Positions 1 through 64,000 of a DNA stretch of 64,000 nucleotides are shown one piece after another. The stretch is from positions 23,217-87,216 of the IMG/VR virus record IMGVR_UViG_3300033049_000013. One strand, written 5' to 3'. Origin of the DNA: a virus. Position 1 is the stretch's first letter; each line of letters starts with the position of its first letter. The position numbers and the translations under genes are program-made. The notes under the pieces are model-generated. The model was not told the origin of the DNA, made no database searches, and saw only the letters and a list, made by a program, of their open reading frames with translations.

Positions 1-2
1 TT

Positions 3-2318
3 AAAAAATCTAAATGGTATACTAAGCACCATGATGTAAGTGGTACTATTAAAAGGAGTTCTAGGTACTTACAAGAAGTAGACCCTGATAATGTATTTAC
101 TAAGGTTAGACCTTCTGCTGCTTATTCTACTTTCAAAGTTAAGGAAAAGTACATTAGAGATACTCAACTTAGTAGAGATGAAAATGGCGACTTATTACCT
201 AAGAAAAATAAATGGGTTAATAAGAAGTATAAAGATATTCAGAAAAGCAGTACATGGAAATATGCACATGATAACTTATTAGGATTCTTTAAAGATGCAC
301 AATCAATTTTACCTCAAGAACATAGAATGGGTAATATACTTCCATTCACTAGAAAAGCTAGTAAAGAGATACTTGCAGGTAAAAAAGGTATTGTAGAGAA
401 AGCTAAAGCTACTGGTAAATTAATAAAAGAGACCTTATTAATAAGTAATGCATTTGACTTAGAAGATGAAGGAGATAAAACTATGTATAACTTATCGTTA
501 GATCATAAGAAAATCCCTATGCCTTTTACTAAATCTAATTATGCAGTACAAGAAGAAGTATCTAAGGATGTTATTTCAGGAGTTATGCAATACGTAAAAG
601 CTGCCTATAAACATCAAGCTATAGACGATATGATGTCTGAGACTAGAATGCTAATGTCATTAGTAGACAAACGTGAAGGTCAAGATGGCAAAGGAGTTAT
701 ACGTAGAGATTCAATGGGTAACAAATTCTTTGATTCTATTGCTAAGAAATTAAATAAAGATAGTGAAGAATTAGTACGAGCTGATAAGCAAAGTTTAGCA
801 TCAGGATTACTTAAAGATTTTATTGAGATGCAAATATTAGGTGAGATGAATAAGCCTTATGAGATTGCAATTCCTTGGTACGATGGTAGTCAAGGTAAAC
901 TGAGAGTAGATAAAGTAGTAGACGGCTTTATGCAATACGCTTCTATTACTCAAATTGGTGGACTGAATATGGTTGGTGTACTTAAAGGTGCAGCTAACTC
1001 ATTACAAGCTCAATTACAAGTAGCTATAGAGAAATCAGCAGGTAAGTATTTTGATAAGAATTCATGGAGAGATGCAATGAGTTTCTTTAGAAAATCTAAT
1101 ACTGTAAAAGAAGCTTGGCAAGATTTCGGTAGAGCATTTAATACTACATTGAGTGGTCAGATGCGTTCTATCTATGACCCTATGCAAGGAGACTTCTTAG
1201 ACCAATATGGTGCTAAGATAGCTGGTAATAAAATACAACGAATGATGAGTACTAGTACTTGGTTCTTTAATCAATATGCTGGTGAATTCCAAATAGCTAT
1301 GGCTTCTATGTATGCACTACAAAATAACTACAAGATTGTAGATGGTGAGGTTTATAATAGAGATGAGTTTATTGAGATGAAACGAATAGAGGCACTGGAT
1401 AAGAATGAAGCATTTGGTTTCAGTGAGAAATTGTTTGCAGAGCAGGAATTCAAATCTATTGCTAGTAGTCTAAGGGATGCTTATGAACTTAAAGATGGTC
1501 ATATTTCTATCAAAGAAGGAGTCAATTGGCAAATAGGTTCTAATAGAGATAAAGAAATGAAATCTCGCTTACACGCTATTAATAAAGCATTACAAGGTAA
1601 CTATAACTCTTTTGACCAACCGACTATACAACGTAACTGGTTAGGTAGACTTCTTATAATGTATAAGAAATATCTAGTACCAGGAATGTTAAGAAGATTT
1701 GGTGGTATTCGTAGAGATGAAGAGCTTGGTGATTTAACATATGGTTACTATAGAAACTTCTTCAAGTTGATGGTACATGATACAAAAGCTCTATGGGGTG
1801 AGTACTATAACAATGTATTAAAGACAGGATTAACTGCTGGTAAAGCTGGTGGTGATTTTGATAGTAAGTTAAGTGACCTTGAAAGAGAGAATATACGTAG
1901 AGCTGCTAAGGAATTAACTTCATTACTTATGTTATTCATGTTAGTAGCTGTAATGGCTCCAGGAGATGATGAAGATAAGTCTAAGATTAGTAGTACTAGG
2001 TATACAGCATTGTATTTAGCTGAACGATTGAAGAAAGAGGTTTCATCAATGTCACCTAATCCAGTTGGCTTAGTAGCCGATAACTGGAAACTATTAAGAA
2101 GTCCATCAGCTATTAGTGGATTTGTAGACAGATTCTTAAAATTAATAGTTCAAGTTGGTGACCCAACTGCTACGTATGCTAAAGATACTGGAATTGCAGA
2201 GAAAGGAGATAATAAATTGTATATTAAAGCAAGAAAATTAATGGGTACATTAGCCTTACCAGGATTTGAACCTACTACTTCAAGAGAAGCATTCGAAAAC
2301 TTAAATAGATTTATGTAA
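3..2318 (+). CDS. C-terminal part of a large virion/cargo-type protein (5'-truncated by the window edge)
   Basis: The frame of ORF 327..2318 is open from position 3 (KKSKWYTKHHDV...QEHR then MGN), so the ATG at 327 is internal. The sequence is helical with a late hydrophobic segment (LLMLFMLVAVM) and resembles C-termini of giant crAss-like ejected proteins (by-eye resemblance and position only). Confidence 0.6.
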   Translation, partial: KKSKWYTKHHDVSGTIKRSSRYLQEVDPDNVFTKVRPSAAYSTFKVKEKYIRDTQLSRDENGDLLPKKNKWVNKKYKDIQKSSTWKYAHDNLLGFFKDAQSILPQEHRMGNILPFTRKASKEILAGKKGIVEKAKATGKLIKETLLISNAFDLEDEGDKTMYNLSLDHKKIPMPFTKSNYAVQEEVSKDVISGVMQYVKAAYKHQAIDDMMSETRMLMSLVDKREGQDGKGVIRRDSMGNKFFDSIAKKLNKDSEELVRADKQSLASGLLKDFIEMQILGEMNKPYEIAIPWYDGSQGKLRVDKVVDGFMQYASITQIGGLNMVGVLKGAANSLQAQLQVAIEKSAGKYFDKNSWRDAMSFFRKSNTVKEAWQDFGRAFNTTLSGQMRSIYDPMQGDFLDQYGAKIAGNKIQRMMSTSTWFFNQYAGEFQIAMASMYALQNNYKIVDGEVYNRDEFIEMKRIEALDKNEAFGFSEKLFAEQEFKSIASSLRDAYELKDGHISIKEGVNWQIGSNRDKEMKSRLHAINKALQGNYNSFDQPTIQRNWLGRLLIMYKKYLVPGMLRRFGGIRRDEELGDLTYGYYRNFFKLMVHDTKALWGEYYNNVLKTGLTAGKAGGDFDSKLSDLERENIRRAAKELTSLLMLFMLVAVMAPGDDEDKSKISSTRYTALYLAERLKKEVSSMSPNPVGLVADNWKLLRSPSAISGFVDRFLKLIVQVGDPTATYAKDTGIAEKGDNKLYIKARKLMGTLALPGFEPTTSREAFENLNRFM

Positions 2319-2324
2319 ATAATA

Positions 2325-2354
2325 GGGGAAACTTAATCGTTTCCCCATTTTTAT
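2325..2354. terminator. Intrinsic terminator between convergent genes, probably bidirectional
   Basis: GGGGAAAC-TTAATC-GTTTCCCC followed by ATTTTTATTT, in the 36-nt gap between convergent stops. Confidence 0.85.
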
Positions 2355-5300
2355 TTATAATTTATAACATCCACGTGTCAAGTCAACTAAATCGGCTTGT
2401 GTACCACTTCTAAGTAATACAGTAGGAGCACCCAAACTAATATCACCTTTAATACTTGAGATAACCCTTTCAATAATAGGTTTAATTTCAGTCTTATTAA
2501 GTGATTCTGAGTTACGTTCTAAGAAATCCTTATATTGGTCTACAGTAAAATTAGCAACTAAGAAGTAATCTTTCTTAAACTCTTTAAGAAACTTATTAAC
2601 AACAGCATAATCTGCTTTATCATTAAACTTCTTCTTACCTAATACTCCACCATATTTCTTAAGCTCACCATATAAAGTCTTGGCATTCTCAATTACAGGA
2701 GTTTGATATAACAACTGCATATCTTCTATAGTATCTACAGGTTCTACAGGTTTAATTTCATCTAGATTATTTTCAGTAAATTCTAGTTCTAATTGTTTCT
2801 CAACTTGTTCTTCTACTTCAGTCTTAGTTATCTTAACATCAGCTAATCGTAATCCTTTAATTCCTACGTCAGCTAATACTATATCCAGCTTACCAAATAT
2901 ATTACGAACTATCTGTTTATGGTCTTTATTATCCCAATCAGGAGTTCTTAAAGCATCTACAATGTTACTAGGTATAATTTCTCCAGACCTAACAGCAGTT
3001 AATATTTCAACTCTAGTAGCTCTCCATACTCCCAATATACTAGCTAGTGTTGGAGCTGAACCATAGTCTAATATAGTTTTCTTACTATTTATTACTGCAA
3101 GTACTTCAGCATCAGTATATTCTTTGTCTTTCTTTATAGCTTTCTTTTTAACTTTAGGCTTAGGCTTAACTTTAACTACCTCATCGACTGGCTTATCATC
3201 CTTAATTTTAGGTTTCTTAATCTCAGGTTCAATTTCAATTTCAGTCTCAGTCTTCGCACTCTTAGCTTGCTCTATAATACTATCCTTAGTATTAGCTATA
3301 TCGTCGTTTAAGCCCATAAAAATAGAGTTGTTCTCAAACATACTACTAGTTGTAGGGACTTCCATAAACGGTAAAATAGCTTTAATACTAGTTACATTTT
3401 CAGGCTTAGGTAAACTAACTCCAATATTACCTTCAGTTAATCCATTCTTTAGTAATGAATTCTTTAATCTAGCACCTGAGTTAAAATCTAATCCTTTAAT
3501 AATCTGTATAGCTTTACCAGTATTTTTATCTGCTACTTTCAATATAAGAGAATGAGCGTCTAATTTATTACTTCTAATAGAAGCAAAGTCTACTTCTAAC
3601 TGAGTTACAGTAGGTCCAAACTTAGCAGGTACTTTAAAGAATAAACCATCTTTACTATCTAATAGAGTATTGATTTCTTTTCTTAATGCTCCGATTGATT
3701 CTGCATTACTTAAATCAATTTCCTGATTATTAAATACATCAATAATATTAGTAATTTTAGTAGCAAAACTATCTAATTCCTCTTTATTAGCATTACGTGG
3801 CTTTAAAGCAATAGGTCTCACTTTATTATTAAGGTCTTTAACTAACATCCAATAACGATTACGCTTACTACTCAATAAATCTGTAGTAACAACATCCTCT
3901 AAATAGCCTCCTATACTAGGGTCATTTATGTCATCTAAACTATGTCCTAATATAGACGTAGCAGATAGACTATTCTTCTCACTTGGCGAGTCTTCTAAGT
4001 CGTAGTTAAATTTATTATCAACAATAATAATCTTACCGTCAATTAAGAACTTCTCCATCTCAGGTCGTATCTCTTTACCATCATAGAAGTATTCATCCAT
4101 GTTGATTCGCTTATTATTATCGTACTCGAAGTCTATACTACCACCAGATACATTGAAGTTTACTAGTTGTTTTAACATCTCAGGTTCTAATATTGTCTCT
4201 GAGTAACCAACTTTGTTATAAATATCTAAGAACTCTTCAAATAACTTAGCTTGCTTGTTAGAACTATCACCAAATGCTTTTAAATCTTCATAAGTTAATG
4301 TACCACCATTCTTATCTGAATACAATACATTGAATTCATCTAGTATCTCTTGTTGTTCATCAGATGTAGTAGCTAAATCGTATGCTTTTAACATAACTCC
4401 AGGATGATATACCTTATCAGTAGTCTTATCACCTTTAACTTTATGATAGATGTTAGGATTATTAGGATGCCCTGTGTAATACCAATCAGGACTATCAGTA
4501 GTACCTAAATTAATCTCCATAGCTATATCTAAGTCCATCCAGTTATGAATACCAATGAAGTCCTCTCCTGATGCAACCTTAACAGGATTAGCATGAAGTA
4601 ATCCTTGTTCTAATTTCTTAGATGGGTCATCATTCAATTCATTAGCTAATGCTTTATTAACGTTAACTGAGATGTCTTTCTTCAATCTAAATCTAACATG
4701 GTCTTCTAATTTAAGTCCTTTGGCTTTCAAGTCCCATAAGAATTTAGTAAGTACTGCCTTAGTATTAATAGCTACTTTACTATCCAATTCTATATTATAT
4801 AGTTCTTCAGCAAAGCCTTTAATCATATCTTCAACCTCTGCATCTGTATAAGTAGAGTTACCATTGATGTCATCTTTGGCAAGCTTATCTATCTTGTTCA
4901 TTACTATTGCAGGAATCTGTCTATATTTCTTACCAAAGTAATTTTTAACTTCATTCTTAATCTTCTTATCATTAGCTTTAGTCTCCGAGTACATCAATTC
5001 ACCATATGCATTACTTAGAATACCTGTTAAGTAATCTTTAGGTAACTTCTGAGTCTTATCATAACGATGAATATACATCTTAGTTATGTAATCGGGAGTA
5101 TATAGATTCTCTCTAAATGCTCTATTAGTTGTATTCAAAGCTTGAAAGTCATATATATCATCCTTATTTACTTCAATACGATTCTTAGCCTCATTAGCAG
5201 TCTTAAATGGTATCAATACATAACTATCATCTTCCTCTGATATTACCTCATACAGTGTATCGTACTTAGCTTTACTAACTTTAGTTAATTCAACTCCATT

Positions 5301-8300
5301 CTTAAATTTAATTAGTTGTACTAACTTTCTCTTAATATTAAAGTCACCTTCAGTGTCAGAATCCTTAGCTCCTAATGATTCATTATAGTCATTTATATTT
5401 GCATTGTAAGCATCAATAAATACCTTATCAAATGTATTCTGAATATTCTGAATCATTACATATTGACGATTATTTAAAGCTACTTCTTTAACTTCTTCAG
5501 CCGTCTTATTATTCTTAAAGAATAGTTCTGTTCTAGGTTTAGATCTAGTAATCTTAGAGAAATTAGTTAAGATAGCACTAACTGCTCCACTTATACTTTC
5601 AACTTCTTGTAATGATGTTACAGCTCCTAATTCTAAAGCATTATCTAATACTAAGTCATTTATAGAGTTCTCTAGAATAGCTAATAAATTATTATATTGC
5701 TCTTCCGAAAACTTAGAAGCAAAGTTATCTATATTTAGTATATCTATTCCAGTAGCCACATCTTCTAAAAGTAATTTACTTACTTTATTATTTAATAATG
5801 TAATTAGTTTAGACTGCTCAATAGAATCAGTTACTAGTTCATTAATTTGGCGACCTAATGGAGCTAACTCACTGATTTGTAATGCCTCATCAATATCTTC
5901 AATAATTGTCTCAGTTAAAGGAACTTCATTCTCAGTATTTAATAATGCAATACGCTCATCTAATGTAGTAGCTAATTCTTGTATTAACTCTGCATTAAGA
6001 CCCGATGACATAATGTTTCTACGAATAATCTCATCTAAGAAAGTTGGACTAGTAGAAGTCTCTATAAGTCCAATGTACTCTTGATTCAAATCTGAGTCTA
6101 CATTAACTACTAAACCTTCACCTTTTAATCGAAGGAATTTCTCCACAGTCATGTGCTCTATGTTATCATTATTATATGTAGGATTTAAAGGATGTTGTAA
6201 TTCAATTAATCCATCTGGATTAACACCTAATAGCATTAAATCCAATCCTTCTATATTATATCGACCAGGTGTAACATCATTAACTCCTGTTACTGTAGGT
6301 ATAATATATGGTGCATGTTTATCTAGTATGTTTGTTAATTCATCTAACTTAGAGAATCCAGTAACACTAGATATAAATTCTACTATCAATCCTTTTAATC
6401 TTTCCCATAAACTAATCTCACCTTTCTGTTCACTATCATCTCTACCTACTTTTGATTTAATAGTATGAAGGTATGAAGCAAACTCTTTTTGAGAGAAAGC
6501 TTGAGTTATTAATTCTTCTAATCCATTCCTATCACCTAATACTTCTGTTGCTTTCTTAATGTACTCTAATGCATCATATGCCCCTGCATACATACGTTCT
6601 TCTGTTACATTTTCAGTAGCTTGAGCATTGGCAATTTTACTATCTAAGTCTTTAAGTAAGTTACTTAATACTTCAGGTACAGTTTTACCATCATTTAAAC
6701 TAAGTATGAAGCGCTTTAAATCAATTACAAACTGTGTAGACTCCTTAGTCTTATTTGGTATCTCATTACGCAATACTACATGAATTGCTTCATGTACTAA
6801 TAGTTCTTTAAAATAACTCAAACTATGAGGTCTTACAGTATCATTAAGTTGAAATACAATAGTATTACTATCTGGTGTAAAGTAAGCTGGTGTATTAGGG
6901 TCTAATTTAATGTTAGCAGGTATCTTATCTACTATTGAGATCTTAGTACCATATTTAATTAAACTGTCTAATAGAGGGCTATATTCATCTACTATAGATA
7001 ATAGAGAACCCCCATCTTCTGACTTGAATTCTATTAGCTTATCTTTAAATATCTGAGCATCTATAGCACCTGTTTCATCTAATAGAGATTTAATAACCTC
7101 CATAAATTCTACTACTCGTTTTCTTTCTTTGACATTCTTATCTCTAGATAATCTATTAACTACATTATCATCACCTTTTCCGTCTTTACCTTTATCTTTA
7201 TCATCTTTATCATCTTTCTTCTCTACGTCTTCTGGCTTAACTTCTTCTTCATCAGACTTAGTTTTAGATAAAGCTGCTTCTGCTTCCTCAGCTATCTTAC
7301 CCCAATACTTTGTAGAAGCTGCTATGAAGTTTTTTCTACCCTTAACTGAAGTCATTTCTTTAAATGCATCTTCTGCACTAGTAACATCGGCTTGGGCAGT
7401 ATACACTTGAGCATACTGGTCTTTCAGTTTATCTTGAGTATTAGTACGAATCATATTAATATTATCCGTTAATTGCTTCTTAGCTACGGCTAATGATTCC
7501 TTAGATGCATTCTCTAAGTCTTGTCCTGGTGTTAAGTATGAAGATAATGAATCCTTAATTAATTGACTTTTCTCAGCACCAATTTGTTTCTCTTGATTCT
7601 GATAATTAGATTTTAATCCTGCTAAACGTTCTTTAGTTTTAGCTAACAGTTTACTATCTATTTGAGCTGTAGTAAGTCCTATCTCTTTTGCTAATGTAGG
7701 ATTAAGTACTCTAAGAGTCTCTAAGTATTGATGATACTCCTCACCTTCTAAGTCTTCTCCAACTTCTAGCATAGCAATAGATTGTCTTAAACCTTCTTGC
7801 TTTTGTGTCAGTTTAACTGATTGTTCTAATCCAGTTACATTTCCTTGCAACTTATTTACTTCATCATTGATTTCAGACTCATGTTCCTTTAAAGTCTCTA
7901 AATGTTTGTTTAGTTTCTTTCTAGAACTAAGTATATTACCTTTCATCAAGAAAGCAGATTTGGCATACTGATGTGACTCAGCATCTCCATAATCAAAACG
8001 ATTAGAAATATCTTTATAGATTTTATCCATCTCCTTGATGGTATCTATAGCTTCCTGAGCTTTAACAACATAACCATTGTCTGTAGCATCTTCTGCCAGA
8101 CCCATTGACTGAGCTTTAGTTGTAGTAGTTTTAGCTAAACTTTGTAATTGTTTTACTTGTTCAGTTAATTTCTCAATTTTAGATTCACTAGGATTTTCTG
8201 ATGCTGCTTCTTCTTGAATTTGAGCTTGTATATTCTCTGCTTCTTTTAATGCTTGTTCAGATATACTAGTCTTATTATTTGTATCTCTAATGTTTTCAAA

Positions 8301-10055
8301 AGTCGCTGTAAGATTCTTTGAAGTACCATTCTTAAATGCTTGATACATATTCAAATCAAACAATTCCATGCGTTTCTGGTCAGCTAGAGCTTTCACTCTT
8401 TCTGCTGGTAGACTAGCATCATTACGAACTATATTAGTAAGCTCATTCATCTTCTTATCAACAGTCAGTAAATCATCAGCTATCTGTAACTTAACCCTGT
8501 TAAATGCAACCTCTTTATCAATAGCTTCTTTCTTAGCTGAACTGATTCTACCTAATGGACCAGTTTCATCTACTGCTTTACCTTGAGCATCATATACATA
8601 ATCTCCAGGTTGTACAATAATCTCCTCACCATTCGGTCCCATTTTCTTCTCTTGTGTATCTCCCCTATATCTAGCTTGTTCCTTATACCTTGGAGCGTGT
8701 TCCATAACAGCAGTCTGTCCTACACCACCTAACATACCTGAGAAGAAACTAACAGCCCCTTCCTCAGACCATGCTGCACCTATAGTAGCACCTGCAGATT
8801 CTAAGTCAAGGAATTTACCAGCCATACCTCTAGCATCTCTTTTAGCGGCTTCTTCGTCAGTCATACGACCTATTCTATCACCTGATGCTTCAGCCCATAC
8901 GTTAACAAGTTCCTCTACCCCTTCTTGTACAGCTTCAGCAGCATAAGATAACTTATTACTTTGAGGTACATAAGCTAAGTTCTTAATACGTTCTGCAGCT
9001 TCGCCAATTCCCTCTCCTTTGAATTGTTTTAATTGATGCTTTATATTACCTAAGTCATCCAATAATTGTCTGTTAGAACGAAACATAGGAGCGACACTGG
9101 ATAAATTAAGTACAGTATTTACAACTGTATTCAATCTAGTTGTTTGAGCAGCCGCCTCAGCAGCCCTTTTACGTGCATCTTCATCCGACTTACCTCTACT
9201 TCTTTGTATCTGATATGTTCTATCAAATACTTGAGCACCTGACATAGCACCCTCAACATAAGCTAATGAACCTGATGTAGCTATAGCAGCTCCAGCTCTT
9301 GCAGCATTTGCAGAAGTAGCAGTTAACGCATTAGCTAACTTAGCTCCTCTACCAAATATAGCACCAGGAATCACTGCAGTTGCAGCAAATTCACCAATAG
9401 ATTCAAATAAACCTTGTCCTAATTGTAACCACCATGTTGGATCTGATATATCGGATGCAGCATTAGGACGTTCTCTATAAATTTCACCTGCGAAATCAGT
9501 CAATCCTTCCCTTGCACCTTCTGCAAATCTAGTTAATGAGTTCTCGTAATCACCATCATCATACAATAATGTACCTAAACGACCCATATTCTCAATTAAT
9601 CCTAAACCAATACCACCAACAGTCTGTACAATAGCACTACCTGTTTGTTCCAATAATCCTTGATTCTGTGCTCTTAACTTTCTATGGTCTATTCCTTTAG
9701 TCGGACCAGTTGCAGAACCTAGGTAAGGTTCAAATTTAGACCAATCATCAATATCAGTATGTCCATATAGTCCACTTCTAGCATCTACATCTTTATCTAC
9801 TTCATCACCTCTAGAAGTATCTAATCCCCTAGTTTTACCCCATTGGTCATAGTTACTTTGAAACAAAATATTATCTTCATTAGGTACAGCATCACTAAAT
9901 CCTGATAATCCATATTCTAATAAAGCATCATTAGTTACAGGTTCATACCTAGTAATGTCTTGTGTAGTAGATATAGGAGCTGGGACTGGTGTTGGAGCAG
10001 TATTAATTCCTCCTCCATTTTGATACTTCTTTCTATTATTGTTCTTATTACTCAT
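2355..10055 (-). CDS. Giant internal virion (cargo/ejection) protein with zincin-like metallopeptidase motif, 2566 aa
   Basis: ELLVHEAIHVVL (HExxH, ~6780-6794) with downstream GLEELITQAFS; Gly/Ala-rich hydrophobic N-terminal helices; long coiled coil; last gene of the virion module; no DxDxD RNAP motif seen. Confidence 0.7.
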   Translation of the reverse strand: MSNKNNNRKKYQNGGGINTAPTPVPAPISTTQDITRYEPVTNDALLEYGLSGFSDAVPNEDNILFQSNYDQWGKTRGLDTSRGDEVDKDVDARSGLYGHTDIDDWSKFEPYLGSATGPTKGIDHRKLRAQNQGLLEQTGSAIVQTVGGIGLGLIENMGRLGTLLYDDGDYENSLTRFAEGAREGLTDFAGEIYRERPNAASDISDPTWWLQLGQGLFESIGEFAATAVIPGAIFGRGAKLANALTATSANAARAGAAIATSGSLAYVEGAMSGAQVFDRTYQIQRSRGKSDEDARKRAAEAAAQTTRLNTVVNTVLNLSSVAPMFRSNRQLLDDLGNIKHQLKQFKGEGIGEAAERIKNLAYVPQSNKLSYAAEAVQEGVEELVNVWAEASGDRIGRMTDEEAAKRDARGMAGKFLDLESAGATIGAAWSEEGAVSFFSGMLGGVGQTAVMEHAPRYKEQARYRGDTQEKKMGPNGEEIIVQPGDYVYDAQGKAVDETGPLGRISSAKKEAIDKEVAFNRVKLQIADDLLTVDKKMNELTNIVRNDASLPAERVKALADQKRMELFDLNMYQAFKNGTSKNLTATFENIRDTNNKTSISEQALKEAENIQAQIQEEAASENPSESKIEKLTEQVKQLQSLAKTTTTKAQSMGLAEDATDNGYVVKAQEAIDTIKEMDKIYKDISNRFDYGDAESHQYAKSAFLMKGNILSSRKKLNKHLETLKEHESEINDEVNKLQGNVTGLEQSVKLTQKQEGLRQSIAMLEVGEDLEGEEYHQYLETLRVLNPTLAKEIGLTTAQIDSKLLAKTKERLAGLKSNYQNQEKQIGAEKSQLIKDSLSSYLTPGQDLENASKESLAVAKKQLTDNINMIRTNTQDKLKDQYAQVYTAQADVTSAEDAFKEMTSVKGRKNFIAASTKYWGKIAEEAEAALSKTKSDEEEVKPEDVEKKDDKDDKDKGKDGKGDDNVVNRLSRDKNVKERKRVVEFMEVIKSLLDETGAIDAQIFKDKLIEFKSEDGGSLLSIVDEYSPLLDSLIKYGTKISIVDKIPANIKLDPNTPAYFTPDSNTIVFQLNDTVRPHSLSYFKELLVHEAIHVVLRNEIPNKTKESTQFVIDLKRFILSLNDGKTVPEVLSNLLKDLDSKIANAQATENVTEERMYAGAYDALEYIKKATEVLGDRNGLEELITQAFSQKEFASYLHTIKSKVGRDDSEQKGEISLWERLKGLIVEFISSVTGFSKLDELTNILDKHAPYIIPTVTGVNDVTPGRYNIEGLDLMLLGVNPDGLIELQHPLNPTYNNDNIEHMTVEKFLRLKGEGLVVNVDSDLNQEYIGLIETSTSPTFLDEIIRRNIMSSGLNAELIQELATTLDERIALLNTENEVPLTETIIEDIDEALQISELAPLGRQINELVTDSIEQSKLITLLNNKVSKLLLEDVATGIDILNIDNFASKFSEEQYNNLLAILENSINDLVLDNALELGAVTSLQEVESISGAVSAILTNFSKITRSKPRTELFFKNNKTAEEVKEVALNNRQYVMIQNIQNTFDKVFIDAYNANINDYNESLGAKDSDTEGDFNIKRKLVQLIKFKNGVELTKVSKAKYDTLYEVISEEDDSYVLIPFKTANEAKNRIEVNKDDIYDFQALNTTNRAFRENLYTPDYITKMYIHRYDKTQKLPKDYLTGILSNAYGELMYSETKANDKKIKNEVKNYFGKKYRQIPAIVMNKIDKLAKDDINGNSTYTDAEVEDMIKGFAEELYNIELDSKVAINTKAVLTKFLWDLKAKGLKLEDHVRFRLKKDISVNVNKALANELNDDPSKKLEQGLLHANPVKVASGEDFIGIHNWMDLDIAMEINLGTTDSPDWYYTGHPNNPNIYHKVKGDKTTDKVYHPGVMLKAYDLATTSDEQQEILDEFNVLYSDKNGGTLTYEDLKAFGDSSNKQAKLFEEFLDIYNKVGYSETILEPEMLKQLVNFNVSGGSIDFEYDNNKRINMDEYFYDGKEIRPEMEKFLIDGKIIIVDNKFNYDLEDSPSEKNSLSATSILGHSLDDINDPSIGGYLEDVVTTDLLSSKRNRYWMLVKDLNNKVRPIALKPRNANKEELDSFATKITNIIDVFNNQEIDLSNAESIGALRKEINTLLDSKDGLFFKVPAKFGPTVTQLEVDFASIRSNKLDAHSLILKVADKNTGKAIQIIKGLDFNSGARLKNSLLKNGLTEGNIGVSLPKPENVTSIKAILPFMEVPTTSSMFENNSIFMGLNDDIANTKDSIIEQAKSAKTETEIEIEPEIKKPKIKDDKPVDEVVKVKPKPKVKKKAIKKDKEYTDAEVLAVINSKKTILDYGSAPTLASILGVWRATRVEILTAVRSGEIIPSNIVDALRTPDWDNKDHKQIVRNIFGKLDIVLADVGIKGLRLADVKITKTEVEEQVEKQLELEFTENNLDEIKPVEPVDTIEDMQLLYQTPVIENAKTLYGELKKYGGVLGKKKFNDKADYAVVNKFLKEFKKDYFLVANFTVDQYKDFLERNSESLNKTEIKPIIERVISSIKGDISLGAPTVLLRSGTQADLVDLTRGCYKL

Positions 10056-10056
10056 G

Positions 10057-13000
10057 CTATCTAAATTTATAAGTACTTGTTGTTATTTTATAAGGATTTG
10101 TTCCTATTAACTCATCAGGATGTGGATTAATTTTTGTCTTGTATTGTCTTCTAGTTTCTCTAATATTAAGAATATCTCCTATTTGACTATCAGTTAATTT
10201 TAATGTCTTAGCAGCTTTTACAATTCTTTCAGGTGCTACATCCTCACCTATATCAATTAATTCAGCAACTTTCATGTGAACAGATACATGCCTTTTAACT
10301 GGTACTATTCTACCCTTAGCATCTCTTTGTATATTTCCTTTAGAATCTCTAGAAGGGAATGTCAATGCTACATAGTCATTTGGAATACCTTTTTCATACA
10401 GTTCTTTAGAGATATTACTTAGATGCTTATCTTTTCTAATTAATTCCTCAGCTTCGGCATATGGCATTGTACCTGAATAAGATTGTAATTTAGGTTGTAA
10501 TTGCCTTCTACCTCCTATAATTACTTCTTCCATCTCTATAAATCCACCAGGATGTATTATAGGACTCTGATAATTATCAAACGTAACTGTACTATTATCA
10601 ATATAATGATACGGGTCTGGATTATAAGCATCCTCAGCTCTATTAATTGTATAATTATAGCTTTGTCTAGTAACAGGATTATGTTGAGTATACTTACCAA
10701 CCTTTAATCCTGATTCTGCTAAGTTTTGAAGTTGCATAGAAGTTTGATGTCTTGGGTCTTCTCTCCAATGTTTTAAGAATCCAAAGTTAACATCTTCAAA
10801 TCCTACTCTAGTTGTACCTTGTTTAGCAATTTTATCTGTTTTCCTTCCCTTATCATCCAATTCATACACAGTAAATGGTAAAGAAAAGGCATTCTTATTT
10901 TCTTTACCTAATGCACTACCTAATTCATAAGTATATTGCTTACCAGTAGCTGCAGACAATTGCTGCAGGTATTGTGGCATAGTCTGAGCAGTTAATGTAC
11001 CATTCTCTCCTGGCAAATACATAGGAAGAGTATTAGTGTTCTGTTGATTCTGAAAGAATTCATTAACTCCTTTCTCTCTACCCTCTGCTAACCAATATTT
11101 ACCATCATTAGAATAAATACGATTAGACGATTTACCTGACAGTGGAGTAGCAGTCATAGTACCTAGATAGTGATTCATAGCTTTGTCATACTTAGACTTA
11201 GTAGCTGCTACTGAATTTAATTGTTCTTGTTGTGCATGTAGCTTACCAGGTTTCCAGTTAGTACCAATAGACATAGGTTCAATTAGATCTAATAGATCTC
11301 CAGCATTCTTATCTCCAGCCGCTTCTTTTGCTCGTAATTCGCTTAGAAGAGTTGAGTATGTACCTTTAGTGAATGAACTACCATTAATACCATTATCTAT
11401 GATTGAAGTCTTAAAGTCTTCATAAGTCATATTTGGATTATATTTCTTATTTAATTCATACGCTTGCTTAGATGTACTAACAAACTCATTCTGCCATTCT
11501 ACAGCATTCTCTAAGCCATTTAATTCCTCAACAGTCCATTGATAAGTTGGATTGGCTTTAACAGCATCCCCAGCTTCATTATAAGCTTGATTATGAATAT
11601 CCATTAAGTTCTTAGCTCCTTGTGCATTACGTTGAATTTCATGTAAAGCACTTACAGATAAATCAGAATTCTCTGATAATACAACTTCATCACCATCTTT
11701 ATTAGTCATAATGATTTTACCACCTCTATTCTCAAACTTCTGAGCCTGAGCAATATCATCATTTGTAATCTTACTAGCATCTCTAGCAGAATACATAGCA
11801 TTATCTCTATCAATTTTATTAGCATACTTTGGAGTACCATCAGGGTTTTTCTCACTCGCAGCAATTTGGGCAAAGAATGATGTCTCTACTCCACCTTTTT
11901 GTTGTAATAGTTGATTCTTCTTATCACCAAATTCAGTTAACGTCTTACCATAAGGAGACTCTACAGTAACTCCTGTATCAAAACGCTCCATTACTTCATA
12001 CTCCTTGTCTCGCTTAAACTCATGGTCTGATATTGCTATTGCAAAGCTATGTTTTATTTTAGCTAATTCAATCTCTTTTGAATGTGCCCATACAGGATTC
12101 TTCATTACCTTCAAATCTTCATCATGATCCATGTGAGCTATCTTACCCGCATAAGGTTCTGCTTCTTTACGAATTATATCAGCTATAAATGTATCGAACA
12201 TCTTAGTAGTTGCTACTTTAATAGGGTCTGCAGAAGCTAGCTTATTATAAGCATTCTGAGATTGTTTAACATCGTTTTCTAATGCTGACATTAAAGCTCT
12301 CTTAGCACGTTCTGTTTGTGGACCAGCTATACCATCAACTTTAATTATAGGTCTTCCTGTACGTTCTTGATATAACTTATTTATTGCAGTCTGTAATGCA
12401 GAACCATGCAATGTATTTAACTCATTAATAGACCCTTTAAATCCATCTAACTTCTCTTGGGCATTACCTACGAATTGGTCATAGTATTCCTTAGACGGTT
12501 TAGCTCCGCCACGAACTTCTTGGTCATAAGTCCATTCAGCTTCTAATTCACCTGTTTTCTTTAATTCATTTCGTAATGCAGATGATGCTTGTTCTAGTAA
12601 TTCTTTCTCACTAATCCAAGTATCTTTATCTTTCCTCCATTCTAATACACCTGTAGGTGAAGTCCTAGAACTTCCTTGTCCCCAAGTAGCATTAGATGAC
12701 TCTTTAGCATTAGCTACGAATTTCTCTAAGAATTCAGGTCTATTAACTGCATCTGTTAAATTGACATCACCCCAAGGATTATATTGAGTATGGTCAGTAC
12801 CAATACCAACATCTCTTGTCTGTGCTAGTTTTCTCTTTAGCTGATACTCTTGTGCTTTAGTAATATCACCATCCTTACGTCTAGTAGTAACATCTTTATA
12901 GTTAGTCATATAACCAGTATGACGATTCTTTATAGCAGTCATTTCTCCATGAATACCAAAATCTTTACCTACCACACCAAATAATTCCTCAGCTTGTGCA

Positions 13001-13278
13001 GTTGACTTAGTTAAATCTCCATTATAAAGATTCATAATATTATCAATACTCTTTTGATAACCTAGTTGCTTTTCTGTATGACGTTTTCTATCGTATCCCT
13101 CTAAACTAGGAACTTCTGATACCTTAGCTTTCAATTTTTTAAAATCTACTAACTTGGTATCATAGTCCTTTTGTTTTGTGGCTAAAGCTTGTCCCAATAA
13201 TTGAATGTTAGGTTTAAAAAAGAAATCCGCACGTGTCTGGTCAGCACCTAAATTTCCTGGTAATATTCTTGTTGCCAT
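10057..13278 (-). CDS. Cargo/ejection protein with putative peptidoglycan-binding motif, 1073 aa
   Basis: ALQTAINKLY...IIKVDGIAGPQTERA matches the DGxxGxxT signature of PG_binding_1; lies between cargo genes. Confidence 0.55.
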   Translation of the reverse strand: MATRILPGNLGADQTRADFFFKPNIQLLGQALATKQKDYDTKLVDFKKLKAKVSEVPSLEGYDRKRHTEKQLGYQKSIDNIMNLYNGDLTKSTAQAEELFGVVGKDFGIHGEMTAIKNRHTGYMTNYKDVTTRRKDGDITKAQEYQLKRKLAQTRDVGIGTDHTQYNPWGDVNLTDAVNRPEFLEKFVANAKESSNATWGQGSSRTSPTGVLEWRKDKDTWISEKELLEQASSALRNELKKTGELEAEWTYDQEVRGGAKPSKEYYDQFVGNAQEKLDGFKGSINELNTLHGSALQTAINKLYQERTGRPIIKVDGIAGPQTERAKRALMSALENDVKQSQNAYNKLASADPIKVATTKMFDTFIADIIRKEAEPYAGKIAHMDHDEDLKVMKNPVWAHSKEIELAKIKHSFAIAISDHEFKRDKEYEVMERFDTGVTVESPYGKTLTEFGDKKNQLLQQKGGVETSFFAQIAASEKNPDGTPKYANKIDRDNAMYSARDASKITNDDIAQAQKFENRGGKIIMTNKDGDEVVLSENSDLSVSALHEIQRNAQGAKNLMDIHNQAYNEAGDAVKANPTYQWTVEELNGLENAVEWQNEFVSTSKQAYELNKKYNPNMTYEDFKTSIIDNGINGSSFTKGTYSTLLSELRAKEAAGDKNAGDLLDLIEPMSIGTNWKPGKLHAQQEQLNSVAATKSKYDKAMNHYLGTMTATPLSGKSSNRIYSNDGKYWLAEGREKGVNEFFQNQQNTNTLPMYLPGENGTLTAQTMPQYLQQLSAATGKQYTYELGSALGKENKNAFSLPFTVYELDDKGRKTDKIAKQGTTRVGFEDVNFGFLKHWREDPRHQTSMQLQNLAESGLKVGKYTQHNPVTRQSYNYTINRAEDAYNPDPYHYIDNSTVTFDNYQSPIIHPGGFIEMEEVIIGGRRQLQPKLQSYSGTMPYAEAEELIRKDKHLSNISKELYEKGIPNDYVALTFPSRDSKGNIQRDAKGRIVPVKRHVSVHMKVAELIDIGEDVAPERIVKAAKTLKLTDSQIGDILNIRETRRQYKTKINPHPDELIGTNPYKITTSTYKFR

Positions 13279-13302
13279 GTTATTTTATTATCTTTAAAAT
13301 GT

Positions 13303-16173
13303 TTATTTTCCCTTGAATTGTATTAATTCGTTTGGATCAACTTGACCTGACATTACCGCTTGATAGGCTGCTGGACCATAGTTTTTATAAATGTTTTGCA
13401 TTACTTGCCATTCAAATTGATTTTGTCTAGCATTTCCTAGTTGTCTACCAGTATCTACTATACCTGTACCAAATTGAGTAACAGCTTTATTTCTAAGTGA
13501 ATCCCTAGCTAACTCTGCAGCTCTATTTTCACTTCTTGCAGATTCCTCAGCTCTTCTACGGTCTTCACCTCTAGCTACTTGTGTCTTATCCGCAGCTTCA
13601 GCTAATTGAATATCAATAGCTTGTTCTCTCATTGCTAAATCTCTAGATTTATCACTCATAGTAGAATATAAGTTAGCACGTAAAGCATTCTGTGCCTGTG
13701 CATTACCTACTTGATTTTGAATACCTCTAGTAGCTGCTGTATATCCAGCGTGTAATGGTCTCTTATCTAAGTTAGATCTACGACTTCTTTGTCTATGTAG
13801 TACTTTAGCTAACTCAGGATTATACTTAGCTGATGTATAAGCTGGTGGCTTAAAAGATTCTGCTAAATTATAGATTGCTGGAGTAAATTCACCAGCTAAT
13901 TGCAACCATGCATCATCAGTTAATGAACCTAAATTACCTAAAAATCCATCACCACCACGTCCAGTATTACGTCCAGTATTATCTGGCTTACTATGTCTTC
14001 TACGTTTAGATTTAAACTCAGGAGCATCTACAAGAGCTACTTGTTCATCATATAAATCAGCATTATAAATATCTTCAGGAAAATACCCTTTTACATTTAG
14101 AGGAGCAATAGCATCACCAGGAGCAGTAACAGGAGAACCATTACCACTAAAACCAGAAGTATTATTACTACTATTAGTTGGAGTTTGTGTTAATGGATTA
14201 CTTTGTAGAAAACTACTTATATCTTCTCCATAGCCAATACTACTCATAGGTTGTCCTCTAAAGTCATTTTGACTAAATAAACCTTGACTTAAATCCATTT
14301 CTTCATCCCCTGTGTCACCACCTATTTGATATTGTCTTCTTGAGTATCCTCCGAATTCTCTATTAGGTGTAAGCGATTCATAAAATGGAGATGGTAAAAG
14401 GTCAATTTCATTATCTTCTATAGAATTAGGATCTATTGGGAAATTATTAGCAGCGCCACTACTTATTGGTGCTGTTTGATTAGGTGCAACTGGATTAGGA
14501 AAAGGCTCAGACATTGGTTCATTAATAGTAGGTGCAACTTGTGAAGTACCTCTACTCTTTACTCTAGGTAAGTTAGCTAACCTATCTATTCTATCTAACT
14601 CAGCTAAATCCATTCTAGCACGTCTATTACCTTGTCTTGTAGTTACATCAGCAGTTCTATTAGCTTCTTGTGCTGCATTAATATTAGCAGCATGTTCAGC
14701 TCTATCAGCACTAGTTGTAGCACGTTCTATGCGTCTATTTAACTTCTCAGCAGCAGACTCATTTTTCTTTTGTTGGATTGCTGCTTTACGTCTAGCACGT
14801 TCTTGTGCCAGTCTACCTCCTGTAGGGTCAGTAGTTACATCTGCAGTACCTTGTACAGACGGATGTTGTTTAGTTACTTGTTCGTTTAATGCTGCTTGCT
14901 TTTCAGCAGTAGTTTGATTACTATTACTAGGTGTTTGTTTTCCAGTAAATAAATCATCTGCAACTGAATTTATCTCTACCCATTGGTCTTTAATGAAAGC
15001 AATATCACGTGGATTACTAAATCCTGAAGCTAATCCATCATTTAATTCCTGTGCCTCTAACAGTTGGTCTACTACACTTTGCTTGGCATTAGCACTATTA
15101 TCATTATTAGCACCTGGAGTAGTATTAGTTGTAGCATTGGCTTTTGCTGCCTTAGTTGCTGCTTTCTTCTTACCTGATGTAGGAGTATTGCCAGCTAGTA
15201 AATCACCTGCAGCCTTTGCTCCTGCTATATTTGCACTAGTTGCTATATTAGCTAAATTACCTGTACTTGGGTCAACTCCATTAAAGAATGGTCTTGCATG
15301 TGCAGCTTCTACTTGTTGCTGTGCAATCTCTTGAGCAGTTGGTGGACCAAACATTTCTCCATAATTAGGGAAATATTGTGATAAAATGTTACCATTATCA
15401 TCATCTAATTCGCCTGGTAATGGTGCATTACGTTCAAAACCTCCTACATAAGCATTAGCTTCCTCTGCTGTACCAGTAGTATATTTACTGTACGGATTTA
15501 CAGCTGGAGGAACAGGAGGATCAGGAGTTACTGTTGTACCTTTGGGTAACATTCCCTCAATCTTTACAGGTTGTCTAGGAGCAGACGCATTAGCAGCTAA
15601 CTCCTCAGTAATAGCTTCAGTAAACCCACTATACCCAGCTTCATTATTATATCTTACAACATCATCATACGTAGCTAAATATTGATTGTAAGCTTCTAAA
15701 TCTTCTGTAGCTAAGTTATCTGGATTAAAGTTAGGATTTTGCTGTACATGATTAAACCACCTATCAAAGTTAGCTCTAGTTTCAGGGTCATCTGTAACTC
15801 CTGGATAAATAACACTCCAGTCTAATACACTGTCAGTAGGTATAGTAGGAGTAGTTGGACCCGACCCAGGTGTTCTTAATCCTAATTGTGCTTTTATTCT
15901 TTTCTCGTACACGTTTTGTCCTTTAACAGTAAAGTCTCCTCCATTTGCTTTTGCAATTCCTGAGTCTGTAATTCTACCGTCGTCATCGAATCCATAGTAC
16001 ATTACATCATCATTCATACCTTTCATAGTCATATTCATTTCATTTCTGCCTCCTCCTGGAAATATCATAGATTCGTAATTGCTGTCCTTAAGACCAGTAC
16101 GAGCCATTCTAGAATTCCTTGCAACAGGGGCAGTTCCTCCATCTTGTTTTAAGTCTCTTATGTTAAATCTCAT
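13303..16173 (-). CDS. Cargo protein, low-complexity, 956 aa
   Basis: Pro/Asn/Ala-rich and probably disordered; xxxGG motifs (LKQDGG, QYQIGG); C-terminal helical region; position downstream of the muzzle-like gene as in crAss-like phages. Confidence 0.55.
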   Translation of the reverse strand: MRFNIRDLKQDGGTAPVARNSRMARTGLKDSNYESMIFPGGGRNEMNMTMKGMNDDVMYYGFDDDGRITDSGIAKANGGDFTVKGQNVYEKRIKAQLGLRTPGSGPTTPTIPTDSVLDWSVIYPGVTDDPETRANFDRWFNHVQQNPNFNPDNLATEDLEAYNQYLATYDDVVRYNNEAGYSGFTEAITEELAANASAPRQPVKIEGMLPKGTTVTPDPPVPPAVNPYSKYTTGTAEEANAYVGGFERNAPLPGELDDDNGNILSQYFPNYGEMFGPPTAQEIAQQQVEAAHARPFFNGVDPSTGNLANIATSANIAGAKAAGDLLAGNTPTSGKKKAATKAAKANATTNTTPGANNDNSANAKQSVVDQLLEAQELNDGLASGFSNPRDIAFIKDQWVEINSVADDLFTGKQTPSNSNQTTAEKQAALNEQVTKQHPSVQGTADVTTDPTGGRLAQERARRKAAIQQKKNESAAEKLNRRIERATTSADRAEHAANINAAQEANRTADVTTRQGNRRARMDLAELDRIDRLANLPRVKSRGTSQVAPTINEPMSEPFPNPVAPNQTAPISSGAANNFPIDPNSIEDNEIDLLPSPFYESLTPNREFGGYSRRQYQIGGDTGDEEMDLSQGLFSQNDFRGQPMSSIGYGEDISSFLQSNPLTQTPTNSSNNTSGFSGNGSPVTAPGDAIAPLNVKGYFPEDIYNADLYDEQVALVDAPEFKSKRRRHSKPDNTGRNTGRGGDGFLGNLGSLTDDAWLQLAGEFTPAIYNLAESFKPPAYTSAKYNPELAKVLHRQRSRRSNLDKRPLHAGYTAATRGIQNQVGNAQAQNALRANLYSTMSDKSRDLAMREQAIDIQLAEAADKTQVARGEDRRRAEESARSENRAAELARDSLRNKAVTQFGTGIVDTGRQLGNARQNQFEWQVMQNIYKNYGPAAYQAVMSGQVDPNELIQFKGK

Positions 16174-16200
16174 TTTAAATTTTTTTTACAATAGTCAACT

Positions 16201-16246
16201 TAATACTAAGGCTTATAAGAGTAATCCTATAAGCCTATAATATTAT
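16201..16246 (-). terminator. Intergenic hairpin (terminator or processing site)
   Basis: Minus strand AGGCTTATAGGA-TTAC-TCTTATAAGCCT; weak U tract. Confidence 0.5.
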
Positions 16247-16263
16247 TATAAAGTATTGTTCTT

Positions 16264-17817
16264 TTAGTATAAATCAAAATCTCCTGTCATAGAATCATAG
16301 TTAGACACTCGTCCTTGTACAGTTCTACCTCCTTTCTCAAATTTTACAAATTGACCAGGATTAACACCTTGAATTACAATTTCGTCTTGATATTTAAAGT
16401 CAGGAAAACCTCTATCATTTCTACCACCATGCATGAATTGAGCCACCTCATCTTCAGGAGACATCATACTCATATCATCCATTGGTGCTTCGAGTTGTTC
16501 TTGTGGTTGACCTTGTTGTTGACCTTGTTGAGGTTCACTACCTAAATCTTGATTAGGGTCAGAATTTTGTTCAATTAATTGTCCTAAGACTTGACCTATC
16601 TTACCTGTATGTAAGTTATTTAATGGAGTATTTTTAATTTCCTCCATAGAAATACCTTGTTGAAGTAATTCTTTTTCAAATCCTTCAGAGAAAATATCAG
16701 TAGGATTACCTTGTAGCTGTTCAGGACTTAAAGGCTTTAATGCATTAGGTATCATTTCCATTACTTGTTGAGCAACTTGTGCTCCTATATTCATAGAATC
16801 ATTACCTACAGAATCTACCTCTTGCATATCTTGAGGTGTTGTCTCAGGTAATTGCATTGCTTGCTCTTCTTGTAATGCTGGATTCATTTCTGCTTCCATC
16901 ATACCACCTTCTTGATAAGAACGTCTTGAGTAAGGACTCATGTCTTCACCTATGTTATTCTCTACATTGTAAGTATGTCTATCCTTGGGAGATAATCTAC
17001 TAGGGTCTTGATAAGAATTACCACCTAATTGCATAACAATATTATCTTGATATTTGAAATCAGGGAATCCACGGTCATTAATACCACCTCCATATGCCCT
17101 ATTTCGTCTAGGCATAAATCCACCATTACGTTGAATAGGTACACCATTTTGAGGTGGTGACGGTTGATTTAAATCTGGTTGAGCTGGCATCTCAGCAGGT
17201 TGTTGTGAAGCTGCTAATTGAGGTAATTCTAAATTAGCCACAGCTTGCTGGTCATTACCTGCTAAAGTTTCAGCTTCATTAGGATTTTCTTGCATAATAA
17301 AATCCATTACAGAACCAAACTCTCTACCTTTTTTCTTTAATAGGTCGTGTAATCCCTTCATAAACCTACCTTCATTTTGTCTCTGTTCCATCATAGACAA
17401 TTCTTCTTCTAACATTGCTTTAGCTTTAGGGTCGTTTAAATATCTATCTCTAGGATTGTTTTCGGCTTTACTGAAATATTTCATATAAGGTTTCATATCA
17501 TCTGCCTGTGATTTACCATATTTCTTTCCCGCAGGAAATCCTTTTTCGGTAATCTTAGCAGAAGCTATATATACGGATTCATCAGTCTTCATAGGTATAC
17601 CCTCAGTACCACCTGCGTTTTTTTGACCATGCCTAGCACCATTAGCTAGAAAGCCTTTAGAAGAGACTTTACTAGCACTAGCACCACCAAACATAGACAC
17701 ATCGCTTGGGTTACCAACAACGACTTCACCACCTTCAATTTCAACATCTACAGCATCACCACCGTCTTCTTTAAAAGTAAGAGGATAGGGACTATTACGT
17801 CCCCCCTCTTTTAATAC
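16264..17817 (-). CDS. Cargo protein, distal part; probably reached by -1 frameshift from ORF 17811..19061 rather than the GTG at 17700
   Basis: The frame is open for 39 codons upstream of GTG 17700 (VLKEGGRNSPYPLTFKEDGGDAVDVEIEGGEVVVG) with no ATG/GTG/TTG back to the preceding in-frame TAG. It contains a VEIEGGEV motif resembling crAss-like cargo proteins, and an internal repeat NDRGFPDFKYQD. Confidence 0.7.
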   Translation of the reverse strand, partial: VLKEGGRNSPYPLTFKEDGGDAVDVEIEGGEVVVGNPSDVSMFGGASASKVSSKGFLANGARHGQKNAGGTEGIPMKTDESVYIASAKITEKGFPAGKKYGKSQADDMKPYMKYFSKAENNPRDRYLNDPKAKAMLEEELSMMEQRQNEGRFMKGLHDLLKKKGREFGSVMDFIMQENPNEAETLAGNDQQAVANLELPQLAASQQPAEMPAQPDLNQPSPPQNGVPIQRNGGFMPRRNRAYGGGINDRGFPDFKYQDNIVMQLGGNSYQDPSRLSPKDRHTYNVENNIGEDMSPYSRRSYQEGGMMEAEMNPALQEEQAMQLPETTPQDMQEVDSVGNDSMNIGAQVAQQVMEMIPNALKPLSPEQLQGNPTDIFSEGFEKELLQQGISMEEIKNTPLNNLHTGKIGQVLGQLIEQNSDPNQDLGSEPQQGQQQGQPQEQLEAPMDDMSMMSPEDEVAQFMHGGRNDRGFPDFKYQDEIVIQGVNPGQFVKFEKGGRTVQGRVSNYDSMTGDFDLY

Positions 17818-17823
17818 TTTTTT
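17779..17823 (-). other. Programmed -1 ribosomal frameshift signal
   Basis: In-frame A_AAA_AAG (17823-17817), 6-nt spacer TATTAA, then hairpin AAGAGG-GGGGAC-GTAATA-GTCCCT-AT-CCTCTT; the -1 frame is exactly the next ORF. Confidence 0.8.
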
Positions 17824-19061
17824 CCGTATCGACCGCCCATTTCGTACATTCTATTTCTATTTGTAGCACGTCCTCCCATTCTATAAGAAGGCATCATACC
17901 CATTCCATCATCCATCATTCCACTAGAATAAGGACGAGTCATTCCACCCATTTGCATTCTGTCGTAATCTCTACCATAAGGGTCATTTCCTCTCATGTAT
18001 TGATTAGTCATTCCGCCCATAGCGTATCTTGAACTCTGAGGCATATTGTTAAGGTCTCTACCTCTTTTATCAATACCTCTGTTATTAAAACGATTAGGAG
18101 CATCCATTCGCATGTCCATCATACGTTGTCTTTGCTCTGGAGTCATAAGAGACTCTCTATACTCTTGCGGATTAGGCGATGCTTCGAATCCTCTAGTTAA
18201 ATCACTATCGTCTTGCATCATCTGTGCTCTTTCAGCCTCAGCTTGCATCATTGCCATTTTCTCTGCTTTTTCTCTAGCCATACGTCTAGATACTCTACCC
18301 ATGCCTGTTCCGCCACCATCTTGGTACATTGAACGACCACCATAATTTCTCATCATGCCTTTTAAATAAGTTTTATGTTCAGGATTCCACCATGTCTGAG
18401 GATGTCCCATTCCATTTTGTTTCATACTGTTCATTTTAGTTAAATTTGAATCATAGTTATTACTATGTCTATAGTTATTTCCATTAGTACGCATTCCATC
18501 TGCAGCTACTAACGGATTTAGGGAAGTACCTAAACTTCCAACATTCTCTGCTTTCTGACCTTCAGCTACTTGTTCTTGTTGTTGAGCAGCTTGTTGTCTA
18601 TTAGCAATAATAGAACTAGCAGCACCTGCAACAGCACCAAGTGGTCCAGCAGTTGCAAAACCTTCCCCAGCACCACTTAAAGTACTACCAAGCATATTTT
18701 GCCCACTACTAGCTCCTTTAGTATCATCTTGTATTGCAGAACCTACTATACCTGTAGCAAGTCCAGCAGCTTTTCCAGTAATCTGTCCAGCTCTTTTATA
18801 ATTAAAAGGTTTACCCTCTGAATCTAATTCAATTTCAGGATCATTATTCATGTAGTCATCTCCTGGTTCACTAACTCCAGTTTCTCCACCAATCTGTCTT
18901 CGTTTTCTAGTAGTTTCCATTAATAGATTAATTTCACTAGGACGCATGTTACGAAAACCTTCATAAGATAAATTAGTAATTGCTCCTCGTTTTTTAAGCG
19001 AATCGTACAGTCCTCTTCTTCTATCAATTGTACCACCTTGTTGATACTTAAATCTTGTCAT
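17811..19061 (-). CDS. Cargo protein, proximal part, 416 aa (Met/Gly/Arg-rich with a Gly/Ala hydrophobic segment)
   Basis: Directly follows the muzzle-like gene; eight xxxGG motifs; segment GFATAGPLGAVAGAASSII. Confidence 0.6.
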   Translation of the reverse strand: MTRFKYQQGGTIDRRRGLYDSLKKRGAITNLSYEGFRNMRPSEINLLMETTRKRRQIGGETGVSEPGDDYMNNDPEIELDSEGKPFNYKRAGQITGKAAGLATGIVGSAIQDDTKGASSGQNMLGSTLSGAGEGFATAGPLGAVAGAASSIIANRQQAAQQQEQVAEGQKAENVGSLGTSLNPLVAADGMRTNGNNYRHSNNYDSNLTKMNSMKQNGMGHPQTWWNPEHKTYLKGMMRNYGGRSMYQDGGGTGMGRVSRRMAREKAEKMAMMQAEAERAQMMQDDSDLTRGFEASPNPQEYRESLMTPEQRQRMMDMRMDAPNRFNNRGIDKRGRDLNNMPQSSRYAMGGMTNQYMRGNDPYGRDYDRMQMGGMTRPYSSGMMDDGMGMMPSYRMGGRATNRNRMYEMGGRYGKKY

Positions 19062-19073
19062 GTTAAATGTATT

Positions 19074-22000
19074 TTATCTTATAGATAAGTTAGTTAAGAA
19101 CGTCATTATCTCTGTTTTGATTTTATAGTCTGCATCAGTATTATTAAAAAATAATCTAACTGCTACATATTTATCTCTAAATCTAGCCTGCTTATAAATA
19201 GACTTTGTACCATCCACACTTAGCGGATTTATAACTCTATCTAAGTAACCTTGTCCTTCTGTATTAAAGGAAGTTTGTAAATTACTCCAGTTAGAAGTAA
19301 AGAAAGGAATACTACCATTTGTTACTTCATCCCTAAATCTATTAAATCTCCAGTAATTTTCTGTCCTATCTATTAAAGTTTGTGTTAGAGGTAACGTAAT
19401 ATTTTGATAACTGTTAGGTATTTTAACTATAAGGTTTCTTAAATTAGAACATTGTTTACCATTATACACGTAAAACCTATCAAAAGTAACATCTTCCACT
19501 CTATAAGAGTAGTCGGAGTCAGCCTCGTATATATAACTATCTGTTACAAATTGTGTACTATAATAAACCTTTTCTGTAGCAGGTGATTGGTCTAAACTAA
19601 TATCTATAATGTGGTCATACTTTACACCATAGTAGGTTTGAAAGTTTCTTTCTATATGTTTCCAGACTACTGTATTATTATCAGTTCTATTTATAAAACT
19701 GTAGAAGTTAGTATTGTCATGGTACATATAATTTGGTTGATAGCTATGGAAGCTTACCCAAAAATTACCATCTAATGAATAACTCATAGTCCAACTTTTA
19801 TTCTCAAACCATGCAGTGTCATTCATACCTATTTCTACAAATTCTGAACCATTCCAGTAATGCCATGCGATGTAATCAAATTCATCGAATATTGCATATA
19901 GAGTATTAACTACTCCGCTTACTGGTAAAGTACCTAAATAGCCTCCAAATAATATAGTATTATTATCATCATCTGTTGCACGAATTAAATAATCCTTTTT
20001 ATGTAATACAATTCTATTCATTCTAGCATCATAAACAGCTTGGAATCCTACAGAGTTATCTGTGGAAGTACCACGTACTGTATATTCAATACCAGCAGTT
20101 AGCATATAAAATTGATTAATAAATTCTAAAGATAAATTTGAGTGAAACCATTGTTCCATTCCTAGTTTAGATACTTCATTTAATCCTTTACCAAATAAGA
20201 ATATTCTACCACCAGCTTCATCTACATAGAATGTACCGTATTGCGTCCCTACGACAGTGTATTGACTACCTGAACCTCCATATCCATATTGTACAGAAAC
20301 AAGTCTCTGCGGTGGAATAGAACCTATTTGTCCTGTTCCTATGAAAATAGTGGCTGCATTACTATCTAATTGTTGAGGTCTAGTCTGTACTGAAAATAAT
20401 GCTTTCTCAGTATGTACATATAATTGATCTTTTTCTAAGAACATTGCAGTAATAGGACCAGATTCACTAGGAATAGGAAATTTATTATTAGGCAATATTA
20501 TTTTAAAATTATCAGCAATATCTTGAGCTTGTCCAGGAATTGAGTAGTAGATACTATTCGGTTCTCTTCCACTACAATCATCACAGTAATTATAATTATC
20601 TGATACAGGGAAACTAGGAGTCTCATTATTTTGTTTACCAAAGTCTTTATTGTAATCATACTTAAATTCTCTGTAACCAAAGTTTGCTTCACTTACTTCT
20701 GTAGTATTAGTTAGCTCCACATCAGACCATAAAGTATCTTTATTGAAAGTTGAGCCACTTCTACCTACATTAAGATGGGTAAACCTATCAAAATATTTAG
20801 GAGCATATTCAGATTCTGGTACTGCTGAATGTGCTAAAGAACTATTAATATTATCCGACTCTACAAAACCTTCCATAGATGATGCATTTGATTTCATATT
20901 ATTAAGGTAATCACCATCACCTGAGATTTTAGACCATGTTTTAACATTTCTTACTTTAGTAATAAAAGTATCTCCACCTTTAATAAGTTCATCATTAAAT
21001 ATAGCAGTACGAGGTATAAAACAAGTGTTCAATCGTAAGTATGTAATATTCTCTAAAAACCCAAACACATCTGTATTATTTTTTATAGACACATAGAAGT
21101 TAGATACACTATGTCCTCTTAAGGCATCTTGTGCATCATCTACACTAGATTTTTTATATCCGTAAATAATATCACTTACTTGACTTAATGCAGGATTCAT
21201 TACCATAGGAAAAGGTAATTTAGTTTGATAGAAACTAGCTACTTGCCCAAATGAATCTGTAGTTAATTGTGTAGGGATTGAAAACTGTGCAGCCCCACCA
21301 ATTGAATGCCAGGGTACAATTGCTGCTCCCCTAATTTCTCTTTGAAATCCTAAGTATGCTAAATCTGTAGGTATTAATGTAGTGCTAGAACCTGGTGAAT
21401 TTGAATAAAGATTCTGAGCTACAGCAACATGATTGAAATCACAATGCGTATAGCTGTCGTAATAATTAGTTCTACCTAATAGTAAATCACCTAATTCTAA
21501 CTCTACTTGTTGCACAACAAATAATTCACGTTCTCCTGAATTTGCAGTTAAGTTAGATGGATGATAACTCATTACAGGACATTCTATTTTAATGAAATCT
21601 CCTGACGGTACACTTAAATCAAAGACGGTTGAAGGTGAAACGTACTCCACAAAATTACTTTCTGTCCCATGGAAGTGGTCATTGTCTGATGCAGAAAATC
21701 CTATGTCTGGTCTAAAATCTGGATTACTACTGTATCCATAACCATCATAAGTAGGTAATGAACTAGTAAAAGATATGTCTGCTCTAATGCCATCACTAAT
21801 TGTATAAGAATCTTCACGTATCCTACCTACTGGAGGTACACCTGGAAGTCCTGGTAATAGAGCAAAATCATAAGTAAAGAATCCTGTAAGTAAATTAAAT
21901 TTTATTTCTGGAAACCATATACGTGCATATCCACCTGCATTAGCTAAAGCAAAAGCCCTAGTATAAAATGTAGGTACATAGTTATTTCTCCACATGTATC

Positions 22001-24368
22001 CTTTATCTATAATGGTCTTATTTTCAGGAGTTCGTTTACCATACACAATATAATGCCCACGTATGCTATTTCTTAATTTTGTAGGCATATTAGCATACAC
22101 CTCAGTCATATCGACTATTAGACCTATCTTATTTAAAGCTATTCGCCTAAATACATTTGGATCTACAGTAGAAGGTATATTGTTAGTTGTTACCCAATCT
22201 CTTGTAGTTAATCCCATTTGATTTTCTTGATAGCCATAAACACCTGCATCTCCTCCACAATCAGGTATTCTATGATGTCTTATTGGTTGTCCTACTAAAT
22301 TAGCTCCACCAATACTAGTAGCATCAAATACTGGTACTCCACTACAATCTTTATTAGTAGTGTATATATTATTAGAATGTTCATAATATCCCATATAACC
22401 TTCTATAGTAGTATCCGTATTAGTACCCGTGGTTACAAAAGTATTATGTACTTTCCATCTAGGTATTGCTGTACAATCTAGAAAATCAAAACTACTTTCA
22501 TTTAGGAATAAACCAACATTTCCACCAGCAACATATACATCAACTCTACTACCTCCTGTTATTTCATGGTAAGAAACACCAACAGTATTACCTGATGTAG
22601 ACACTCCATCTGAATCATAATAGAATATCTGTAAACACATAATGTTTTTAGAAACATCGTTATATGAAAAACCTAATGTATTATCAGCAGTAGTTAAGAA
22701 TTTGAAGGTTGTATCTACAAAATAAGAATCTCCTCCTCCTAGTATAGTAATACGAACGAGTGCTCTATCATTTGTGTCCAGAGCAAGTGTAAATTCACCT
22801 GTACTACCTGTAAGTAAACTAACTGTGAATGTAGTACTAAATTTAGCAGAAGTTTCATTTACTTCAGTACACGCTAATGTATCTAATAAATGAGTTACAT
22901 TACTATAACCTACTCTAGTATCTTCATCTCCACTTTGTATTTCTGCATCAGGAGTAATTGTTAACGGTCGGTCATCCCATCTATTTACTAATGGTAAGTT
23001 ACCTCGTGAGATGTGTATATTCCTGCTATTCAAGTTAGCAATAGGAGTTAAGTCATTACCATCGAAGTCTTCATTTAAAGGTCTACCAGGCGTATGTACT
23101 GCTGGCAATTCTGTACCATTATTAAGAACAAACACTGTACCTAGAGATATAATCTCATCTCTCATATGTGTTTTACCATCAAAAATTATAACACTATTTC
23201 TATCTGCAAATTCTTGACCTACATTAGGAGATTTACTATTAACAACATAGTCTTTATACATTCTCCATTTAGTCTTAGCTCTCAAGTTAGTTCTTTGTAG
23301 TACTGCTAAGTCTTCATTTAAATTAGCTACATTTCCTAATAATAATCTATTATCAATAATTTCGTGTGCTCTTACACCAGTAAATGGTATTATTGGCACA
23401 GTTACTTCAGATAAACTAGATATAGTATGACTAGTACTATCAAATCCTAAATAAGTATACTCGGCAGTACCAATGTTATTATCTACAACAATAGGTATAC
23501 TATCCAATATAAATACTTCGTCAATATTGCTTGTACCTTGTATAGCAGATAATACAGCTAGTTGTACAAATCTAAATGTAGGATCTAAATCAGTTAAATT
23601 CAATTTAATACTTTTGTTAGTAATAGTATCTATTGATTCTCCATCCGCAATATTACTGTTTGTAGATTCTGTGTATACAAATATAGGGTAACTAGCAGGA
23701 GACCAGTTAGTCCCATTACGTTGACTATCTAAGTACCTCATTACGAATTGATGGCTACCACTAGGTATAGAACCTCCAGCATCTCTTACTACTTCTAACT
23801 TTAAACATCCAGGATTAAAAGATAAGAAGTGATTAAATTTATCACAATTCCAAGCTGTTAAATAGTTAGTACCTAGATTGGCAGTATCTATTGTAAATAA
23901 TGGATTTCCATTACTATCCAATGCTAAGTAACTATCTAAGTTATCTAAGTTAAGCGCTTTGTACGAAGTTATACCATCAGTGAAATAAACTATTCGCTCA
24001 CATCCTCCTACAATTCTAGCTCTAGTAGTTAATTGTCTATGGCTTTTAAATCCAATACAATTAGTTTTAACGGATACTGCAAAATCACAATTCATAGGGT
24101 CATGAATACCTATAATAGAATCTGTATCATTTGTAAAAAATAGTACAAACTTATTATCAGGTAGTATTTGTGCTCCGATTAACGTATAGTTATCTTCACT
24201 GTAATTGATACATATTTCATTACCTACTTCATTAGTTATAGATGAAGCATCTCCATCCCAAGAACCAAATAAAGCATTTAATGCAAAATTCCATGTACCT
24301 TTAGGTTGTTGCTTAGGACTCGCTTGTGTGAACATTCCTTTTACTAAAGGAGTCGATTCTTTTTTCAT
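19074..24368 (-). CDS. Tail muzzle / stabilization protein (crAss-like), 1764 aa
   Basis: N-terminus KGMFTQASPKQQPKGTWNFALNA and SITNEVGN, motif IVYFTDG, and WTMSYSLDGNFWVSFHSYQP near the C-terminus resemble P22 gp10-like stabilization proteins of crAss-like phages; beta-rich; synteny. Confidence 0.75.
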   Translation of the reverse strand: MKKESTPLVKGMFTQASPKQQPKGTWNFALNALFGSWDGDASSITNEVGNEICINYSEDNYTLIGAQILPDNKFVLFFTNDTDSIIGIHDPMNCDFAVSVKTNCIGFKSHRQLTTRARIVGGCERIVYFTDGITSYKALNLDNLDSYLALDSNGNPLFTIDTANLGTNYLTAWNCDKFNHFLSFNPGCLKLEVVRDAGGSIPSGSHQFVMRYLDSQRNGTNWSPASYPIFVYTESTNSNIADGESIDTITNKSIKLNLTDLDPTFRFVQLAVLSAIQGTSNIDEVFILDSIPIVVDNNIGTAEYTYLGFDSTSHTISSLSEVTVPIIPFTGVRAHEIIDNRLLLGNVANLNEDLAVLQRTNLRAKTKWRMYKDYVVNSKSPNVGQEFADRNSVIIFDGKTHMRDEIISLGTVFVLNNGTELPAVHTPGRPLNEDFDGNDLTPIANLNSRNIHISRGNLPLVNRWDDRPLTITPDAEIQSGDEDTRVGYSNVTHLLDTLACTEVNETSAKFSTTFTVSLLTGSTGEFTLALDTNDRALVRITILGGGDSYFVDTTFKFLTTADNTLGFSYNDVSKNIMCLQIFYYDSDGVSTSGNTVGVSYHEITGGSRVDVYVAGGNVGLFLNESSFDFLDCTAIPRWKVHNTFVTTGTNTDTTIEGYMGYYEHSNNIYTTNKDCSGVPVFDATSIGGANLVGQPIRHHRIPDCGGDAGVYGYQENQMGLTTRDWVTTNNIPSTVDPNVFRRIALNKIGLIVDMTEVYANMPTKLRNSIRGHYIVYGKRTPENKTIIDKGYMWRNNYVPTFYTRAFALANAGGYARIWFPEIKFNLLTGFFTYDFALLPGLPGVPPVGRIREDSYTISDGIRADISFTSSLPTYDGYGYSSNPDFRPDIGFSASDNDHFHGTESNFVEYVSPSTVFDLSVPSGDFIKIECPVMSYHPSNLTANSGERELFVVQQVELELGDLLLGRTNYYDSYTHCDFNHVAVAQNLYSNSPGSSTTLIPTDLAYLGFQREIRGAAIVPWHSIGGAAQFSIPTQLTTDSFGQVASFYQTKLPFPMVMNPALSQVSDIIYGYKKSSVDDAQDALRGHSVSNFYVSIKNNTDVFGFLENITYLRLNTCFIPRTAIFNDELIKGGDTFITKVRNVKTWSKISGDGDYLNNMKSNASSMEGFVESDNINSSLAHSAVPESEYAPKYFDRFTHLNVGRSGSTFNKDTLWSDVELTNTTEVSEANFGYREFKYDYNKDFGKQNNETPSFPVSDNYNYCDDCSGREPNSIYYSIPGQAQDIADNFKIILPNNKFPIPSESGPITAMFLEKDQLYVHTEKALFSVQTRPQQLDSNAATIFIGTGQIGSIPPQRLVSVQYGYGGSGSQYTVVGTQYGTFYVDEAGGRIFLFGKGLNEVSKLGMEQWFHSNLSLEFINQFYMLTAGIEYTVRGTSTDNSVGFQAVYDARMNRIVLHKKDYLIRATDDDNNTILFGGYLGTLPVSGVVNTLYAIFDEFDYIAWHYWNGSEFVEIGMNDTAWFENKSWTMSYSLDGNFWVSFHSYQPNYMYHDNTNFYSFINRTDNNTVVWKHIERNFQTYYGVKYDHIIDISLDQSPATEKVYYSTQFVTDSYIYEADSDYSYRVEDVTFDRFYVYNGKQCSNLRNLIVKIPNSYQNITLPLTQTLIDRTENYWRFNRFRDEVTNGSIPFFTSNWSNLQTSFNTEGQGYLDRVINPLSVDGTKSIYKQARFRDKYVAVRLFFNNTDADYKIKTEIMTFLTNLSIR

Positions 24369-24382
24369 ATTTATTTATCTAT

Positions 24383-25420
24383 TTAATATCTGCTTCCTGT
24401 ATGTGGTCTAGGATAATTATAATTTTGGAATGAATTATATCGTGTTGGATTATTAAAGTGCATAGTTTCAGTGTTATTCAATGCACCCATTGCAGTAGCA
24501 AATGGTGAATCTTCTTTTATAAATTTATTCATGTTACGAATATTTTGACTTTGTATTAAGTCAGGCATCATTAATGCCGCACTAGCTTTAGGTCCCAATA
24601 ATTCAAATTCATGTGAAAATTGTTGATACTTTTGTTGAGCACCTGACACATTCCCTGTATTATATTTCCATTTCCAATACTTTTTAAGTACAGCAGCTTC
24701 AAGTGCATCACTTACATACTCATAGTCGGCATATAAGAACTCACCTTCATCATTAGTAGGAATGCCTGTATATGCCATACATAACTGTCCTCGTTCAAAT
24801 GTTGTAACCACACATCCATTTTGTATACTAAATGCAGGTTCACAATTTCTATAAACTTGACTAGGCGCACCTAATAATACACTATTATGGAATACATTAG
24901 AAGCTAATCTTAACGGTTTCCAATCTGTACTGGAACTAAAATCACTAGGATAGTATAACTGATCTTCTGTTAAATTTTTATCTAGTTTTCCTTTAATTAC
25001 ACCTATATCACTACCACTATTAATCTTTACATTAGTTCTAGTTATCTCGGTAGTAACCGTAGTCTTAGTTATAGTATCTGTAGTCTTACCTGTACTAAGA
25101 TCCTTAGAAGTCTCAAATTCTACGTTCTGGTTACTAAAAGGATTAGTTCTAGGTCTATTACCCATATCAGAATCAAACTCCCTGTAAAGTACCATTTCTA
25201 GACGATAAAGACCATCAGGTAGAGGCGCTTTATTATTGAATACTTCTTTGTAGTCTATACCCACTTCATATATCTCTCTTGGTGCAATAGATTCATAAGC
25301 TTGGTATGCCCATTCTTCTAACTTATCTACACTCATAGAGTCTTTAGGTAAGTACTCTATAACTCTAGCAGCTATTGCCTTTAATGGGGCAGTTCTTACA
25401 TTTTTTAAATAGTTACTCAT
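24383..25420 (-). CDS. Tail tubular / ring protein, 345 aa
   Basis: FSIQNGCVVTTFERGQLCMAYTGIPTNDEGEFLY matches the tail-tubular pattern of crAss-like phages; directly upstream of the muzzle-like gene. Confidence 0.7.
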   Translation of the reverse strand: MSNYLKNVRTAPLKAIAARVIEYLPKDSMSVDKLEEWAYQAYESIAPREIYEVGIDYKEVFNNKAPLPDGLYRLEMVLYREFDSDMGNRPRTNPFSNQNVEFETSKDLSTGKTTDTITKTTVTTEITRTNVKINSGSDIGVIKGKLDKNLTEDQLYYPSDFSSSTDWKPLRLASNVFHNSVLLGAPSQVYRNCEPAFSIQNGCVVTTFERGQLCMAYTGIPTNDEGEFLYADYEYVSDALEAAVLKKYWKWKYNTGNVSGAQQKYQQFSHEFELLGPKASAALMMPDLIQSQNIRNMNKFIKEDSPFATAMGALNNTETMHFNNPTRYNSFQNYNYPRPHTGSRY

Positions 25421-25938
25421 TATTTATTTTTTAAATAAGGATTAAATATACTATACATCCTAAATCCTTTTTCTTTAAAGAATGGTATCAATGATACTTT
25501 AGGATTATTTTTATTATAACTATTAGGTCTAATATTAGGTCTAGTCATTTTAAAATAGAATTTCATCTTATTCCTAAAATTAGCTTTCTTTCTAGACCAA
25601 TAGACCTTTGGTACAAAACCTCTAGTTACTCTATTAGTATGATATACTGTTTTTTTATTATCAGGATTATCTTTATTGTGTTTACCATAAGTTATCTTAG
25701 TTTGATTATAATCTATTTGCTTATTTTTTTGCAAATATTTAACTATTCTAAGCATACCTAATCTATTTGGTAAGTCAATTCCTTGTCCTGTAGTAATTAA
25801 TTCGTAAGACAGTTCTTCTCCTATACTTTTAATTACTTTATTATATTCTTTTTTGGTTAAGTAAAGTTTATGTTCCCTACTATACTTATCTCTATAACTC
25901 GAATAAGATTCTAAAACGCTAATTCTTCTTTCTTCCAT
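25420..25938 (-). CDS. IHF/HU-like basic DNA-binding protein, 172 aa
   Basis: LTKKEYNKVIKSI...GIDLPNRLGMLRIVK...IDYNQTK; basic; conserved crAss-like position before the ring gene. Confidence 0.7.
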   Translation of the reverse strand: MEERRISVLESYSSYRDKYSREHKLYLTKKEYNKVIKSIGEELSYELITTGQGIDLPNRLGMLRIVKYLQKNKQIDYNQTKITYGKHNKDNPDNKKTVYHTNRVTRGFVPKVYWSRKKANFRNKMKFYFKMTRPNIRPNSYNKNNPKVSLIPFFKEKGFRMYSIFNPYLKNK

Positions 25939-25941
25939 GTA

Positions 25942-26634
25942 TTAAAAGGTTTGATTAGGTGGAGTACTTCCTGCATTATTACTTCTATCTTCAGGCATTT
26001 GGTCGGTACGCAGTAGTAGTTTAAATACCTCCTCTCTAATTAGCATCCTCTCTGATACTCTAGTACCAAATGATGCATCAATTACTCCAGTACAATTATT
26101 TGCAGAACAAGCACTAGCCATTTCAGCAGCTACAGGGTCTAAGAATATCCCCTTTATTTTAATTGCTCGTAGTCTTTGTTGTGGTATATTAAATACACCA
26201 AACTTATTCTTCATCCTAATGTAGTAATAGTTATTCTTACCTGTCTTTCTAAACTTCCTTAATCTATGTTTTGCTTCAGTAACAGGAGCAATTTCTCTAC
26301 CATCAATAGTAGATACTCTAATTATTTCCGTATTACCATCAAACATACCACCAGGAATATCTTTACATGTCTTCAATATCTCACATCCTGCAGGAATATC
26401 TAAACAATCATCACACTCATGGTAACTATCTGTACATAATGTAAGACAGATAGTTTGATAAATATCATCAGGAAATTCTTTATTCTTCTCTAGTCTACGT
26501 TCCATTATTAAGCCTCTAGCTTCTAATAGTGCCATGTAGATTTGCTCATCAGTAAAGTTAGAATCATCACTTACTTCACGTAAATTCTGTCTAACGAAAT
26601 CAATATGACTTCTTACTAAATCGTATTTACTCAT
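25942..26634 (-). CDS. Tail ring-type structural protein, 230 aa
   Basis: SDDSNFTDEQI near the N-terminus, IKIKGIFLDP, C-terminal PEDRSNN; synteny with crAss-like ring proteins. Confidence 0.6.
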   Translation of the reverse strand: MSKYDLVRSHIDFVRQNLREVSDDSNFTDEQIYMALLEARGLIMERRLEKNKEFPDDIYQTICLTLCTDSYHECDDCLDIPAGCEILKTCKDIPGGMFDGNTEIIRVSTIDGREIAPVTEAKHRLRKFRKTGKNNYYYIRMKNKFGVFNIPQQRLRAIKIKGIFLDPVAAEMASACSANNCTGVIDASFGTRVSERMLIREEVFKLLLRTDQMPEDRSNNAGSTPPNQTF

Positions 26635-26653
26635 TCGTATAGTTTTATATTAT

Positions 26654-26696
26654 AAAGAAAGGTATTAAGGTTCTTTACCCTAATACCTTTTGTTTT
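26654..26696 (-). terminator. Intrinsic terminator
   Basis: Minus strand AAAGGTATTAGGG-TAAAGAA-CCTTAATACCTTT then CTTT. Confidence 0.7.
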
Positions 26697-26731
26697 ACTT
26701 CAATATACAATAAAGCTAAGTAGCTTGTATA

Positions 26732-27295
26732 TTATTTTTCATTTTTAGAATCACTGTTTTTTGTAGTATTACAATGTTTTGATTTTTCTATTTTAGTTAT
26801 AATTTTATTTTCTAATATCTTAGTTATAATATCCAAGAAAGTAAATAGTCTTGGTTTATTACCAAATCGCCTTTCTAAATTCTCACCAATTGAATGCCAT
26901 TCCCAAAGGAATATTAACGAGAATATCAGAATTCTGATATTAGAAATTAACCATGTACTTAATGTGTATCCGTTGTCTTCTAATTGTCCCTGTAGTAGGG
27001 CTGCAAAGCAAAGAAACATAAAGTATGATATAAACTTGTGTACACTTCTTAATCCTTTAGCAGAGGTCAATTTAGAGCCTTCATACTTAGATGCAATAAT
27101 GCCTGTTATAAAATCGAATAGAAGTAGTAACGATAAGAAAGTCAATATACCCATACTAAAGCCTAAAAACTTAATATTCATCATATCTGACATACTATTT
27201 ATAAAAGGAGCAAGTGTAAACCCAAATAGTAATATTGCTTTGTTACCAAATACATGGTTTACTACATCACTAAAATATAGTATAGTTAATTTCAT
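26732..27295 (-). CDS. Holin (Phage_holin_4_1-like), 187 aa
   Basis: Several TM segments; DFITGIIASK...TSAKG...WEWHSIGENL family pattern; basic C-terminus. Confidence 0.75.
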   Translation of the reverse strand: MKLTILYFSDVVNHVFGNKAILLFGFTLAPFINSMSDMMNIKFLGFSMGILTFLSLLLLFDFITGIIASKYEGSKLTSAKGLRSVHKFISYFMFLCFAALLQGQLEDNGYTLSTWLISNIRILIFSLIFLWEWHSIGENLERRFGNKPRLFTFLDIITKILENKIITKIEKSKHCNTTKNSDSKNEK

Positions 27296-27765
27296 TTTCT
27301 AATAGCATCTTTTATTAAGAATATAAATGAAAAGATAAGTCCTAATCCTGCTAAGACTGCATCGAATATAAAAAAGTTACCTCCTAAGTCGAATATTAAA
27401 TGTAAAATGTTTAATACATTCAATAAAATTAATGTTCCTATACTTACTTTTGAGTATACACAGAAATTGTGATGCAAAGCGTAGAATAAGAAAAATAGGC
27501 TAGTAATAAGTGAACCTCCAACTGTTAATCCAAATAGGTTATGAATACTTCTATATGTAGTTGCACCATAGAAATATACTAAACCAGAAGAGATTAAAGA
27601 AAAAAGCAACATGATAAAAGGAGTAGCCATTACGCATGTAGCAGCTAATTTTTTATACTTGCTTGTACTTGAAACTGTTCCATCAGGTTTAGCAAGCCTT
27701 GATGATTTAGGTTTCGAAGGTTTTGTTGGTACTGGTTTAAGTGTACCTGTTGCTGGTATTGACAT
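27292..27765 (-). CDS. Four-TM membrane protein, 157 aa, overlapping the holin start
   Basis: Basic N-terminus then four hydrophobic segments; 4-nt overlap with the holin gene. Confidence 0.6.
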   Translation of the reverse strand: MSIPATGTLKPVPTKPSKPKSSRLAKPDGTVSSTSKYKKLAATCVMATPFIMLLFSLISSGLVYFYGATTYRSIHNLFGLTVGGSLITSLFFLFYALHHNFCVYSKVSIGTLILLNVLNILHLIFDLGGNFFIFDAVLAGLGLIFSFIFLIKDAIRK

Positions 27766-27777
27766 ATTTTATTCAAT

Positions 27778-28254
27778 TTATGATAATTTAATAGATCTTT
27801 CTTCTAAGTCACCTCCTAGAGATGTAAAGGTAGTAGTTGTTGTTGTTAAGTTAAATGAAACTGTTGCTCCAATTACTGCATTTGCAGCTATATAAATAGG
27901 AGTTGTTCCAATAGGTGCGTTACCTTGATTAGCTATAATTAATATGTCTGATATAGGAATAGTTGTTGCACCTGCAACTCCCGATGCAAAGTTTACAGAA
28001 ATATGTAATTTAGTATATCCTAGTTCTACATATTCTAATAACGTATTTCCTAGTATACTAGCACTACTGTCTCCATCAGCAATAGTATCTGAACTATCAT
28101 CTTGAGCACCTACTATCATTGGTAATAATAATTCTTTAAAATAAAGATTTCTTACAAATGTATGTATTGCTACTGGATTTGCATATTTTAATATTGAATC
28201 TTTTTTTCCAGAAGGTAATGTCCTTCCTGATACAAATAATTTTAATCTTGCCAT
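27778..28254 (-). CDS. Putative virion fibre/decoration protein, 158 aa
   Basis: N-terminal ~40 aa shared with 32424..32690 (IHTFV motif); beta-rich C-terminus. Confidence 0.45.
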   Translation of the reverse strand: MARLKLFVSGRTLPSGKKDSILKYANPVAIHTFVRNLYFKELLLPMIVGAQDDSSDTIADGDSSASILGNTLLEYVELGYTKLHISVNFASGVAGATTIPISDILIIANQGNAPIGTTPIYIAANAVIGATVSFNLTTTTTTFTSLGGDLEERSIKLS

Positions 28255-28294
28255 TAGTTAATTGTTTATTGTTTATGTTTATTTTTTAGTATAC

Positions 28295-29575
28295 CTATGG
28301 TACATCATTTACAATATCTGCACTTGTCATGTTAACCATTGTAAAATCAATACTACCAACACTATCTAATAAAGTAGGATAAGTGTCATCATCGCCCATT
28401 CTCCACCAATTATCAGGAGAGCTTAGAAGTGTAGTTAAATTAAATGGTATACCTGAATTGTATATACTTGAAACATTAGTAGTTTCATCAGATGCCCATA
28501 AAGCAACTTCATCAACTAAACAGTTGTTACGTAAATAATCACTTGATGTTCCATTCCTTCCTAATCTAAAATACTCGTCTTTGATACTTCCAGCCCATCC
28601 ATCGTTATTATGATCTGTATTCAGACTTTGACTAACTCCATTAATAAATATGTCAAATCTACTATAATAATCATTTAAATCATTCTGATCTTGACCTGTA
28701 GTTCCTCCATCATAAGTAACTATGATTTGATTCCAAACTCCTTGTACTATTCCATTATTAGGTGTTTCAAATTCTAAATAGTTATTATTAGTACCATATC
28801 TCAGTCTTATATGTTTATCACCCCCACTACCATCATACCATAATTGTACACGACCTTCATTGCTTTGATCAGATCCACCGAACATTAGTATAGTTTGTTC
28901 ACTATTACCAGAGGTTCCAGCTTTAAACCATAAAGCTATAGTCCAAGCATCTGATACACCTGTACCATTTGAAGGTCTGTAAAGTGGATTTGATGTATTA
29001 GCAGTAGCATCACAGTAGTCGTTATTATTAAATTTAACTGACTTTGTATTTGCAAAAGGTGGATTACTTACTGTTAATGTAAGTGTTTCTGAATCTTGAC
29101 CATTATAGTTAATTGCAATCATAGTTATGATATAAGTCCCTGCTATTAATGAAGCACCTCCAATTAGTTTTCTAACATTACCTTCTACAGTAGTTACGCC
29201 TGATGGTAAATTAACCCATTCATAACCTACTCCATGAGTAGCTACTAGTTCATAGTTTAAAATTCCTCCTTGTACTAAATTAACAGTGGTAATACTAGTG
29301 ATTACAGGTAATTCTGTAGTACCTGTACCAGAACTTTGGAAAATACTATTTAATTCGTTAACTACTTCAACATCATTAACCCCATAAGGATTATTATTTT
29401 CATCCACAAATTCTGAGTACAGAACATTAGATACTAAGCTAATTCCTTTAGATAAGTCTATTACATCAATATTAGGAAATAGATTTATAGCTTGTAACGA
29501 GTTTAGAAATTGAACTCCATTACTATCTTCTATATAGATAGCATTAGCATTGGAATCTTTATATATTTTTATCAT
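28295..29575 (-). CDS. LamG/concanavalin A-like lectin-domain fibre protein with Ig-like segment, 426 aa
   Basis: WTIALWFK, WNQIIVTYDG, FDIFING, VDEVALW, NWWRMGD are LamG_3-type motifs; PVITS...LPSGVT...GTYIITM is Ig-like. Confidence 0.75.
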   Translation of the reverse strand: MIKIYKDSNANAIYIEDSNGVQFLNSLQAINLFPNIDVIDLSKGISLVSNVLYSEFVDENNNPYGVNDVEVVNELNSIFQSSGTGTTELPVITSITTVNLVQGGILNYELVATHGVGYEWVNLPSGVTTVEGNVRKLIGGASLIAGTYIITMIAINYNGQDSETLTLTVSNPPFANTKSVKFNNNDYCDATANTSNPLYRPSNGTGVSDAWTIALWFKAGTSGNSEQTILMFGGSDQSNEGRVQLWYDGSGGDKHIRLRYGTNNNYLEFETPNNGIVQGVWNQIIVTYDGGTTGQDQNDLNDYYSRFDIFINGVSQSLNTDHNNDGWAGSIKDEYFRLGRNGTSSDYLRNNCLVDEVALWASDETTNVSSIYNSGIPFNLTTLLSSPDNWWRMGDDDTYPTLLDSVGSIDFTMVNMTSADIVNDVP

Positions 29576-29582
29576 ATTTTAA

Positions 29583-30107
29583 TTATCTTTTAATTACTTG
29601 AACTACACTTCCAAAATTAGTAACAGTACCATTAGTGGATAATCTTAACTGTAGTATTCCTGAATTAGCTTGAGTATTAACATCTCCTAAGTATATATAA
29701 TCTACACCTAATGTAAATCTATATGCTATACCACTTCCTGAATCTAATCTATCTACTCTTTTCATTAATTCATATGACCCTATACCTGTACCTAACGAGT
29801 ATCTTAATTCAAGTAATGCATTGTTTGTATTTGGAGTTACTTCGTAATCATTTCGTATTACTACTGCATCACCTACCTTTAATTCTGTAAAATCAAAATA
29901 GCCTGTAGATACATCTATCAACTCAGTTACTCCATCTGGAGGAAACAATTTATTAGTCTCTGTTCCAAGTCCATTATTAGTAAGTTCTGTCCATACATCA
30001 GTAGTTAAGCTAATAGCTGCCAATGTATTATGGTAATTAATAAATCCTGACTTATCTTTTTGCCTGTCTAACCCCATTTTTATTAGGGGATTATATTTTA
30101 AGCTCAT
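29583..30107 (-). CDS. Putative fibre-associated beta-sandwich protein, 174 aa
   Basis: ORF in the fibre cluster; beta-strand pattern. Confidence 0.4.
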   Translation of the reverse strand: MSLKYNPLIKMGLDRQKDKSGFINYHNTLAAISLTTDVWTELTNNGLGTETNKLFPPDGVTELIDVSTGYFDFTELKVGDAVVIRNDYEVTPNTNNALLELRYSLGTGIGSYELMKRVDRLDSGSGIAYRFTLGVDYIYLGDVNTQANSGILQLRLSTNGTVTNFGSVVQVIKR

Positions 30108-30125
30108 TATTTTATTTTTTTGTTG

Positions 30126-30875
30126 TTATGAAATTATAATTAGCCCATCAAATTCCGTACCTATTGAACTAGTTAGAGTGATGTCACCATTTGTAGCTAC
30201 AACAATAGATTCTAATGTCTGAAATACGCCAGGAGTTAATGCTGTTTTAGGAGATCCAACTGCTCCTGAATATACAGAAATTTGCAAGTTGCTACCCATA
30301 CCATGGGTTGATGCAAGTATAGTAATTTCTTCTGAGACAAAATCAGTACTTAAAAATGTTTCTGAATATTTCTTATTTACATATTCAACTTCTCCTGTTG
30401 AAGAACGTACCAATGAAAGTAATTGACCATTAATAGCAGTAGTAGCTGTTACATTAGCTGTTACGATTTCAACACCACTTGGTGATGTTAGTGTAGGTAC
30501 TATATTAATTGAGCTGTTACTACTTGAATTACCTAACACAATAGCACCTGATCCAGTTACACTGAAATTAGTACACTCAAAATCTATATCATTAGTTACT
30601 CCAATACCAAATCCGCTGATTGCTTCTATCACTCCTATATACAGGTTTCTAGTCTGTCCAGCTACACCATCTATGGTAGTATTTTCTTGAGTTAATATTC
30701 CACCTAGTGTTACTGCATTTGCAGCTTCAGTTAATCCATTGGAAAATGTATATGTAGTACCAGTAGTAAGTATTCTTGAATCTATATACTTTCTCAAGTT
30801 AAAGCTATTGTCAAATTTAATTACACTTTTACCTCCAGACACACGTGTTTTATTATCAAAAAATATATTTGTCAT
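30126..30875 (-). CDS. Putative fibre protein, 249 aa
   Basis: Thr/Ser/Gly-rich; TFSNGLT...VTLGG repeat-type segment; THGMG..LQISVY C-terminal fibre-like motif. Confidence 0.5.
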   Translation of the reverse strand: MTNIFFDNKTRVSGGKSVIKFDNSFNLRKYIDSRILTTGTTYTFSNGLTEAANAVTLGGILTQENTTIDGVAGQTRNLYIGVIEAISGFGIGVTNDIDFECTNFSVTGSGAIVLGNSSSNSSINIVPTLTSPSGVEIVTANVTATTAINGQLLSLVRSSTGEVEYVNKKYSETFLSTDFVSEEITILASTHGMGSNLQISVYSGAVGSPKTALTPGVFQTLESIVVATNGDITLTSSIGTEFDGLIIIS

Positions 30876-30888
30876 TATTATTATTTTA

Positions 30889-32406
30889 TTATGTTGTTAT
30901 TATATTTAATATATTATCGTTAATATCGTAAGTTAAAGTTTGTGTAATATATGTTAACGTAGCATTTCTAAATCTTATAGTTTCTATATTACTAGTATTA
31001 CCACTTGGATTACCTGCTACAATACCTGTGTAATAAGTAAATAACTTTTCATTTCCTTTAAGAAATTCCCAATTAGCATACTGTTCAAGTAGAAAAGATC
31101 TTCTTAATTGTTCTACAGTTTTATCTGTACTAGAAGCAACAGACTCGTCAACTACAGTAGGAATAAATACAGCAGCTTTCCATGTTCTAAGAGTAATAAC
31201 ACCATCATGTATAATTATACTGTCTACAATTTCAGTAGGTAAAGTATGAGTTCCAGGAATTAATTTAAAATTATTTGCACTTAATACCATCATTTTTAAA
31301 GCAGATATATGGTTATTCCATAAAGTTGCTAATTCAGTCATATTATTTACAATAATAGGAATTATAGATTGAGTATCTATTACAGTAAGCGCCATAACTC
31401 CTAACTGTGTTACATTAAAAGGAAAAATAGGTGTAATACCTGATTCTATATCTGCAAATTTAACTACAGCAGCTTCTTGATTACTAAGGAAGTTAGTTGT
31501 AGCACGAGCCTCATCAATTTGAGTTAACTGATTAGTTTTAGTACTTACTTTATTATCAATATCAGTTAATATGGTGCTTAATTTCTGTTCAGTAGCTTTA
31601 TTTGAATCTCTTATAAATAGACCAATTAAAGTATATGGCAAGTCTAACACATCTAAGTATGTAGTAGAGGTAAGTAAGTTATTCTCATACCTATCAACTC
31701 TAGTAATTAAATCTGTCAATGCGTAATTTAAAGGTGTAGTACCAAGAGTAGTTACTCTATAATTTGCAGGAAACCCACTAATAATGTTATTAAATTGTAT
31801 ATGTATACGTAAAGAATCATAAGTTAATCCTGTAGTATCAAAACTTAATTGTATAATTTGAGTATTAACACCTCCACCAAAGGGAGTACTTATAACCGAA
31901 GTTAAAAAAGAAGGCACACCTGCTGTTACACTGCTTAATGTAAATACACTTCCATTAGTTCCAGGAGTAGGCGCTATACTTTCATATACTAAAAATATAT
32001 TAACAATTCCTGTTGTAGGATACCCAGACACTATAGGAATTAATATAGCATAGTTTTGGTTACTTTCTAAGTAACTAAAACTACTACTAGTTATAGTAGT
32101 TATAACTGGAGCTGTTCCTCCACCAATTCCTAATGAATCTGAAGTAATAGTACCAAGTATTAATGTTGTTAGTATATCAGTATCAATACCTAGTGATTCT
32201 ATTAATTCAAAATCAACTTTATCAATTATCTCCTGTAATTTTATAATACTTACATCTTGTTTAGCTTCTGTTGAGAAGCCAACTATAGCACTTCCGCCAG
32301 TAGTTATTAAAGTAGTTCTAATTCTCCTTAATTCATGTACTACTGTCTTAAAGTTTACTGAATTAGGATAAGTAGCAGCTCCAGGATTTGTTGTTCTTAT
32401 AGCCAT
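30889..32406 (-). CDS. Putative fibre/structural protein, 505 aa
   Basis: Thr/Ile-rich; STEAKQ and ATEQKL repeats; C-terminal TQTLTYDINDNILNI. Confidence 0.45.
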   Translation of the reverse strand: MAIRTTNPGAATYPNSVNFKTVVHELRRIRTTLITTGGSAIVGFSTEAKQDVSIIKLQEIIDKVDFELIESLGIDTDILTTLILGTITSDSLGIGGGTAPVITTITSSSFSYLESNQNYAILIPIVSGYPTTGIVNIFLVYESIAPTPGTNGSVFTLSSVTAGVPSFLTSVISTPFGGGVNTQIIQLSFDTTGLTYDSLRIHIQFNNIISGFPANYRVTTLGTTPLNYALTDLITRVDRYENNLLTSTTYLDVLDLPYTLIGLFIRDSNKATEQKLSTILTDIDNKVSTKTNQLTQIDEARATTNFLSNQEAAVVKFADIESGITPIFPFNVTQLGVMALTVIDTQSIIPIIVNNMTELATLWNNHISALKMMVLSANNFKLIPGTHTLPTEIVDSIIIHDGVITLRTWKAAVFIPTVVDESVASSTDKTVEQLRRSFLLEQYANWEFLKGNEKLFTYYTGIVAGNPSGNTSNIETIRFRNATLTYITQTLTYDINDNILNIITT

Positions 32407-32423
32407 TATTTATTATTTATTTT

Positions 32424-32690
32424 TTAGTTTTTAGTCATTAAAACTCCTGCTGCTGTTTTATATAATTGACCTGTAGTCAAGCCACCTACACCTGCTGCAG
32501 TATCATCTGCATACACTGGTAGAGCCGCTGCATATATTGGTAGATAAGCATCTGTACGTATTGGAAAGTCAATATCTAAATATCTCTTAACGAACGTATG
32601 AATTTCAATTCCATTATCTACTTGTCCAATAACAGGTTTTCCTTTTGTTACTGTTAATTTTCCGCTTAATGTTAATTTTGGTAAAGCCAT
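32424..32690 (-). CDS. Small head-fibre-like protein, 88 aa
   Basis: LPVYADDTAAGVGGLTTGQLYKT tip-type motif; N-terminus shared with 27778..28254. Confidence 0.5.
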   Translation of the reverse strand: MALPKLTLSGKLTVTKGKPVIGQVDNGIEIHTFVKRYLDIDFPIRTDAYLPIYAAALPVYADDTAAGVGGLTTGQLYKTAAGVLMTKN

Positions 32691-32702
32691 TATTTAATTT
32701 TT

Positions 32703-32966
32703 TTATTTACATGTAGCGCAATTTCTACAATTTCTGTTTTTACGTCTACTTAATGCCATTATATAAGCATCTATTTTTTGAATTAAATCGACTGGAATTA
32801 AATCATTACAGTCGTTTGTTGTTTCTAGTGATTCTTGTACTGCTATGTATTGTTGTAACTTTCTTATTTCTAATCGAAGTTCAGCAAGTTCACAATCTAA
32901 TCCCCACATTATTTTGGCGGAGAATAAAATGCTGTACTCTACTAGTTTACATTTTAGTTCTTCCAT
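32703..32966 (-). CDS. Small Cys-rich structural (tail hub-like) protein, 87 aa
   Basis: C-terminal CRNCATC; follows a gene with a Cys-rich C-terminus; synteny. Confidence 0.45.
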   Translation of the reverse strand: MEELKCKLVEYSILFSAKIMWGLDCELAELRLEIRKLQQYIAVQESLETTNDCNDLIPVDLIQKIDAYIMALSRRKNRNCRNCATCK

Positions 32967-32969
32967 AAT

Positions 32970-34565
32970 TTAATATTTATTTTGACTAACACACCCACAT
33001 CTGTTTTCACCTGATATAACATTGTTTTGAAAAATAGCACAATCACATTCATCTAGTAAGGTCTCTAAGTAAGCATATAAGTCACATAGATTAGTACAGG
33101 GAATATTAAGACAACTATTAAATTGTATTAATGCATCGTATAATACTTGTACCATAGGGTCACAACCATGAGCTAATGCGCTGATTACTAAACAACGAGT
33201 CTCACAATCTACAAAAGTACAGCCAGTAATAAACGAATTACTAATGTCACTATTACTTAATGTAACTTGATAGACACCATCAAAGAATTTATCCGAACTA
33301 TAAATAGATGAACTAATGTTAATAACTGTATTATTGACATTTTCAACTACAGTAATTCCATCAGGAAAAGGAGGAAATCCTAAACTAGTAGTAACAACTA
33401 CTACATCTAATACATTACCTAGTCCTACATTAGGACTTATAGTATAATTAATAGTGTAAACATCACCGTTAATTGTAGTAATTAATATTGTTTTGTTCTC
33501 TACTATAACGGGGAAACCAGAACCTAAAGGATTCTCAATCAAAAACATCACATTTATAGTTAATGTATTTGGACTATTAGAAGTATATAATGTAGAACCA
33601 CTATTATAATCAGATGTATATTGAATACTCTGTACTAATGTGGCATCTATTCCTGTTATAAGAATATCTATAGTAGCAGTATTATAATTGTTACCGTTGA
33701 TATTAACTATCTCAGGTAAAGATTGTTCTGTACCATTAATACCATCCGCAACTAAATTATATCTAGGTGCTAATTCAAAGTTCATTGTATTATTACAACA
33801 ATTCTGTTCGATTTCTAAACCTATAAATTCAGTAGTTGGTTCAGGAGCTACTCTACCTGTTAATTGCTCTATGTAATCTTTAGATTCCGAGCTAACAGTT
33901 AGTACAGTACAATCACTATTAGTTGTTACAATAACATCCTTTGGATTTTCTATAACTGGAGTAAGTGTAACCTCAGTATAAAGCTCATCAATAGCAATAG
34001 AATTAACTGTATCAGTTATACTCAATCTAGAAGTAATTATATCAGTAGTAGCAAATTGATTCTCGAATATAGATAAATCTGTATTAGTATCATCATAAGA
34101 TGTATTATTTGTATAATCTATTTGGTATGTATTAAAGAATACTGTACCGCTATATAAGGCTGCTCCTACTATCGTAGTTTGATTATTATCAGGTAGATAA
34201 GTAACTAAGCCATTTGGTAATACATAAGCCGTTACACCTAAAAATATAACGTTGGTATTTACACCATCGTTTATTATTAGTATAGATGTTTTAGCTGTTC
34301 TATTTAATGAATCAGTTGTAGTTAACTCTACTCTAGCTCTATAAGTTGCTACAGTAGTAAATCCAATAGTAAACTCTTGTGTGTCAGAAGCTCCTCCTAT
34401 TACAGCTACACTAGAACCTGATAGTATAGTGTGAGTCCATGTCCAGCCAGTTACTGTAATTCCTTCTGATACGTCCGAAGACTCTATAAAAGAAAAGTTA
34501 GTAATAACAGGTACTATACCCGTAGAATCAGTACTACCAGTAAAAATAATTTTTGGTATAAGCAT
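32970..34565 (-). CDS. Tail hub-like protein with PKD/Ig-like N-terminal part and Cys-rich C-terminus, 531 aa
   Basis: GWTWT...YRARVELTTTDSLNRT is PKD-like; DGVYQVTL and a Cys-rich helical end (CGC); position after the auxiliary capsid gene. Confidence 0.5.
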   Translation of the reverse strand: MLIPKIIFTGSTDSTGIVPVITNFSFIESSDVSEGITVTGWTWTHTILSGSSVAVIGGASDTQEFTIGFTTVATYRARVELTTTDSLNRTAKTSILIINDGVNTNVIFLGVTAYVLPNGLVTYLPDNNQTTIVGAALYSGTVFFNTYQIDYTNNTSYDDTNTDLSIFENQFATTDIITSRLSITDTVNSIAIDELYTEVTLTPVIENPKDVIVTTNSDCTVLTVSSESKDYIEQLTGRVAPEPTTEFIGLEIEQNCCNNTMNFELAPRYNLVADGINGTEQSLPEIVNINGNNYNTATIDILITGIDATLVQSIQYTSDYNSGSTLYTSNSPNTLTINVMFLIENPLGSGFPVIVENKTILITTINGDVYTINYTISPNVGLGNVLDVVVVTTSLGFPPFPDGITVVENVNNTVINISSSIYSSDKFFDGVYQVTLSNSDISNSFITGCTFVDCETRCLVISALAHGCDPMVQVLYDALIQFNSCLNIPCTNLCDLYAYLETLLDECDCAIFQNNVISGENRCGCVSQNKY

Positions 34566-34579
34566 ATTGATTTAATATT

Positions 34580-34617
34580 AAAAAGCGGTGATGATTTTAC
34601 ACCACCAACCGCTTTTT
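34580..34617 (-). terminator. Intrinsic terminator
   Basis: AAAAAGCGGT...ACCGCTTTTT inverted repeat after the auxiliary capsid gene. Confidence 0.8.
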
Positions 34618-34651
34618 ATTAATTTATATATTATTTTACTTTTAACTAATC

Positions 34652-36046
34652 TTACAGTGCAAGGTTAGTATGAGGATATGTAGTACTATTCATCCAGTTG
34701 TTAATAGTAGTTTGAGCATACGCTTTTTGAGCATTTGCTACACCAGTAAATAACGCAAAACCAGTTGTAGTAAAGTTAGCAATTGGAATTACTGTACGTT
34801 GTGGAGAAATAGAAGGTAATCCACTAGACGCTGTTCTTTGTTCGCATGAGTCAATGAAGTAAACATCATAGATTGCTCCAGGTGTTAATTCTGTACCATA
34901 CTCTACAAAGTATTGTTGCCATGGTTTATTACCGATATAAGCACGGTGTCCTGCAGTATCTCTGTAGTATTGTAGAATCTCATCGTAGTATCCTGAACCT
35001 TCGTTAGGAGTAACAATATGGTCTGTGAAAGTTGAAGAACTGAATCCAGCCTCTAAACCAACTTGTATACGACTTTTGTTTTGATAAGCTTCTTCATAAG
35101 TAGCTTCTGTCGGATCTAATGCTATAAATAGTAATCTATCTACAGTAGAAGTTGCCACACCTGCTACACGTCCACCCGCAATTAAACGAGTAGCTACTCC
35201 TGTATTAGCAGTTGTAGCTAATGCATAAGGTATGATTTGTGAAGTACTAGGAATGTTACCAAATGAAACATCTATAATCTTAGTGAATGTTTCTTTCAAG
35301 TCAGCATCAATTACAAGACGAATTGGTTGACCTACATCAGAAAAACCAATTATGATGCTATCTCCTGGATTTAAAGCAGCAGCAGTAGCCAAAGTAATTA
35401 CATTTGTATTTGTTAAACTAGCTGTTGCAGCAGAATCAATACAAATTACTACACTTTCCATTTGTCCTTGCTGGTTATAATCAGCAGCTAAGTTATGTAG
35501 TAAATGATCTCTTTGTTGTGCATCAATAGTATATTGTGTAGATAATGTATAATCAGGTGTTGTAAAACGTCCTTGTTTATAAGGAGTATTATTACCATTA
35601 TATAAATCTACTTTCCAACCACGAAGTCCTGAATTCATAATGTATTCAGTTTCATCGTTGATTGGTACAATCCCAGGACCTGAACCTTCACCAATCATCC
35701 ATGAACTATTACGTTTCACTTCAGCAGCTCTACCCGTAGATCTAAGGAAACAGTTTGCAAAAATATCAGGTGACTCTTCAAAAACTCTAGGAGTTAATGG
35801 AGTTCTGATATTTGAATCATCTCTACGTTGAATGAATTTAATGAAATCTTGTGTACTTGAAGATACAGCTGCAGGGTCAAGCGCTGTTGGGTTCCCTGAA
35901 TTTACTGTACCAGTATAAACTCCAAATCCACCAACAACTAAGTTGATTGCATCTGTAGTTAAGTCATACAGTCTATCTCCAGCTGTAGGTGTAGCTGTAT
36001 TAGGGCGAGGAATAATAAAATTCTCTACTCTTGTTTTTATAGCCAT
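34652..36046 (-). CDS. Auxiliary capsid / major structural protein, 464 aa
   Basis: TPNEGSGYYDEI and AIYDVYFI motifs; position three genes after the MCP as in crAss-like phages; followed by a terminator. Confidence 0.6.
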   Translation of the reverse strand: MAIKTRVENFIIPRPNTATPTAGDRLYDLTTDAINLVVGGFGVYTGTVNSGNPTALDPAAVSSSTQDFIKFIQRRDDSNIRTPLTPRVFEESPDIFANCFLRSTGRAAEVKRNSSWMIGEGSGPGIVPINDETEYIMNSGLRGWKVDLYNGNNTPYKQGRFTTPDYTLSTQYTIDAQQRDHLLHNLAADYNQQGQMESVVICIDSAATASLTNTNVITLATAAALNPGDSIIIGFSDVGQPIRLVIDADLKETFTKIIDVSFGNIPSTSQIIPYALATTANTGVATRLIAGGRVAGVATSTVDRLLFIALDPTEATYEEAYQNKSRIQVGLEAGFSSSTFTDHIVTPNEGSGYYDEILQYYRDTAGHRAYIGNKPWQQYFVEYGTELTPGAIYDVYFIDSCEQRTASSGLPSISPQRTVIPIANFTTTGFALFTGVANAQKAYAQTTINNWMNSTTYPHTNLAL

Positions 36047-36088
36047 TTTTTTATTTTGTTAAATTTTTTCTAAAAAGTGTTGAAAAAA

Positions 36089-36856
36089 CTATTTGTCATT
36101 ATTGACTACGGCTTGAGATGATTGAAATCCGAATTGGTCTTGTATGTCTTTAGCAGCATACATGACAGCGTATTCTAAAATTTCATCATGGAAGTCGCTA
36201 TGAATGTCACAATGAACAATTGAAGAAAAAGAAGGTGCTTGGGTAATTTTATCATCTATGTGGATGTAAGTACCCAAGCACACTCTATCTGGTATCTTAA
36301 TGTAACTTAAGTGTACTGCAGTTACATTAAATTGTTGTTCTCCTTTAAAATTAGTTGTATCGAAATAGATACTAAATAAATCTTGATTTACGTTAGTAGT
36401 TAGTGTACTTTTTCCAAAAGTTGCATGAACTCTTCTCCATTCGAAGTTAGGTTCATTAAACGTATTTTTTCTATCGTCTACTTGCCAACTCTTATAATCT
36501 ATGGTTTCAATACATTCATCCTTTTTTATAGTAGTTCTAGCAGATGTAAGAAATAGATATGGAAATGCTAAGTCTTTTAATCTAACTTCATATATACCAT
36601 TACCTGAGTTCATAGGAACTAAAGCTGGTTGTACAGGATATTTTACATGTAAACTCATTAAATTACTGATTCTTTCCTGATTGGTCTCAAATCCTGTTTT
36701 CTTAGGATTATCTGTACCATAACGAGCTTTTACAAACTTCTTGATAGCCCTATTTATATAAGCATCTATCTCGTTGTCATAAAAATCAGGTCTATCTTGC
36801 GAAGCTACACGGTCAATTCTTAATTCAAATTCAAAGTGCATTTCATCTATCAGCAT
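36089..36856 (-). CDS. Tail ring / head-tail adaptor protein, 255 aa
   Basis: EMHFEF...EIDAYINRA...GFETNQERISNL...YIKIP...HDEILEYAV pattern of crAss-like ring proteins. Confidence 0.7.
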   Translation of the reverse strand: MLIDEMHFEFELRIDRVASQDRPDFYDNEIDAYINRAIKKFVKARYGTDNPKKTGFETNQERISNLMSLHVKYPVQPALVPMNSGNGIYEVRLKDLAFPYLFLTSARTTIKKDECIETIDYKSWQVDDRKNTFNEPNFEWRRVHATFGKSTLTTNVNQDLFSIYFDTTNFKGEQQFNVTAVHLSYIKIPDRVCLGTYIHIDDKITQAPSFSSIVHCDIHSDFHDEILEYAVMYAAKDIQDQFGFQSSQAVVNNDK

Positions 36857-36876
36857 AATAGTTTATTTTAGTTTAT

Positions 36877-37965
36877 CTAGAATCTAGTTTTTTCACGGTA
36901 TTGACCTCTTAGTTGTTCTACTTCCTCTTGGTATGCAGGTTCAACTAAAAATTGGCGAACAAATTGGTCTTTTGATTTCCATTCCCATGCTTCTTTCTTT
37001 CCACCATCGCCTGCTGGTTGTGACCAGTAAACTTTGTTATTACGTGAAGTTAAGATACCTGGGATAGATATTAAATCAAACAATTCAACATATCCTTCAA
37101 ATATTTCTCTTGAAACAGGATCTTTCCACAATTCATATACACTCATAAATTGCTCATAATTATCATCGCTAGCTTCTACATAGTTATTAATAGTAGCATA
37201 AGCATCTGATGGAGCAGCAGATAGTGCATGTAAGTCAATTGCTTTACAGAAGTCTATAATAGTTCTATCATTAAGAGACATAACCTCTTCAATTCTAGCA
37301 CCAAATTTATTCTTCTTACGGATGTCAGAAGCTTCTCTTGTTGAACGTTCTTGCTCATCTACAATGTAGTGAGTAGCATCAGGATTGTACGATAACTCAT
37401 CAAATGAATTAGCAACCATTTTATGTGACTTTAGCATGTAGTAGTTAGCTTCATGTATAGGATTATTTAAGTCAAAATAAGTAACCCCGTCATTTAATGA
37501 TACTCTTGATTCAGAACGTTGGTAGAAAGGAGCTTCACTAACTGCCTTAGAGGCAATAGTATCAGACACTTGTCCTGTATAGAAACCTCGTTCTTTACCG
37601 TGTTTATATTCTAGTAGTTCTTGTCTACGTATTTTTTTATTTTTAAGTACTGCTTCCCATCCTGATCTGTGGATTTCTAACTCTCTGTACGGATTGTCTA
37701 CAATTTCATCTAAACCTGTTACTAAACCATTACGTCCTAAAGGCGCACAATATTCAACTATTGTTCCTGGCAAACGTGATAAGTTTCTAGGTTCTTTCTG
37801 TTTTGTATGGTATTTCTTTTTACCATTAGACAAGGTACTGAATTTAGGTTTACCACCAGCTACGTTAAGTACTTCCATTCTTACTTTAACTGAGCATTTT
37901 TTATTTGGATTAGGTTCCACCTTAATTACATTAGGGCTTGTACTTGCATTAATTATCTTTGGCAT
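36877..37965 (-). CDS. Conserved crAss-like protein downstream of the MCP, 362 aa
   Basis: LVTGL and FDLNNPIHEANYYML motifs; synteny. Confidence 0.55.
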   Translation of the reverse strand: MPKIINASTSPNVIKVEPNPNKKCSVKVRMEVLNVAGGKPKFSTLSNGKKKYHTKQKEPRNLSRLPGTIVEYCAPLGRNGLVTGLDEIVDNPYRELEIHRSGWEAVLKNKKIRRQELLEYKHGKERGFYTGQVSDTIASKAVSEAPFYQRSESRVSLNDGVTYFDLNNPIHEANYYMLKSHKMVANSFDELSYNPDATHYIVDEQERSTREASDIRKKNKFGARIEEVMSLNDRTIIDFCKAIDLHALSAAPSDAYATINNYVEASDDNYEQFMSVYELWKDPVSREIFEGYVELFDLISIPGILTSRNNKVYWSQPAGDGGKKEAWEWKSKDQFVRQFLVEPAYQEEVEQLRGQYREKTRF

Positions 37966-38001
37966 ATTTCTTATTATTTATATTTTCCGAGTTAATAATT
38001 T

Positions 38002-38042
38002 AAAATGGTGGGATGATTACCTTTGGAGTATTTCATCCCACC
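38002..38042 (-). terminator. Intrinsic terminator after the MCP gene
   Basis: GGTGGGATGA...TCATCCCACC followed by ATTTT on the minus strand. Confidence 0.8.
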
Positions 38043-38078
38043 TAATATTATTAGTACAACATCTTAATTAGTTAGTTA

Positions 38079-39656
38079 TTAGTCAATGTTCAAGAATATA
38101 GCACCACATCTAGAAACATCGGCGATCATAAGACCTGCAGATTTCTCTTTGATTAGTTTATATCCTGATATTCCCCCTGCAAGTCCGTATCCACCATCAG
38201 TAATAGGTAGTCCTGATTTAGGATCCCATTTACCTCTATGTGAAATTTCGTAATCACAGTATTGTTCTTTAACCATACAAATGTTAGGGTCACTCATTCC
38301 AGTAGCTTGTTGCTTAGTAGTTCCAAAATCTAGAATATCTGCTCTCCATGAATCAATCGTATAGTTAGTGAAAACTGGATGCATTTTAGGCTGGAAGAAA
38401 CGATTATCGTATGATGGGTTAATCATTACTGATACATCCACGATGAATCCTTTATAACTAGCGAAATATGCACCGTAATCCATATGATGATAGTCACTTC
38501 CTGAACGAATGAAATGTGTATCCAATGTTAAGAAAGTAGACGAATCCGCTTTTACCATTGCATCAAACATTTCTGCAAATTTGATACCACAAGATAATAC
38601 AATTTTTGCATCACCTCTATTTCTTTTATCTTTTAGAATAGCTGTAAACCAGTCATTCAATTGAGATAATGTCATGTTACCATTATGTTGTAGTACGTTA
38701 GCTGACTCTAATTGCTCACGTAATCCTGAACCAGTAGTAATAGTAAATCCTTCACGAGACTCAATATGAGAAGAACGACGACCTAATACTAAAGCATCTT
38801 CTACATCAGAATAAATTCTGTTATGCATTTCTGCCTCAGCCATAGACATAAAGTTAGTCCATCTTACAGGATTACCTTGCTCATCTTGACTCATAAATGG
38901 AATACGTAATTGATTAACGTATTGTCCTAAGTTTTCATCACCATATTTTCCTTCATCTGCAACATTCTTAGCTTTACGAGCAGCTCTATCAGACAATTCA
39001 AATTTAACAGCGAATTGACCTAATTGACCTTCTGACTCAAAGATAGTAGCAAATTGGAAACCACCGAAGTCTTGGTTAGACTCGTTTGCAACCATACTAG
39101 AAACTTTACAGAACTCCATGTTTTCGTCAAGTAATTCTGGTGGGAAGAATTCAGCAGGATTATCAGTTACCAATTTTACACGGTAACGGTATCCGTTTGC
39201 ACCTTCAATAGCAGGCTCTTCATCCATAACATATAGACGGTATCTGTTATCTTCTCCTTGAATAACATCAGGTAGTTGGAACCATGGTTTATCTACTACG
39301 ATTTCAAATGATTGTAAATTCAATCCTGGTCTAGGGTCGGTATTTACTTTCTTAACTACTCTTAATTTTTGGTACATATCACCTGATAATCTCCAACGGT
39401 AAATATGATTTGTTAGTAACTTCATGTTACCTTTAGCTTCAGTCATCCCTACAAGAGGTTTATCATGATAGATGTCTGTTGCCGAGAATATTCTCGCATA
39501 ACCCATATTGATATTATGGGGTTGGTCGATACCGAAAGCTGCATGCAAATGTTGAGATTGCACTTCACCATATACTCCTAATCCTTGAGTAATACGAGTT
39601 GGCTTACGTCCGAATGATACTTGAGAATTTTTAAAATTAGTACCTTGTCCGTTCAT
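38079..39656 (-). CDS. Major capsid protein, 525 aa
   Basis: YRWRL, PGLNLQSFEIVVDKPWF, YRYRVKL and TGSGLREQLE motifs typical of crAss-like MCPs; downstream terminator. Confidence 0.85.
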   Translation of the reverse strand: MNGQGTNFKNSQVSFGRKPTRITQGLGVYGEVQSQHLHAAFGIDQPHNINMGYARIFSATDIYHDKPLVGMTEAKGNMKLLTNHIYRWRLSGDMYQKLRVVKKVNTDPRPGLNLQSFEIVVDKPWFQLPDVIQGEDNRYRLYVMDEEPAIEGANGYRYRVKLVTDNPAEFFPPELLDENMEFCKVSSMVANESNQDFGGFQFATIFESEGQLGQFAVKFELSDRAARKAKNVADEGKYGDENLGQYVNQLRIPFMSQDEQGNPVRWTNFMSMAEAEMHNRIYSDVEDALVLGRRSSHIESREGFTITTGSGLREQLESANVLQHNGNMTLSQLNDWFTAILKDKRNRGDAKIVLSCGIKFAEMFDAMVKADSSTFLTLDTHFIRSGSDYHHMDYGAYFASYKGFIVDVSVMINPSYDNRFFQPKMHPVFTNYTIDSWRADILDFGTTKQQATGMSDPNICMVKEQYCDYEISHRGKWDPKSGLPITDGGYGLAGGISGYKLIKEKSAGLMIADVSRCGAIFLNID

Positions 39657-39698
39657 TATTTAATTTGTTTGTATTTTTTTGTAATATTTTTGGTTGTA

Positions 39699-41096
39699 TT
39701 AAAACCAACCTTTCTTAACATCAACTACTCTAGGTTTCTTAGTTGTATTTGGATTGACAACATTATTTCTATTTCTAGTACCCTTAGAGTTGTTACTCTT
39801 GCTTTCTAATCTCTGTACTATCTTAGATAATGTATTCTGTGAAAGTTGTTCAGGTTGTTCTGAACCTCCTACAAAATTACCTAAGTCCAAATCAAATTTA
39901 GATGTAAAATCTAAGAATTGTTGAAATAGTTCAGGATTATTTAATATAATTTCTTGTTTATATTGCCATAGTGGAACATATGAACCATCTTCTAATTGAA
40001 TAGGAACAGCTTCATCTACTATAGCTACTTTCTTAGCTGGTGACCAATCACGGCTATCTAGTAAATTACGAAATTCATTATCCCATAGTTCTTGTTCTAT
40101 TGAATCTTGCTCTGCTAGATATTGCTCTTCTTGCATTAACTGCATTACTCTAGCTTCTTCTACATCGGCTTCTTTATTAGCTCGTTCTACAAAGAACCTT
40201 TTAGCTAACTCAGCTTCTTCTTTTAACTTTAGATCCTCAGATAGTTTTTTAATCTCAGTAGGTATATTAGATATAATCTTTCTATCTCTACTATCTGCTT
40301 GATTTAAACCATCACTATAGTATAGTCGTACTATAGCTTTCTGAGCCTTCTCTGAACCTGTATTATAAGTAGAGAAATCAAATACCTTTTTAAGGGTAGT
40401 TTGCATCTTAGGTAAATCAGCAAAGCTTGAACCATAATATCCGTAATCAAGTAGTCTACTCATTAACGGGTCATGGGCAACTTGCGCTCTAACATAATCT
40501 AACGCTTCGTTTCTTTGCTGGTCTAGAGTCTCCATCTTATACATTTCCAATGTATTTACATCTAACTTAGAGTAGTCAACATTCTCAGGTAAACGTATAA
40601 AATCAAAATCTTCTAGTGTTTTGAATGCCAAAATATAAGGGTCTTCAGCGGCTTGTGGGTTATTATCTACTAATTGTTGTTGTGACCCTGGTGCTTGCTG
40701 CTGGTTATATTGATTCGAACCTTGTTGTGGCGTTTGTGTTCCACTGTCTCGGACAGGAGCTAAAAGACTCGTATCTTGTCCAACTTCCTCATCCAGAATG
40801 CTTTCCATGTTCTGCTTGAATGGATCAGGCGTGAAAGTAGGAACATTTGAATTTTGTTGTGTAGCAGGTGTATTACTAGAATAACTATTATTAGTATTAC
40901 TATTATTAGTTAAATGTGCTGGTACTTGGACTTGCAAACCTTCTTGGTTTGAATATGTGGGAGTATGCGTAGCTCCTGGATTATCTACTGATAAAGCCAT
41001 TTTCTGTGTTTCTTCATTGATGATGCTATCTACATCAAAATTAGTATCCCATGAAGTTGTAGCTAATTGATTAAAATCTGGTTGTTTATTAGACAT
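39699..41096 (-). CDS. Scaffold-like protein upstream of the MCP, 465 aa
   Basis: Disordered acidic Q/N-rich N-terminus, coiled-coil middle, basic C-tail; position directly before the MCP. Confidence 0.55.
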   Translation of the reverse strand: MSNKQPDFNQLATTSWDTNFDVDSIINEETQKMALSVDNPGATHTPTYSNQEGLQVQVPAHLTNNSNTNNSYSSNTPATQQNSNVPTFTPDPFKQNMESILDEEVGQDTSLLAPVRDSGTQTPQQGSNQYNQQQAPGSQQQLVDNNPQAAEDPYILAFKTLEDFDFIRLPENVDYSKLDVNTLEMYKMETLDQQRNEALDYVRAQVAHDPLMSRLLDYGYYGSSFADLPKMQTTLKKVFDFSTYNTGSEKAQKAIVRLYYSDGLNQADSRDRKIISNIPTEIKKLSEDLKLKEEAELAKRFFVERANKEADVEEARVMQLMQEEQYLAEQDSIEQELWDNEFRNLLDSRDWSPAKKVAIVDEAVPIQLEDGSYVPLWQYKQEIILNNPELFQQFLDFTSKFDLDLGNFVGGSEQPEQLSQNTLSKIVQRLESKSNNSKGTRNRNNVVNPNTTKKPRVVDVKKGWF

Positions 41097-41108
41097 ATTT
41101 TGTACTTA

Positions 41109-42767
41109 TTAATTATTATATATTGCTTTTTCTATAGATAGTATACTCTTAGCTACTGATACTGCATTAGTGATAGAGTCTATTAACACTCCTGTTGGAT
41201 CGTATACAGTGTAATCATCTAATGAATAAAATTCATTATTGATAACATTATATCCTTTATGTTTATTAGTGATTACTTGTCTAATACCTTCTTCTTGAAT
41301 ATCAGAGTTTAAGCAAAGTTGTTTAAATGGTTCTAATAATGATTCATATAATAATGATTCACCAAAATTTAATTCTTCGTCTCTAACTTCATTATGGGCA
41401 TGTATAAGGGCATAACCTCCACCAATACTAATTCCTCTATCAATAGATGCTTTAACTGCTTCTACCGCATCGTCTATCCTATCTTTTCTCTCTTTCATTT
41501 CTACATCGGTAGGTGCTCCTACGTGAATAACAGCAACTCCTCCTGCAAGTGTAGCCAAACGTCTTTTGTAGTATAGACGTTCATTATCACTTAATTCATC
41601 TTTCTCTAATCTACTTTTAGTTATTTCAATTAACTCAGTTACTATTTTAGTATCTGCACTACCTCCTAGTATAGAGGTGTAATCTTCTTCTACAAGTACT
41701 TCTTCTGCAAATCCTATAGCTCCAATATCTTCACTAGTTCCAGGTACAGCGCCAGTTAATGCTGCAATGTCATTCATAATTTCAATCTTCCTATCACCAA
41801 ATCCATCATGTTCTGTAAACATAATGTTAAATCCATTTGGATTCATTAGTTTAGTGTTGATTAACGATTGTAGTACAAAAGGTTCTACTTCATTAACTAC
41901 GAATAAAATAGGATGATTATTAATAATCTTACCTTGTTCATCGGCATTTACTGCTTTAATGTAAGGATCTAAATCCTTTTGACTTCTTACAGTATCATTG
42001 AATAATACAATGTAAACTTTATTAACTTTCCATTGCATTCTAGTAATATCAGAAAGAAATTGTGGTGCATAAAATCCTCTAGTATATTTAATACCTTTTA
42101 CTTTAGTAATTCTATCTACTGAGTTATGAGAATGCTTAACTTCTATATGTCCATAGATACCAATCTCTTGTACTATGTCATAAATAAATCTACCAATCTC
42201 TTCATCATTAGCAGAGATAGTAGCTACATGTAATAACTTCTCAAAGTTAGATTCAATAGGTAATGACTTACTTTCTATATACTTTATGATTTTTACCTTA
42301 GCTTCATCTAACTGTCTGGCTAAGTCATAAAAACTCACACCTTCACTCATTAGCTTAAAGCCTGCATTAATCAAGTACTGTGCTAAGATAGCTGTTGTAG
42401 TAGTACCATCACCACTTGACTTAACTGTCTTCTCCGATGCTTCTCTTACTATTTCAATTGCCATACGCATAATATGGTCATCAGAAGAGACTTGTTTAGC
42501 TACGGTAACACCATCCTTAGTAATTCTAGGACGTTGTGTCATAGGGTCATTAAATAGCACATTCTTACCTTTAGCACCTAATGTTACCTTTACTGTGTCT
42601 GCTAGTATATTTACACCCTCTAAAATTCTTTCTTTAATTGTCTTTTCTGTATATGTAGTCATACTAATATCCTCTTGATTTCCTTGTAACTCTTTAATTC
42701 TATCCTCTTTTCTTTTATCCATAGTCAAATAAAATGGATGTGGCGGTAAGTCTATTTCTTTACTCAT
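41109..42767 (-). CDS. groEL: Phage-encoded group I chaperonin (GroEL-like), 552 aa
   Basis: VKVTLGAKGKNV, ITKDGVTVAK, GDGTTT, FGDRK, LAGGVAVIHVGAPTDVEMKERKDRIDDA, GISIGGG, VYDP; no C-terminal GGM tail. Confidence 0.95.
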   Translation of the reverse strand: MSKEIDLPPHPFYLTMDKRKEDRIKELQGNQEDISMTTYTEKTIKERILEGVNILADTVKVTLGAKGKNVLFNDPMTQRPRITKDGVTVAKQVSSDDHIMRMAIEIVREASEKTVKSSGDGTTTTAILAQYLINAGFKLMSEGVSFYDLARQLDEAKVKIIKYIESKSLPIESNFEKLLHVATISANDEEIGRFIYDIVQEIGIYGHIEVKHSHNSVDRITKVKGIKYTRGFYAPQFLSDITRMQWKVNKVYIVLFNDTVRSQKDLDPYIKAVNADEQGKIINNHPILFVVNEVEPFVLQSLINTKLMNPNGFNIMFTEHDGFGDRKIEIMNDIAALTGAVPGTSEDIGAIGFAEEVLVEEDYTSILGGSADTKIVTELIEITKSRLEKDELSDNERLYYKRRLATLAGGVAVIHVGAPTDVEMKERKDRIDDAVEAVKASIDRGISIGGGYALIHAHNEVRDEELNFGESLLYESLLEPFKQLCLNSDIQEEGIRQVITNKHKGYNVINNEFYSLDDYTVYDPTGVLIDSITNAVSVAKSILSIEKAIYNN

Positions 42768-43152
42768 ACTTCAATTGTTTTTTCTTATTCTTACTCTTGC
42801 TTTTCTTATTCTTCTTTTTCTTTTTAAGTTCTTTTAAACATATTACTTCCGCTTTCTTCTCTACGAGAGATTTTAAGTTCCGTTCTTCATGAATAGTAGA
42901 TGCTAAGAAACCAGCTTCTTCCCCATAGCTAACCCAAGCCACCATTGTTACAGGAGGTAGTAAAGGTTGTCCTTTCTCATCTAAGCATTTTTCCCAAGTA
43001 TGTAGAATGTGTGACCGACTACCAAATGAATGTATTACTTCCACTACATCCATTAATTCATCCATCCTAGTGACTGGATTATTAAGCCAATCTTCAGGTC
43101 TACAGTAAATTAATTCTTTCGCTTTTTCTTTTAATCTTTCCTTCTTACCCAT
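42760..43152 (-). CDS. Hypothetical protein with Lys-rich tail, 130 aa
   Basis: ORF tightly coupled between portal and groEL. Confidence 0.6.
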   Translation of the reverse strand: MGKKERLKEKAKELIYCRPEDWLNNPVTRMDELMDVVEVIHSFGSRSHILHTWEKCLDEKGQPLLPPVTMVAWVSYGEEAGFLASTIHEERNLKSLVEKKAEVICLKELKKKKKNKKSKSKNKKKQLKYE

Positions 43153-43154
43153 TA

Positions 43155-45800
43155 CTAGCTTTTTGTAGGTTTATTTTTAGCTTTTATCTTTTCTAGTTTT
43201 TCTTTGCTTCTAGCTTCCATTTGTTTAACACTTAGATTTTGTTGTCTATTAGCATTCTCTTGGCGATCTTTCATTTCAGATTCTTGGGCTTGTTGTTTCA
43301 ACCTAGCATCTTCTTGACTAATCTTCAAGCGTTCAATATTCAATTTTTCTTGGTCATTAAATACTTGATTTCTAAATTGTTCTATTTCTAGCACATCTGG
43401 AAGACCATCTCTATCTCTATCTTTATCAGGGTCCCAAGCTAATGCTGATATTTGTTTACCTAAAATATCGTATTCACCTTTTAACTTAATCTCTTCTAGG
43501 CTATGTGCTCTATCAGTTTCCTGTTCTTTAGATGCCATATCTTGAAGTTCTTTTTCATGCTCTCTTTGTTGTTCAGCCATTTGGTCTTCACGACGGTCTA
43601 TATCCTTCTCTATGCCCATTAAATCTTCTTTGAACTCTATAAGGTTATCTGCACTAAGTAACTCCAGTAGAGTAGAAAATTTAGCCTTGTCATTTTGAAT
43701 TAAAGACTGTGCAAATCCTTTAGCTTCTTGAAGTGTTTGATAGTCTCTAGTATTATTACCTACTCGTACTGAGTATTCATCTTCTAATGAGATTAAGTTT
43801 AAATCAATTAAAGCTATTTCATCATCCGACAATAATTGCCTAACGAATCCAGATTCTCCATCTAATGTTTTCACAGCAGTTTCACATAATGTTTGAAGTA
43901 CTTCTTGCCACATCATTTCGTGACCTGCAAAGATACTATTAGTAATATTTAATGATTGTGCTAAATCTCTCTGATTATCAGTAACATTAGTACTGCTACC
44001 TGTTTGAGCTAATCGTTGGTCAGATACACCTGCCGCAGTCTTCATTTGATTTTCTACAAATTCTAATAGTTGAGTGTAATACGTCAACTGCTCAGAGTTA
44101 GATAAATCCAAACGTTCTGAAGGCTTAGTAGTATAAGCTACATTAGTACCTTGTGTATGAGCCAATGGATTATATGGTAGGTAACCTTGGTCTATAGCAA
44201 ATTGCATAGAACGTTCGTATCCTACTTCTTTATCCATCATAAGTATGTTAAGTAATTGGATTACTCCTTTATCTTGAGTAATAAGCTTCAACCACTTAGA
44301 AGCAATAATGTAATAAAGTTTTTGCCATGGCTTAATTCTATCCATAACACATACACTAAACGCATTTCTGTTATCATAAACATATCCATGTACAGGCATC
44401 TTAGTCTTATACGGATTTAAAATAGATTGGTACGCATTCTCGTAAGGTTCGATTTTAGCATAGATGTCACCATTAATACGAACTCCTTTCCATATTTCTG
44501 GAATCCAAATCCATTCTAATGACCTAGCTTCTCCATCCTTACTTTCCCATTCAAATCTAGTTCTAGCTTTAGAAAACATATCAGGCTTATAACTAGTCTT
44601 AGTTGCTCTGTCAGGAATTGGGTATTCTTCTTCTACAATAGAGGCTACACCTTTACCGTAGTCATCTTTATACCTAAGTATACCTGCTCTTCTTTGTGAC
44701 CTCCAAAACACTGTATATACTACAGCATAGTTTTCATATCTATGTCTTGACTTATCCGTGGCATATAAACCTTCTGATAGTACATTAGTAGTACCAGATG
44801 AAGGGACAGTTGCTAATGGGTGTTTAGCAGTATATTCATACTTCTTAAGATTATCCCAATGAGATGGGGATTCTCCATTTTTAGAATGGAATTTAGCATC
44901 AGTACCAAACACCTTACTATTGTATTGTTTTAATCTTTCTATATCTTTCTTGTGTAAACTATTGCCATACTTATCTAATACATCTGATACAGCCACTTCT
45001 TCTTTATAGCCTACGTAATCTGAATCCTGTATAAAAGGAGAATCTGAAGATTTGTGAAAGAATAAATTAAGTGCATTAATTTGCCTTACGTAAGGTATCT
45101 TAGTATGGTCATCTACACATACTTCAACAGCTTCAACTCCAGCAACTAGTGCATCTTCAAATGTAGCATTCTTCATCCACTTCAGATTTTGAGTTACTGC
45201 AATGGATTTCAAAAGCTTATGAATAGTTTTCTCTTTCTTAGATTTAAAATTGGTATATTTATCCTCTATAGCTTGAGGATTCAATATCTTCTCTTCCTTA
45301 ATCCTAGCTTCTTCTGTTATCTGTTCTATTACTTTCTCTGCTTCTTCAGGCGGAAGGTCTTTAGTCTTTAGCCCGGTAATAGCTTCTGTAATGGCAGTTT
45401 GTTTTTCTATCTCAAGTGCTAACTTACTATCTAAATAGTTACGATACTCTCTTTCCTTATCTCTTAACAATTCATTAGTTGCATTAGGTGATAAATTAAT
45501 AACACCAAAAGACCAAGGAAGTCTTGCTTCTTCTCCTTTCATAACCTCAATTATTGTATGAGTCTTATTAAAGGGTTCTACAAATTTCTTACCTTCACCA
45601 CTTGCTAATCCTAATGTATCACAATACTCTCTAAATTCTTCTTGGTTAACTTGATTATTCTTTAACCTATAGTTTTGCCATATGCGAAACCAATCATTTC
45701 CGAATTCATCGGTACGTGACGAAATTGCATCTACTTGGTTAATTCTCCACTGTCTATCCTTCTTACTAGTTGGTAGTCGTTGTTGTTCAAATGCTATCAT
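43155..45800 (-). CDS. Portal protein, 881 aa
   Basis: QQRLPTSKKDRQW, FEDALVAG, LEWIWIPEIWKGVRI, MDRIKPWQKLY, AGVSDQRL; follows the terminase. Confidence 0.9.
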   Translation of the reverse strand: MIAFEQQRLPTSKKDRQWRINQVDAISSRTDEFGNDWFRIWQNYRLKNNQVNQEEFREYCDTLGLASGEGKKFVEPFNKTHTIIEVMKGEEARLPWSFGVINLSPNATNELLRDKEREYRNYLDSKLALEIEKQTAITEAITGLKTKDLPPEEAEKVIEQITEEARIKEEKILNPQAIEDKYTNFKSKKEKTIHKLLKSIAVTQNLKWMKNATFEDALVAGVEAVEVCVDDHTKIPYVRQINALNLFFHKSSDSPFIQDSDYVGYKEEVAVSDVLDKYGNSLHKKDIERLKQYNSKVFGTDAKFHSKNGESPSHWDNLKKYEYTAKHPLATVPSSGTTNVLSEGLYATDKSRHRYENYAVVYTVFWRSQRRAGILRYKDDYGKGVASIVEEEYPIPDRATKTSYKPDMFSKARTRFEWESKDGEARSLEWIWIPEIWKGVRINGDIYAKIEPYENAYQSILNPYKTKMPVHGYVYDNRNAFSVCVMDRIKPWQKLYYIIASKWLKLITQDKGVIQLLNILMMDKEVGYERSMQFAIDQGYLPYNPLAHTQGTNVAYTTKPSERLDLSNSEQLTYYTQLLEFVENQMKTAAGVSDQRLAQTGSSTNVTDNQRDLAQSLNITNSIFAGHEMMWQEVLQTLCETAVKTLDGESGFVRQLLSDDEIALIDLNLISLEDEYSVRVGNNTRDYQTLQEAKGFAQSLIQNDKAKFSTLLELLSADNLIEFKEDLMGIEKDIDRREDQMAEQQREHEKELQDMASKEQETDRAHSLEEIKLKGEYDILGKQISALAWDPDKDRDRDGLPDVLEIEQFRNQVFNDQEKLNIERLKISQEDARLKQQAQESEMKDRQENANRQQNLSVKQMEARSKEKLEKIKAKNKPTKS

Positions 45801-45820
45801 TATAAATTATACTTTCATTT

Positions 45821-48340
45821 TTAAATATCGTTATACCACGATATACTATCTTTGGTATTTCCGTTATTCCTTTGATTTTCTTTATGAATCATTTTCTCTT
45901 TAGCAGTACCATAGTTATTAACATATAAACCTTTCCAAAAACTTGATACTGAATCAACTCCATCCATTTGACGTGCATGGGCAAGAAAATCTTCGTTCCA
46001 ATGTTCATTAATTTGTATAATAGCACCCATCAATGACATTACTGTATCGAAGTTACCTTTTCTATTGTACGCCATTAATTCTTCTAGTAAAGCCCTATCC
46101 TCTATCATATCTAGATTCCTTGCACCTTCTATTTCTACTACTTCGTCATACTCATTAACTACTTTTCTATTATTATGTCTAGTAAGTAACCATTCCAATA
46201 CTAAATCTTCTCCAATTTGTTTATGTCTTGTAGAACCCATTGAGTGTCCGTACTCTCTTAACAATGTTTTTGAATTAGGTAAATACTTAGAAATAGTCAT
46301 CTCAGGCTTTAACATTAATCTAGTTAATTGTTTCTTCCTAATGAAGTATTGCAATATACCACCATCTCTATCGTTTTCAAATGTAATCTTAGCGTTGTAA
46401 TATTTACTAAGTTTCATTAATAATTCATGTACATGCTGTTGTGGACGGTCGTTTGCTCTACCTCTATAAGTACAAACTATTCGTTCACATCCAAATTCGT
46501 GAACATACTTAGGTGTCTTCATCACAATGATAGAAGTCATAGATTTACCACTTACTGTATTTTGTCCAATTGGATCCACACTTATAATATATGCTCCATC
46601 AGGTACTTTATTATGTAGTTTCCTTGGAGCCTCATACCTTAGTAGACAACCTTCTTTATCTAGAGAAGTTACCATACGCTTATCCATTGGAGTTAACTTA
46701 TTATCTAAATCCACTTGAAAGTATACAGAATCTCCTGATTCCACTAATTCACCTTTAACTCTTAAACCTTCATATCCATGCTTAGATAATCTAATAGCAG
46801 AATCTCTAGCGTATAAATCAGCTACAGGGAATACATTACCTTCAGGTGTTAAGAATGCTTCCTTTGGAGTCTTACAATATTGCGTAAGGTACTTATTAAA
46901 CTGAGACTTATCTCCATGTTCTTGTTTGATTTTACGCTCCTTATTAATGTAAAGCTCTGCAACCCAGAAAGCAGCATTACCATTACTATCTAAAGCAGCA
47001 TAAGTTCGTCCGTTAACTGTTACTTCAGCTCCGAAACAAGCCCACATCTCTGGCACAAACCATCCAGCTTTCTTCTCTGTTCTTTCGTATTCATATATAT
47101 TATCGAAAGCCGCTAACTCAGCAGATAATGGTTCATTAAATAATTCACTAAAATCATAAGAATGACCTTTCTCTCCATTGGCTTTTACCATAGAACCTCC
47201 TGTACCAAATATAATTGCTAATCCTTTTATAATAGCACCTGGTTTTAGTACTGGTCTAGTAAACTCCCAAGCATCTTTAAGTTTTTCTGTCTTACCTGCC
47301 TCTTCAAAATAAACTCTATCTGCACCTTCTCCTGCAGCTTTATCTGGTCTGTTTGCTAGAGACACTGTTGAGATATTAGATAATCTACCTTTACGTACAG
47401 TAGTTTTAGTATTCTGTAATCCAAATGTAAACGAACCTGAATCAGCAGTCATAGACATAAGTATATGTTTCCAACCACCATTAGTTCTAGGATTACCTGG
47501 ATCTTTTCTACCAAAGGGTGTGTACTCAGTTAACCAGTCAATAATTACTACACACTTCTTAAAACATAGAGAAGCATCTCTACCTGTATCTGAAGCAATA
47601 AGTACTTTAGGGGGTGATGAATTCTTACTCTTAGGGAATGCTGTAACCCATACAGCACCAGAAGCTGCTTTAAATGAATATCCTTTACGTCTACTCTTAG
47701 CAACTACAATTCCTACTTTCTTATAACTCTTAGGTAAATCATATAAACTAGGTCTTTCTCTTGCATCTATCTCTTTAAAGAAATAGTAATCCATTACAAG
47801 GAAATGTGGGAAGTCACGAGAACCTACCATTTCTTCACTGTGTTCATCTTTCTGCATTAACTCAATAACACAGTAGTTTAAGTAGAAGTAAAACTCTCCA
47901 CTAATTCTAATACCACAAGGTTCACCATTAACAGTTGGTTCATAGCCATTAATTATCCGTTTAAGCTCTTCTTTCCAGAAATTCCTATAAGCTATAGTAC
48001 CTTTAATATGCTGTGTGTAGGAAGGCATTAAATTAGTTCCTACTACAGCGAATTTAGAAGCACTGAATGCTATTGCTGCAGGACGAAAAATATCTACATT
48101 AGTAAACTTCAAGTAATCCCACATCGTATTTGATACAGGGTCTTGAGTAGATAATCTACTTAATTCACCATAGAGTTTTTTAAACTGTGTATCTTGTATA
48201 CCTTCAGGTATAGCTTCTTGTATATCTTGTTCTGTTAATAATTCAAATACATTGGGATTTATCCACCTCTTTTCTCTAGGTATATATAGTGTATTATTCC
48301 TAGTCTTCTCTCTAGTCTTGTTTCTCGTTTTGTTTTTCAT
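45821..48340 (-). CDS. terL: Terminase large subunit, 839 aa
   Basis: ISGEFYFYLNY, Walker A-like AKSRRKGYSF, Walker B VYFEEAG, FGTGG, nuclease YIISVDP and GNFDTV. Confidence 0.93.
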   Translation of the reverse strand: MKNKTRNKTREKTRNNTLYIPREKRWINPNVFELLTEQDIQEAIPEGIQDTQFKKLYGELSRLSTQDPVSNTMWDYLKFTNVDIFRPAAIAFSASKFAVVGTNLMPSYTQHIKGTIAYRNFWKEELKRIINGYEPTVNGEPCGIRISGEFYFYLNYCVIELMQKDEHSEEMVGSRDFPHFLVMDYYFFKEIDARERPSLYDLPKSYKKVGIVVAKSRRKGYSFKAASGAVWVTAFPKSKNSSPPKVLIASDTGRDASLCFKKCVVIIDWLTEYTPFGRKDPGNPRTNGGWKHILMSMTADSGSFTFGLQNTKTTVRKGRLSNISTVSLANRPDKAAGEGADRVYFEEAGKTEKLKDAWEFTRPVLKPGAIIKGLAIIFGTGGSMVKANGEKGHSYDFSELFNEPLSAELAAFDNIYEYERTEKKAGWFVPEMWACFGAEVTVNGRTYAALDSNGNAAFWVAELYINKERKIKQEHGDKSQFNKYLTQYCKTPKEAFLTPEGNVFPVADLYARDSAIRLSKHGYEGLRVKGELVESGDSVYFQVDLDNKLTPMDKRMVTSLDKEGCLLRYEAPRKLHNKVPDGAYIISVDPIGQNTVSGKSMTSIIVMKTPKYVHEFGCERIVCTYRGRANDRPQQHVHELLMKLSKYYNAKITFENDRDGGILQYFIRKKQLTRLMLKPEMTISKYLPNSKTLLREYGHSMGSTRHKQIGEDLVLEWLLTRHNNRKVVNEYDEVVEIEGARNLDMIEDRALLEELMAYNRKGNFDTVMSLMGAIIQINEHWNEDFLAHARQMDGVDSVSSFWKGLYVNNYGTAKEKMIHKENQRNNGNTKDSISWYNDI

Positions 48341-48992
48341 AAGCTATTTCATTCATTAAACTGTCCATGAAAAATTCTCCTATAATACTATCTGCATTCT
48401 CTCCCTTAAATACAGAGGTAGTTACTTTCTTCCTTAGTAATAAAGTAGTTTCTATTGTCTTCTCCAACTTAGGCATAGTATCCATAATCATCTTAGCAAT
48501 CTTCATCTTCTGTTCTTGTAGATCTAATTTCATCTTCATAAGTTCTACCTTCTGATGAATAGAATCTGCCATCTTTATTTCTGTATCTATTTCTGTTAAA
48601 ATTTTCTCCAACTGGTCTGTATCTTGCCTTAATTGACCTAAATCATCTGCTAAGGCATCACAAGTTGCAACAGCAGCATTTAAGGCTCTCTTCTCCGCTG
48701 TGCCGTCTAATGACTTATATTTAGCTAATGCTGCAAGTACTCGCTTGGTAGGTTTCCATCTAGACTTACCTATAAAGTCTTTAATGATTTCATCTTCCTT
48801 ATTCTTTCTATCAAAGTAAGGAGATGCGTACTCCCACATATGATAGATGTAAGCTAACTCTTTTGCGTAGTCTACCTTCTCTTCTGTCTTATCTCCTTCC
48901 CATAACCTTTTAAATTCAGGAATATTAATACCTACAGGATTTAAGTAAGGTTGGTCGTTTATTACCGTAAATAACTTATCCTTTAGCTTCAT
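48312..48992 (-). CDS. Conserved coiled-coil protein upstream of terL (possible small terminase or packaging factor), 226 aa
   Basis: IPEFKRLW...KELAYIY...SPY pattern; overlaps the terL start. Confidence 0.5.
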   Translation of the reverse strand: MKLKDKLFTVINDQPYLNPVGINIPEFKRLWEGDKTEEKVDYAKELAYIYHMWEYASPYFDRKNKEDEIIKDFIGKSRWKPTKRVLAALAKYKSLDGTAEKRALNAAVATCDALADDLGQLRQDTDQLEKILTEIDTEIKMADSIHQKVELMKMKLDLQEQKMKIAKMIMDTMPKLEKTIETTLLLRKKVTTSVFKGENADSIIGEFFMDSLMNEIAYEKQNEKQD

Positions 48993-49404
48993 TTATTATA
49001 GTATTTACTTTTCTACGGATACTTCTAAGTTCCCATTTACTCAGTTGTTCTAGAATATCTAAATCAAAATCATTTTTAACTTCTATACCTGCTAAGTCTA
49101 CATCAGGTATCTCTAAATTGTGTTCTTCTTTAAATACTTCCCATTCTTTTTCTTCTAACATTTTACCCCATTTAAGTAGAGCATCTTCTTTATTAGCAGC
49201 ATAAAACAAATGTGGTGTAATACAACCACATTCAGTACAAGCTCCTTTATCTAAGCATTCCATACATAAGGCTGCTCTGTAAATAGCTTGTTCTTGTATA
49301 TGCAAATCTAATTGCATAAAAGAACTCTTCTCCTTAAATATGTTTATATTACCTTCAATAAAATTTCTAATATTACTTGGTTTAAATAATTGCTGTATCT
49401 TCAT
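48976..49404 (-). CDS. Cys-rich (Zn-binding) protein; likely start ATG 49404
   Basis: CMECLDKGACTECGC; the TTG at 49431 falls inside the upstream terminator. Confidence 0.6.
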   Translation of the reverse strand: MKIQQLFKPSNIRNFIEGNINIFKEKSSFMQLDLHIQEQAIYRAALCMECLDKGACTECGCITPHLFYAANKEDALLKWGKMLEEKEWEVFKEEHNLEIPDVDLAGIEVKNDFDLDILEQLSKWELRSIRRKVNTIINEAKG

Positions 49405-49423
49405 GATTCTAATATAATTTAAT

Positions 49424-49460
49424 AAAAACAAAAAAAGTCGATATATTACATACCGACTTC
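49424..49460 (-). terminator. Intrinsic terminator
   Basis: Minus strand AAGTCGGTAT-GTAAT-ATATCGACTT then TTTTTG. Confidence 0.8.
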
Positions 49461-49485
49461 CTAACTAACTAAAATGTGTACTATT

Positions 49486-50343
49486 TTATTTATCTTTTAC
49501 AATCCATTTATTTATAAATCCTATCCAACTTAGTAACAATATAAATCCTGCATACAAAGTAAAATGCATTACTATTGTATTCGTTAACATACTACCAAAT
49601 GTAGCTACGTAACTCTTTATACTATTAGTGGTACTCATTAAGAAAACAAGTACAAGTATTACAGAAGTAGATGATGCCAATACTTTTTTAAATCCTACAT
49701 ATTGTTCTATAGAATGTCTAATCGCTAGGAATGGATTGTTAGAATCTAGTCTATCAATCTCAACACTAAGGGCTACATTGTTATTAACTAACCTAGTATT
49801 ATCTTCTACTTGCTTTATGCTAGTATTAATACTAGTTTGATAGGCTACTTCTAATTCTTTAGACTCCTCTATCATAGTATCTTTCTGTGCCTTATCATTA
49901 ACTCTTTGATGTACTAAACTGTTTAAAGCTTTCTTTGCTCCTGTAAACTTATCCATTACTAAGTCTAGTTGACTAGTTAGCATTTTAGATTTACTCTCAA
50001 ATCTAGCTGCTTTCTTCTTAGCTTTAGTAGCTATACTCCTAGCAATTCTTAAGTCCTTACGATAAGGTTTAGTAATCTCATAAGTATCTAATTCTACTTC
50101 TACTTCCCTAATTTCAATAGTAGATGCAATAGTAGATTCACTAGCATTACTTAATTCGTATGTTAGTTGTTCAATTTGTAAGTGTAAACCATTAATAATC
50201 CCTTCTTGATTCTCCATCTCTCTACTTAAATTCCTATCGTATTCCCTTTCTCTATTTGCACATTCACGTTCTAAATCCTGAATAGTATTTCTTAGATCAT
50301 TTGCTTCTCCCATCTCTTCAAATATTAATTCTTGTTTATCCAC
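49486..50343 (-). CDS. Coiled-coil protein with two C-terminal TM helices, 285 aa
   Basis: Heptad-rich N-terminal ~200 aa; VILVLVFLM and LYAGFILLLSWIGFI segments. Confidence 0.65.
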   Translation of the reverse strand: MDKQELIFEEMGEANDLRNTIQDLERECANREREYDRNLSREMENQEGIINGLHLQIEQLTYELSNASESTIASTIEIREVEVELDTYEITKPYRKDLRIARSIATKAKKKAARFESKSKMLTSQLDLVMDKFTGAKKALNSLVHQRVNDKAQKDTMIEESKELEVAYQTSINTSIKQVEDNTRLVNNNVALSVEIDRLDSNNPFLAIRHSIEQYVGFKKVLASSTSVILVLVFLMSTTNSIKSYVATFGSMLTNTIVMHFTLYAGFILLLSWIGFINKWIVKDK

Positions 50344-50362
50344 TTTCTACTATTTATTTTAA

Positions 50363-50370
50363 CAAATATA
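50363..50370 (-). promoter_or_regulatory. Bacteroidota sigmaA-type -7 element (TATATTTG)
   Basis: Matches TAnnTTTG, 20 nt upstream of ORF 49486..50343; no clear -33 TTTG. Confidence 0.45.
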
Positions 50371-50399
50371 ATACATCCATTGCTAATAGATAATTAATA

Positions 50400-50894
50400 T
50401 TACAGCGACATGATTGTAAGAGAAGCTACTAATGTAGCTATTACAGTACCTCCAATTATAAATAATGCTGTATTCCTTTTCTTTACTTTATGCTGTTTAC
50501 TTAATAAGGTTGAATACTTATTTAATGCTACAACGTTAACCTTATGTTGTAAGTCAATACTCTGTACCATTAACAAAGTCTGGTCTCTTTCCTCTTGTAA
50601 CTGGGTTTTTAAAGATATTATAACCAGTATATCTATACTTGCAGTTTGTTCATATGTCGATATAAGATCCCTTGCACTAAATAAACTAATCTCACAGGAA
50701 TTTAGTTCCGTTTCATAAGCTTTCCCATTAACAATTCTCTTGAGATTTTCTATATCATCTTCCATAGTATACACTACAGACAACTGTCCTTTATACATTA
50801 TTTTAGTGGGTGGAAAACTGTCCTGTATAGATTGCGTTCCGTATACTGTCCCACTTAGCATTAGTAAAATCAGTAAAGTCAATAATTTCTTCAT
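50400..50894 (-). CDS. Spanin-like protein (signal peptide, coiled coil, C-terminal TM), 164 aa
   Basis: MKKLLTLLILLMLSGTVYG signal without lipobox Cys; overlaps the upstream gene by 92 nt; near the amidase. Confidence 0.45.
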   Translation of the reverse strand: MKKLLTLLILLMLSGTVYGTQSIQDSFPPTKIMYKGQLSVVYTMEDDIENLKRIVNGKAYETELNSCEISLFSARDLISTYEQTASIDILVIISLKTQLQEERDQTLLMVQSIDLQHKVNVVALNKYSTLLSKQHKVKKRNTALFIIGGTVIATLVASLTIMSL

Positions 50895-51201
50895 CTCTTT
50901 TATATTTTTGGTTTAAACGCTTTACTTCTAACTTCTTAAAGTTTTCTATTTTTTGTACTAACTTTATATGTTCACTATCTTTTATTAATAGTAGACTGTC
51001 ATACTCTTCAATATACGTTTGTTCTAGTTGACTAGACTTCTTATATAACAGATTTAAAGAATCTATCTTCCTTTGCCATATTAATACCTCAGTTACATCA
51101 GTTACACAGTCAGGTGTATTAGTCTTACTTATAAAATAAGTTGTTGTTACATTAATTAGAAATATTCCTATTAACAGGAAAGTTAATTTTGTTGGACTCA
51201 T
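50803..51201 (-). CDS. i-spanin-like protein (N-terminal TM plus coiled coil), 132 aa
   Basis: LTFLLIGIFLINV anchor, KIDSL coiled coil; overlapping gene pair downstream of the amidase. Confidence 0.45.
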   Translation of the reverse strand: MSPTKLTFLLIGIFLINVTTTYFISKTNTPDCVTDVTEVLIWQRKIDSLNLLYKKSSQLEQTYIEEYDSLLLIKDSEHIKLVQKIENFKKLEVKRLNQKYKRDEEIIDFTDFTNAKWDSIRNAIYTGQFSTH

Positions 51202-51206
51202 ATTAT

Positions 51207-51821
51207 TTATTTTGGTAGAGTTATAATAAAATCTCCATATTTAGTATTAACTATGTTAGTTGGATTTACTAATACATCTTGTTCATTAGATGTATTCTTT
51301 AATTTCCAATTATCTGTATCTTCATCCTGTATTACTGGAAACCATTTTAATTTAAAGTTTCTATAAGGAGATGGCATAGCTCCTGCTTTATATGTGTTAT
51401 CCCAAGAATCTTTCATAATATAAGAATTATAATACTTTTCCTTTGTGGGTACTAATACTTCTGTATGAGTTAAATCATGTATTTTTTGTGTATCGTACAT
51501 AATAGAATCAACACGAGCATAAGCACCTTTTTCTACTAGAAAGTAATCAAACTCTTTAAAGGTATCTGCATTACGTCCCTTGAATAAATAAGTTGGTTCT
51601 ATCCATGGATTCTTAATACTTGTAGCAAATACCGTAAATGTAGACTCCTTATCAGATCTACCGAATATAATAACTACCCTTGCATGATTATCTTCTCGCA
51701 TAAAATGAGTAACAGCACCATCACCTTTATACTCTTTATGCTCCATCTCAGTAAATCCATACTCTTTAAATTCTACAACAAGTTCTTCTTGTGTGTAATC
51801 TATTAACTTTTTATTTTCCAT
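51207..51821 (-). CDS. Hypothetical protein, 204 aa
   Basis: Coupled ORF; EYGF and LFKG...EF motifs weakly like 53515..54069. Confidence 0.55.
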   Translation of the reverse strand: MENKKLIDYTQEELVVEFKEYGFTEMEHKEYKGDGAVTHFMREDNHARVVIIFGRSDKESTFTVFATSIKNPWIEPTYLFKGRNADTFKEFDYFLVEKGAYARVDSIMYDTQKIHDLTHTEVLVPTKEKYYNSYIMKDSWDNTYKAGAMPSPYRNFKLKWFPVIQDEDTDNWKLKNTSNEQDVLVNPTNIVNTKYGDFIITLPK

Positions 51822-52422
51822 ACTTTTTATTAACTCTTTCTATTCCATTAAATAATCTTTCTGCTAGTAAGTCTTGAAACGTATGATTCCAAATCAATTC
51901 GTAGTCCTTGGGATGGTCCATGAATCCACATTCTATTAGTATAAATGGACAATTAGTTTCAGTAAGTATAGTAAACCTAGCTTCTTTATCTTCATCCAAT
52001 TCATTAGTACCTTTACCTAACCTAGCTTTAATTGGTATGACATCCTTAAATGCTTCTATAAATTCTTTAGCTATGTAATCAGATTTAGTCTCTCCTGGGC
52101 TTGTAAATATCTCCCAACCTGTTCCACCGCCTGCATTAAAATGTACTGAAATACCATACGAATTTCGATTCTTACGGTATATATCATTTGCTCGTTTCAC
52201 CCGTTTTCTAAGAGATGTGTCCTCTAGTTCTGGAGATATATGGTAATACGGTAATCGAGCATAATCCATTCTCTGTATAGACTTATTAACTATCCATCTA
52301 TTCGCTACTCCTTCATACAATACTCCTTTATTCCAATCAGGACTTCGTTTGCCTCTAGTTTGATACTTACCATTTATAGTAGTACCATGCCCATTATCCC
52401 ATATCGTTGCTAATTTTTTCAT
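51811..52422 (-). CDS. N-acetylmuramoyl-L-alanine amidase (Amidase_3), probable endolysin, 203 aa
   Basis: DNGHG, LYEG, SLRKRVKRAN, ISVHFNA, ILIECGFM. Confidence 0.9.
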   Translation of the reverse strand: MKKLATIWDNGHGTTINGKYQTRGKRSPDWNKGVLYEGVANRWIVNKSIQRMDYARLPYYHISPELEDTSLRKRVKRANDIYRKNRNSYGISVHFNAGGGTGWEIFTSPGETKSDYIAKEFIEAFKDVIPIKARLGKGTNELDEDKEARFTILTETNCPFILIECGFMDHPKDYELIWNHTFQDLLAERLFNGIERVNKKYGK

Positions 52423-52651
52423 TTATCAAATCTTTTTGCTCTTGAGTTAACTCCTTCTGTATATCTATTATTTGAATGTTCTCAAACTTACCATTACTAC
52501 TCTGTACTACTTTAGGTTCTACAGGATTTCTAGAGGTATTCCAGCCTGAATCCCAAAATAAGAAGCCATGTTCTTTAGCAACTTTAATAGTGACATCTGC
52601 ACCTAGTTCTTTAACTATGGAAGCTATGTCCATTATAATTAAATCTTTCAT
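52394..52651 (-). CDS. Hypothetical protein, 85 aa
   Basis: ORF overlapping both neighbours. Confidence 0.55.
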   Translation of the reverse strand: MKDLIIMDIASIVKELGADVTIKVAKEHGFLFWDSGWNTSRNPVEPKVVQSSNGKFENIQIIDIQKELTQEQKDLINEKISNDMG

Positions 52652-53151
52652 TCTTTATCTATTTTACTGAAGTCTAATAAGTCTAATCTACCAGTGACTA
52701 GTGGATCATCTGTTTTGAATATTGTACCAAACTTAAATACACCAAAGTTAACACAACATTCTCCTGGTGATAAGTATTTAAAAGTAGCAGCTTCTAAGTC
52801 GCTTAATGAATTAAATACCTTACCGTCTATAATATGAGTTTGTGTACCTTTAAAGTAATTCCTGAGATTAATAGCAATACTTCCAGTATCTTTTAATGGT
52901 ACAGTAGTTTCTAAAAACCAGAATATATTCCTTTCTCTATGCCAATATAATACGTAGTGAATATTATCTACACTCCTTGAGAAATACTCTATATGCTTAA
53001 AGAATCCGAAGTTCTCTGTAGTAATATACTTTATTCCTAAACGTTCTATAACCTCTCTAGTTAACTGCTTTCTCTTTAACCTATCTTTATTATCCTTCCA
53101 ATACTCCTTAAGATGTCTTTTTAATCCTTTCTCTGTCTCTATCTTGGTCAT
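52648..53151 (-). CDS. Hypothetical protein, 167 aa
   Basis: ORF overlapping both neighbours. Confidence 0.55.
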   Translation of the reverse strand: MTKIETEKGLKRHLKEYWKDNKDRLKRKQLTREVIERLGIKYITTENFGFFKHIEYFSRSVDNIHYVLYWHRERNIFWFLETTVPLKDTGSIAINLRNYFKGTQTHIIDGKVFNSLSDLEAATFKYLSPGECCVNFGVFKFGTIFKTDDPLVTGRLDLLDFSKIDKE

Positions 53152-53515
53152 TCATAAATGTTTTACAAATAGTATATAAGTGACTCACTAAATAAGTCAA
53201 TGGTTCTTGATTCTTAGGGTCAACACGACTACCAATACTATCTAAAATATCTATAGCTATATGTACCACTTCATGTGCCAAGGTTGCTTCCTCTTCTATC
53301 TTATTATTACCTTTTCGTAGGAATATAAAGGCACGTCTTCCTGGTGCGTTTGTAGCCAATCCTAGTGATGATTCCTTATCCCATTCCAAGTCACCTTTAA
53401 AATCCTTATTAACCTGCTTTATAATCTTAGGCATAGTTTTACCGTAATAAAAATAAAAGTCAAAGTCATACGGTGCTACTTTTTGATTAAACTTAGTTAC
53501 TTTCCATTTCTTCAT
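53108..53515 (-). CDS. Small zincin-like metallopeptidase, 135 aa
   Basis: TLAHEVVH (HExxH) with downstream NQEPLTY. Confidence 0.65.
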   Translation of the reverse strand: MKKWKVTKFNQKVAPYDFDFYFYYGKTMPKIIKQVNKDFKGDLEWDKESSLGLATNAPGRRAFIFLRKGNNKIEEEATLAHEVVHIAIDILDSIGSRVDPKNQEPLTYLVSHLYTICKTFMNDQDRDRERIKKTS

Positions 53516-54069
53516 TATGCTGTATCTTTAATAAGACTATTATCCACATGTAATCCTACATTCTTTAATACATTCTTTAACTCATTATAGTTCAATAAAA
53601 CTCCATTAAATAATAATTCACTTTCACCAACTCTTCTCATGTATTCTCTTGGGTCTTTCACTTCAATATCTAATGTACTAATAGTAGTAATCTTCTGTAA
53701 GGTCTCAAACTGTATATAAAACTCCTTATACTTGTACACTTCATATTTCTTAAGTACATTAGTATTTAACTTAGCTTTTACTTCATGTGTGAAATAAGGT
53801 TTGAATCCCAATTCCTCTATGTCAGCCCTATCTAATATCTTTACTCGTAATTCTGCCAATGAACGTCGTACAAATAGTCTATCAAAATCTGCTGGACACA
53901 TAGTCTTAGATAGAAAACCTTCTTTATCATATATTTCATATGCTTCCTTTGACATAAAATCTTTTGGATTACCTGCCCAAGCATCTCCACCTTCATTATT
54001 CCATTTAACTTGATACACGAAACCAATATGAAATTCTTCAATAGAAGGTGTATAGTAAATTTTACTCAT
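53515..54069 (-). CDS. Hypothetical protein, paralog of 56023..56517, 184 aa
   Basis: YYTPSIEEFHIG...VKILDRADIEELGF...LFNG...NELKNVLKNVG. Confidence 0.65.
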   Translation of the reverse strand: MSKIYYTPSIEEFHIGFVYQVKWNNEGGDAWAGNPKDFMSKEAYEIYDKEGFLSKTMCPADFDRLFVRRSLAELRVKILDRADIEELGFKPYFTHEVKAKLNTNVLKKYEVYKYKEFYIQFETLQKITTISTLDIEVKDPREYMRRVGESELLFNGVLLNYNELKNVLKNVGLHVDNSLIKDTA

Positions 54070-54088
54070 TATTGCTATTAATTTATAA

Positions 54089-54120
54089 TAGTAAAGCCAA
54101 CATTACTGCTGGCTTTACTA
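54089..54120 (-). terminator. Intergenic hairpin / terminator
   Basis: Minus strand TAGTAAAGCCAGCA-GTAA-TGTTGGCTTTACTA. Confidence 0.7.
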
Positions 54121-54143
54121 CTTTGTTTGTTAAGTTATTTGTT

Positions 54144-54632
54144 TTATACGCCTGTGTAGATAATATAATTAGCTGTACCAAATGACGGTGTAATATCTAT
54201 AGCTTGTCCACTACCTACTGTAGCTATAGAGTTACTACTCATAGAAGCATTAGGAGATGTTCCACTTGAGTATTCATTATCGAATGACCCTGTATTGGCT
54301 AGTATACTACTCTCAGGGTCATTAGTATTACCTGCTATAGTAGTTACATTAAGTGCATGGTTATGTGCTGGTAATTGACTTACAGATAAGTTAATTGAAT
54401 CAGCTCCACCTGTAGTACCTAAAGTTTTCTGCATTACAGTTTTACCATTATAATCAGGTAAGTTAAACATACCACTGTTTTGTTGATTTACAGTATAGAC
54501 ATCGCCTACTACACTATATACATTCGCATGACGAATCTTATCTAAAGATTGTCCATCACATTTTACCCAAAACATTGGGATATTATCACTTGGATATAGC
54601 ACTATTTGTCCTACTAAAAAATTGCAATTCAT
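54144..54632 (-). CDS. Phage tail-collar domain protein, 162 aa
   Basis: VGQIVLY...WVKCDGQSL...FNLPD...GTTGG..SINLSVSQLPAHNH...NYII. Confidence 0.85.
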   Translation of the reverse strand: MNCNFLVGQIVLYPSDNIPMFWVKCDGQSLDKIRHANVYSVVGDVYTVNQQNSGMFNLPDYNGKTVMQKTLGTTGGADSINLSVSQLPAHNHALNVTTIAGNTNDPESSILANTGSFDNEYSSGTSPNASMSSNSIATVGSGQAIDITPSFGTANYIIYTGV

Positions 54633-54662
54633 ATTAATTGTATTTAAGTTGTGTTTAAGTTA

Positions 54663-55355
54663 TTAAATTGAGTTTATAAACTCATGTAGTTTTTTATTCC
54701 AATTTGCATCATCTAATGCATTATGTTCATTATCTTGTTTAGGATATTTGTCACACGCTTTAATTCTATCTAATAGTTCATCTGAAGAGGGTGACATCAT
54801 ATACATCCAAACTTCCCCAGTAATTGTGTTAACGTGTGTATAATCTAATGTATCTACCTTAGCATCTAATAACTGTTTCAAATCAATACAGTACATCGGA
54901 AACTCTTTAGGTAAATCAATCATCCTTCCGAATAGCCAACAGAATACAACCCAATCATAGTCAGCATAGTAGCCATAGAAGTGAATAGGTCCTAATTTTT
55001 TAAGCCTAGGAAACCTCTTGTCTATACCTACTTTGGCTATAAACTCAATTATTTTATCTGCTATCTGATTGTTAGTTAAGCCTACGTTTATACAGTAAGT
55101 ATCAGCGTTACCTAGTATTAATTCCCTAAAGCCTTCTTTGGTAAATGTAGTTTCTTTATAGGTATCTCTAAAGATACTGTGTAAGACGTTATCCTTAAGC
55201 CAATCATTGTCCCATGCTGCATCAATATCAAACTCTGAAGATATAAGGTAAAGTTCAGAACCATCTTCTGTTACTATACCAATCGAGATAAGTTCTATTG
55301 TATTAATCCCATCTTTCTTATACTCGTGAAACTCTGTATCTATATAATAATTCAT
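54663..55355 (-). CDS. DEDDh 3'-5' exo(ribo)nuclease (Rv2179c-like), 230 aa
   Basis: YIDTEF, ELISIGIV, YADYDW, IDLKQ, EHNALDDA. Confidence 0.85.
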   Translation of the reverse strand: MNYYIDTEFHEYKKDGINTIELISIGIVTEDGSELYLISSEFDIDAAWDNDWLKDNVLHSIFRDTYKETTFTKEGFRELILGNADTYCINVGLTNNQIADKIIEFIAKVGIDKRFPRLKKLGPIHFYGYYADYDWVVFCWLFGRMIDLPKEFPMYCIDLKQLLDAKVDTLDYTHVNTITGEVWMYMMSPSSDELLDRIKACDKYPKQDNEHNALDDANWNKKLHEFINSI

Positions 55356-55378
55356 TCCGTAAATTTTATATCTTCGTA

Positions 55379-56023
55379 CTACTTAATATAAGTATTCTCT
55401 ACTTCCCTATCTTTTCTATCAAATCTACGTTTCATTATCCACATCTGAGCTTCTTCTAATTTAGTAACTACTATAGATGTCTCACGACAAGGTACTTCCA
55501 TTTGTAGTTGCTTCATATTATGGATAAGCATATTAAGTAAACATTCTGTAGTAATACCATCTTGTGCTGGTCTAACTTGTTCTACATCAATAGATGCTAT
55601 GTAAGCATTCTCAGGTAAGTTATCTTTTATTAACTTTGTAGCATTAGCTCCTAGTACTTGCTTGTACGTAGCTCGTATAGCTTTAATACCCTCATCCATA
55701 ATACTTAGCTGGTAATACTCAGTACCTTTAACTAGAGTAGCATGTACCTTCTGAATCTTCTCTGACTCTAACTCAAAGGATTCAATTACCTCTCTATCAG
55801 CATTCTTATAATTCCATTGTTTAGGTGTACCTTCTTTATCGTACTCTAATTCTAGAATAGCAATAGGATAATCAGTCTTAGTACCTTTAACAAAGTTTAT
55901 AGCTAAACCTTCCTTATCTACTAATACTAATCCTTTACCTTTTTCTACTTTAAAGGTTGGTAGTACATAACTTGCACCATTCTTTACTATTCCGAATGTT
56001 CCGTTAGGATCTATTTTATTCAT
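55379..56023 (-). CDS. Tad1-like anti-defence (cyclic-nucleotide sponge) protein with internal insertion, 214 aa
   Basis: QDGITTECLL...PCRETSIVVTKLEEAQMWIMKRRFDRKDREVENTY closely follows the Tad1 C-terminal pattern (CRExxxAxTKLEEAxxWxxKRxxxRxxRxVEGT). Confidence 0.7.
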   Translation of the reverse strand: MNKIDPNGTFGIVKNGASYVLPTFKVEKGKGLVLVDKEGLAINFVKGTKTDYPIAILELEYDKEGTPKQWNYKNADREVIESFELESEKIQKVHATLVKGTEYYQLSIMDEGIKAIRATYKQVLGANATKLIKDNLPENAYIASIDVEQVRPAQDGITTECLLNMLIHNMKQLQMEVPCRETSIVVTKLEEAQMWIMKRRFDRKDREVENTYIK

Positions 56024-56517
56024 TATACTCGTTCTTTAAATTTATTTTTACGTGTCTCATTATATAAAATACCTACTTGCATTAGGAGTCTTTTTAATTC
56101 CATTATGTCAAGTACCTGTCCAGTAAATAGTTTATCTAAGTCTGAAGAATCACTTCTACTTAATTCTTCATAAATATCCACTCTACCAGAGTCTTTATAG
56201 AACAAGATATAAAACTTACCATACTTTAGTATTTGGCTATCTCCTGATTCCACAAATCCTATCTCATCTTTTTTAGCATCTATAAATCCAAAAGATTTAA
56301 TATCTTCTACATCTAAATGCTTTATCTTATAAAACGGTTTCCTATCCTCAAATCTTTTTAAATTTATTAATACTTCTAAAAAATGATAGTGATTACCTGT
56401 AAGCGTAAAATGCGCTTCAGAGAGAATGGATGCTCGCCAATTGCCAACATCCCCTATTCTCTGATTATATACACTACCAATAAAGAAATCTTCTAACTTG
56501 GCTCTATAGTAACTCAT
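56023..56517 (-). CDS. Hypothetical protein, paralog of 53515..54069, 164 aa
   Basis: YYRAKLEDFFIG...IKHLDVEDIKSFGF...LFTG...MELKRLLMQVG. Confidence 0.65.
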   Translation of the reverse strand: MSYYRAKLEDFFIGSVYNQRIGDVGNWRASILSEAHFTLTGNHYHFLEVLINLKRFEDRKPFYKIKHLDVEDIKSFGFIDAKKDEIGFVESGDSQILKYGKFYILFYKDSGRVDIYEELSRSDSSDLDKLFTGQVLDIMELKRLLMQVGILYNETRKNKFKERV

Positions 56518-57236
56518 TATTTATTATTTTGATATACTTGGTAAGCTGATGTAGTTCCTAAGAATGATTCAGGATTCTTTATAAGTCCTTCAATTAAACT
56601 GTGATGAATCTTAACATAACCTTCCCAGTTGTTGATTCTAAATTGCTCAGGATTCTTAATGAAATCTCTTTTTTGCTTATTAATATAAAATCTCTTATCC
56701 GCAAACATGAAATGTTCTAAATGAATAATATCTCCTACACTTAATACCTTATAGTTTGAAGCTAAGGAAATAGCTGTCTTTCTTAACTCGTTATGGTCTT
56801 TCTCTAATTCCATAGTAACTAAAGGTGACATTGCTACAATTACTCCAGTGAACACAAATGGTAATGGATTATCCATCCAGTTCGCAGGATTAGAATTATG
56901 CATTCTACCATCTACTTGACTAATCCAAGCATCATACGTAACTGACTTATCGGCGTACTCTACTACATCCTTAATATAATTTTCTTTATGCAATCGAATG
57001 ATAACATTTCTACCAGTTAACTGAAAGTCATTAAAGAATGGATCAATGATGTTACAAGTCTCACTGTTATATGTATCAATAGCCAATTGCTTAGTTACTG
57101 TTCTTTCCTTAGCTATCTCTGCTAGCTTTGTAGCATTAGCTCCGTTAGGATTCTTTAAGATATTAGCTTGTGCATTAGTCATTGCTTTAGATGCACCTGT
57201 TATCTTCGTATTAATTAATGGTTTCTTAATAGCCAT
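56517..57236 (-). CDS. Divergent GroES-like co-chaperonin, 239 aa
   Basis: LTGRNVIIRL / FTGVIVAMSP / LSVGDIIHL occur in the order of the GroES motifs PLxDRVxV / GxVxAVG / VKVGDxV, with N-terminal and loop extensions. Confidence 0.55.
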   Translation of the reverse strand: MAIKKPLINTKITGASKAMTNAQANILKNPNGANATKLAEIAKERTVTKQLAIDTYNSETCNIIDPFFNDFQLTGRNVIIRLHKENYIKDVVEYADKSVTYDAWISQVDGRMHNSNPANWMDNPLPFVFTGVIVAMSPLVTMELEKDHNELRKTAISLASNYKVLSVGDIIHLEHFMFADKRFYINKQKRDFIKNPEQFRINNWEGYVKIHHSLIEGLIKNPESFLGTTSAYQVYQNNK

Positions 57237-57244
57237 AATGTACT

Positions 57245-57481
57245 TTATTTTTTAAAATTGTTTTTAAATTCTTCTAGTTGTTTTTTCTCTTCCTCTGTAC
57301 ATCTCTTACTCATTAAAGTAAAAGAACCCAATTTAGGAAATAGTACAGAAGGATAATTAAGTTCCTTCATCTGGAGTCGCATAAACGCAGTAGCATTATA
57401 TAATACCGCTTTTACAGCTTCTTCTTTACTATTAGTAGCCAATGCTACTCTTTCTATTACAGGCTTTAATTTACTATCCAT
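57245..57481 (-). CDS. HU/IHF-like DNA-binding protein, 78 aa
   Basis: IERVALATN..EEAVKAVL...SVLFPKLGSFTL. Confidence 0.65.
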   Translation of the reverse strand: MDSKLKPVIERVALATNSKEEAVKAVLYNATAFMRLQMKELNYPSVLFPKLGSFTLMSKRCTEEEKKQLEEFKNNFKK

Positions 57482-58064
57482 TCTCTGCTATAAAACATTT
57501 AAATAAGTAATCAAACGTAGCAAATCCTTTGTTCTTTAATTGTCGCTTGATTATATGTCTAACTCTTTGGAAGTTAGCGTTAGGAACAATAAGTCTATCT
57601 TCTATCTCTACTAAGTATCCTTTATCTCTAAGTCTCTTTACAGATTGGTAGATAGAGTTAGCTGTTCTAATATTCTTACCATCACTCAACTCATCAGCAA
57701 TATCAGTTAGCTTACCATCCTTAGAATCAATAGGTAAACTAAAATCTAAATCCTTAGCCATAATTGCAGCTAAAACTAATAACTGTGTAGCAGCAATAGT
57801 ATCCTTAGCTATAATATTATTAATAGTACAAAATAAGTAATAGAATGTAAATTCGTCTACAGTGTTGTTAGGCTTAACTATAGCCTCGTTTGTCTCAGGG
57901 TCATAAGCAGTCTCTTCAACTTCTCCAAAACAAATCACATTAACGTTGTTACTTACCTTATGGTCTTTATGATATTTAACTAGCCATTTCTTCTCTACAG
58001 AGTCAGTGGTATTTTCCTCTAATACTGTCTTTAGTTTCTCATTAGTAATTGTATTTTCTTTCAT
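57474..58064 (-). CDS. Winged-HTH DNA-binding protein, 196 aa; first gene of the minus-strand module
   Basis: DIADELS...ANSIYQSVKRLRDKGYLVE..DRLIVPN. Confidence 0.65.
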   Translation of the reverse strand: MKENTITNEKLKTVLEENTTDSVEKKWLVKYHKDHKVSNNVNVICFGEVEETAYDPETNEAIVKPNNTVDEFTFYYLFCTINNIIAKDTIAATQLLVLAAIMAKDLDFSLPIDSKDGKLTDIADELSDGKNIRTANSIYQSVKRLRDKGYLVEIEDRLIVPNANFQRVRHIIKRQLKNKGFATFDYLFKCFIAENG

Positions 58065-58086
58065 CTTTTTCCCTTTTAGTGTACTA

Positions 58087-58094
58087 CAAAGATA
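58087..58094 (-). promoter_or_regulatory. Bacteroidota sigmaA-type -7 element (TATCTTTG) for the minus-strand module
   Basis: TAnnTTTG 23 nt upstream of ATG 58064. Confidence 0.5.
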
Positions 58095-58436
58095 ACATAA
58101 AAGATAAACATAAACCTTTCGAGTATAAATAAAGTATGGTCGAATCTATTTAAACCTATTTTAATTCTGGTAATGGGTAGTATCCTTTCGTTAGAAAGAA
58201 GAATCTATTGTAATCGAGTAGAAAATAAAATATCATTTTTACATGAGGTACGATTTTAATCCCTACTGAGCAAGCCAAAATTCTATCACATAATTCCCAC
58301 ATCTTACAAGAGGTGAATTGACTATTATAGTATATCAATAAACTTCTAATACTAGGTATCGAATTTTTTATTTTTTAAAATAAAAAGTGTTTATGCGATT
58401 GAGTCAGTACCTACTAATAAAAAACCCTCCCCTGCC

Positions 58437-58444
58437 TAAATTTG
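58437..58444 (+). promoter_or_regulatory. Possible -7 element (TAAATTTG) for the + strand early region
   Basis: TAnnTTTG match, flanked by C-rich runs; no -33 TTTG at canonical spacing. Confidence 0.35.
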
Positions 58445-58624
58445 TCGAGCTTACCCCGTGCCTTCATAGAGAATATTCTAATTTTCGGTCAATCATAATT
58501 AATCAATAATTATGAGAAATCTGAGATGTCGGAGTGTTTTTCTACGAAAAACGTAGTAGTTCGGTATCCATTACTCAATAATTATTCTAACTGGAACAAA
58601 TATGTTCCATCAAAAACAAACAAC

Positions 58625-59695
58625 ATGCCTAGTACAAAAGAAGTTTTATCGAACAAGAACATCAAACAATTAGCTAAGAAATTCGGTATTCCGACTAACA
58701 AAGCTAATAGCTTAAAACCTGCAGTCTTATTGACATTGTTGAAAGAAACAATGTTAAATCATTCTGATTTACCTGATGATGAAGAAGCTGCCAATGCTTG
58801 GTATTTTGGTCTCATCAATCCTATCGTATCATCATTTGATAATGGTGATGATATTGATGACTTCATCGAGTCATTAGAATCTGAACCAGTTAAATCTGAT
58901 GATGATGCTGATGATGCTGAAGATTCACCTGTTGTAACAATGGGAGACCCAAATCTCGCATTCAAAGGGCAAACAGGTTACGTGACTATGCAACGTAAAA
59001 GAACCAATGATGAGCGTATCTACAAGATGTCAACTCAAGCTGACTTCAAAAAGAACAATGGTGAGTCACCTGTATTATTTCGTTGTGATGAAATCGCAGT
59101 GTTAGAAACTGGTGGTGGTCAAGGTGCAACGTCTTATAAAGATGTTATCATGCAAGGTAAACTGTATGATGAAGCAAATAGTACTGTTGGTAAAGAAATC
59201 TCTTTACAAACAAACACCAATTTGTTCAAAGCAATGAAAACTTCTATGTTTAAAGGCTTTGAATTTGATGGTGATGTACCTATTTTAGAAGGTGCAACTT
59301 GGTTAAACATCGTTGTTAAAGAACAAAAAGCTGGAGTAACTATCTCTCGTGTAACTGATGCTAAACAAGTAGCTGTTATTAAAGCTGCTAATGGTGAAAT
59401 CACATTACGCAAAAAGAAATCAGTTGGTTATATCTTTGATGCAACTGACTCTGACCAAGAATCATTTGTACGCTTCAAAGGTGTTGCTGCCGATGATGAT
59501 GTTCGTCGTATCAACGTTTACTTGGATAGAAAGAATACCAACAAAGCTGATGATGAGAGCTATGCTTCTCGTAAATCAATTGACTTTGCTAGTGCTCGTG
59601 CTAATGCAAAACAAGCAGGTGGTTTACTACAAGATTTGATTGACTCAGGATTGTCTGCTGCAGTTGCTCAAACTATCTTAATGGGTAAATTATAA
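58625..59695 (+). CDS. Probably highly expressed early protein of unknown function, 356 aa; likely start ATG 58625
   Basis: A-rich leader (AAAAACAAACAAC) before MPSTKE; frequent CGT/AAC/TTC/ATC codons; acidic linker; own terminator. Confidence 0.75.
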   Translation: MPSTKEVLSNKNIKQLAKKFGIPTNKANSLKPAVLLTLLKETMLNHSDLPDDEEAANAWYFGLINPIVSSFDNGDDIDDFIESLESEPVKSDDDADDAEDSPVVTMGDPNLAFKGQTGYVTMQRKRTNDERIYKMSTQADFKKNNGESPVLFRCDEIAVLETGGGQGATSYKDVIMQGKLYDEANSTVGKEISLQTNTNLFKAMKTSMFKGFEFDGDVPILEGATWLNIVVKEQKAGVTISRVTDAKQVAVIKAANGEITLRKKKSVGYIFDATDSDQESFVRFKGVAADDDVRRINVYLDRKNTNKADDESYASRKSIDFASARANAKQAGGLLQDLIDSGLSAAVAQTILMGKL

Positions 59696-59721
59696 GCAAT
59701 CGTAGCTTAATTGAAATATAT

Positions 59722-59757
59722 AAGAGTGTGTTGTCTAACGACTTCACGCTCTTTTTT
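59722..59757 (+). terminator. Intrinsic terminator
   Basis: AAGAGTGTG...CACGCTCTT followed by TTTT. Confidence 0.8.
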
Positions 59758-60283
59758 CAGTTAATTCCATTATCTTTTTTTCAATCAACGTTGCCTAAAT
59801 CAGGCAACACAAAGTAAATGGTGTGTTCGGGAAAAACCTAATCGGTGTTCGTCATTGGATACAAGGCAGATTTTCCCTACTGAGTATTCCTTCACTCCAG
59901 TCACATCCAGCATATTTGATTTATCAAATAACTCCGTCATCTCAAACACCTCAATCACTACAATCAATTCAAGCTCAACCACTTAGGTATGAGTCATAAC
60001 TAGCCTCGATTGTAGTTAAATGATGGGGAAATGATTGAGAATATGGAAGATATAGAGTAAATGAGTAGTCCTATCACTCCCCTCTTATAAACCCCCAATT
60101 CCACTCACTTCTCACAGACCCTCAATCTACCACATATACTATGTATTAGCCTAAAGCCATAATAAGCCCTCTAAGGCTCTAAACCGTTTTTGTTATAGAT
60201 AACACTAAAAGGGGAGCAAAACCTCTTTAAAACACCAAAATAATACCAATTAACATCATTTTACACCACAATTACATAAAACT

Positions 60284-60460
60284 ATGAAACGTTTAAGTAG
60301 CACACTTAAAAATTGTATCACAGATCCAAAGTTTATCATACTCAACATAATAAATGGAGTAGCATTGTATCAGTCTATAGCCAATGACGCATTTGGTCAA
60401 GTACTAACAATAATCATCATAATAAACATCGGATGGATTATAGTTGAACACAAGTTATAA
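60284..60460 (+). CDS. Small membrane protein, 58 aa (not in the ORF track)
   Basis: MKRLSSTLKNCITDPKFIILNIING...VLTIIIIINIGWIIVEHKL; CACCAC leader. Confidence 0.6.
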   Translation: MKRLSSTLKNCITDPKFIILNIINGVALYQSIANDAFGQVLTIIIIINIGWIIVEHKL

Positions 60461-60508
60461 ACTTCAATCACCACAATTACATAAAACAACTAAAAACAAT
60501 AAACTATT

Positions 60509-60817
60509 ATGAATACAGTTCAACCAACAGTACCAACAGTACCAGCTAAAGAAGATGTAAGAGATGCATTAGTAAACAGTATAATTGATTTTATACTAAG
60601 ATACGGCAAATCAATACCAGTAGAATATGTAGCTGGAAACCTTGACTGCATTTACTACATTCACATACTATCTAGTCCTGATGAACTAATCATACGATTC
60701 TCTACATTTGAAGAGAAGAAATATTACTTCATTGAGAATATTAGTACAGATGACTTATACGAATTAAATAGCATCGCTAAAGAAATAGTGGAACATAGTG
60801 AAAATCCACCAGCATAA
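60509..60817 (+). CDS. Hypothetical early protein, 102 aa
   Basis: ORF with CACCAC/A-rich leader. Confidence 0.7.
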   Translation: MNTVQPTVPTVPAKEDVRDALVNSIIDFILRYGKSIPVEYVAGNLDCIYYIHILSSPDELIIRFSTFEEKKYYFIENISTDDLYELNSIAKEIVEHSENPPA

Positions 60818-60857
60818 AACATCATTTTAACACCACTTTACATAAAACAATAGTAGC

Positions 60858-61310
60858 ATGAAATTCACAGTAACAGTAATAATGACTAAAACTACGAATC
60901 AAAATTTCACTCATACCACCGAAGGATATGAATTGGTTCAAGAGATTAGAAAGGATTTAGAACTACCTAATCTGGCAACAGACAGAATTAGCGAGTCTGT
61001 GACAAATCTAAGACATAATGATAATAGAATTATGCCAGGCTTCATAGAAGAAGTACCAACGGAACAAAGAACAGTTCAAGTCACAGATAATGACCTTAAT
61101 AAAATAGGTGACTTATTTGGCTCACTATGCCAGATCACCGTCAAAGTTGACGGATGTATATTAAAAGGAGAATTACAAGTAGAAAAAGGAGACAATGGCG
61201 AAGTGACCAATGTCTTTAATCGTTACACTATCAATGAAGGACTATTAATACAGTTGTTACAAGAACAATGTAGTCCTACAGAAGATGGGTTATATGAAAT
61301 AACACACTAA
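60858..61310 (+). CDS. Hypothetical early protein, 150 aa
   Basis: ORF with CACCAC/A-rich leader. Confidence 0.7.
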   Translation: MKFTVTVIMTKTTNQNFTHTTEGYELVQEIRKDLELPNLATDRISESVTNLRHNDNRIMPGFIEEVPTEQRTVQVTDNDLNKIGDLFGSLCQITVKVDGCILKGELQVEKGDNGEVTNVFNRYTINEGLLIQLLQEQCSPTEDGLYEITH

Positions 61311-61338
61311 TTTATTAGTGTAATCATAGAATATATAA

Positions 61339-61367
61339 TACCAGCCTGTTAATACAACAGGTTGGTA
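61339..61367 (+). other. Hairpin abutting the hammerhead
   Basis: TACCAGCCTGTT-AATAC-AACAGGTTGGTA; no U tract; the last 2 nt are shared with hammerhead stem III. Confidence 0.7.
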
Positions 61368-61428
61368 CTGTCGTTACTCCGATAAGAGTAGCCTGATGAG
61401 TAAAGGTTTTAACACCTACGAAACAGTA
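61366..61428 (+). ncRNA. Type III hammerhead ribozyme; predicted cleavage after C61372
   Basis: Stem III TACTG/CAGTA, GTC cleavage triplet, stem I GTTACTC-CGATAA-GAGTAGC, core CTGATGA, stem II GTA(AA)GGT-TTTAAC-ACCTAC, GAAA. Confidence 0.9.
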
Positions 61429-61457
61429 GTCAATCACCACATTAAATCCAATAAACC

Positions 61458-61748
61458 ATGAAACGAATTAAAGACAAAATAGCTGAATTAAACAAAGTCG
61501 TACCTATCACTGATAAGGACAGACTAAACAAAGCAGCTAGACGTATTCATTTCAACATAATGCTAATAGTAGAAGCTGAATTAGATAGACAAAATCTCCG
61601 TAAAATAGAATTAGCGGAGATAATGGAAATACCTAGAAGCAATCTAGCAGCATTATACTCAGGTAAAGTACTTCTAACGCTAAAGACTATCGTAAAGATA
61701 GAAATAGCATTAGATATGAAGATTGAATATTCACCACAAACAAATTAA
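61458..61748 (+). CDS. XRE/Cro-family HTH transcriptional regulator, 96 aa
   Basis: LRKIELAEIMEIPRSNLAALYSGKVLLTLKTIVKIEIALD. Confidence 0.8.
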   Translation: MKRIKDKIAELNKVVPITDKDRLNKAARRIHFNIMLIVEAELDRQNLRKIELAEIMEIPRSNLAALYSGKVLLTLKTIVKIEIALDMKIEYSPQTN

Positions 61749-61761
61749 AATATAACTAATC

Positions 61762-62199
61762 ATGAACACAGTAAACTTAGACTTCGACCTAGTAAACCAA
61801 GTAAAATCACCTGCTAACTTTCCAGAATGGTTTACACTATCGTACTTAGTAACCAAATTCTTTCAAGATACTGTAATGTCTGCATGGACTGACCAATCAA
61901 TATTAGATTGGAGAGCTAATGAAGATGGAACACTCAAACCTTATGCACCATGCGTAGAGCTATTTGCAATAGGCAAGAACAGCGGAGGTTCATTTGATGA
62001 CTTCCTGTACAATGCAAAGAAAGAAGCAATTGGAAACTATTATGTCTATAATGGTTCAATTTCAATGTTCAATTATAGAGAGTTTAATGCTCCTATAAAT
62101 GATTGGGAAGACCAATACCTAGCATTATATAATGCCAAGTATAATACCAAGTATGTTAGCCCATCAACGGTTAATATGAATATTATACGGAGTAAATAA
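61762..62199 (+). CDS. Hypothetical early protein, 145 aa
   Basis: ORF with CACCAC/A-rich leader. Confidence 0.7.
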   Translation: MNTVNLDFDLVNQVKSPANFPEWFTLSYLVTKFFQDTVMSAWTDQSILDWRANEDGTLKPYAPCVELFAIGKNSGGSFDDFLYNAKKEAIGNYYVYNGSISMFNYREFNAPINDWEDQYLALYNAKYNTKYVSPSTVNMNIIRSK

Positions 62200-62206
62200 C
62201 AATCAC

Positions 62207-62251
62207 TACATTAATAACCTATTATCTGTTAGGTAATAGGTTATTAATGTA
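62207..62251 (+). other. 21-bp intergenic hairpin
   Basis: TACATTAATAACCTATTATCT-GTT-AGGTAATAGGTTATTAATGTA, one G-U pair. Confidence 0.8.
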
Positions 62252-62298
62252 ACACTTTCAATTAAATTGTAATCACCACAAAATAAATAAAAACAATA

Positions 62299-62587
62299 AT
62301 GGCTAATACAAAAACAATTTCCACTAGTAAAGACATTAAGAAAACAACTAGAAACTAAATTAGTAGAATTAGTGATACTTCATACTAAATCTATTACATT
62401 ATCATACGAATCAGAACGTGTAGGTGAAGTAATAGGTATAAGTATCACTTCTAATGAACATAGACTATCAGTTATGTTCTTAATATCATCTGTTGAAGAT
62501 GAAAATGATTTAGATGTCAAAGTACTAACATTCGAGGCTATGGTCTTAGATGACCTGTTAGCTTTAAATGAACTACTATCTAAATAG
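62299..62587 (+). pseudogene. Early gene apparently split by a 1-nt frameshift (~95 aa if joined)
   Basis: The CACCAC-led ATG 62299 stops after 19 codons; the +1 frame is open from just after that ATG into ORF 62372..62587. Confidence 0.5.
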
Positions 62588-62636
62588 TAAGCTTACAGCA
62601 GCACAAAAGTAATTATTCACCACACAATAAACAATC

Positions 62637-62825
62637 ATGGTAAAGTTTAAAACAATAGTAATTTTAATAGCATTAGTGTGTTTAGATACATCTATATACT
62701 ATTATTATGATAACATTACTGACAATGGTTTTACTGTTGCTTACTATCTCATAGGACTACTAATAAATACTCTTGCTGGTATGTATCTAGGTAGCTTACA
62801 TCTTAAATACTTAATCTCTAAGTAA
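62637..62825 (+). CDS. Small two-TM membrane protein, 62 aa
   Basis: Two hydrophobic segments; CACCAC leader. Confidence 0.65.
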   Translation: MVKFKTIVILIALVCLDTSIYYYYDNITDNGFTVAYYLIGLLINTLAGMYLGSLHLKYLISK

Positions 62826-62938
62826 TTGAAAGATGATAACTGGTAGTTAATAGGTAATGGAAATTTCGAGTCAATAATAGCATCATAATCTGCTGCTATT
62901 ATTGACATACTAATATAATCGAGTTCAAACAAAACTAA

Positions 62939-63070
62939 GTGAAAAAACTAGAAAAAGAAATAGCAGCTATTGAATTACAAATAGATAATTGTGCAAACAC
63001 TGTAGAATTATTGAGCTTGTACAAGAAGCATAAAGAGTTACTAGAAGAGCTATTAGCACTAGAAAAGTAA
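62939..63070 (+). CDS. Small coiled-coil protein, 43 aa (GTG start; not in the ORF track)
   Basis: MKKLEKEIAAIELQIDNCANTVELLSLYKKHKELLEELLALEK; A-rich leader but no CACCAC. Confidence 0.5.
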   Translation: MKKLEKEIAAIELQIDNCANTVELLSLYKKHKELLEELLALEK

Positions 63071-63101
63071 TTATATTTAATCACCACTAAATCAATAACT
63101 T

Positions 63102-63437
63102 GTGACAGCAACTAAGACATTTCTAAACGGTCAGACTCATTATTCTGTAGGTAAATTCTTTTGTATTACCATTACTAAAGAAGAGTGGGATGAGTTAGTA
63201 AAACTCTATAAAAGAAAACCTACTGAGTTAAGTAGTGGTATGGAAATCATGTACTTAAGTCGTAATGAAGATATACCTAAAGAATTAGTATCTAAGTATG
63301 CTACCAAAATACTTGAGGCTCATCCTGTTAGTTGTAACGAAGAAAAAGTTAAAGAAGAAATCAAATATTTTGAGTATGAGTTATCTATACTTAAACGAAA
63401 TTTAGACCATTTAGCTGATATTAAAGCATTAATATAA
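63102..63437 (+). CDS. Hypothetical early protein, 111 aa
   Basis: GTG start with CACCAC leader. Confidence 0.65.
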   Translation: MTATKTFLNGQTHYSVGKFFCITITKEEWDELVKLYKRKPTELSSGMEIMYLSRNEDIPKELVSKYATKILEAHPVSCNEEKVKEEIKYFEYELSILKRNLDHLADIKALI

Positions 63438-63456
63438 TCACCACAAAACAATAATC

Positions 63457-63723
63457 ATGGCTAAGTTACAAAAGAAATTAGTAAGAGAAATCAAAAAGCT
63501 TAAAATAAAGATCTTCTATAAAGGCTTATACGATAGAGTATGGGAAGGTTATACGCAAGATACTTGTGAAGATGCTTATAAGAAAGGTTTTGTTAGAGTG
63601 TACGAAGCATATAGTTGCAGTAAAGGCTCTAGTGCCACTTATCGTAAATGTGCTTATGTGGATATACCATTCAATGGAAATATGCATTTTCACCCTAATC
63701 CTAACTCTCCTTATCTTACTTAA
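63457..63723 (+). CDS. Hypothetical basic early protein, 88 aa
   Basis: ATG with CACCAC leader. Confidence 0.65.
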   Translation: MAKLQKKLVREIKKLKIKIFYKGLYDRVWEGYTQDTCEDAYKKGFVRVYEAYSCSKGSSATYRKCAYVDIPFNGNMHFHPNPNSPYLT

Positions 63724-63761
63724 AAATATAAAATCTGAGTCGTCCCTTAGAAGTTTATGCC

Positions 63762-63802
63762 GACCATACTGTACCCTTATTTATGCAGTATGGTCATTTT
63801 TA
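63762..63802 (+). terminator. Terminator-like hairpin
   Basis: GACCATACTGTA...TGCAGTATGGTC then ATTTTT. Confidence 0.6.
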
Positions 63803-63824
63803 CTAACACCACAAAACAATAACC

Positions 63825-63953
63825 GTGAGCAATAAAGAAACCAGTAGTCATAAAGTACAAGTAGCAATAGTAATACTATTCATACTAATGTACTTATTCA
63901 GTGATAGTATACTAGACATAAGATATTATGTATGGTCATTACTATTATCATAA
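63825..63953 (+). CDS. Small membrane protein, 42 aa (GTG start; not in the ORF track)
   Basis: MSNKETSSHKVQVAIVILFILMYLFSDSILDIRYYVWSLLLS; CACCAC leader. Confidence 0.55.
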   Translation: MSNKETSSHKVQVAIVILFILMYLFSDSILDIRYYVWSLLLS

Positions 63954-63970
63954 CACCACAATAAGTAACA

Positions 63971-64000
63971 ATGATACTAATCAAATGTAAAGGACAATTT
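63971..64000 (+). CDS. Start of the next early gene (3'-truncated)
   Basis: ATG 11 nt after CACCAC; MILIKCKGQF... Confidence 0.45.
   Translation, partial: MILIKCKGQF

Follow-up and report, generated by a model that had tools for sequence, protein, structure and literature searches.

A probable conserved -1 frameshift joining two open reading frames behind the muzzle gene of an uncultured marine crAss-like phage

The locus studied here raises the question of how ORF B, the second of two open reading frames behind the muzzle gene of an uncultured marine crAss-like phage, is translated. In the window (the whole stretch of DNA analysed, 64,000 nucleotides), the gene for the muzzle protein (PF25731, E 3.9e-37) spans 19074-24368. 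ORF A follows it directly, at a distance of 12 nt, inside the cargo / virion RNA polymerase block. The 110-nt "gap" between ORF A and ORF B is among the longest in the operon. We suggest, as a highly probable reading of the sequence, that a conserved programmed -1 ribosomal frameshift joins ORF A to the start-less ORF B. The production of a 416-aa and a 932-aa form by -1 frameshifting had been put forward in the first-pass annotation of this DNA, and it is supported by the slip site of a related phage, the coding signature of the linker, the KK ends of the ORF A family, the start context of ORF B and the length of the A-run, A6.

ORF A ends in ...GGT CGA TAC GGA AAA AAG TAT TAA, and the junction has the following features.

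17811..19061, minus strand: ORF A, 416 aa, the 0-frame short product.
17824..17850, minus strand: stretch of 9 codons just upstream of the heptamer (10 in the related contig L003), open in the -1 frame as well.
17817..17823, minus strand: slippery heptamer A_AAA_AAG, in phase with ORF A (GGA AAA AAG); identical and in phase in L003.
17811..17813, minus strand: 0-frame stop TAA, one codon past the heptamer, which terminates the short form; its counterpart in L003 is TAG.
17779..17810, minus strand: hairpin, a candidate frameshift stimulator, separated from the upstream heptamer by 6 nt; its 12-bp stem has a 2-nt bulge and closes on a 6-nt loop.
17701..17817, minus strand: linker in the -1 frame, 39 codons, from GTA (Val), the first codon of a slipped ribosome, to the first canonical start.
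16264..17700, minus strand: ORF B as the gene-caller entry, GTG start, 478 aa; in the frameshift reading, the C-terminal part of the 932-aa form.

The end of ORF A and the in-phase A_AAA_AAG had been described before, and all coordinates and sequences hold, as does the length sum given for the long form (415 + 39 + 478 = 932 aa). The -1 frame is open from 17850 to 16264, and joining of A to B is possible only by a slip at the heptamer or within 17824..17850. The 39 linker codons, called start-less from the beginning, indeed contain no ATG, GTG or TTG, and the first such codon is the GTG at 17700. Stop-codon read-through or reassignment was rejected, given the further 0-frame stops soon past the TAA.

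In-phase A_AAA_AAG was detected only twice in the long ORFs of the window, which total 18,763 codons, so a chance occurrence of the site is unlikely; at the other position, 36521-36527, the -1 frame meets a stop after 3 codons. Slip-prone Lys pairs tend to be avoided in this genome, AAA-AAR accounting for 4 of the 25 Lys-Lys pairs after A vs 30 of the 83 after T.

The metagenome contig L003 comes from a related phage and carries the muzzle C-end, followed by an ORF A homologue (575 aa, 27% identity) and then an ORF B homologue (44% identity in a 481-column alignment). Its junction is ...GGT TAC GGA AAA AAG TAC TAG, with the heptamer at 2142-2148, the phase kept and ORF B in the -1 frame. The most conserved DNA block in the junction alignment of the window and L003 is TACGGAAAAAAGTAyTArAAGAGGG. 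This DNA-level comparison covers one relative, L003; the other homologues were compared as protein.

The linker aligns to L003 as protein without indel. Over the 54 nt past the heptamer, the window and L003 have 22 nucleotide differences, and indels are absent. Read in the -1 frame, these differences leave 4 codons unchanged, alter 6 synonymously (among them CGT to AGA for Arg and TTA to CTA for Leu) and alter 8 non-synonymously. Each of the other two frames gives 2 synonymous and 11 non-synonymous codons over the same 54 nt, with stops. Farther along, where ORF B is coding beyond doubt, 18 synonymous and 23 non-synonymous codons were counted, a ratio like that of the linker's -1 frame. This pattern fits protein-coding evolution of the start-less linker in the -1 frame, beginning at the slip site.

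An exhaustive HMMER search with ORF A over 1.84 billion cluster representatives detected 6 homologues of 310-576 aa, none of them fused. KK plus 1-4 residues ends 8 distinct family sequences, with G-K-K in 7 of the 8. The C-termini, each read up to the stop codon, are GKKY in the window, GKKY in 4 distinct sequences of one cluster (4 contigs), GKKC, KKKKKC and GKKFFRR. The residue behind KK varies (Y, C, F) and all its codons begin with T; with a preceding G, the -1 frame then reads GTN (Val), and Val is encoded at that position by both the window and L003. Two of the 6 homologues, P0006 and P0010, have no GKK ending and may be truncated.

The hairpin and its 6-nt spacing, also reported in the first description of the site, were reproduced with 12 pairs, the arms being AAGAGG-GGGGAC and GTCCCT-(AU bulge)-CCTCTT and the loop GUAAUA. 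Folded as a 41-nt piece it reaches -18.2 kcal/mol (z = -3.79), and none of 200 shuffled versions was as stable; its energy is attained by 13 of the 21,320 sliding 41-nt windows of the same strand, at about 6 places. L003 has a weak hairpin at the corresponding position (-8.4 kcal/mol, z -0.9), with a 5-bp stem base, GAGGG/CCCUC, common to both, and the structural stimulator is thus not clearly conserved. The idea that homologous loci might keep heptamer and hairpin, or else encode a single fused ORF, came out well for the heptamer with its phase, in L003, and for the lack of a fused ORF, and less clearly for the hairpin. Behind the window hairpin lies ACUUUUAAAG, which makes the hairpin somewhat terminator-like. 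An Rfam search returned no frameshift element, the only row being a chance-level PrrB/RsmZ (E = 1). The hairpin may be regarded as a putative frameshift stimulator that is weakly conserved and terminator-like.

An arrangement of two separately translated genes, in which the GKK(Y/C) end is kept for protein reasons, ORF B starts by itself and the hairpin serves as an intrinsic terminator or attenuator, is improbable in our view. It agrees with the gene callers, which give two ORFs, and with the window hairpin, which is similar to the genome's intergenic terminator hairpins and has a short U tract (ACUUUU) behind it; a comparable hairpin is found downstream of ORF B, at 16203-16243. L003, in contrast, has neither the U tract nor a strong stem, and a terminator scan of the coding strand did not flag the slip site. 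The candidate separate starts of ORF B in the window are GTG 17700 and ATG 17694. The 30 nt before GTG 17700 contain 23% A and 50% G+C, vs ranges of 37-70% (A) and 7-33% (G+C) for the other 25 starts (26 minus-strand genes checked), so its context is an outlier among the 26 gene starts, which argues against independent initiation. An independent ORF B start is possible in L003 because an ATG (ATG 2193) lies 18 codons past the slip site, yet the -1-frame coding signature begins at the first codon past the heptamer, upstream even of this ATG. What is kept past KK, moreover, is the -1 Val and not the 0-frame residue, which also speaks against two separate genes.

Slippage could alternatively take place during transcription, with RNA polymerase adding an A to A6, so that some mRNAs carry A7 and have A and B in one frame, which we consider very unlikely. 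Efficient RNA polymerase slippage usually needs about 9 or more, and A6 is short. Transcriptional slippage makes no use of the X_XXY_YYZ phase, the final G, the 6-nt spacer or the hairpin, all of them features of ribosomal shifts, and the phase of the heptamer is kept in L003. The slip site is nevertheless a homopolymer run, and the product, GKK followed by V, would be the same; comparative evidence cannot separate transcriptional from ribosomal slip because their outcome is identical. The unusual RNA polymerases that crAss-like phages have of their own (PMC10172136) also count for a transcriptional origin. Least credible, and highly improbable, is an artefact or decay, that is an error in the A-run (true A7, a single ORF of 932 aa) or a frameshift mutation that recently inactivated the gene, even though homopolymer runs are classic sites of indel errors. 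A seventh A had been named in the first-pass annotation as one finding that would refute its reading; a second assembler also gives A6 at the contig level, though probably from the same reads. In this Logan assembly of run X1, a seawater metagenome, a 172,581-bp contig (word depth 22) agrees with the window over 16264-19061 without a single difference or gap. Runs X3 and X4 contain almost none of the stretch (X3 has 34 nt only, at <90% identity), and no RNA run is listed as containing it. The end point is shared by L003 and three more distinct cluster sequences (four contigs, two archives), three more distant homologues also end there, and a fused homologue is absent from the cluster representatives searched.

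In the programmed ribosomal frameshift that we prefer, Lys-tRNAs would be on AAA (P site) and AAG (A site) when the ribosome arrives at A_AAA_AAG. The majority of ribosomes would stay in frame, add Tyr, reach TAA and release the 416-aa protein, while some would re-pair one base back on AAA_AAA, a slip probably aided by the hairpin 6 nt downstream and perhaps also by the adjacent stop. We infer the slippage itself, its efficiency and the role of the hairpin from this anatomy. After the slip, GTA (Val), the 39-codon linker and ORF B would be translated, resulting in a 932-aa fusion with the junction ...GRYGKK/VLKEGG..., where the slash marks the slip. In this phage we see no credible start for ORF B itself, which would therefore be produced mainly or only as the fusion. 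We found 0 tRNA genes in the 87-kb record and therefore no phage-borne tRNA-Lys. A host tRNA-Lys(CUU), if present, would weaken slippage on AAG, as is known from E. coli work.

The E. coli dnaX gene (tau/gamma) has the identical in-phase heptamer, A_AAA_AAG, followed at a distance of about 6 nt by a stem-loop; the heptamer and stem-loop facts reportedly go back to the work of Tsuchihashi and Kornberg, Flower and McHenry, and Larsen and Atkins. The slip in dnaX leads to a stop after one codon and a shorter protein, whereas in the window it would lead to a longer one. The earlier label of a dnaX/IS-type signal is therefore apt for the signal, which is dnaX-like, but the predicted outcome resembles IS3-family OrfAB or lambda G/GT and not dnaX. 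The upstream Shine-Dalgarno-like stimulator of dnaX has no conserved counterpart here, GGAGG being present upstream in L003 only. The likely host phylum makes little use of Shine-Dalgarno pairing. In the IS3 family, A_AAA_AAG near the end of the upstream ORF and a 3' structure produce, by a -1 slip, a long fusion beside a short product. The OrfA/OrfAB overlap of IS911, IS3 and IS150 is equally short as the overlap here (9-10 codons), but the IS3-family proteins are transposases of mobile elements, not virion proteins, and they have no sequence relation to the window.

Lambda G/G-T, T7 10A/10B and the major head protein of phage A2 use frameshifts to make short and C-terminally extended forms in a set ratio. 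The lambda heptamer is G_GGA_AAG, and no hairpin is needed. Like lambda G/G-T, the present site would place a -1 slip close to where a gene of the virion module ends, and it is kept among relatives in spite of their divergence. The frameshifts of lambda, T7 and A2 are in tail chaperone or capsid genes, whereas the gene in the window is in a cargo/ejection block. To our knowledge, crAss-like phages are podovirus-like and without a G/GT pair. The categories of frameshifts in phage structural genes are listed in PMC10885494, and our literature search found no paper reporting a frameshift in a cargo or ejection gene. Should the slip be real, this phage would make a probable ejected protein in two nested forms, with their ratio set by the RNA sequence.

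Both parts are probably virion cargo (ejected) proteins, judged by position. By the same positional analogy, the predicted 932-aa fusion is the counterpart of the crAss001 cargo protein C1 (gp45, 842 aa), which comes directly after the muzzle gene and has a length near that of the fusion; crAss001 encodes gp45 in one ORF, with no frameshift. A [F/Y]xxGG-type peptide is present in gp45 too, and an N-terminal transmembrane segment is predicted at its residues 136-158 (PMC10172136). The Gly/Ala-rich hydrophobic segment of ORF A lies at about residues 121-153, and hhalign of the gp45 segment with the family's segment gave a probability of 38% over 31 hydrophobic columns. Sequence similarity to gp45 was not significant (BLASTP E 0.4), and structure comparison yielded no match.

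Searches of Pfam and PHROGs, loose thresholds included, gave nothing significant for ORF A or ORF B, and the appended B module of about 517 aa has no recognisable domain. An AlphaFold2 model of ORF B, built from a two-sequence alignment, was poor (mean pLDDT 42.7); VIA-align plus Foldseek against the PDB gave generic helical hairpins and, for the C-terminal strands, insignificant SH3/Tudor-like rows. Flavobacterium phage FpV4 gp30 was rejected as a relative, having only a VE(V/I)EG-type peptide in common (E 0.31). No relatives were found by blastn/tblastn of the stretch, ORF A and ORF B against 50,697 phage records, or in genome-contig scans with alignments A3 and A5. Scans of viral contigs with ORF B, the muzzle C-end, alignments A1, A2 and A5, and the DNA pattern GGAAAAAAGTANTANAAGAGG gave no further relatives, and the metagenome scan with alignment A3 detected L003 only. 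Word-index protein searches (ORF B, the N-terminus of L003 ORF B, profile A1) returned only the queries or the known member and were uninformative because low-complexity words swamped the candidate lists.

The putative 932-aa product, the largest from the gene behind the muzzle, is absent from the protein databases searched because gene callers split the locus, leaving the "gap". An annotation rule for such loci could be a family with GKK plus stop at the end of its members and, behind it, a -1 ORF that lacks a start. For virion work, the frameshift, if true, predicts a short and a long protein at the C1 position, with a defined junction peptide.

More tentatively, frameshifting at module seams is possibly a general way in which crAss-like phages build ejected cargo, with split, frameshift-joined and fused states being exchangeable in the evolution of a single protein train. 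The slip would then set the ratio of the short, tail-lumen or membrane-inserting ORF A to the long A-B, and the latter, like crAss001 C1, would extend from the tail to the capsid. The linker contains the peptides KEGG, KEDGG and IEGGE, which in such a scheme would be a "seam" of the kind joining modules in other cargo proteins.

ORF A is rich in G, R and M, has no Cys and carries 8 [YFMKR]xxGG motifs. ORF B likewise has no Cys, and the two share an otherwise rare composition: [YFMKR]xxGG occurs 19 times per 1000 aa in ORF A and 13.5 times in ORF B, compared to 0.8 in non-cargo proteins.

The junction between ORF A and ORF B comprises the following elements:

17811-19061, minus strand, ORF A (416 aa)
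17823-17817, minus strand, A_AAA_AAG heptamer
17701-17817, minus strand, 39-codon linker in the -1 frame
17810-17779, minus strand, hairpin beginning 6 nt past the heptamer (12 pairs, 2-nt bulge, 6-nt loop)
16264-17700, minus strand, ORF B (GTG start as called, 478 aa)

ORF A ends GGA AAA AAG TAT TAA, with the heptamer in phase. In the -1 frame no stop interrupts the stretch from 17850, 9 codons ahead of the heptamer, to the end of ORF B at 16264, and ATG, GTG and TTG are absent for 39 codons past the slip site, giving predicted products of 416 aa and 932 aa (415 + 39 + 478). The window has only two in-phase A_AAA_AAG copies in 18,763 codons, and the second meets a -1 stop after three codons. 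The hairpin has an energy of -18.2 kcal/mol (z -3.8, matched by 0 of 200 shuffles), and equally strong folds in a 41-nt frame occur at only about six places on the same strand of the 64-kb window. Thus, the heptamer phase, the spacing and prominence of the hairpin, the start-free -1 frame and the product lengths proposed in the first-pass annotation were all confirmed. The linker contains KEGG, KEDGG and IEGGE peptides.

We consider it very probable, judging from sequence comparison, that ribosomes slip -1 on A_AAA_AAG: the short form would be made without the slip and the long form with it, and ORF B would be expressed mainly or only via the slip. The same signal is used by E. coli dnaX and IS3-family elements, and IS3 OrfAB and lambda G/GT follow the same logic, in which the default product is short and slipping yields the long one. 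The first reading of the locus as a programmed -1 frameshift joining the two ORFs is supported by the heptamer of a related phage, the coding signature of the linker and the C-termini of the ORF A family, suggesting a known mechanism in a type of gene for which we found no earlier report. Phage frameshifts described in the literature affect tail chaperones, capsid proteins and a few enzymes (PMC10885494); our literature search found none for crAss-like phages or for ejection/cargo proteins.

The only relative read as DNA is L003 (SPKZ01014240.1, 5,799 bp), a metagenome contig carrying the muzzle C-end, a 575-aa ORF A homologue and an ORF B homologue (44% identity over a 481-column alignment, with a large insertion). 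Its junction, GGT TAC GGA AAA AAG TAC TAG, retains the heptamer and phase of the window, with the stop one codon past the heptamer and ORF B in the -1 frame, open from 10 codons upstream; DNA conservation across the junction alignment peaks in the block surrounding the heptamer. The linkers are equal in length (GKK followed by VLKEGGRNSPYPLTFKEDGG in the window and by VLEEGDRFYPYPQEYMEDGG in L003). Over the 18 codons past the heptamer, the -1 frame shows 4 identical, 6 synonymous (including CGT to AGA, Arg) and 8 non-synonymous codons, while the other two frames of this stretch give 2 synonymous and 11 non-synonymous codons, with stops present; further into ORF B, where coding is beyond doubt, there are 18 synonymous and 23 non-synonymous. 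This pattern argues that the linker is selected as protein from the first codon past the slip site; L003 has an ATG 18 codons past that site, and protein-level selection begins upstream of it.

The exhaustive HMMER search with ORF A detected six distant homologues (310-576 aa, E 7e-15 to 5e-5), none of them near the fusion length. Their C-terminal halves are hardly alignable and their extreme ends are concordant: GKKY in the window and in P0008, GKKC in P0009, KKKKKC in P0005 and GKKFFRR in P0007 (P numbers denote distant homologues). The P0008 cluster ends in GKKY in 4 of 4 distinct sequences from four contigs. The residue following KK is Y, C or F, all with T-initial codons, which behind the G of AAG give GTN, Val, in the -1 frame. 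The family breaks at the same place in eight distinct sequences.

This recurrence contradicts assembly error or decay, the least probable explanation and a very unlikely one, and is a stronger argument against assembly error than re-assembly of the A run. Logan's independent assembly of the seawater metagenome run matches the window exactly across 16264-19061, free of indels, at a word depth of 22; the contig was probably built from the same reads and so tests the assembler, not the sequencing. Transcriptional slippage in the A6 run would yield an identical protein, but this run is short, and under such a mechanism neither the phase nor the final G nor the spacing would matter; we regard it as improbable. 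Slightly less so, though still unlikely, are two distinct genes divided by a terminator, which would leave unexplained both the linker's coding signature and the poor start context of ORF B. We compared the 30 nt ahead of 26 gene starts on the minus strand. In 25 of them this leader has 37-70% A and 7-33% G+C, the A-rich type lacking a Shine-Dalgarno sequence that is typical of Bacteroidota and their phages; ahead of GTG 17700 it has 23% A and 50% G+C, and is itself protein-coding by comparison with L003. On this evidence, ORF B has no convincing start codon of its own.

The frameshift case is weakest at the hairpin. Its conservation, raised earlier as a check, is partial: L003 keeps a 5-bp stem base (GAGGG/CCCUC) and has only a short inner stem, a weak fold (-8.4 kcal/mol, z -0.9). 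The genome's other strong hairpins lie in intergenic gaps and are intrinsic-terminator-like. Those with U-rich tails, probably intrinsic terminators, are on the minus strand:

16203-16243
26652-26695
34578-34618
38004-38047
54081-54127

One directly follows the major head protein gene and one directly follows ORF B. ACUUUU lies directly 3' of the junction hairpin, and the terminator scan flags that hairpin on the non-coding strand only; it may act as a slippage stimulator, as a transcriptional attenuator, or as both. The frameshift reading is independent of the hairpin because A_AAA_AAG by itself is shift-prone in E. coli. A_AAA_AAR is avoided among Lys-Lys pairs of the whole record (4 of 25 after A versus 30 of 83 after T), consistent with a slip-prone host. 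Following an A, there are 18 AAG-AAA pairs and only 4 AAA-AAR pairs, and G_AAA_AAG has zero occurrences; this codon choice suggests selection against accidental slippage.

The source IMG/VR virus record is 87,216 bp (CheckV completeness 62%) and the window has 33% G+C. We detected a crAss-type virion module on its minus strand:

minus strand, major head protein (phrog_11589)
41109-42767, within the head-assembly block, full-length GroEL-like chaperonin gene (phrog_5725, E 2.6e-109)
minus strand, muzzle protein, 1,764 aa (PF25731 crAss_MUZ, E 3.9e-37)
after the muzzle gene, ORF A (416 aa), ORF B (478 aa as called), then ORFs of 956, 1,073 and 2,566 aa

Judged by the muzzle protein, the closest phages in culture are FpV4-type Flavobacterium phages and Cellulophaga phages (28-30% identity). 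The seawater metagenome is the sole run containing the entire stretch. The Logan contig carrying 16264-19061 is 172,581 bp, twice the length of the record; the complete phage genome may greatly exceed the size that the record implies, and that of typical crAss-like genomes too. A 189-nt contig from a subsurface metagenome of another study is identical to 18102-18290, part of ORF A, and is too short to place the phage in that sample.

Searches of known phages and IMG/VR gave no match to ORF A or ORF B, and the two fit no Pfam or PHROG family; the appended ORF B part is a large module without a recognised family, with a poorly predicted structure (pLDDT 42.7) and no informative match in fold searches. 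In crAss001 the same position holds the cargo proteins gp45 and gp46 and virion RNA polymerase proteins; gp45 (842 aa) follows the muzzle gene, spans tail and capsid with a part in each, and is regarded as the first protein to be ejected (PMC10172136). By gene order, the counterpart of gp45 would thus be the 932-aa fusion. All ORF A homologues share a hydrophobic segment rich in Gly and Ala near residues 135-190, which profile comparison aligned to gp45 residues 120-150 with a probability of only 38%; a transmembrane helix is predicted at gp45 136-158, overlapping the aligned residues (PMC10172136).

Neither ORF A nor ORF B contains Cys, and [YFMKR]xxGG occurs 19 times per 1000 aa in ORF A, 13.5 in ORF B and 5.2 in the 956-aa protein, versus 0.8 in the window's non-cargo proteins, a composition that links these three neighbours. 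The five proteins of the cargo block (2355-19061) have 1 Cys in 5,531 aa, which belongs to the 2,566-aa protein and lies 4 residues before its C-terminus, and three have an [YFMKR]xxGG peptide in their first 15 residues. The ORF B homologue of L003 (2193-5666) is 1,157 aa, sharing the first ~440 and last ~35 residues with ORF B around a ~650-aa insertion, which points to modular gain or loss within the protein. In Flavobacterium phage FpV4, gp30 and gp31, the two genes behind the muzzle homologue, share one frame, with just a stop codon and a sense codon between them ahead of the gp31 ATG (FpV4 positions 16682-16690), and a VEVEGKE peptide in gp30 resembles VEIEGGE of ORF B.

Follow-up and report, generated by a model that had tools for sequence, protein, structure and literature searches.

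How a long phage transcript could be divided among its genes is the question raised by a short gap between two small genes of an uncultured virus, where an earlier note, made from the letters alone, had placed a complete hammerhead ribozyme just ahead of a putative regulator gene. Is this element a real ribozyme, and what would its cleavage do to the RNA on each side? The window analysed here (64,000 nucleotides) is the final 64 kb of a linear IMG/VR record of 87,216 bp, which is estimated to be 62% complete and was found in just one public run, a seawater DNA metagenome that may be its source sample; no RNA run was listed for it.

A portal protein, TerL, a capsid protein and a GroEL are recognisable in the window. 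In the phage collection TerL is matched best by phages that are mostly crAss-like, at about 29% identity, many of them with Bacteroides, Flavobacterium or Cellulophaga hosts. These matches support the crAss-like assignment made in the earlier note and the description of the virus as an uncultured marine crAss-like phage, whose host probably belongs to the Bacteroidota. The scan of genome contigs gave no host clue: of its two matches, one was a phage-like fragment within a bin and the other was due to chance. The INPHARED phage collection contains no DNA match to window positions 60500-62300, and three contigs with an 80-88% identical capsid protein show no hammerhead but are too short to reach the ribozyme region.

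All ORFs between about 60.2 kb and the contig end are small and lie on the + strand, so the ribozyme is located on the sense strand of its neighbours. The features around it are the following:

60858..61310, + strand: upstream ORF of 150 aa, with no known family and a singleton in protein searches
61304..61321, strand not assigned: 18-bp palindrome ACACTAAT-TT-ATTAGTGT (perfect 8+8), over the stop codon of ORF 60858-61310
61339..61367, + strand: hairpin of 12 bp with loop AAUAC and one G.U pair, present in the MFE and centroid folds and conserved in the contig L118
61458..61748, + strand: ORF of 96 aa of XRE/HTH_3 type, with Pfam HTH_3 and PHROG HTH matches
61762..62199, + strand: ORF of 145 aa, conserved in the syntenic contig L118 with 38% identity

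A terminator-like hairpin followed by UUUUUU is found at 59722-59758 (+), just after a 389-aa ORF (58526-59695), which suggests that the small-gene run with the ribozyme is transcribed as a unit of its own, beginning beyond about 59.8 kb. Concerning the gene behind the ribozyme, its earlier identification as XRE-type holds, weakly, with a marginal 23.5 bits against Pfam HTH_3 (cut-off 23) and an E-value of 3e-5 against the PHROG HTH families. The palindrome, about 140 nt ahead of this gene, may be a small hairpin or serve as a binding site for a protein, for example as an operator, and the rest of the window shows no enrichment of its half-site. Another hairpin, of 21 bp with 95% complementarity and a 3-nt loop, occupies 62207-62251 (+) in the gap after ORF 61762-62199, with no Rfam ribozyme match, and sits 19 nt before one of the CACCAC boxes described below.

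In the word-indexed protein search the XRE ORF, the 389-aa ORF and the 145-aa ORF matched themselves alone, and the search for related loci with the XRE ORF, the 150-aa ORF and the alignment A4 gave no match. Since the neighbouring proteins lack close relatives in the searched databases, relatives were sought by the RNA itself.

Architecture of the hammerhead

The earlier note described a complete type III hammerhead at 61366-61428 (+), and every coordinate and letter of that description agrees with the sequence. Its parts are:

61366..61371, + strand: 5' strand of stem III, UACUGU (positions 16.6-16.1), from the sequence and the Rfam alignment
61372, + strand: C17 of the GUC triplet, with the predicted cut at 61372/61373, placed from the hammerhead consensus
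61373..61392, + strand: stem I hairpin GUUACUC-CGAUAA-GAGUAGC, 7 bp with one G.U (arms 61373-61379 and 61386-61392), from the sequence, Rfam and the fold
61393..61399, + strand: catalytic core strand CUGAUGA (C3-A9), from the sequence and the Rfam alignment
61400..61419, + strand: stem II GUA-AA-GGU/ACC-UAC with loop UUUAAC, the signature of a marine-phage family of 79 copies
61420..61428, + strand: G12 A13 A14 (GAA, 61420-61422) and then the 3' strand of stem III, ACAGUA (15.1-15.6), from the sequence and Rfam

The conserved core is complete (C3 U4 G5 A6 N7 G8 A9 together with G12 A13 A14) and is surrounded by three helices. Stem I, of 7 bp, starts from the core with G61373-C61392; stem II is built of 3 bp, an AA bulge and 3 bp, and is closed at the core by the G10.1-C11.1 pair (G61400-C61419); stem III joins U61366-U61371 with A61423-A61428 in 6 bp, including the core-adjacent A15.1-U16.1 (A61423-U61371). 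The cleavage nucleotide H17 is C61372, not G, and follows U16.1. Loops close stems I (CGAUAA) and II (UUUAAC), and stem III is open with its strands 51 nt apart, which is the type III topology. From the end of the element to the ATG at 61458 there are 29 nt, as previously counted.

In the search with the Rfam hammerhead models that the earlier note proposed, the whole 54-position model RF00008 aligns, with all conserved positions and the three helices, at 30.3 bits (E 8.7e-5 in a 301-nt scan with all families and E 5.9e-6 for the single family over the whole 87-kb record), but this is below the gathering score of 48.5, and the scan at the gathering threshold found no match in the window. Unlike the RF00008 consensus, the window has a longer stem II with the AA bulge and a longer loop I. 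The 301-nt and single-family searches show the hammerhead, whereas the 64-kb and 13.7-kb Rfam E-value scans lose it to filters.

A loose descriptor, which accepted both type I and type III and stems much shorter than those seen here (minimum 4/3/4 bp), found the hammerhead site alone in the window and only three sites in 300 simulated 64-kb windows. About 0.01 or fewer sites are thus expected by chance per window. No further hammerhead of any type (I, II or III) was detected in the 87-kb record, and no other Rfam ribozyme in the larger gaps of the window. A scan with the 14-mer GGTTGGTACTGTCG returned at least 117 matches, with no further hammerhead among the matches listed.

Regarding the folding of the 63-mer, its centroid structure is the hammerhead. 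The MFE structure and the two-sequence consensus with L118 contain an alternative helix, in which UACUGUC pairs with part of CUGAUGA and replaces stem III. Energies of -13.6 and -13.1 kcal/mol were obtained, and the MFE structure (a competing extension of stem I) is 0.5 kcal/mol below the hammerhead centroid. The short stem III also competes with the upstream hairpin for its outer 2 bp. This 12-bp hairpin abuts the hammerhead and shares 61366-61367 with stem III, exactly as had been noted before. It was considered as an intrinsic terminator and rejected, as there is no U-tract behind it and it does not appear in the consensus scan. Taken together with the comparisons below, 61366-61428 is a genuine hammerhead, and very probably a functional one.

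Relatives of the ribozyme

The core and the stem II signature GUAAAGG..ACCUAC were used to define a family, which was searched in viral and metagenome contigs. The search found 79 copies, spread over 9 viral contigs and 69 metagenome contigs that are for the most part of marine origin (TARA and further marine or seawater records). An anchored classifier assigned 74 of them to type I and 3 to no class; only the window and L118 carry type III. Stems I and III both form beside the core in 76 of the 79 copies, with a mean of 13.8 bp, compared with 94 of 1580 shuffled flanks (6%). Moreover, among the 38 distinct copies there are 15 versions of the stem I sequence and 22 of stem III, and stem I positions 5-6, which lie outside the demands of the filter, are paired in all 38. 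As stems I and III pair across so many sequence variants, the comparison indicates that this is a real structured RNA under selection. The covariation that the earlier note wanted to see is thus present, both in these variants and in the compensatory changes of L118.

The first of these relatives, L022, was met through the type III pattern. Its stretch from CUGAUGA through stem II to GAAAC shares 36 of 37 nt with the window, but its flanks are unpaired in the type III register. L022 is a type I hammerhead, with stem I AUUAAUC/GAUUAAU and a long capped hairpin as stem III, and its MFE fold is exactly this. Among the type I copies, most cut sites are 17-32 nt ahead of the following ATG, and the stop codon of the preceding gene is frequently adjacent to stem I or part of it.

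Some relatives carry arrays. In G004 (L083/L084) there are 7 complete type I hammerheads in 3.5 kb (13589-17076, - strand), and in G008 (L099, L103-L110), a record of 64.7 kb judged complete, 8 or 9 in about 5 kb (60300-64631 and 317-662, - strand). Both arrays have one hammerhead per small-gene gap, on the coding strand. The GUAAAGG stem II belongs to the first copy of the array in 4 of 5 multi-copy records, and adjacent copies share the stem I letters GATTAA/TTAATC. No homologue of the window capsid protein was detectable in the phages that carry arrays, and the ribozyme family therefore crosses phage lineages. When the Rfam type I model was run on 5 family records it gave one match, to an element with a different stem II, at 25.9 bits against a gathering score of 34; none of the copies with the GUAAAGG stem II was matched, and because of this the elements of the family are probably under-annotated.

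Mixed ribozyme clusters were also observed in three viral contigs, L050 (327-2396, - strand), L052 (39-3805, + strand) and L016 (7027-7082, - strand), where type III hammerheads whose stem III is spelled as in the window (UACUGU/ACAGUA) occur beside twister-P1 or twister-P3 matches.

The other type III copy, L118, is a marine metagenome contig of 4.5 kb. It is syntenic with the window, because the second gene downstream of the ribozyme is homologous in both (38% identity, E 5e-37). L118 has a 9-bp hairpin CCAACCUAU/AUAGGUUGG, one base, and then ACUGUC, and an 8-nt loop closes its stem I (GAUACU/AGUAUC). The two contigs agree in the core, stem II and GAAACAGU, and the hairpin and stem III are nearly identical letter for letter. 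From the window to L118 one G-C pair of the hairpin becomes A-U and one G.U becomes A-U, and the stem I pair 1.2/2.2 changes from U.G to A-U. The RNA block is far better conserved than the neighbouring protein, and the hairpin, kept in L118 with the compensatory G-C to A-U change, is supported by this comparison as part of a conserved module.

Directly behind the ribozyme the window has the XRE-type gene, whereas L118 has a 73-aa ORF unrelated to it. The link between ribozyme and XRE regulator drawn in the earlier note does not survive this comparison: as the first downstream gene differs and the second is homologous, the two contigs indicate that the ribozyme-hairpin block is tied to the operon position and not to the regulator. 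A possible terminator of the preceding gene is also seen in L118: a hairpin of 14 bp at 26-58 (+), with UUUAAAAA behind it, that stands 25 nt ahead of the hairpin adjoining the ribozyme.

In L299, a 105-kb viral contig with a distant homologue of the 145-aa gene, there is no hammerhead core within 2.5 kb. Its gene-free gap at 2044-2150 (+) shows a long-range stem AGCAGAGCC ... GGCUCUGCU around smaller helices.

Proposed effect of cleavage on the transcript

The reading that we favour, with a probability of about three in four, is that an active type III hammerhead cuts the sense transcript of the small + strand genes and uncouples the fates of the RNAs on both sides. Hammerhead chemistry is well established and consists of the attack of a 2'-OH on the adjacent phosphate. 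The three-way junction would fold co-transcriptionally, once RNA polymerase has passed 61428, and the 2'-OH of C61372 would attack its own 3' phosphate, cutting between 61372 and 61373. The upstream RNA (ORFs 60284-61310) would end in the hairpin 61339-61367 followed by CUGUC with a 2',3'-cyclic phosphate, the hairpin standing 5 nt from the 3' end after the predicted cleavage. The downstream RNA would start with a 5'-OH at G61373, with the hairpins of stems I and II flush at its 5' end, and would continue with the 29-nt leader, which holds a CACCAC box, the XRE-type gene and the genes behind it. Each side would have a structured end, and the likely effect is that their fates are uncoupled. The sequences show the motif, its statistical support, the family, the covariation, the synteny and the conservation of the hairpin; that the locus is transcribed, that the substrate is polycistronic, that cleavage occurs in vivo and that stability or translation may be affected is inferred.

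The box in the leader belongs to a series:

61432..61440, + strand: CACCAC box AATCACCAC, one of 11, 3 nt behind the ribozyme

The 11 copies (WWTCACCAC or ACACCAC) are distributed over 60261-63959 (+) of the window, 11-34 nt ahead of 11 consecutive start codons, and the exact WWTCACCAC occurs 8 times against 1.5 expected. The box may serve as a promoter, mark a site of processing or form an element of the leader; a promoter at this place, downstream of the ribozyme, would leave most XRE mRNA without the ribozyme. The relatives with type I arrays show a related leader, TTAATCAC..AAAACTATCAAAATG, immediately after the cut site. Cleavage of the boxes in trans was considered and rejected because they do not match the arms of the ribozyme, whose stem I is, in addition, closed by a loop; the substrate pattern TACTGTH/GYTACTC (cut at the slash), allowing at most one mismatch, finds the cis site only.

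The meaning of the hairpin is better seen beside the type I relatives. In them the ribozyme would stay on the upstream product, which would end in the stem III hairpin plus one nucleotide, and the downstream message would begin with a 5'-OH and a short open leader. The window and L118 would be reversed: the body of the ribozyme would cap the downstream message as a flush 5' hairpin, and the upstream product would have just a single-stranded tail of 6-7 nt if it were not for the extra hairpin, which would take the place of the stem III hairpin capping the upstream product in type I. The protective 3' hairpin imagined in the earlier note fits this comparative pattern, in that type I ends in the stem III hairpin and type III in the extra one, but the argument rests on a single evolutionary event, as there are only two type III copies in the family and they share ancestry. 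It is tentatively suggested, then, that the family switched from type I to type III and that the new hairpin replaced the cap, which would point to selection for hairpin-capped ends; we consider this possible rather than probable. The switch could possibly have originated when, in an array, the tail of one type I copy was fused to the head of the next one after the intervening gene had been lost.

The substrate might instead be shorter. If a promoter lay between the palindrome 61304-61321 and the hairpin, the ribozyme would only trim the 5' end of a primary transcript, taking off its triphosphate leader and giving an XRE message that starts with a 5'-OH and a hairpin. The layout offers some room for this, since the window and L118 both have a hairpin or palindrome after the upstream gene and then an AT-rich stretch before the conserved hairpin, with a -10-like hexamer (TATAAT at 61334-61339 in the window, TATAAA in L118), and the first hairpin of L118, with its UUUAAAAA, is terminator-like. 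There is also a precedent in the hammerhead of the haloviruses HF1/HF2, at the first gene of an early transcript (PMC3088659). However, the consensus promoter scan listed no + strand promoter at the ribozyme locus, and a start about 7 nt past TATAAT would land inside the 5' arm of the conserved hairpin. No early promoters are known for crAss-like phages (bioRxiv 10.1101/2020.03.07.982082), and the type I relatives lie directly against the preceding stop codon, which fits read-through transcripts. Trimming of this kind is rather unlikely, and cleavage of a longer sense transcript is preferred.

The changing gene behind the block leads to another possibility, namely that the hairpin and the hammerhead are kept mainly as a cassette boundary for gene swapping, or as a selfish module, with cleavage being secondary. 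Between the window and L118 the XRE gene gives way to the unrelated 73-aa ORF, but the block and the gene after the variable one are conserved; the stem II family appears in phages without a detectable homologue of the window capsid, neighbouring array copies repeat the stem I letters GATTAA/TTAATC, and the genes flanked by phage hammerheads are not constant (PMC3088659). Nevertheless, compensatory variation of stems I and III around an invariant core reflects constraints at the RNA level that a DNA recombination site would not need, so a role mainly as boundary seems improbable; a boundary is compatible with the cleavage reading, and both may be true. Finally, an inactive relic or chance look-alike, for example a rearranged type I remnant, is very improbable. 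In its favour, the Rfam score is under the threshold, the hammerhead is the sole one in the 87-kb record, its topology is atypical for the stem II family and an alternative fold competes with stem III. Against it, no catalytic position is lost, L118 shares the topology and shows compensatory changes despite 38% identity of the neighbouring protein, and the chance expectation is about 0.01 or less.

Comparison with known phage hammerheads and significance

Hammerheads that act between phage genes have been described before. In prophages, multiple hammerheads flank single genes, and their cleavage has been demonstrated both in vitro and within E. coli (Perreault et al. 2011, PLoS Comput Biol, PMC3088659), and it was proposed that they process long phage transcripts into single-gene mRNAs (PMC3088659). 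In the haloviruses HF1/HF2 a hammerhead lies 13 nt before an early gene, and a mapped 5' end fits its cut site (PMC3088659). A 2019 review mentions differing stabilities or translation efficiencies as suggested consequences and regards the purpose of phage hammerheads as still undefined (PMC6765202). The earlier note knew of no description of this arrangement in a crAss-like early operon, but the arrangement itself is not new: the layout and the idea of processing are already present in these two papers (PMC3088659, PMC6765202). Our literature search found no paper reporting a hammerhead in a crAss-like phage, and one preprint places hatchet ribozymes largely in Crassvirales.

The window resembles the prophage clusters of Perreault et al. 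in that a canonical hammerhead on the coding strand sits between genes of a phage operon, near the next start codon, with the same proposed role of cutting the transcript and with flanked genes that vary. It differs in carrying a single copy instead of a cluster (arrays are found in the relatives G004 and G008), in belonging to an uncultured marine crAss-like phage and not to a prophage, and in the conserved extra hairpin that adjoins its open stem III. With the type I marine family (GUAAAGG-UUUAAAC-ACCUAC) it shares the core and stem II, the location in small-gene gaps and the A-rich leader behind; unlike this family, in which stem I is open, stem III is capped and the ribozyme would remain on the upstream product, the ribozyme of the window and L118 would go with the downstream product. 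Like the HHphage element of HF1/HF2, whose gene is in the early region, it precedes a start codon by a few tens of nt. HHphage, however, is a structural variant from an archaeal virus that needs unusual conditions, whereas the core of the window element is canonical and its phage probably infects Bacteroidota. The element of the window is a good but ordinary case of a layout that was already described in 2011, and it stands out only by its reversed topology with respect to nearly all its family relatives.

What biological role the many phage hammerheads play has yet to be settled (PMC6765202), and the stem II family is abundant in ocean metagenomes. The window copy offers a testable case, with a single ribozyme and a conserved partner hairpin before a regulator gene in a crAss-like phage. 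Furthermore, the presence of type I and type III within one family is a natural experiment on which of the two cleavage products needs a structured end, and if the switch and the new hairpin are more than a coincidence, they would be comparative evidence that these phage ribozymes serve to protect RNA ends and not only to cut.
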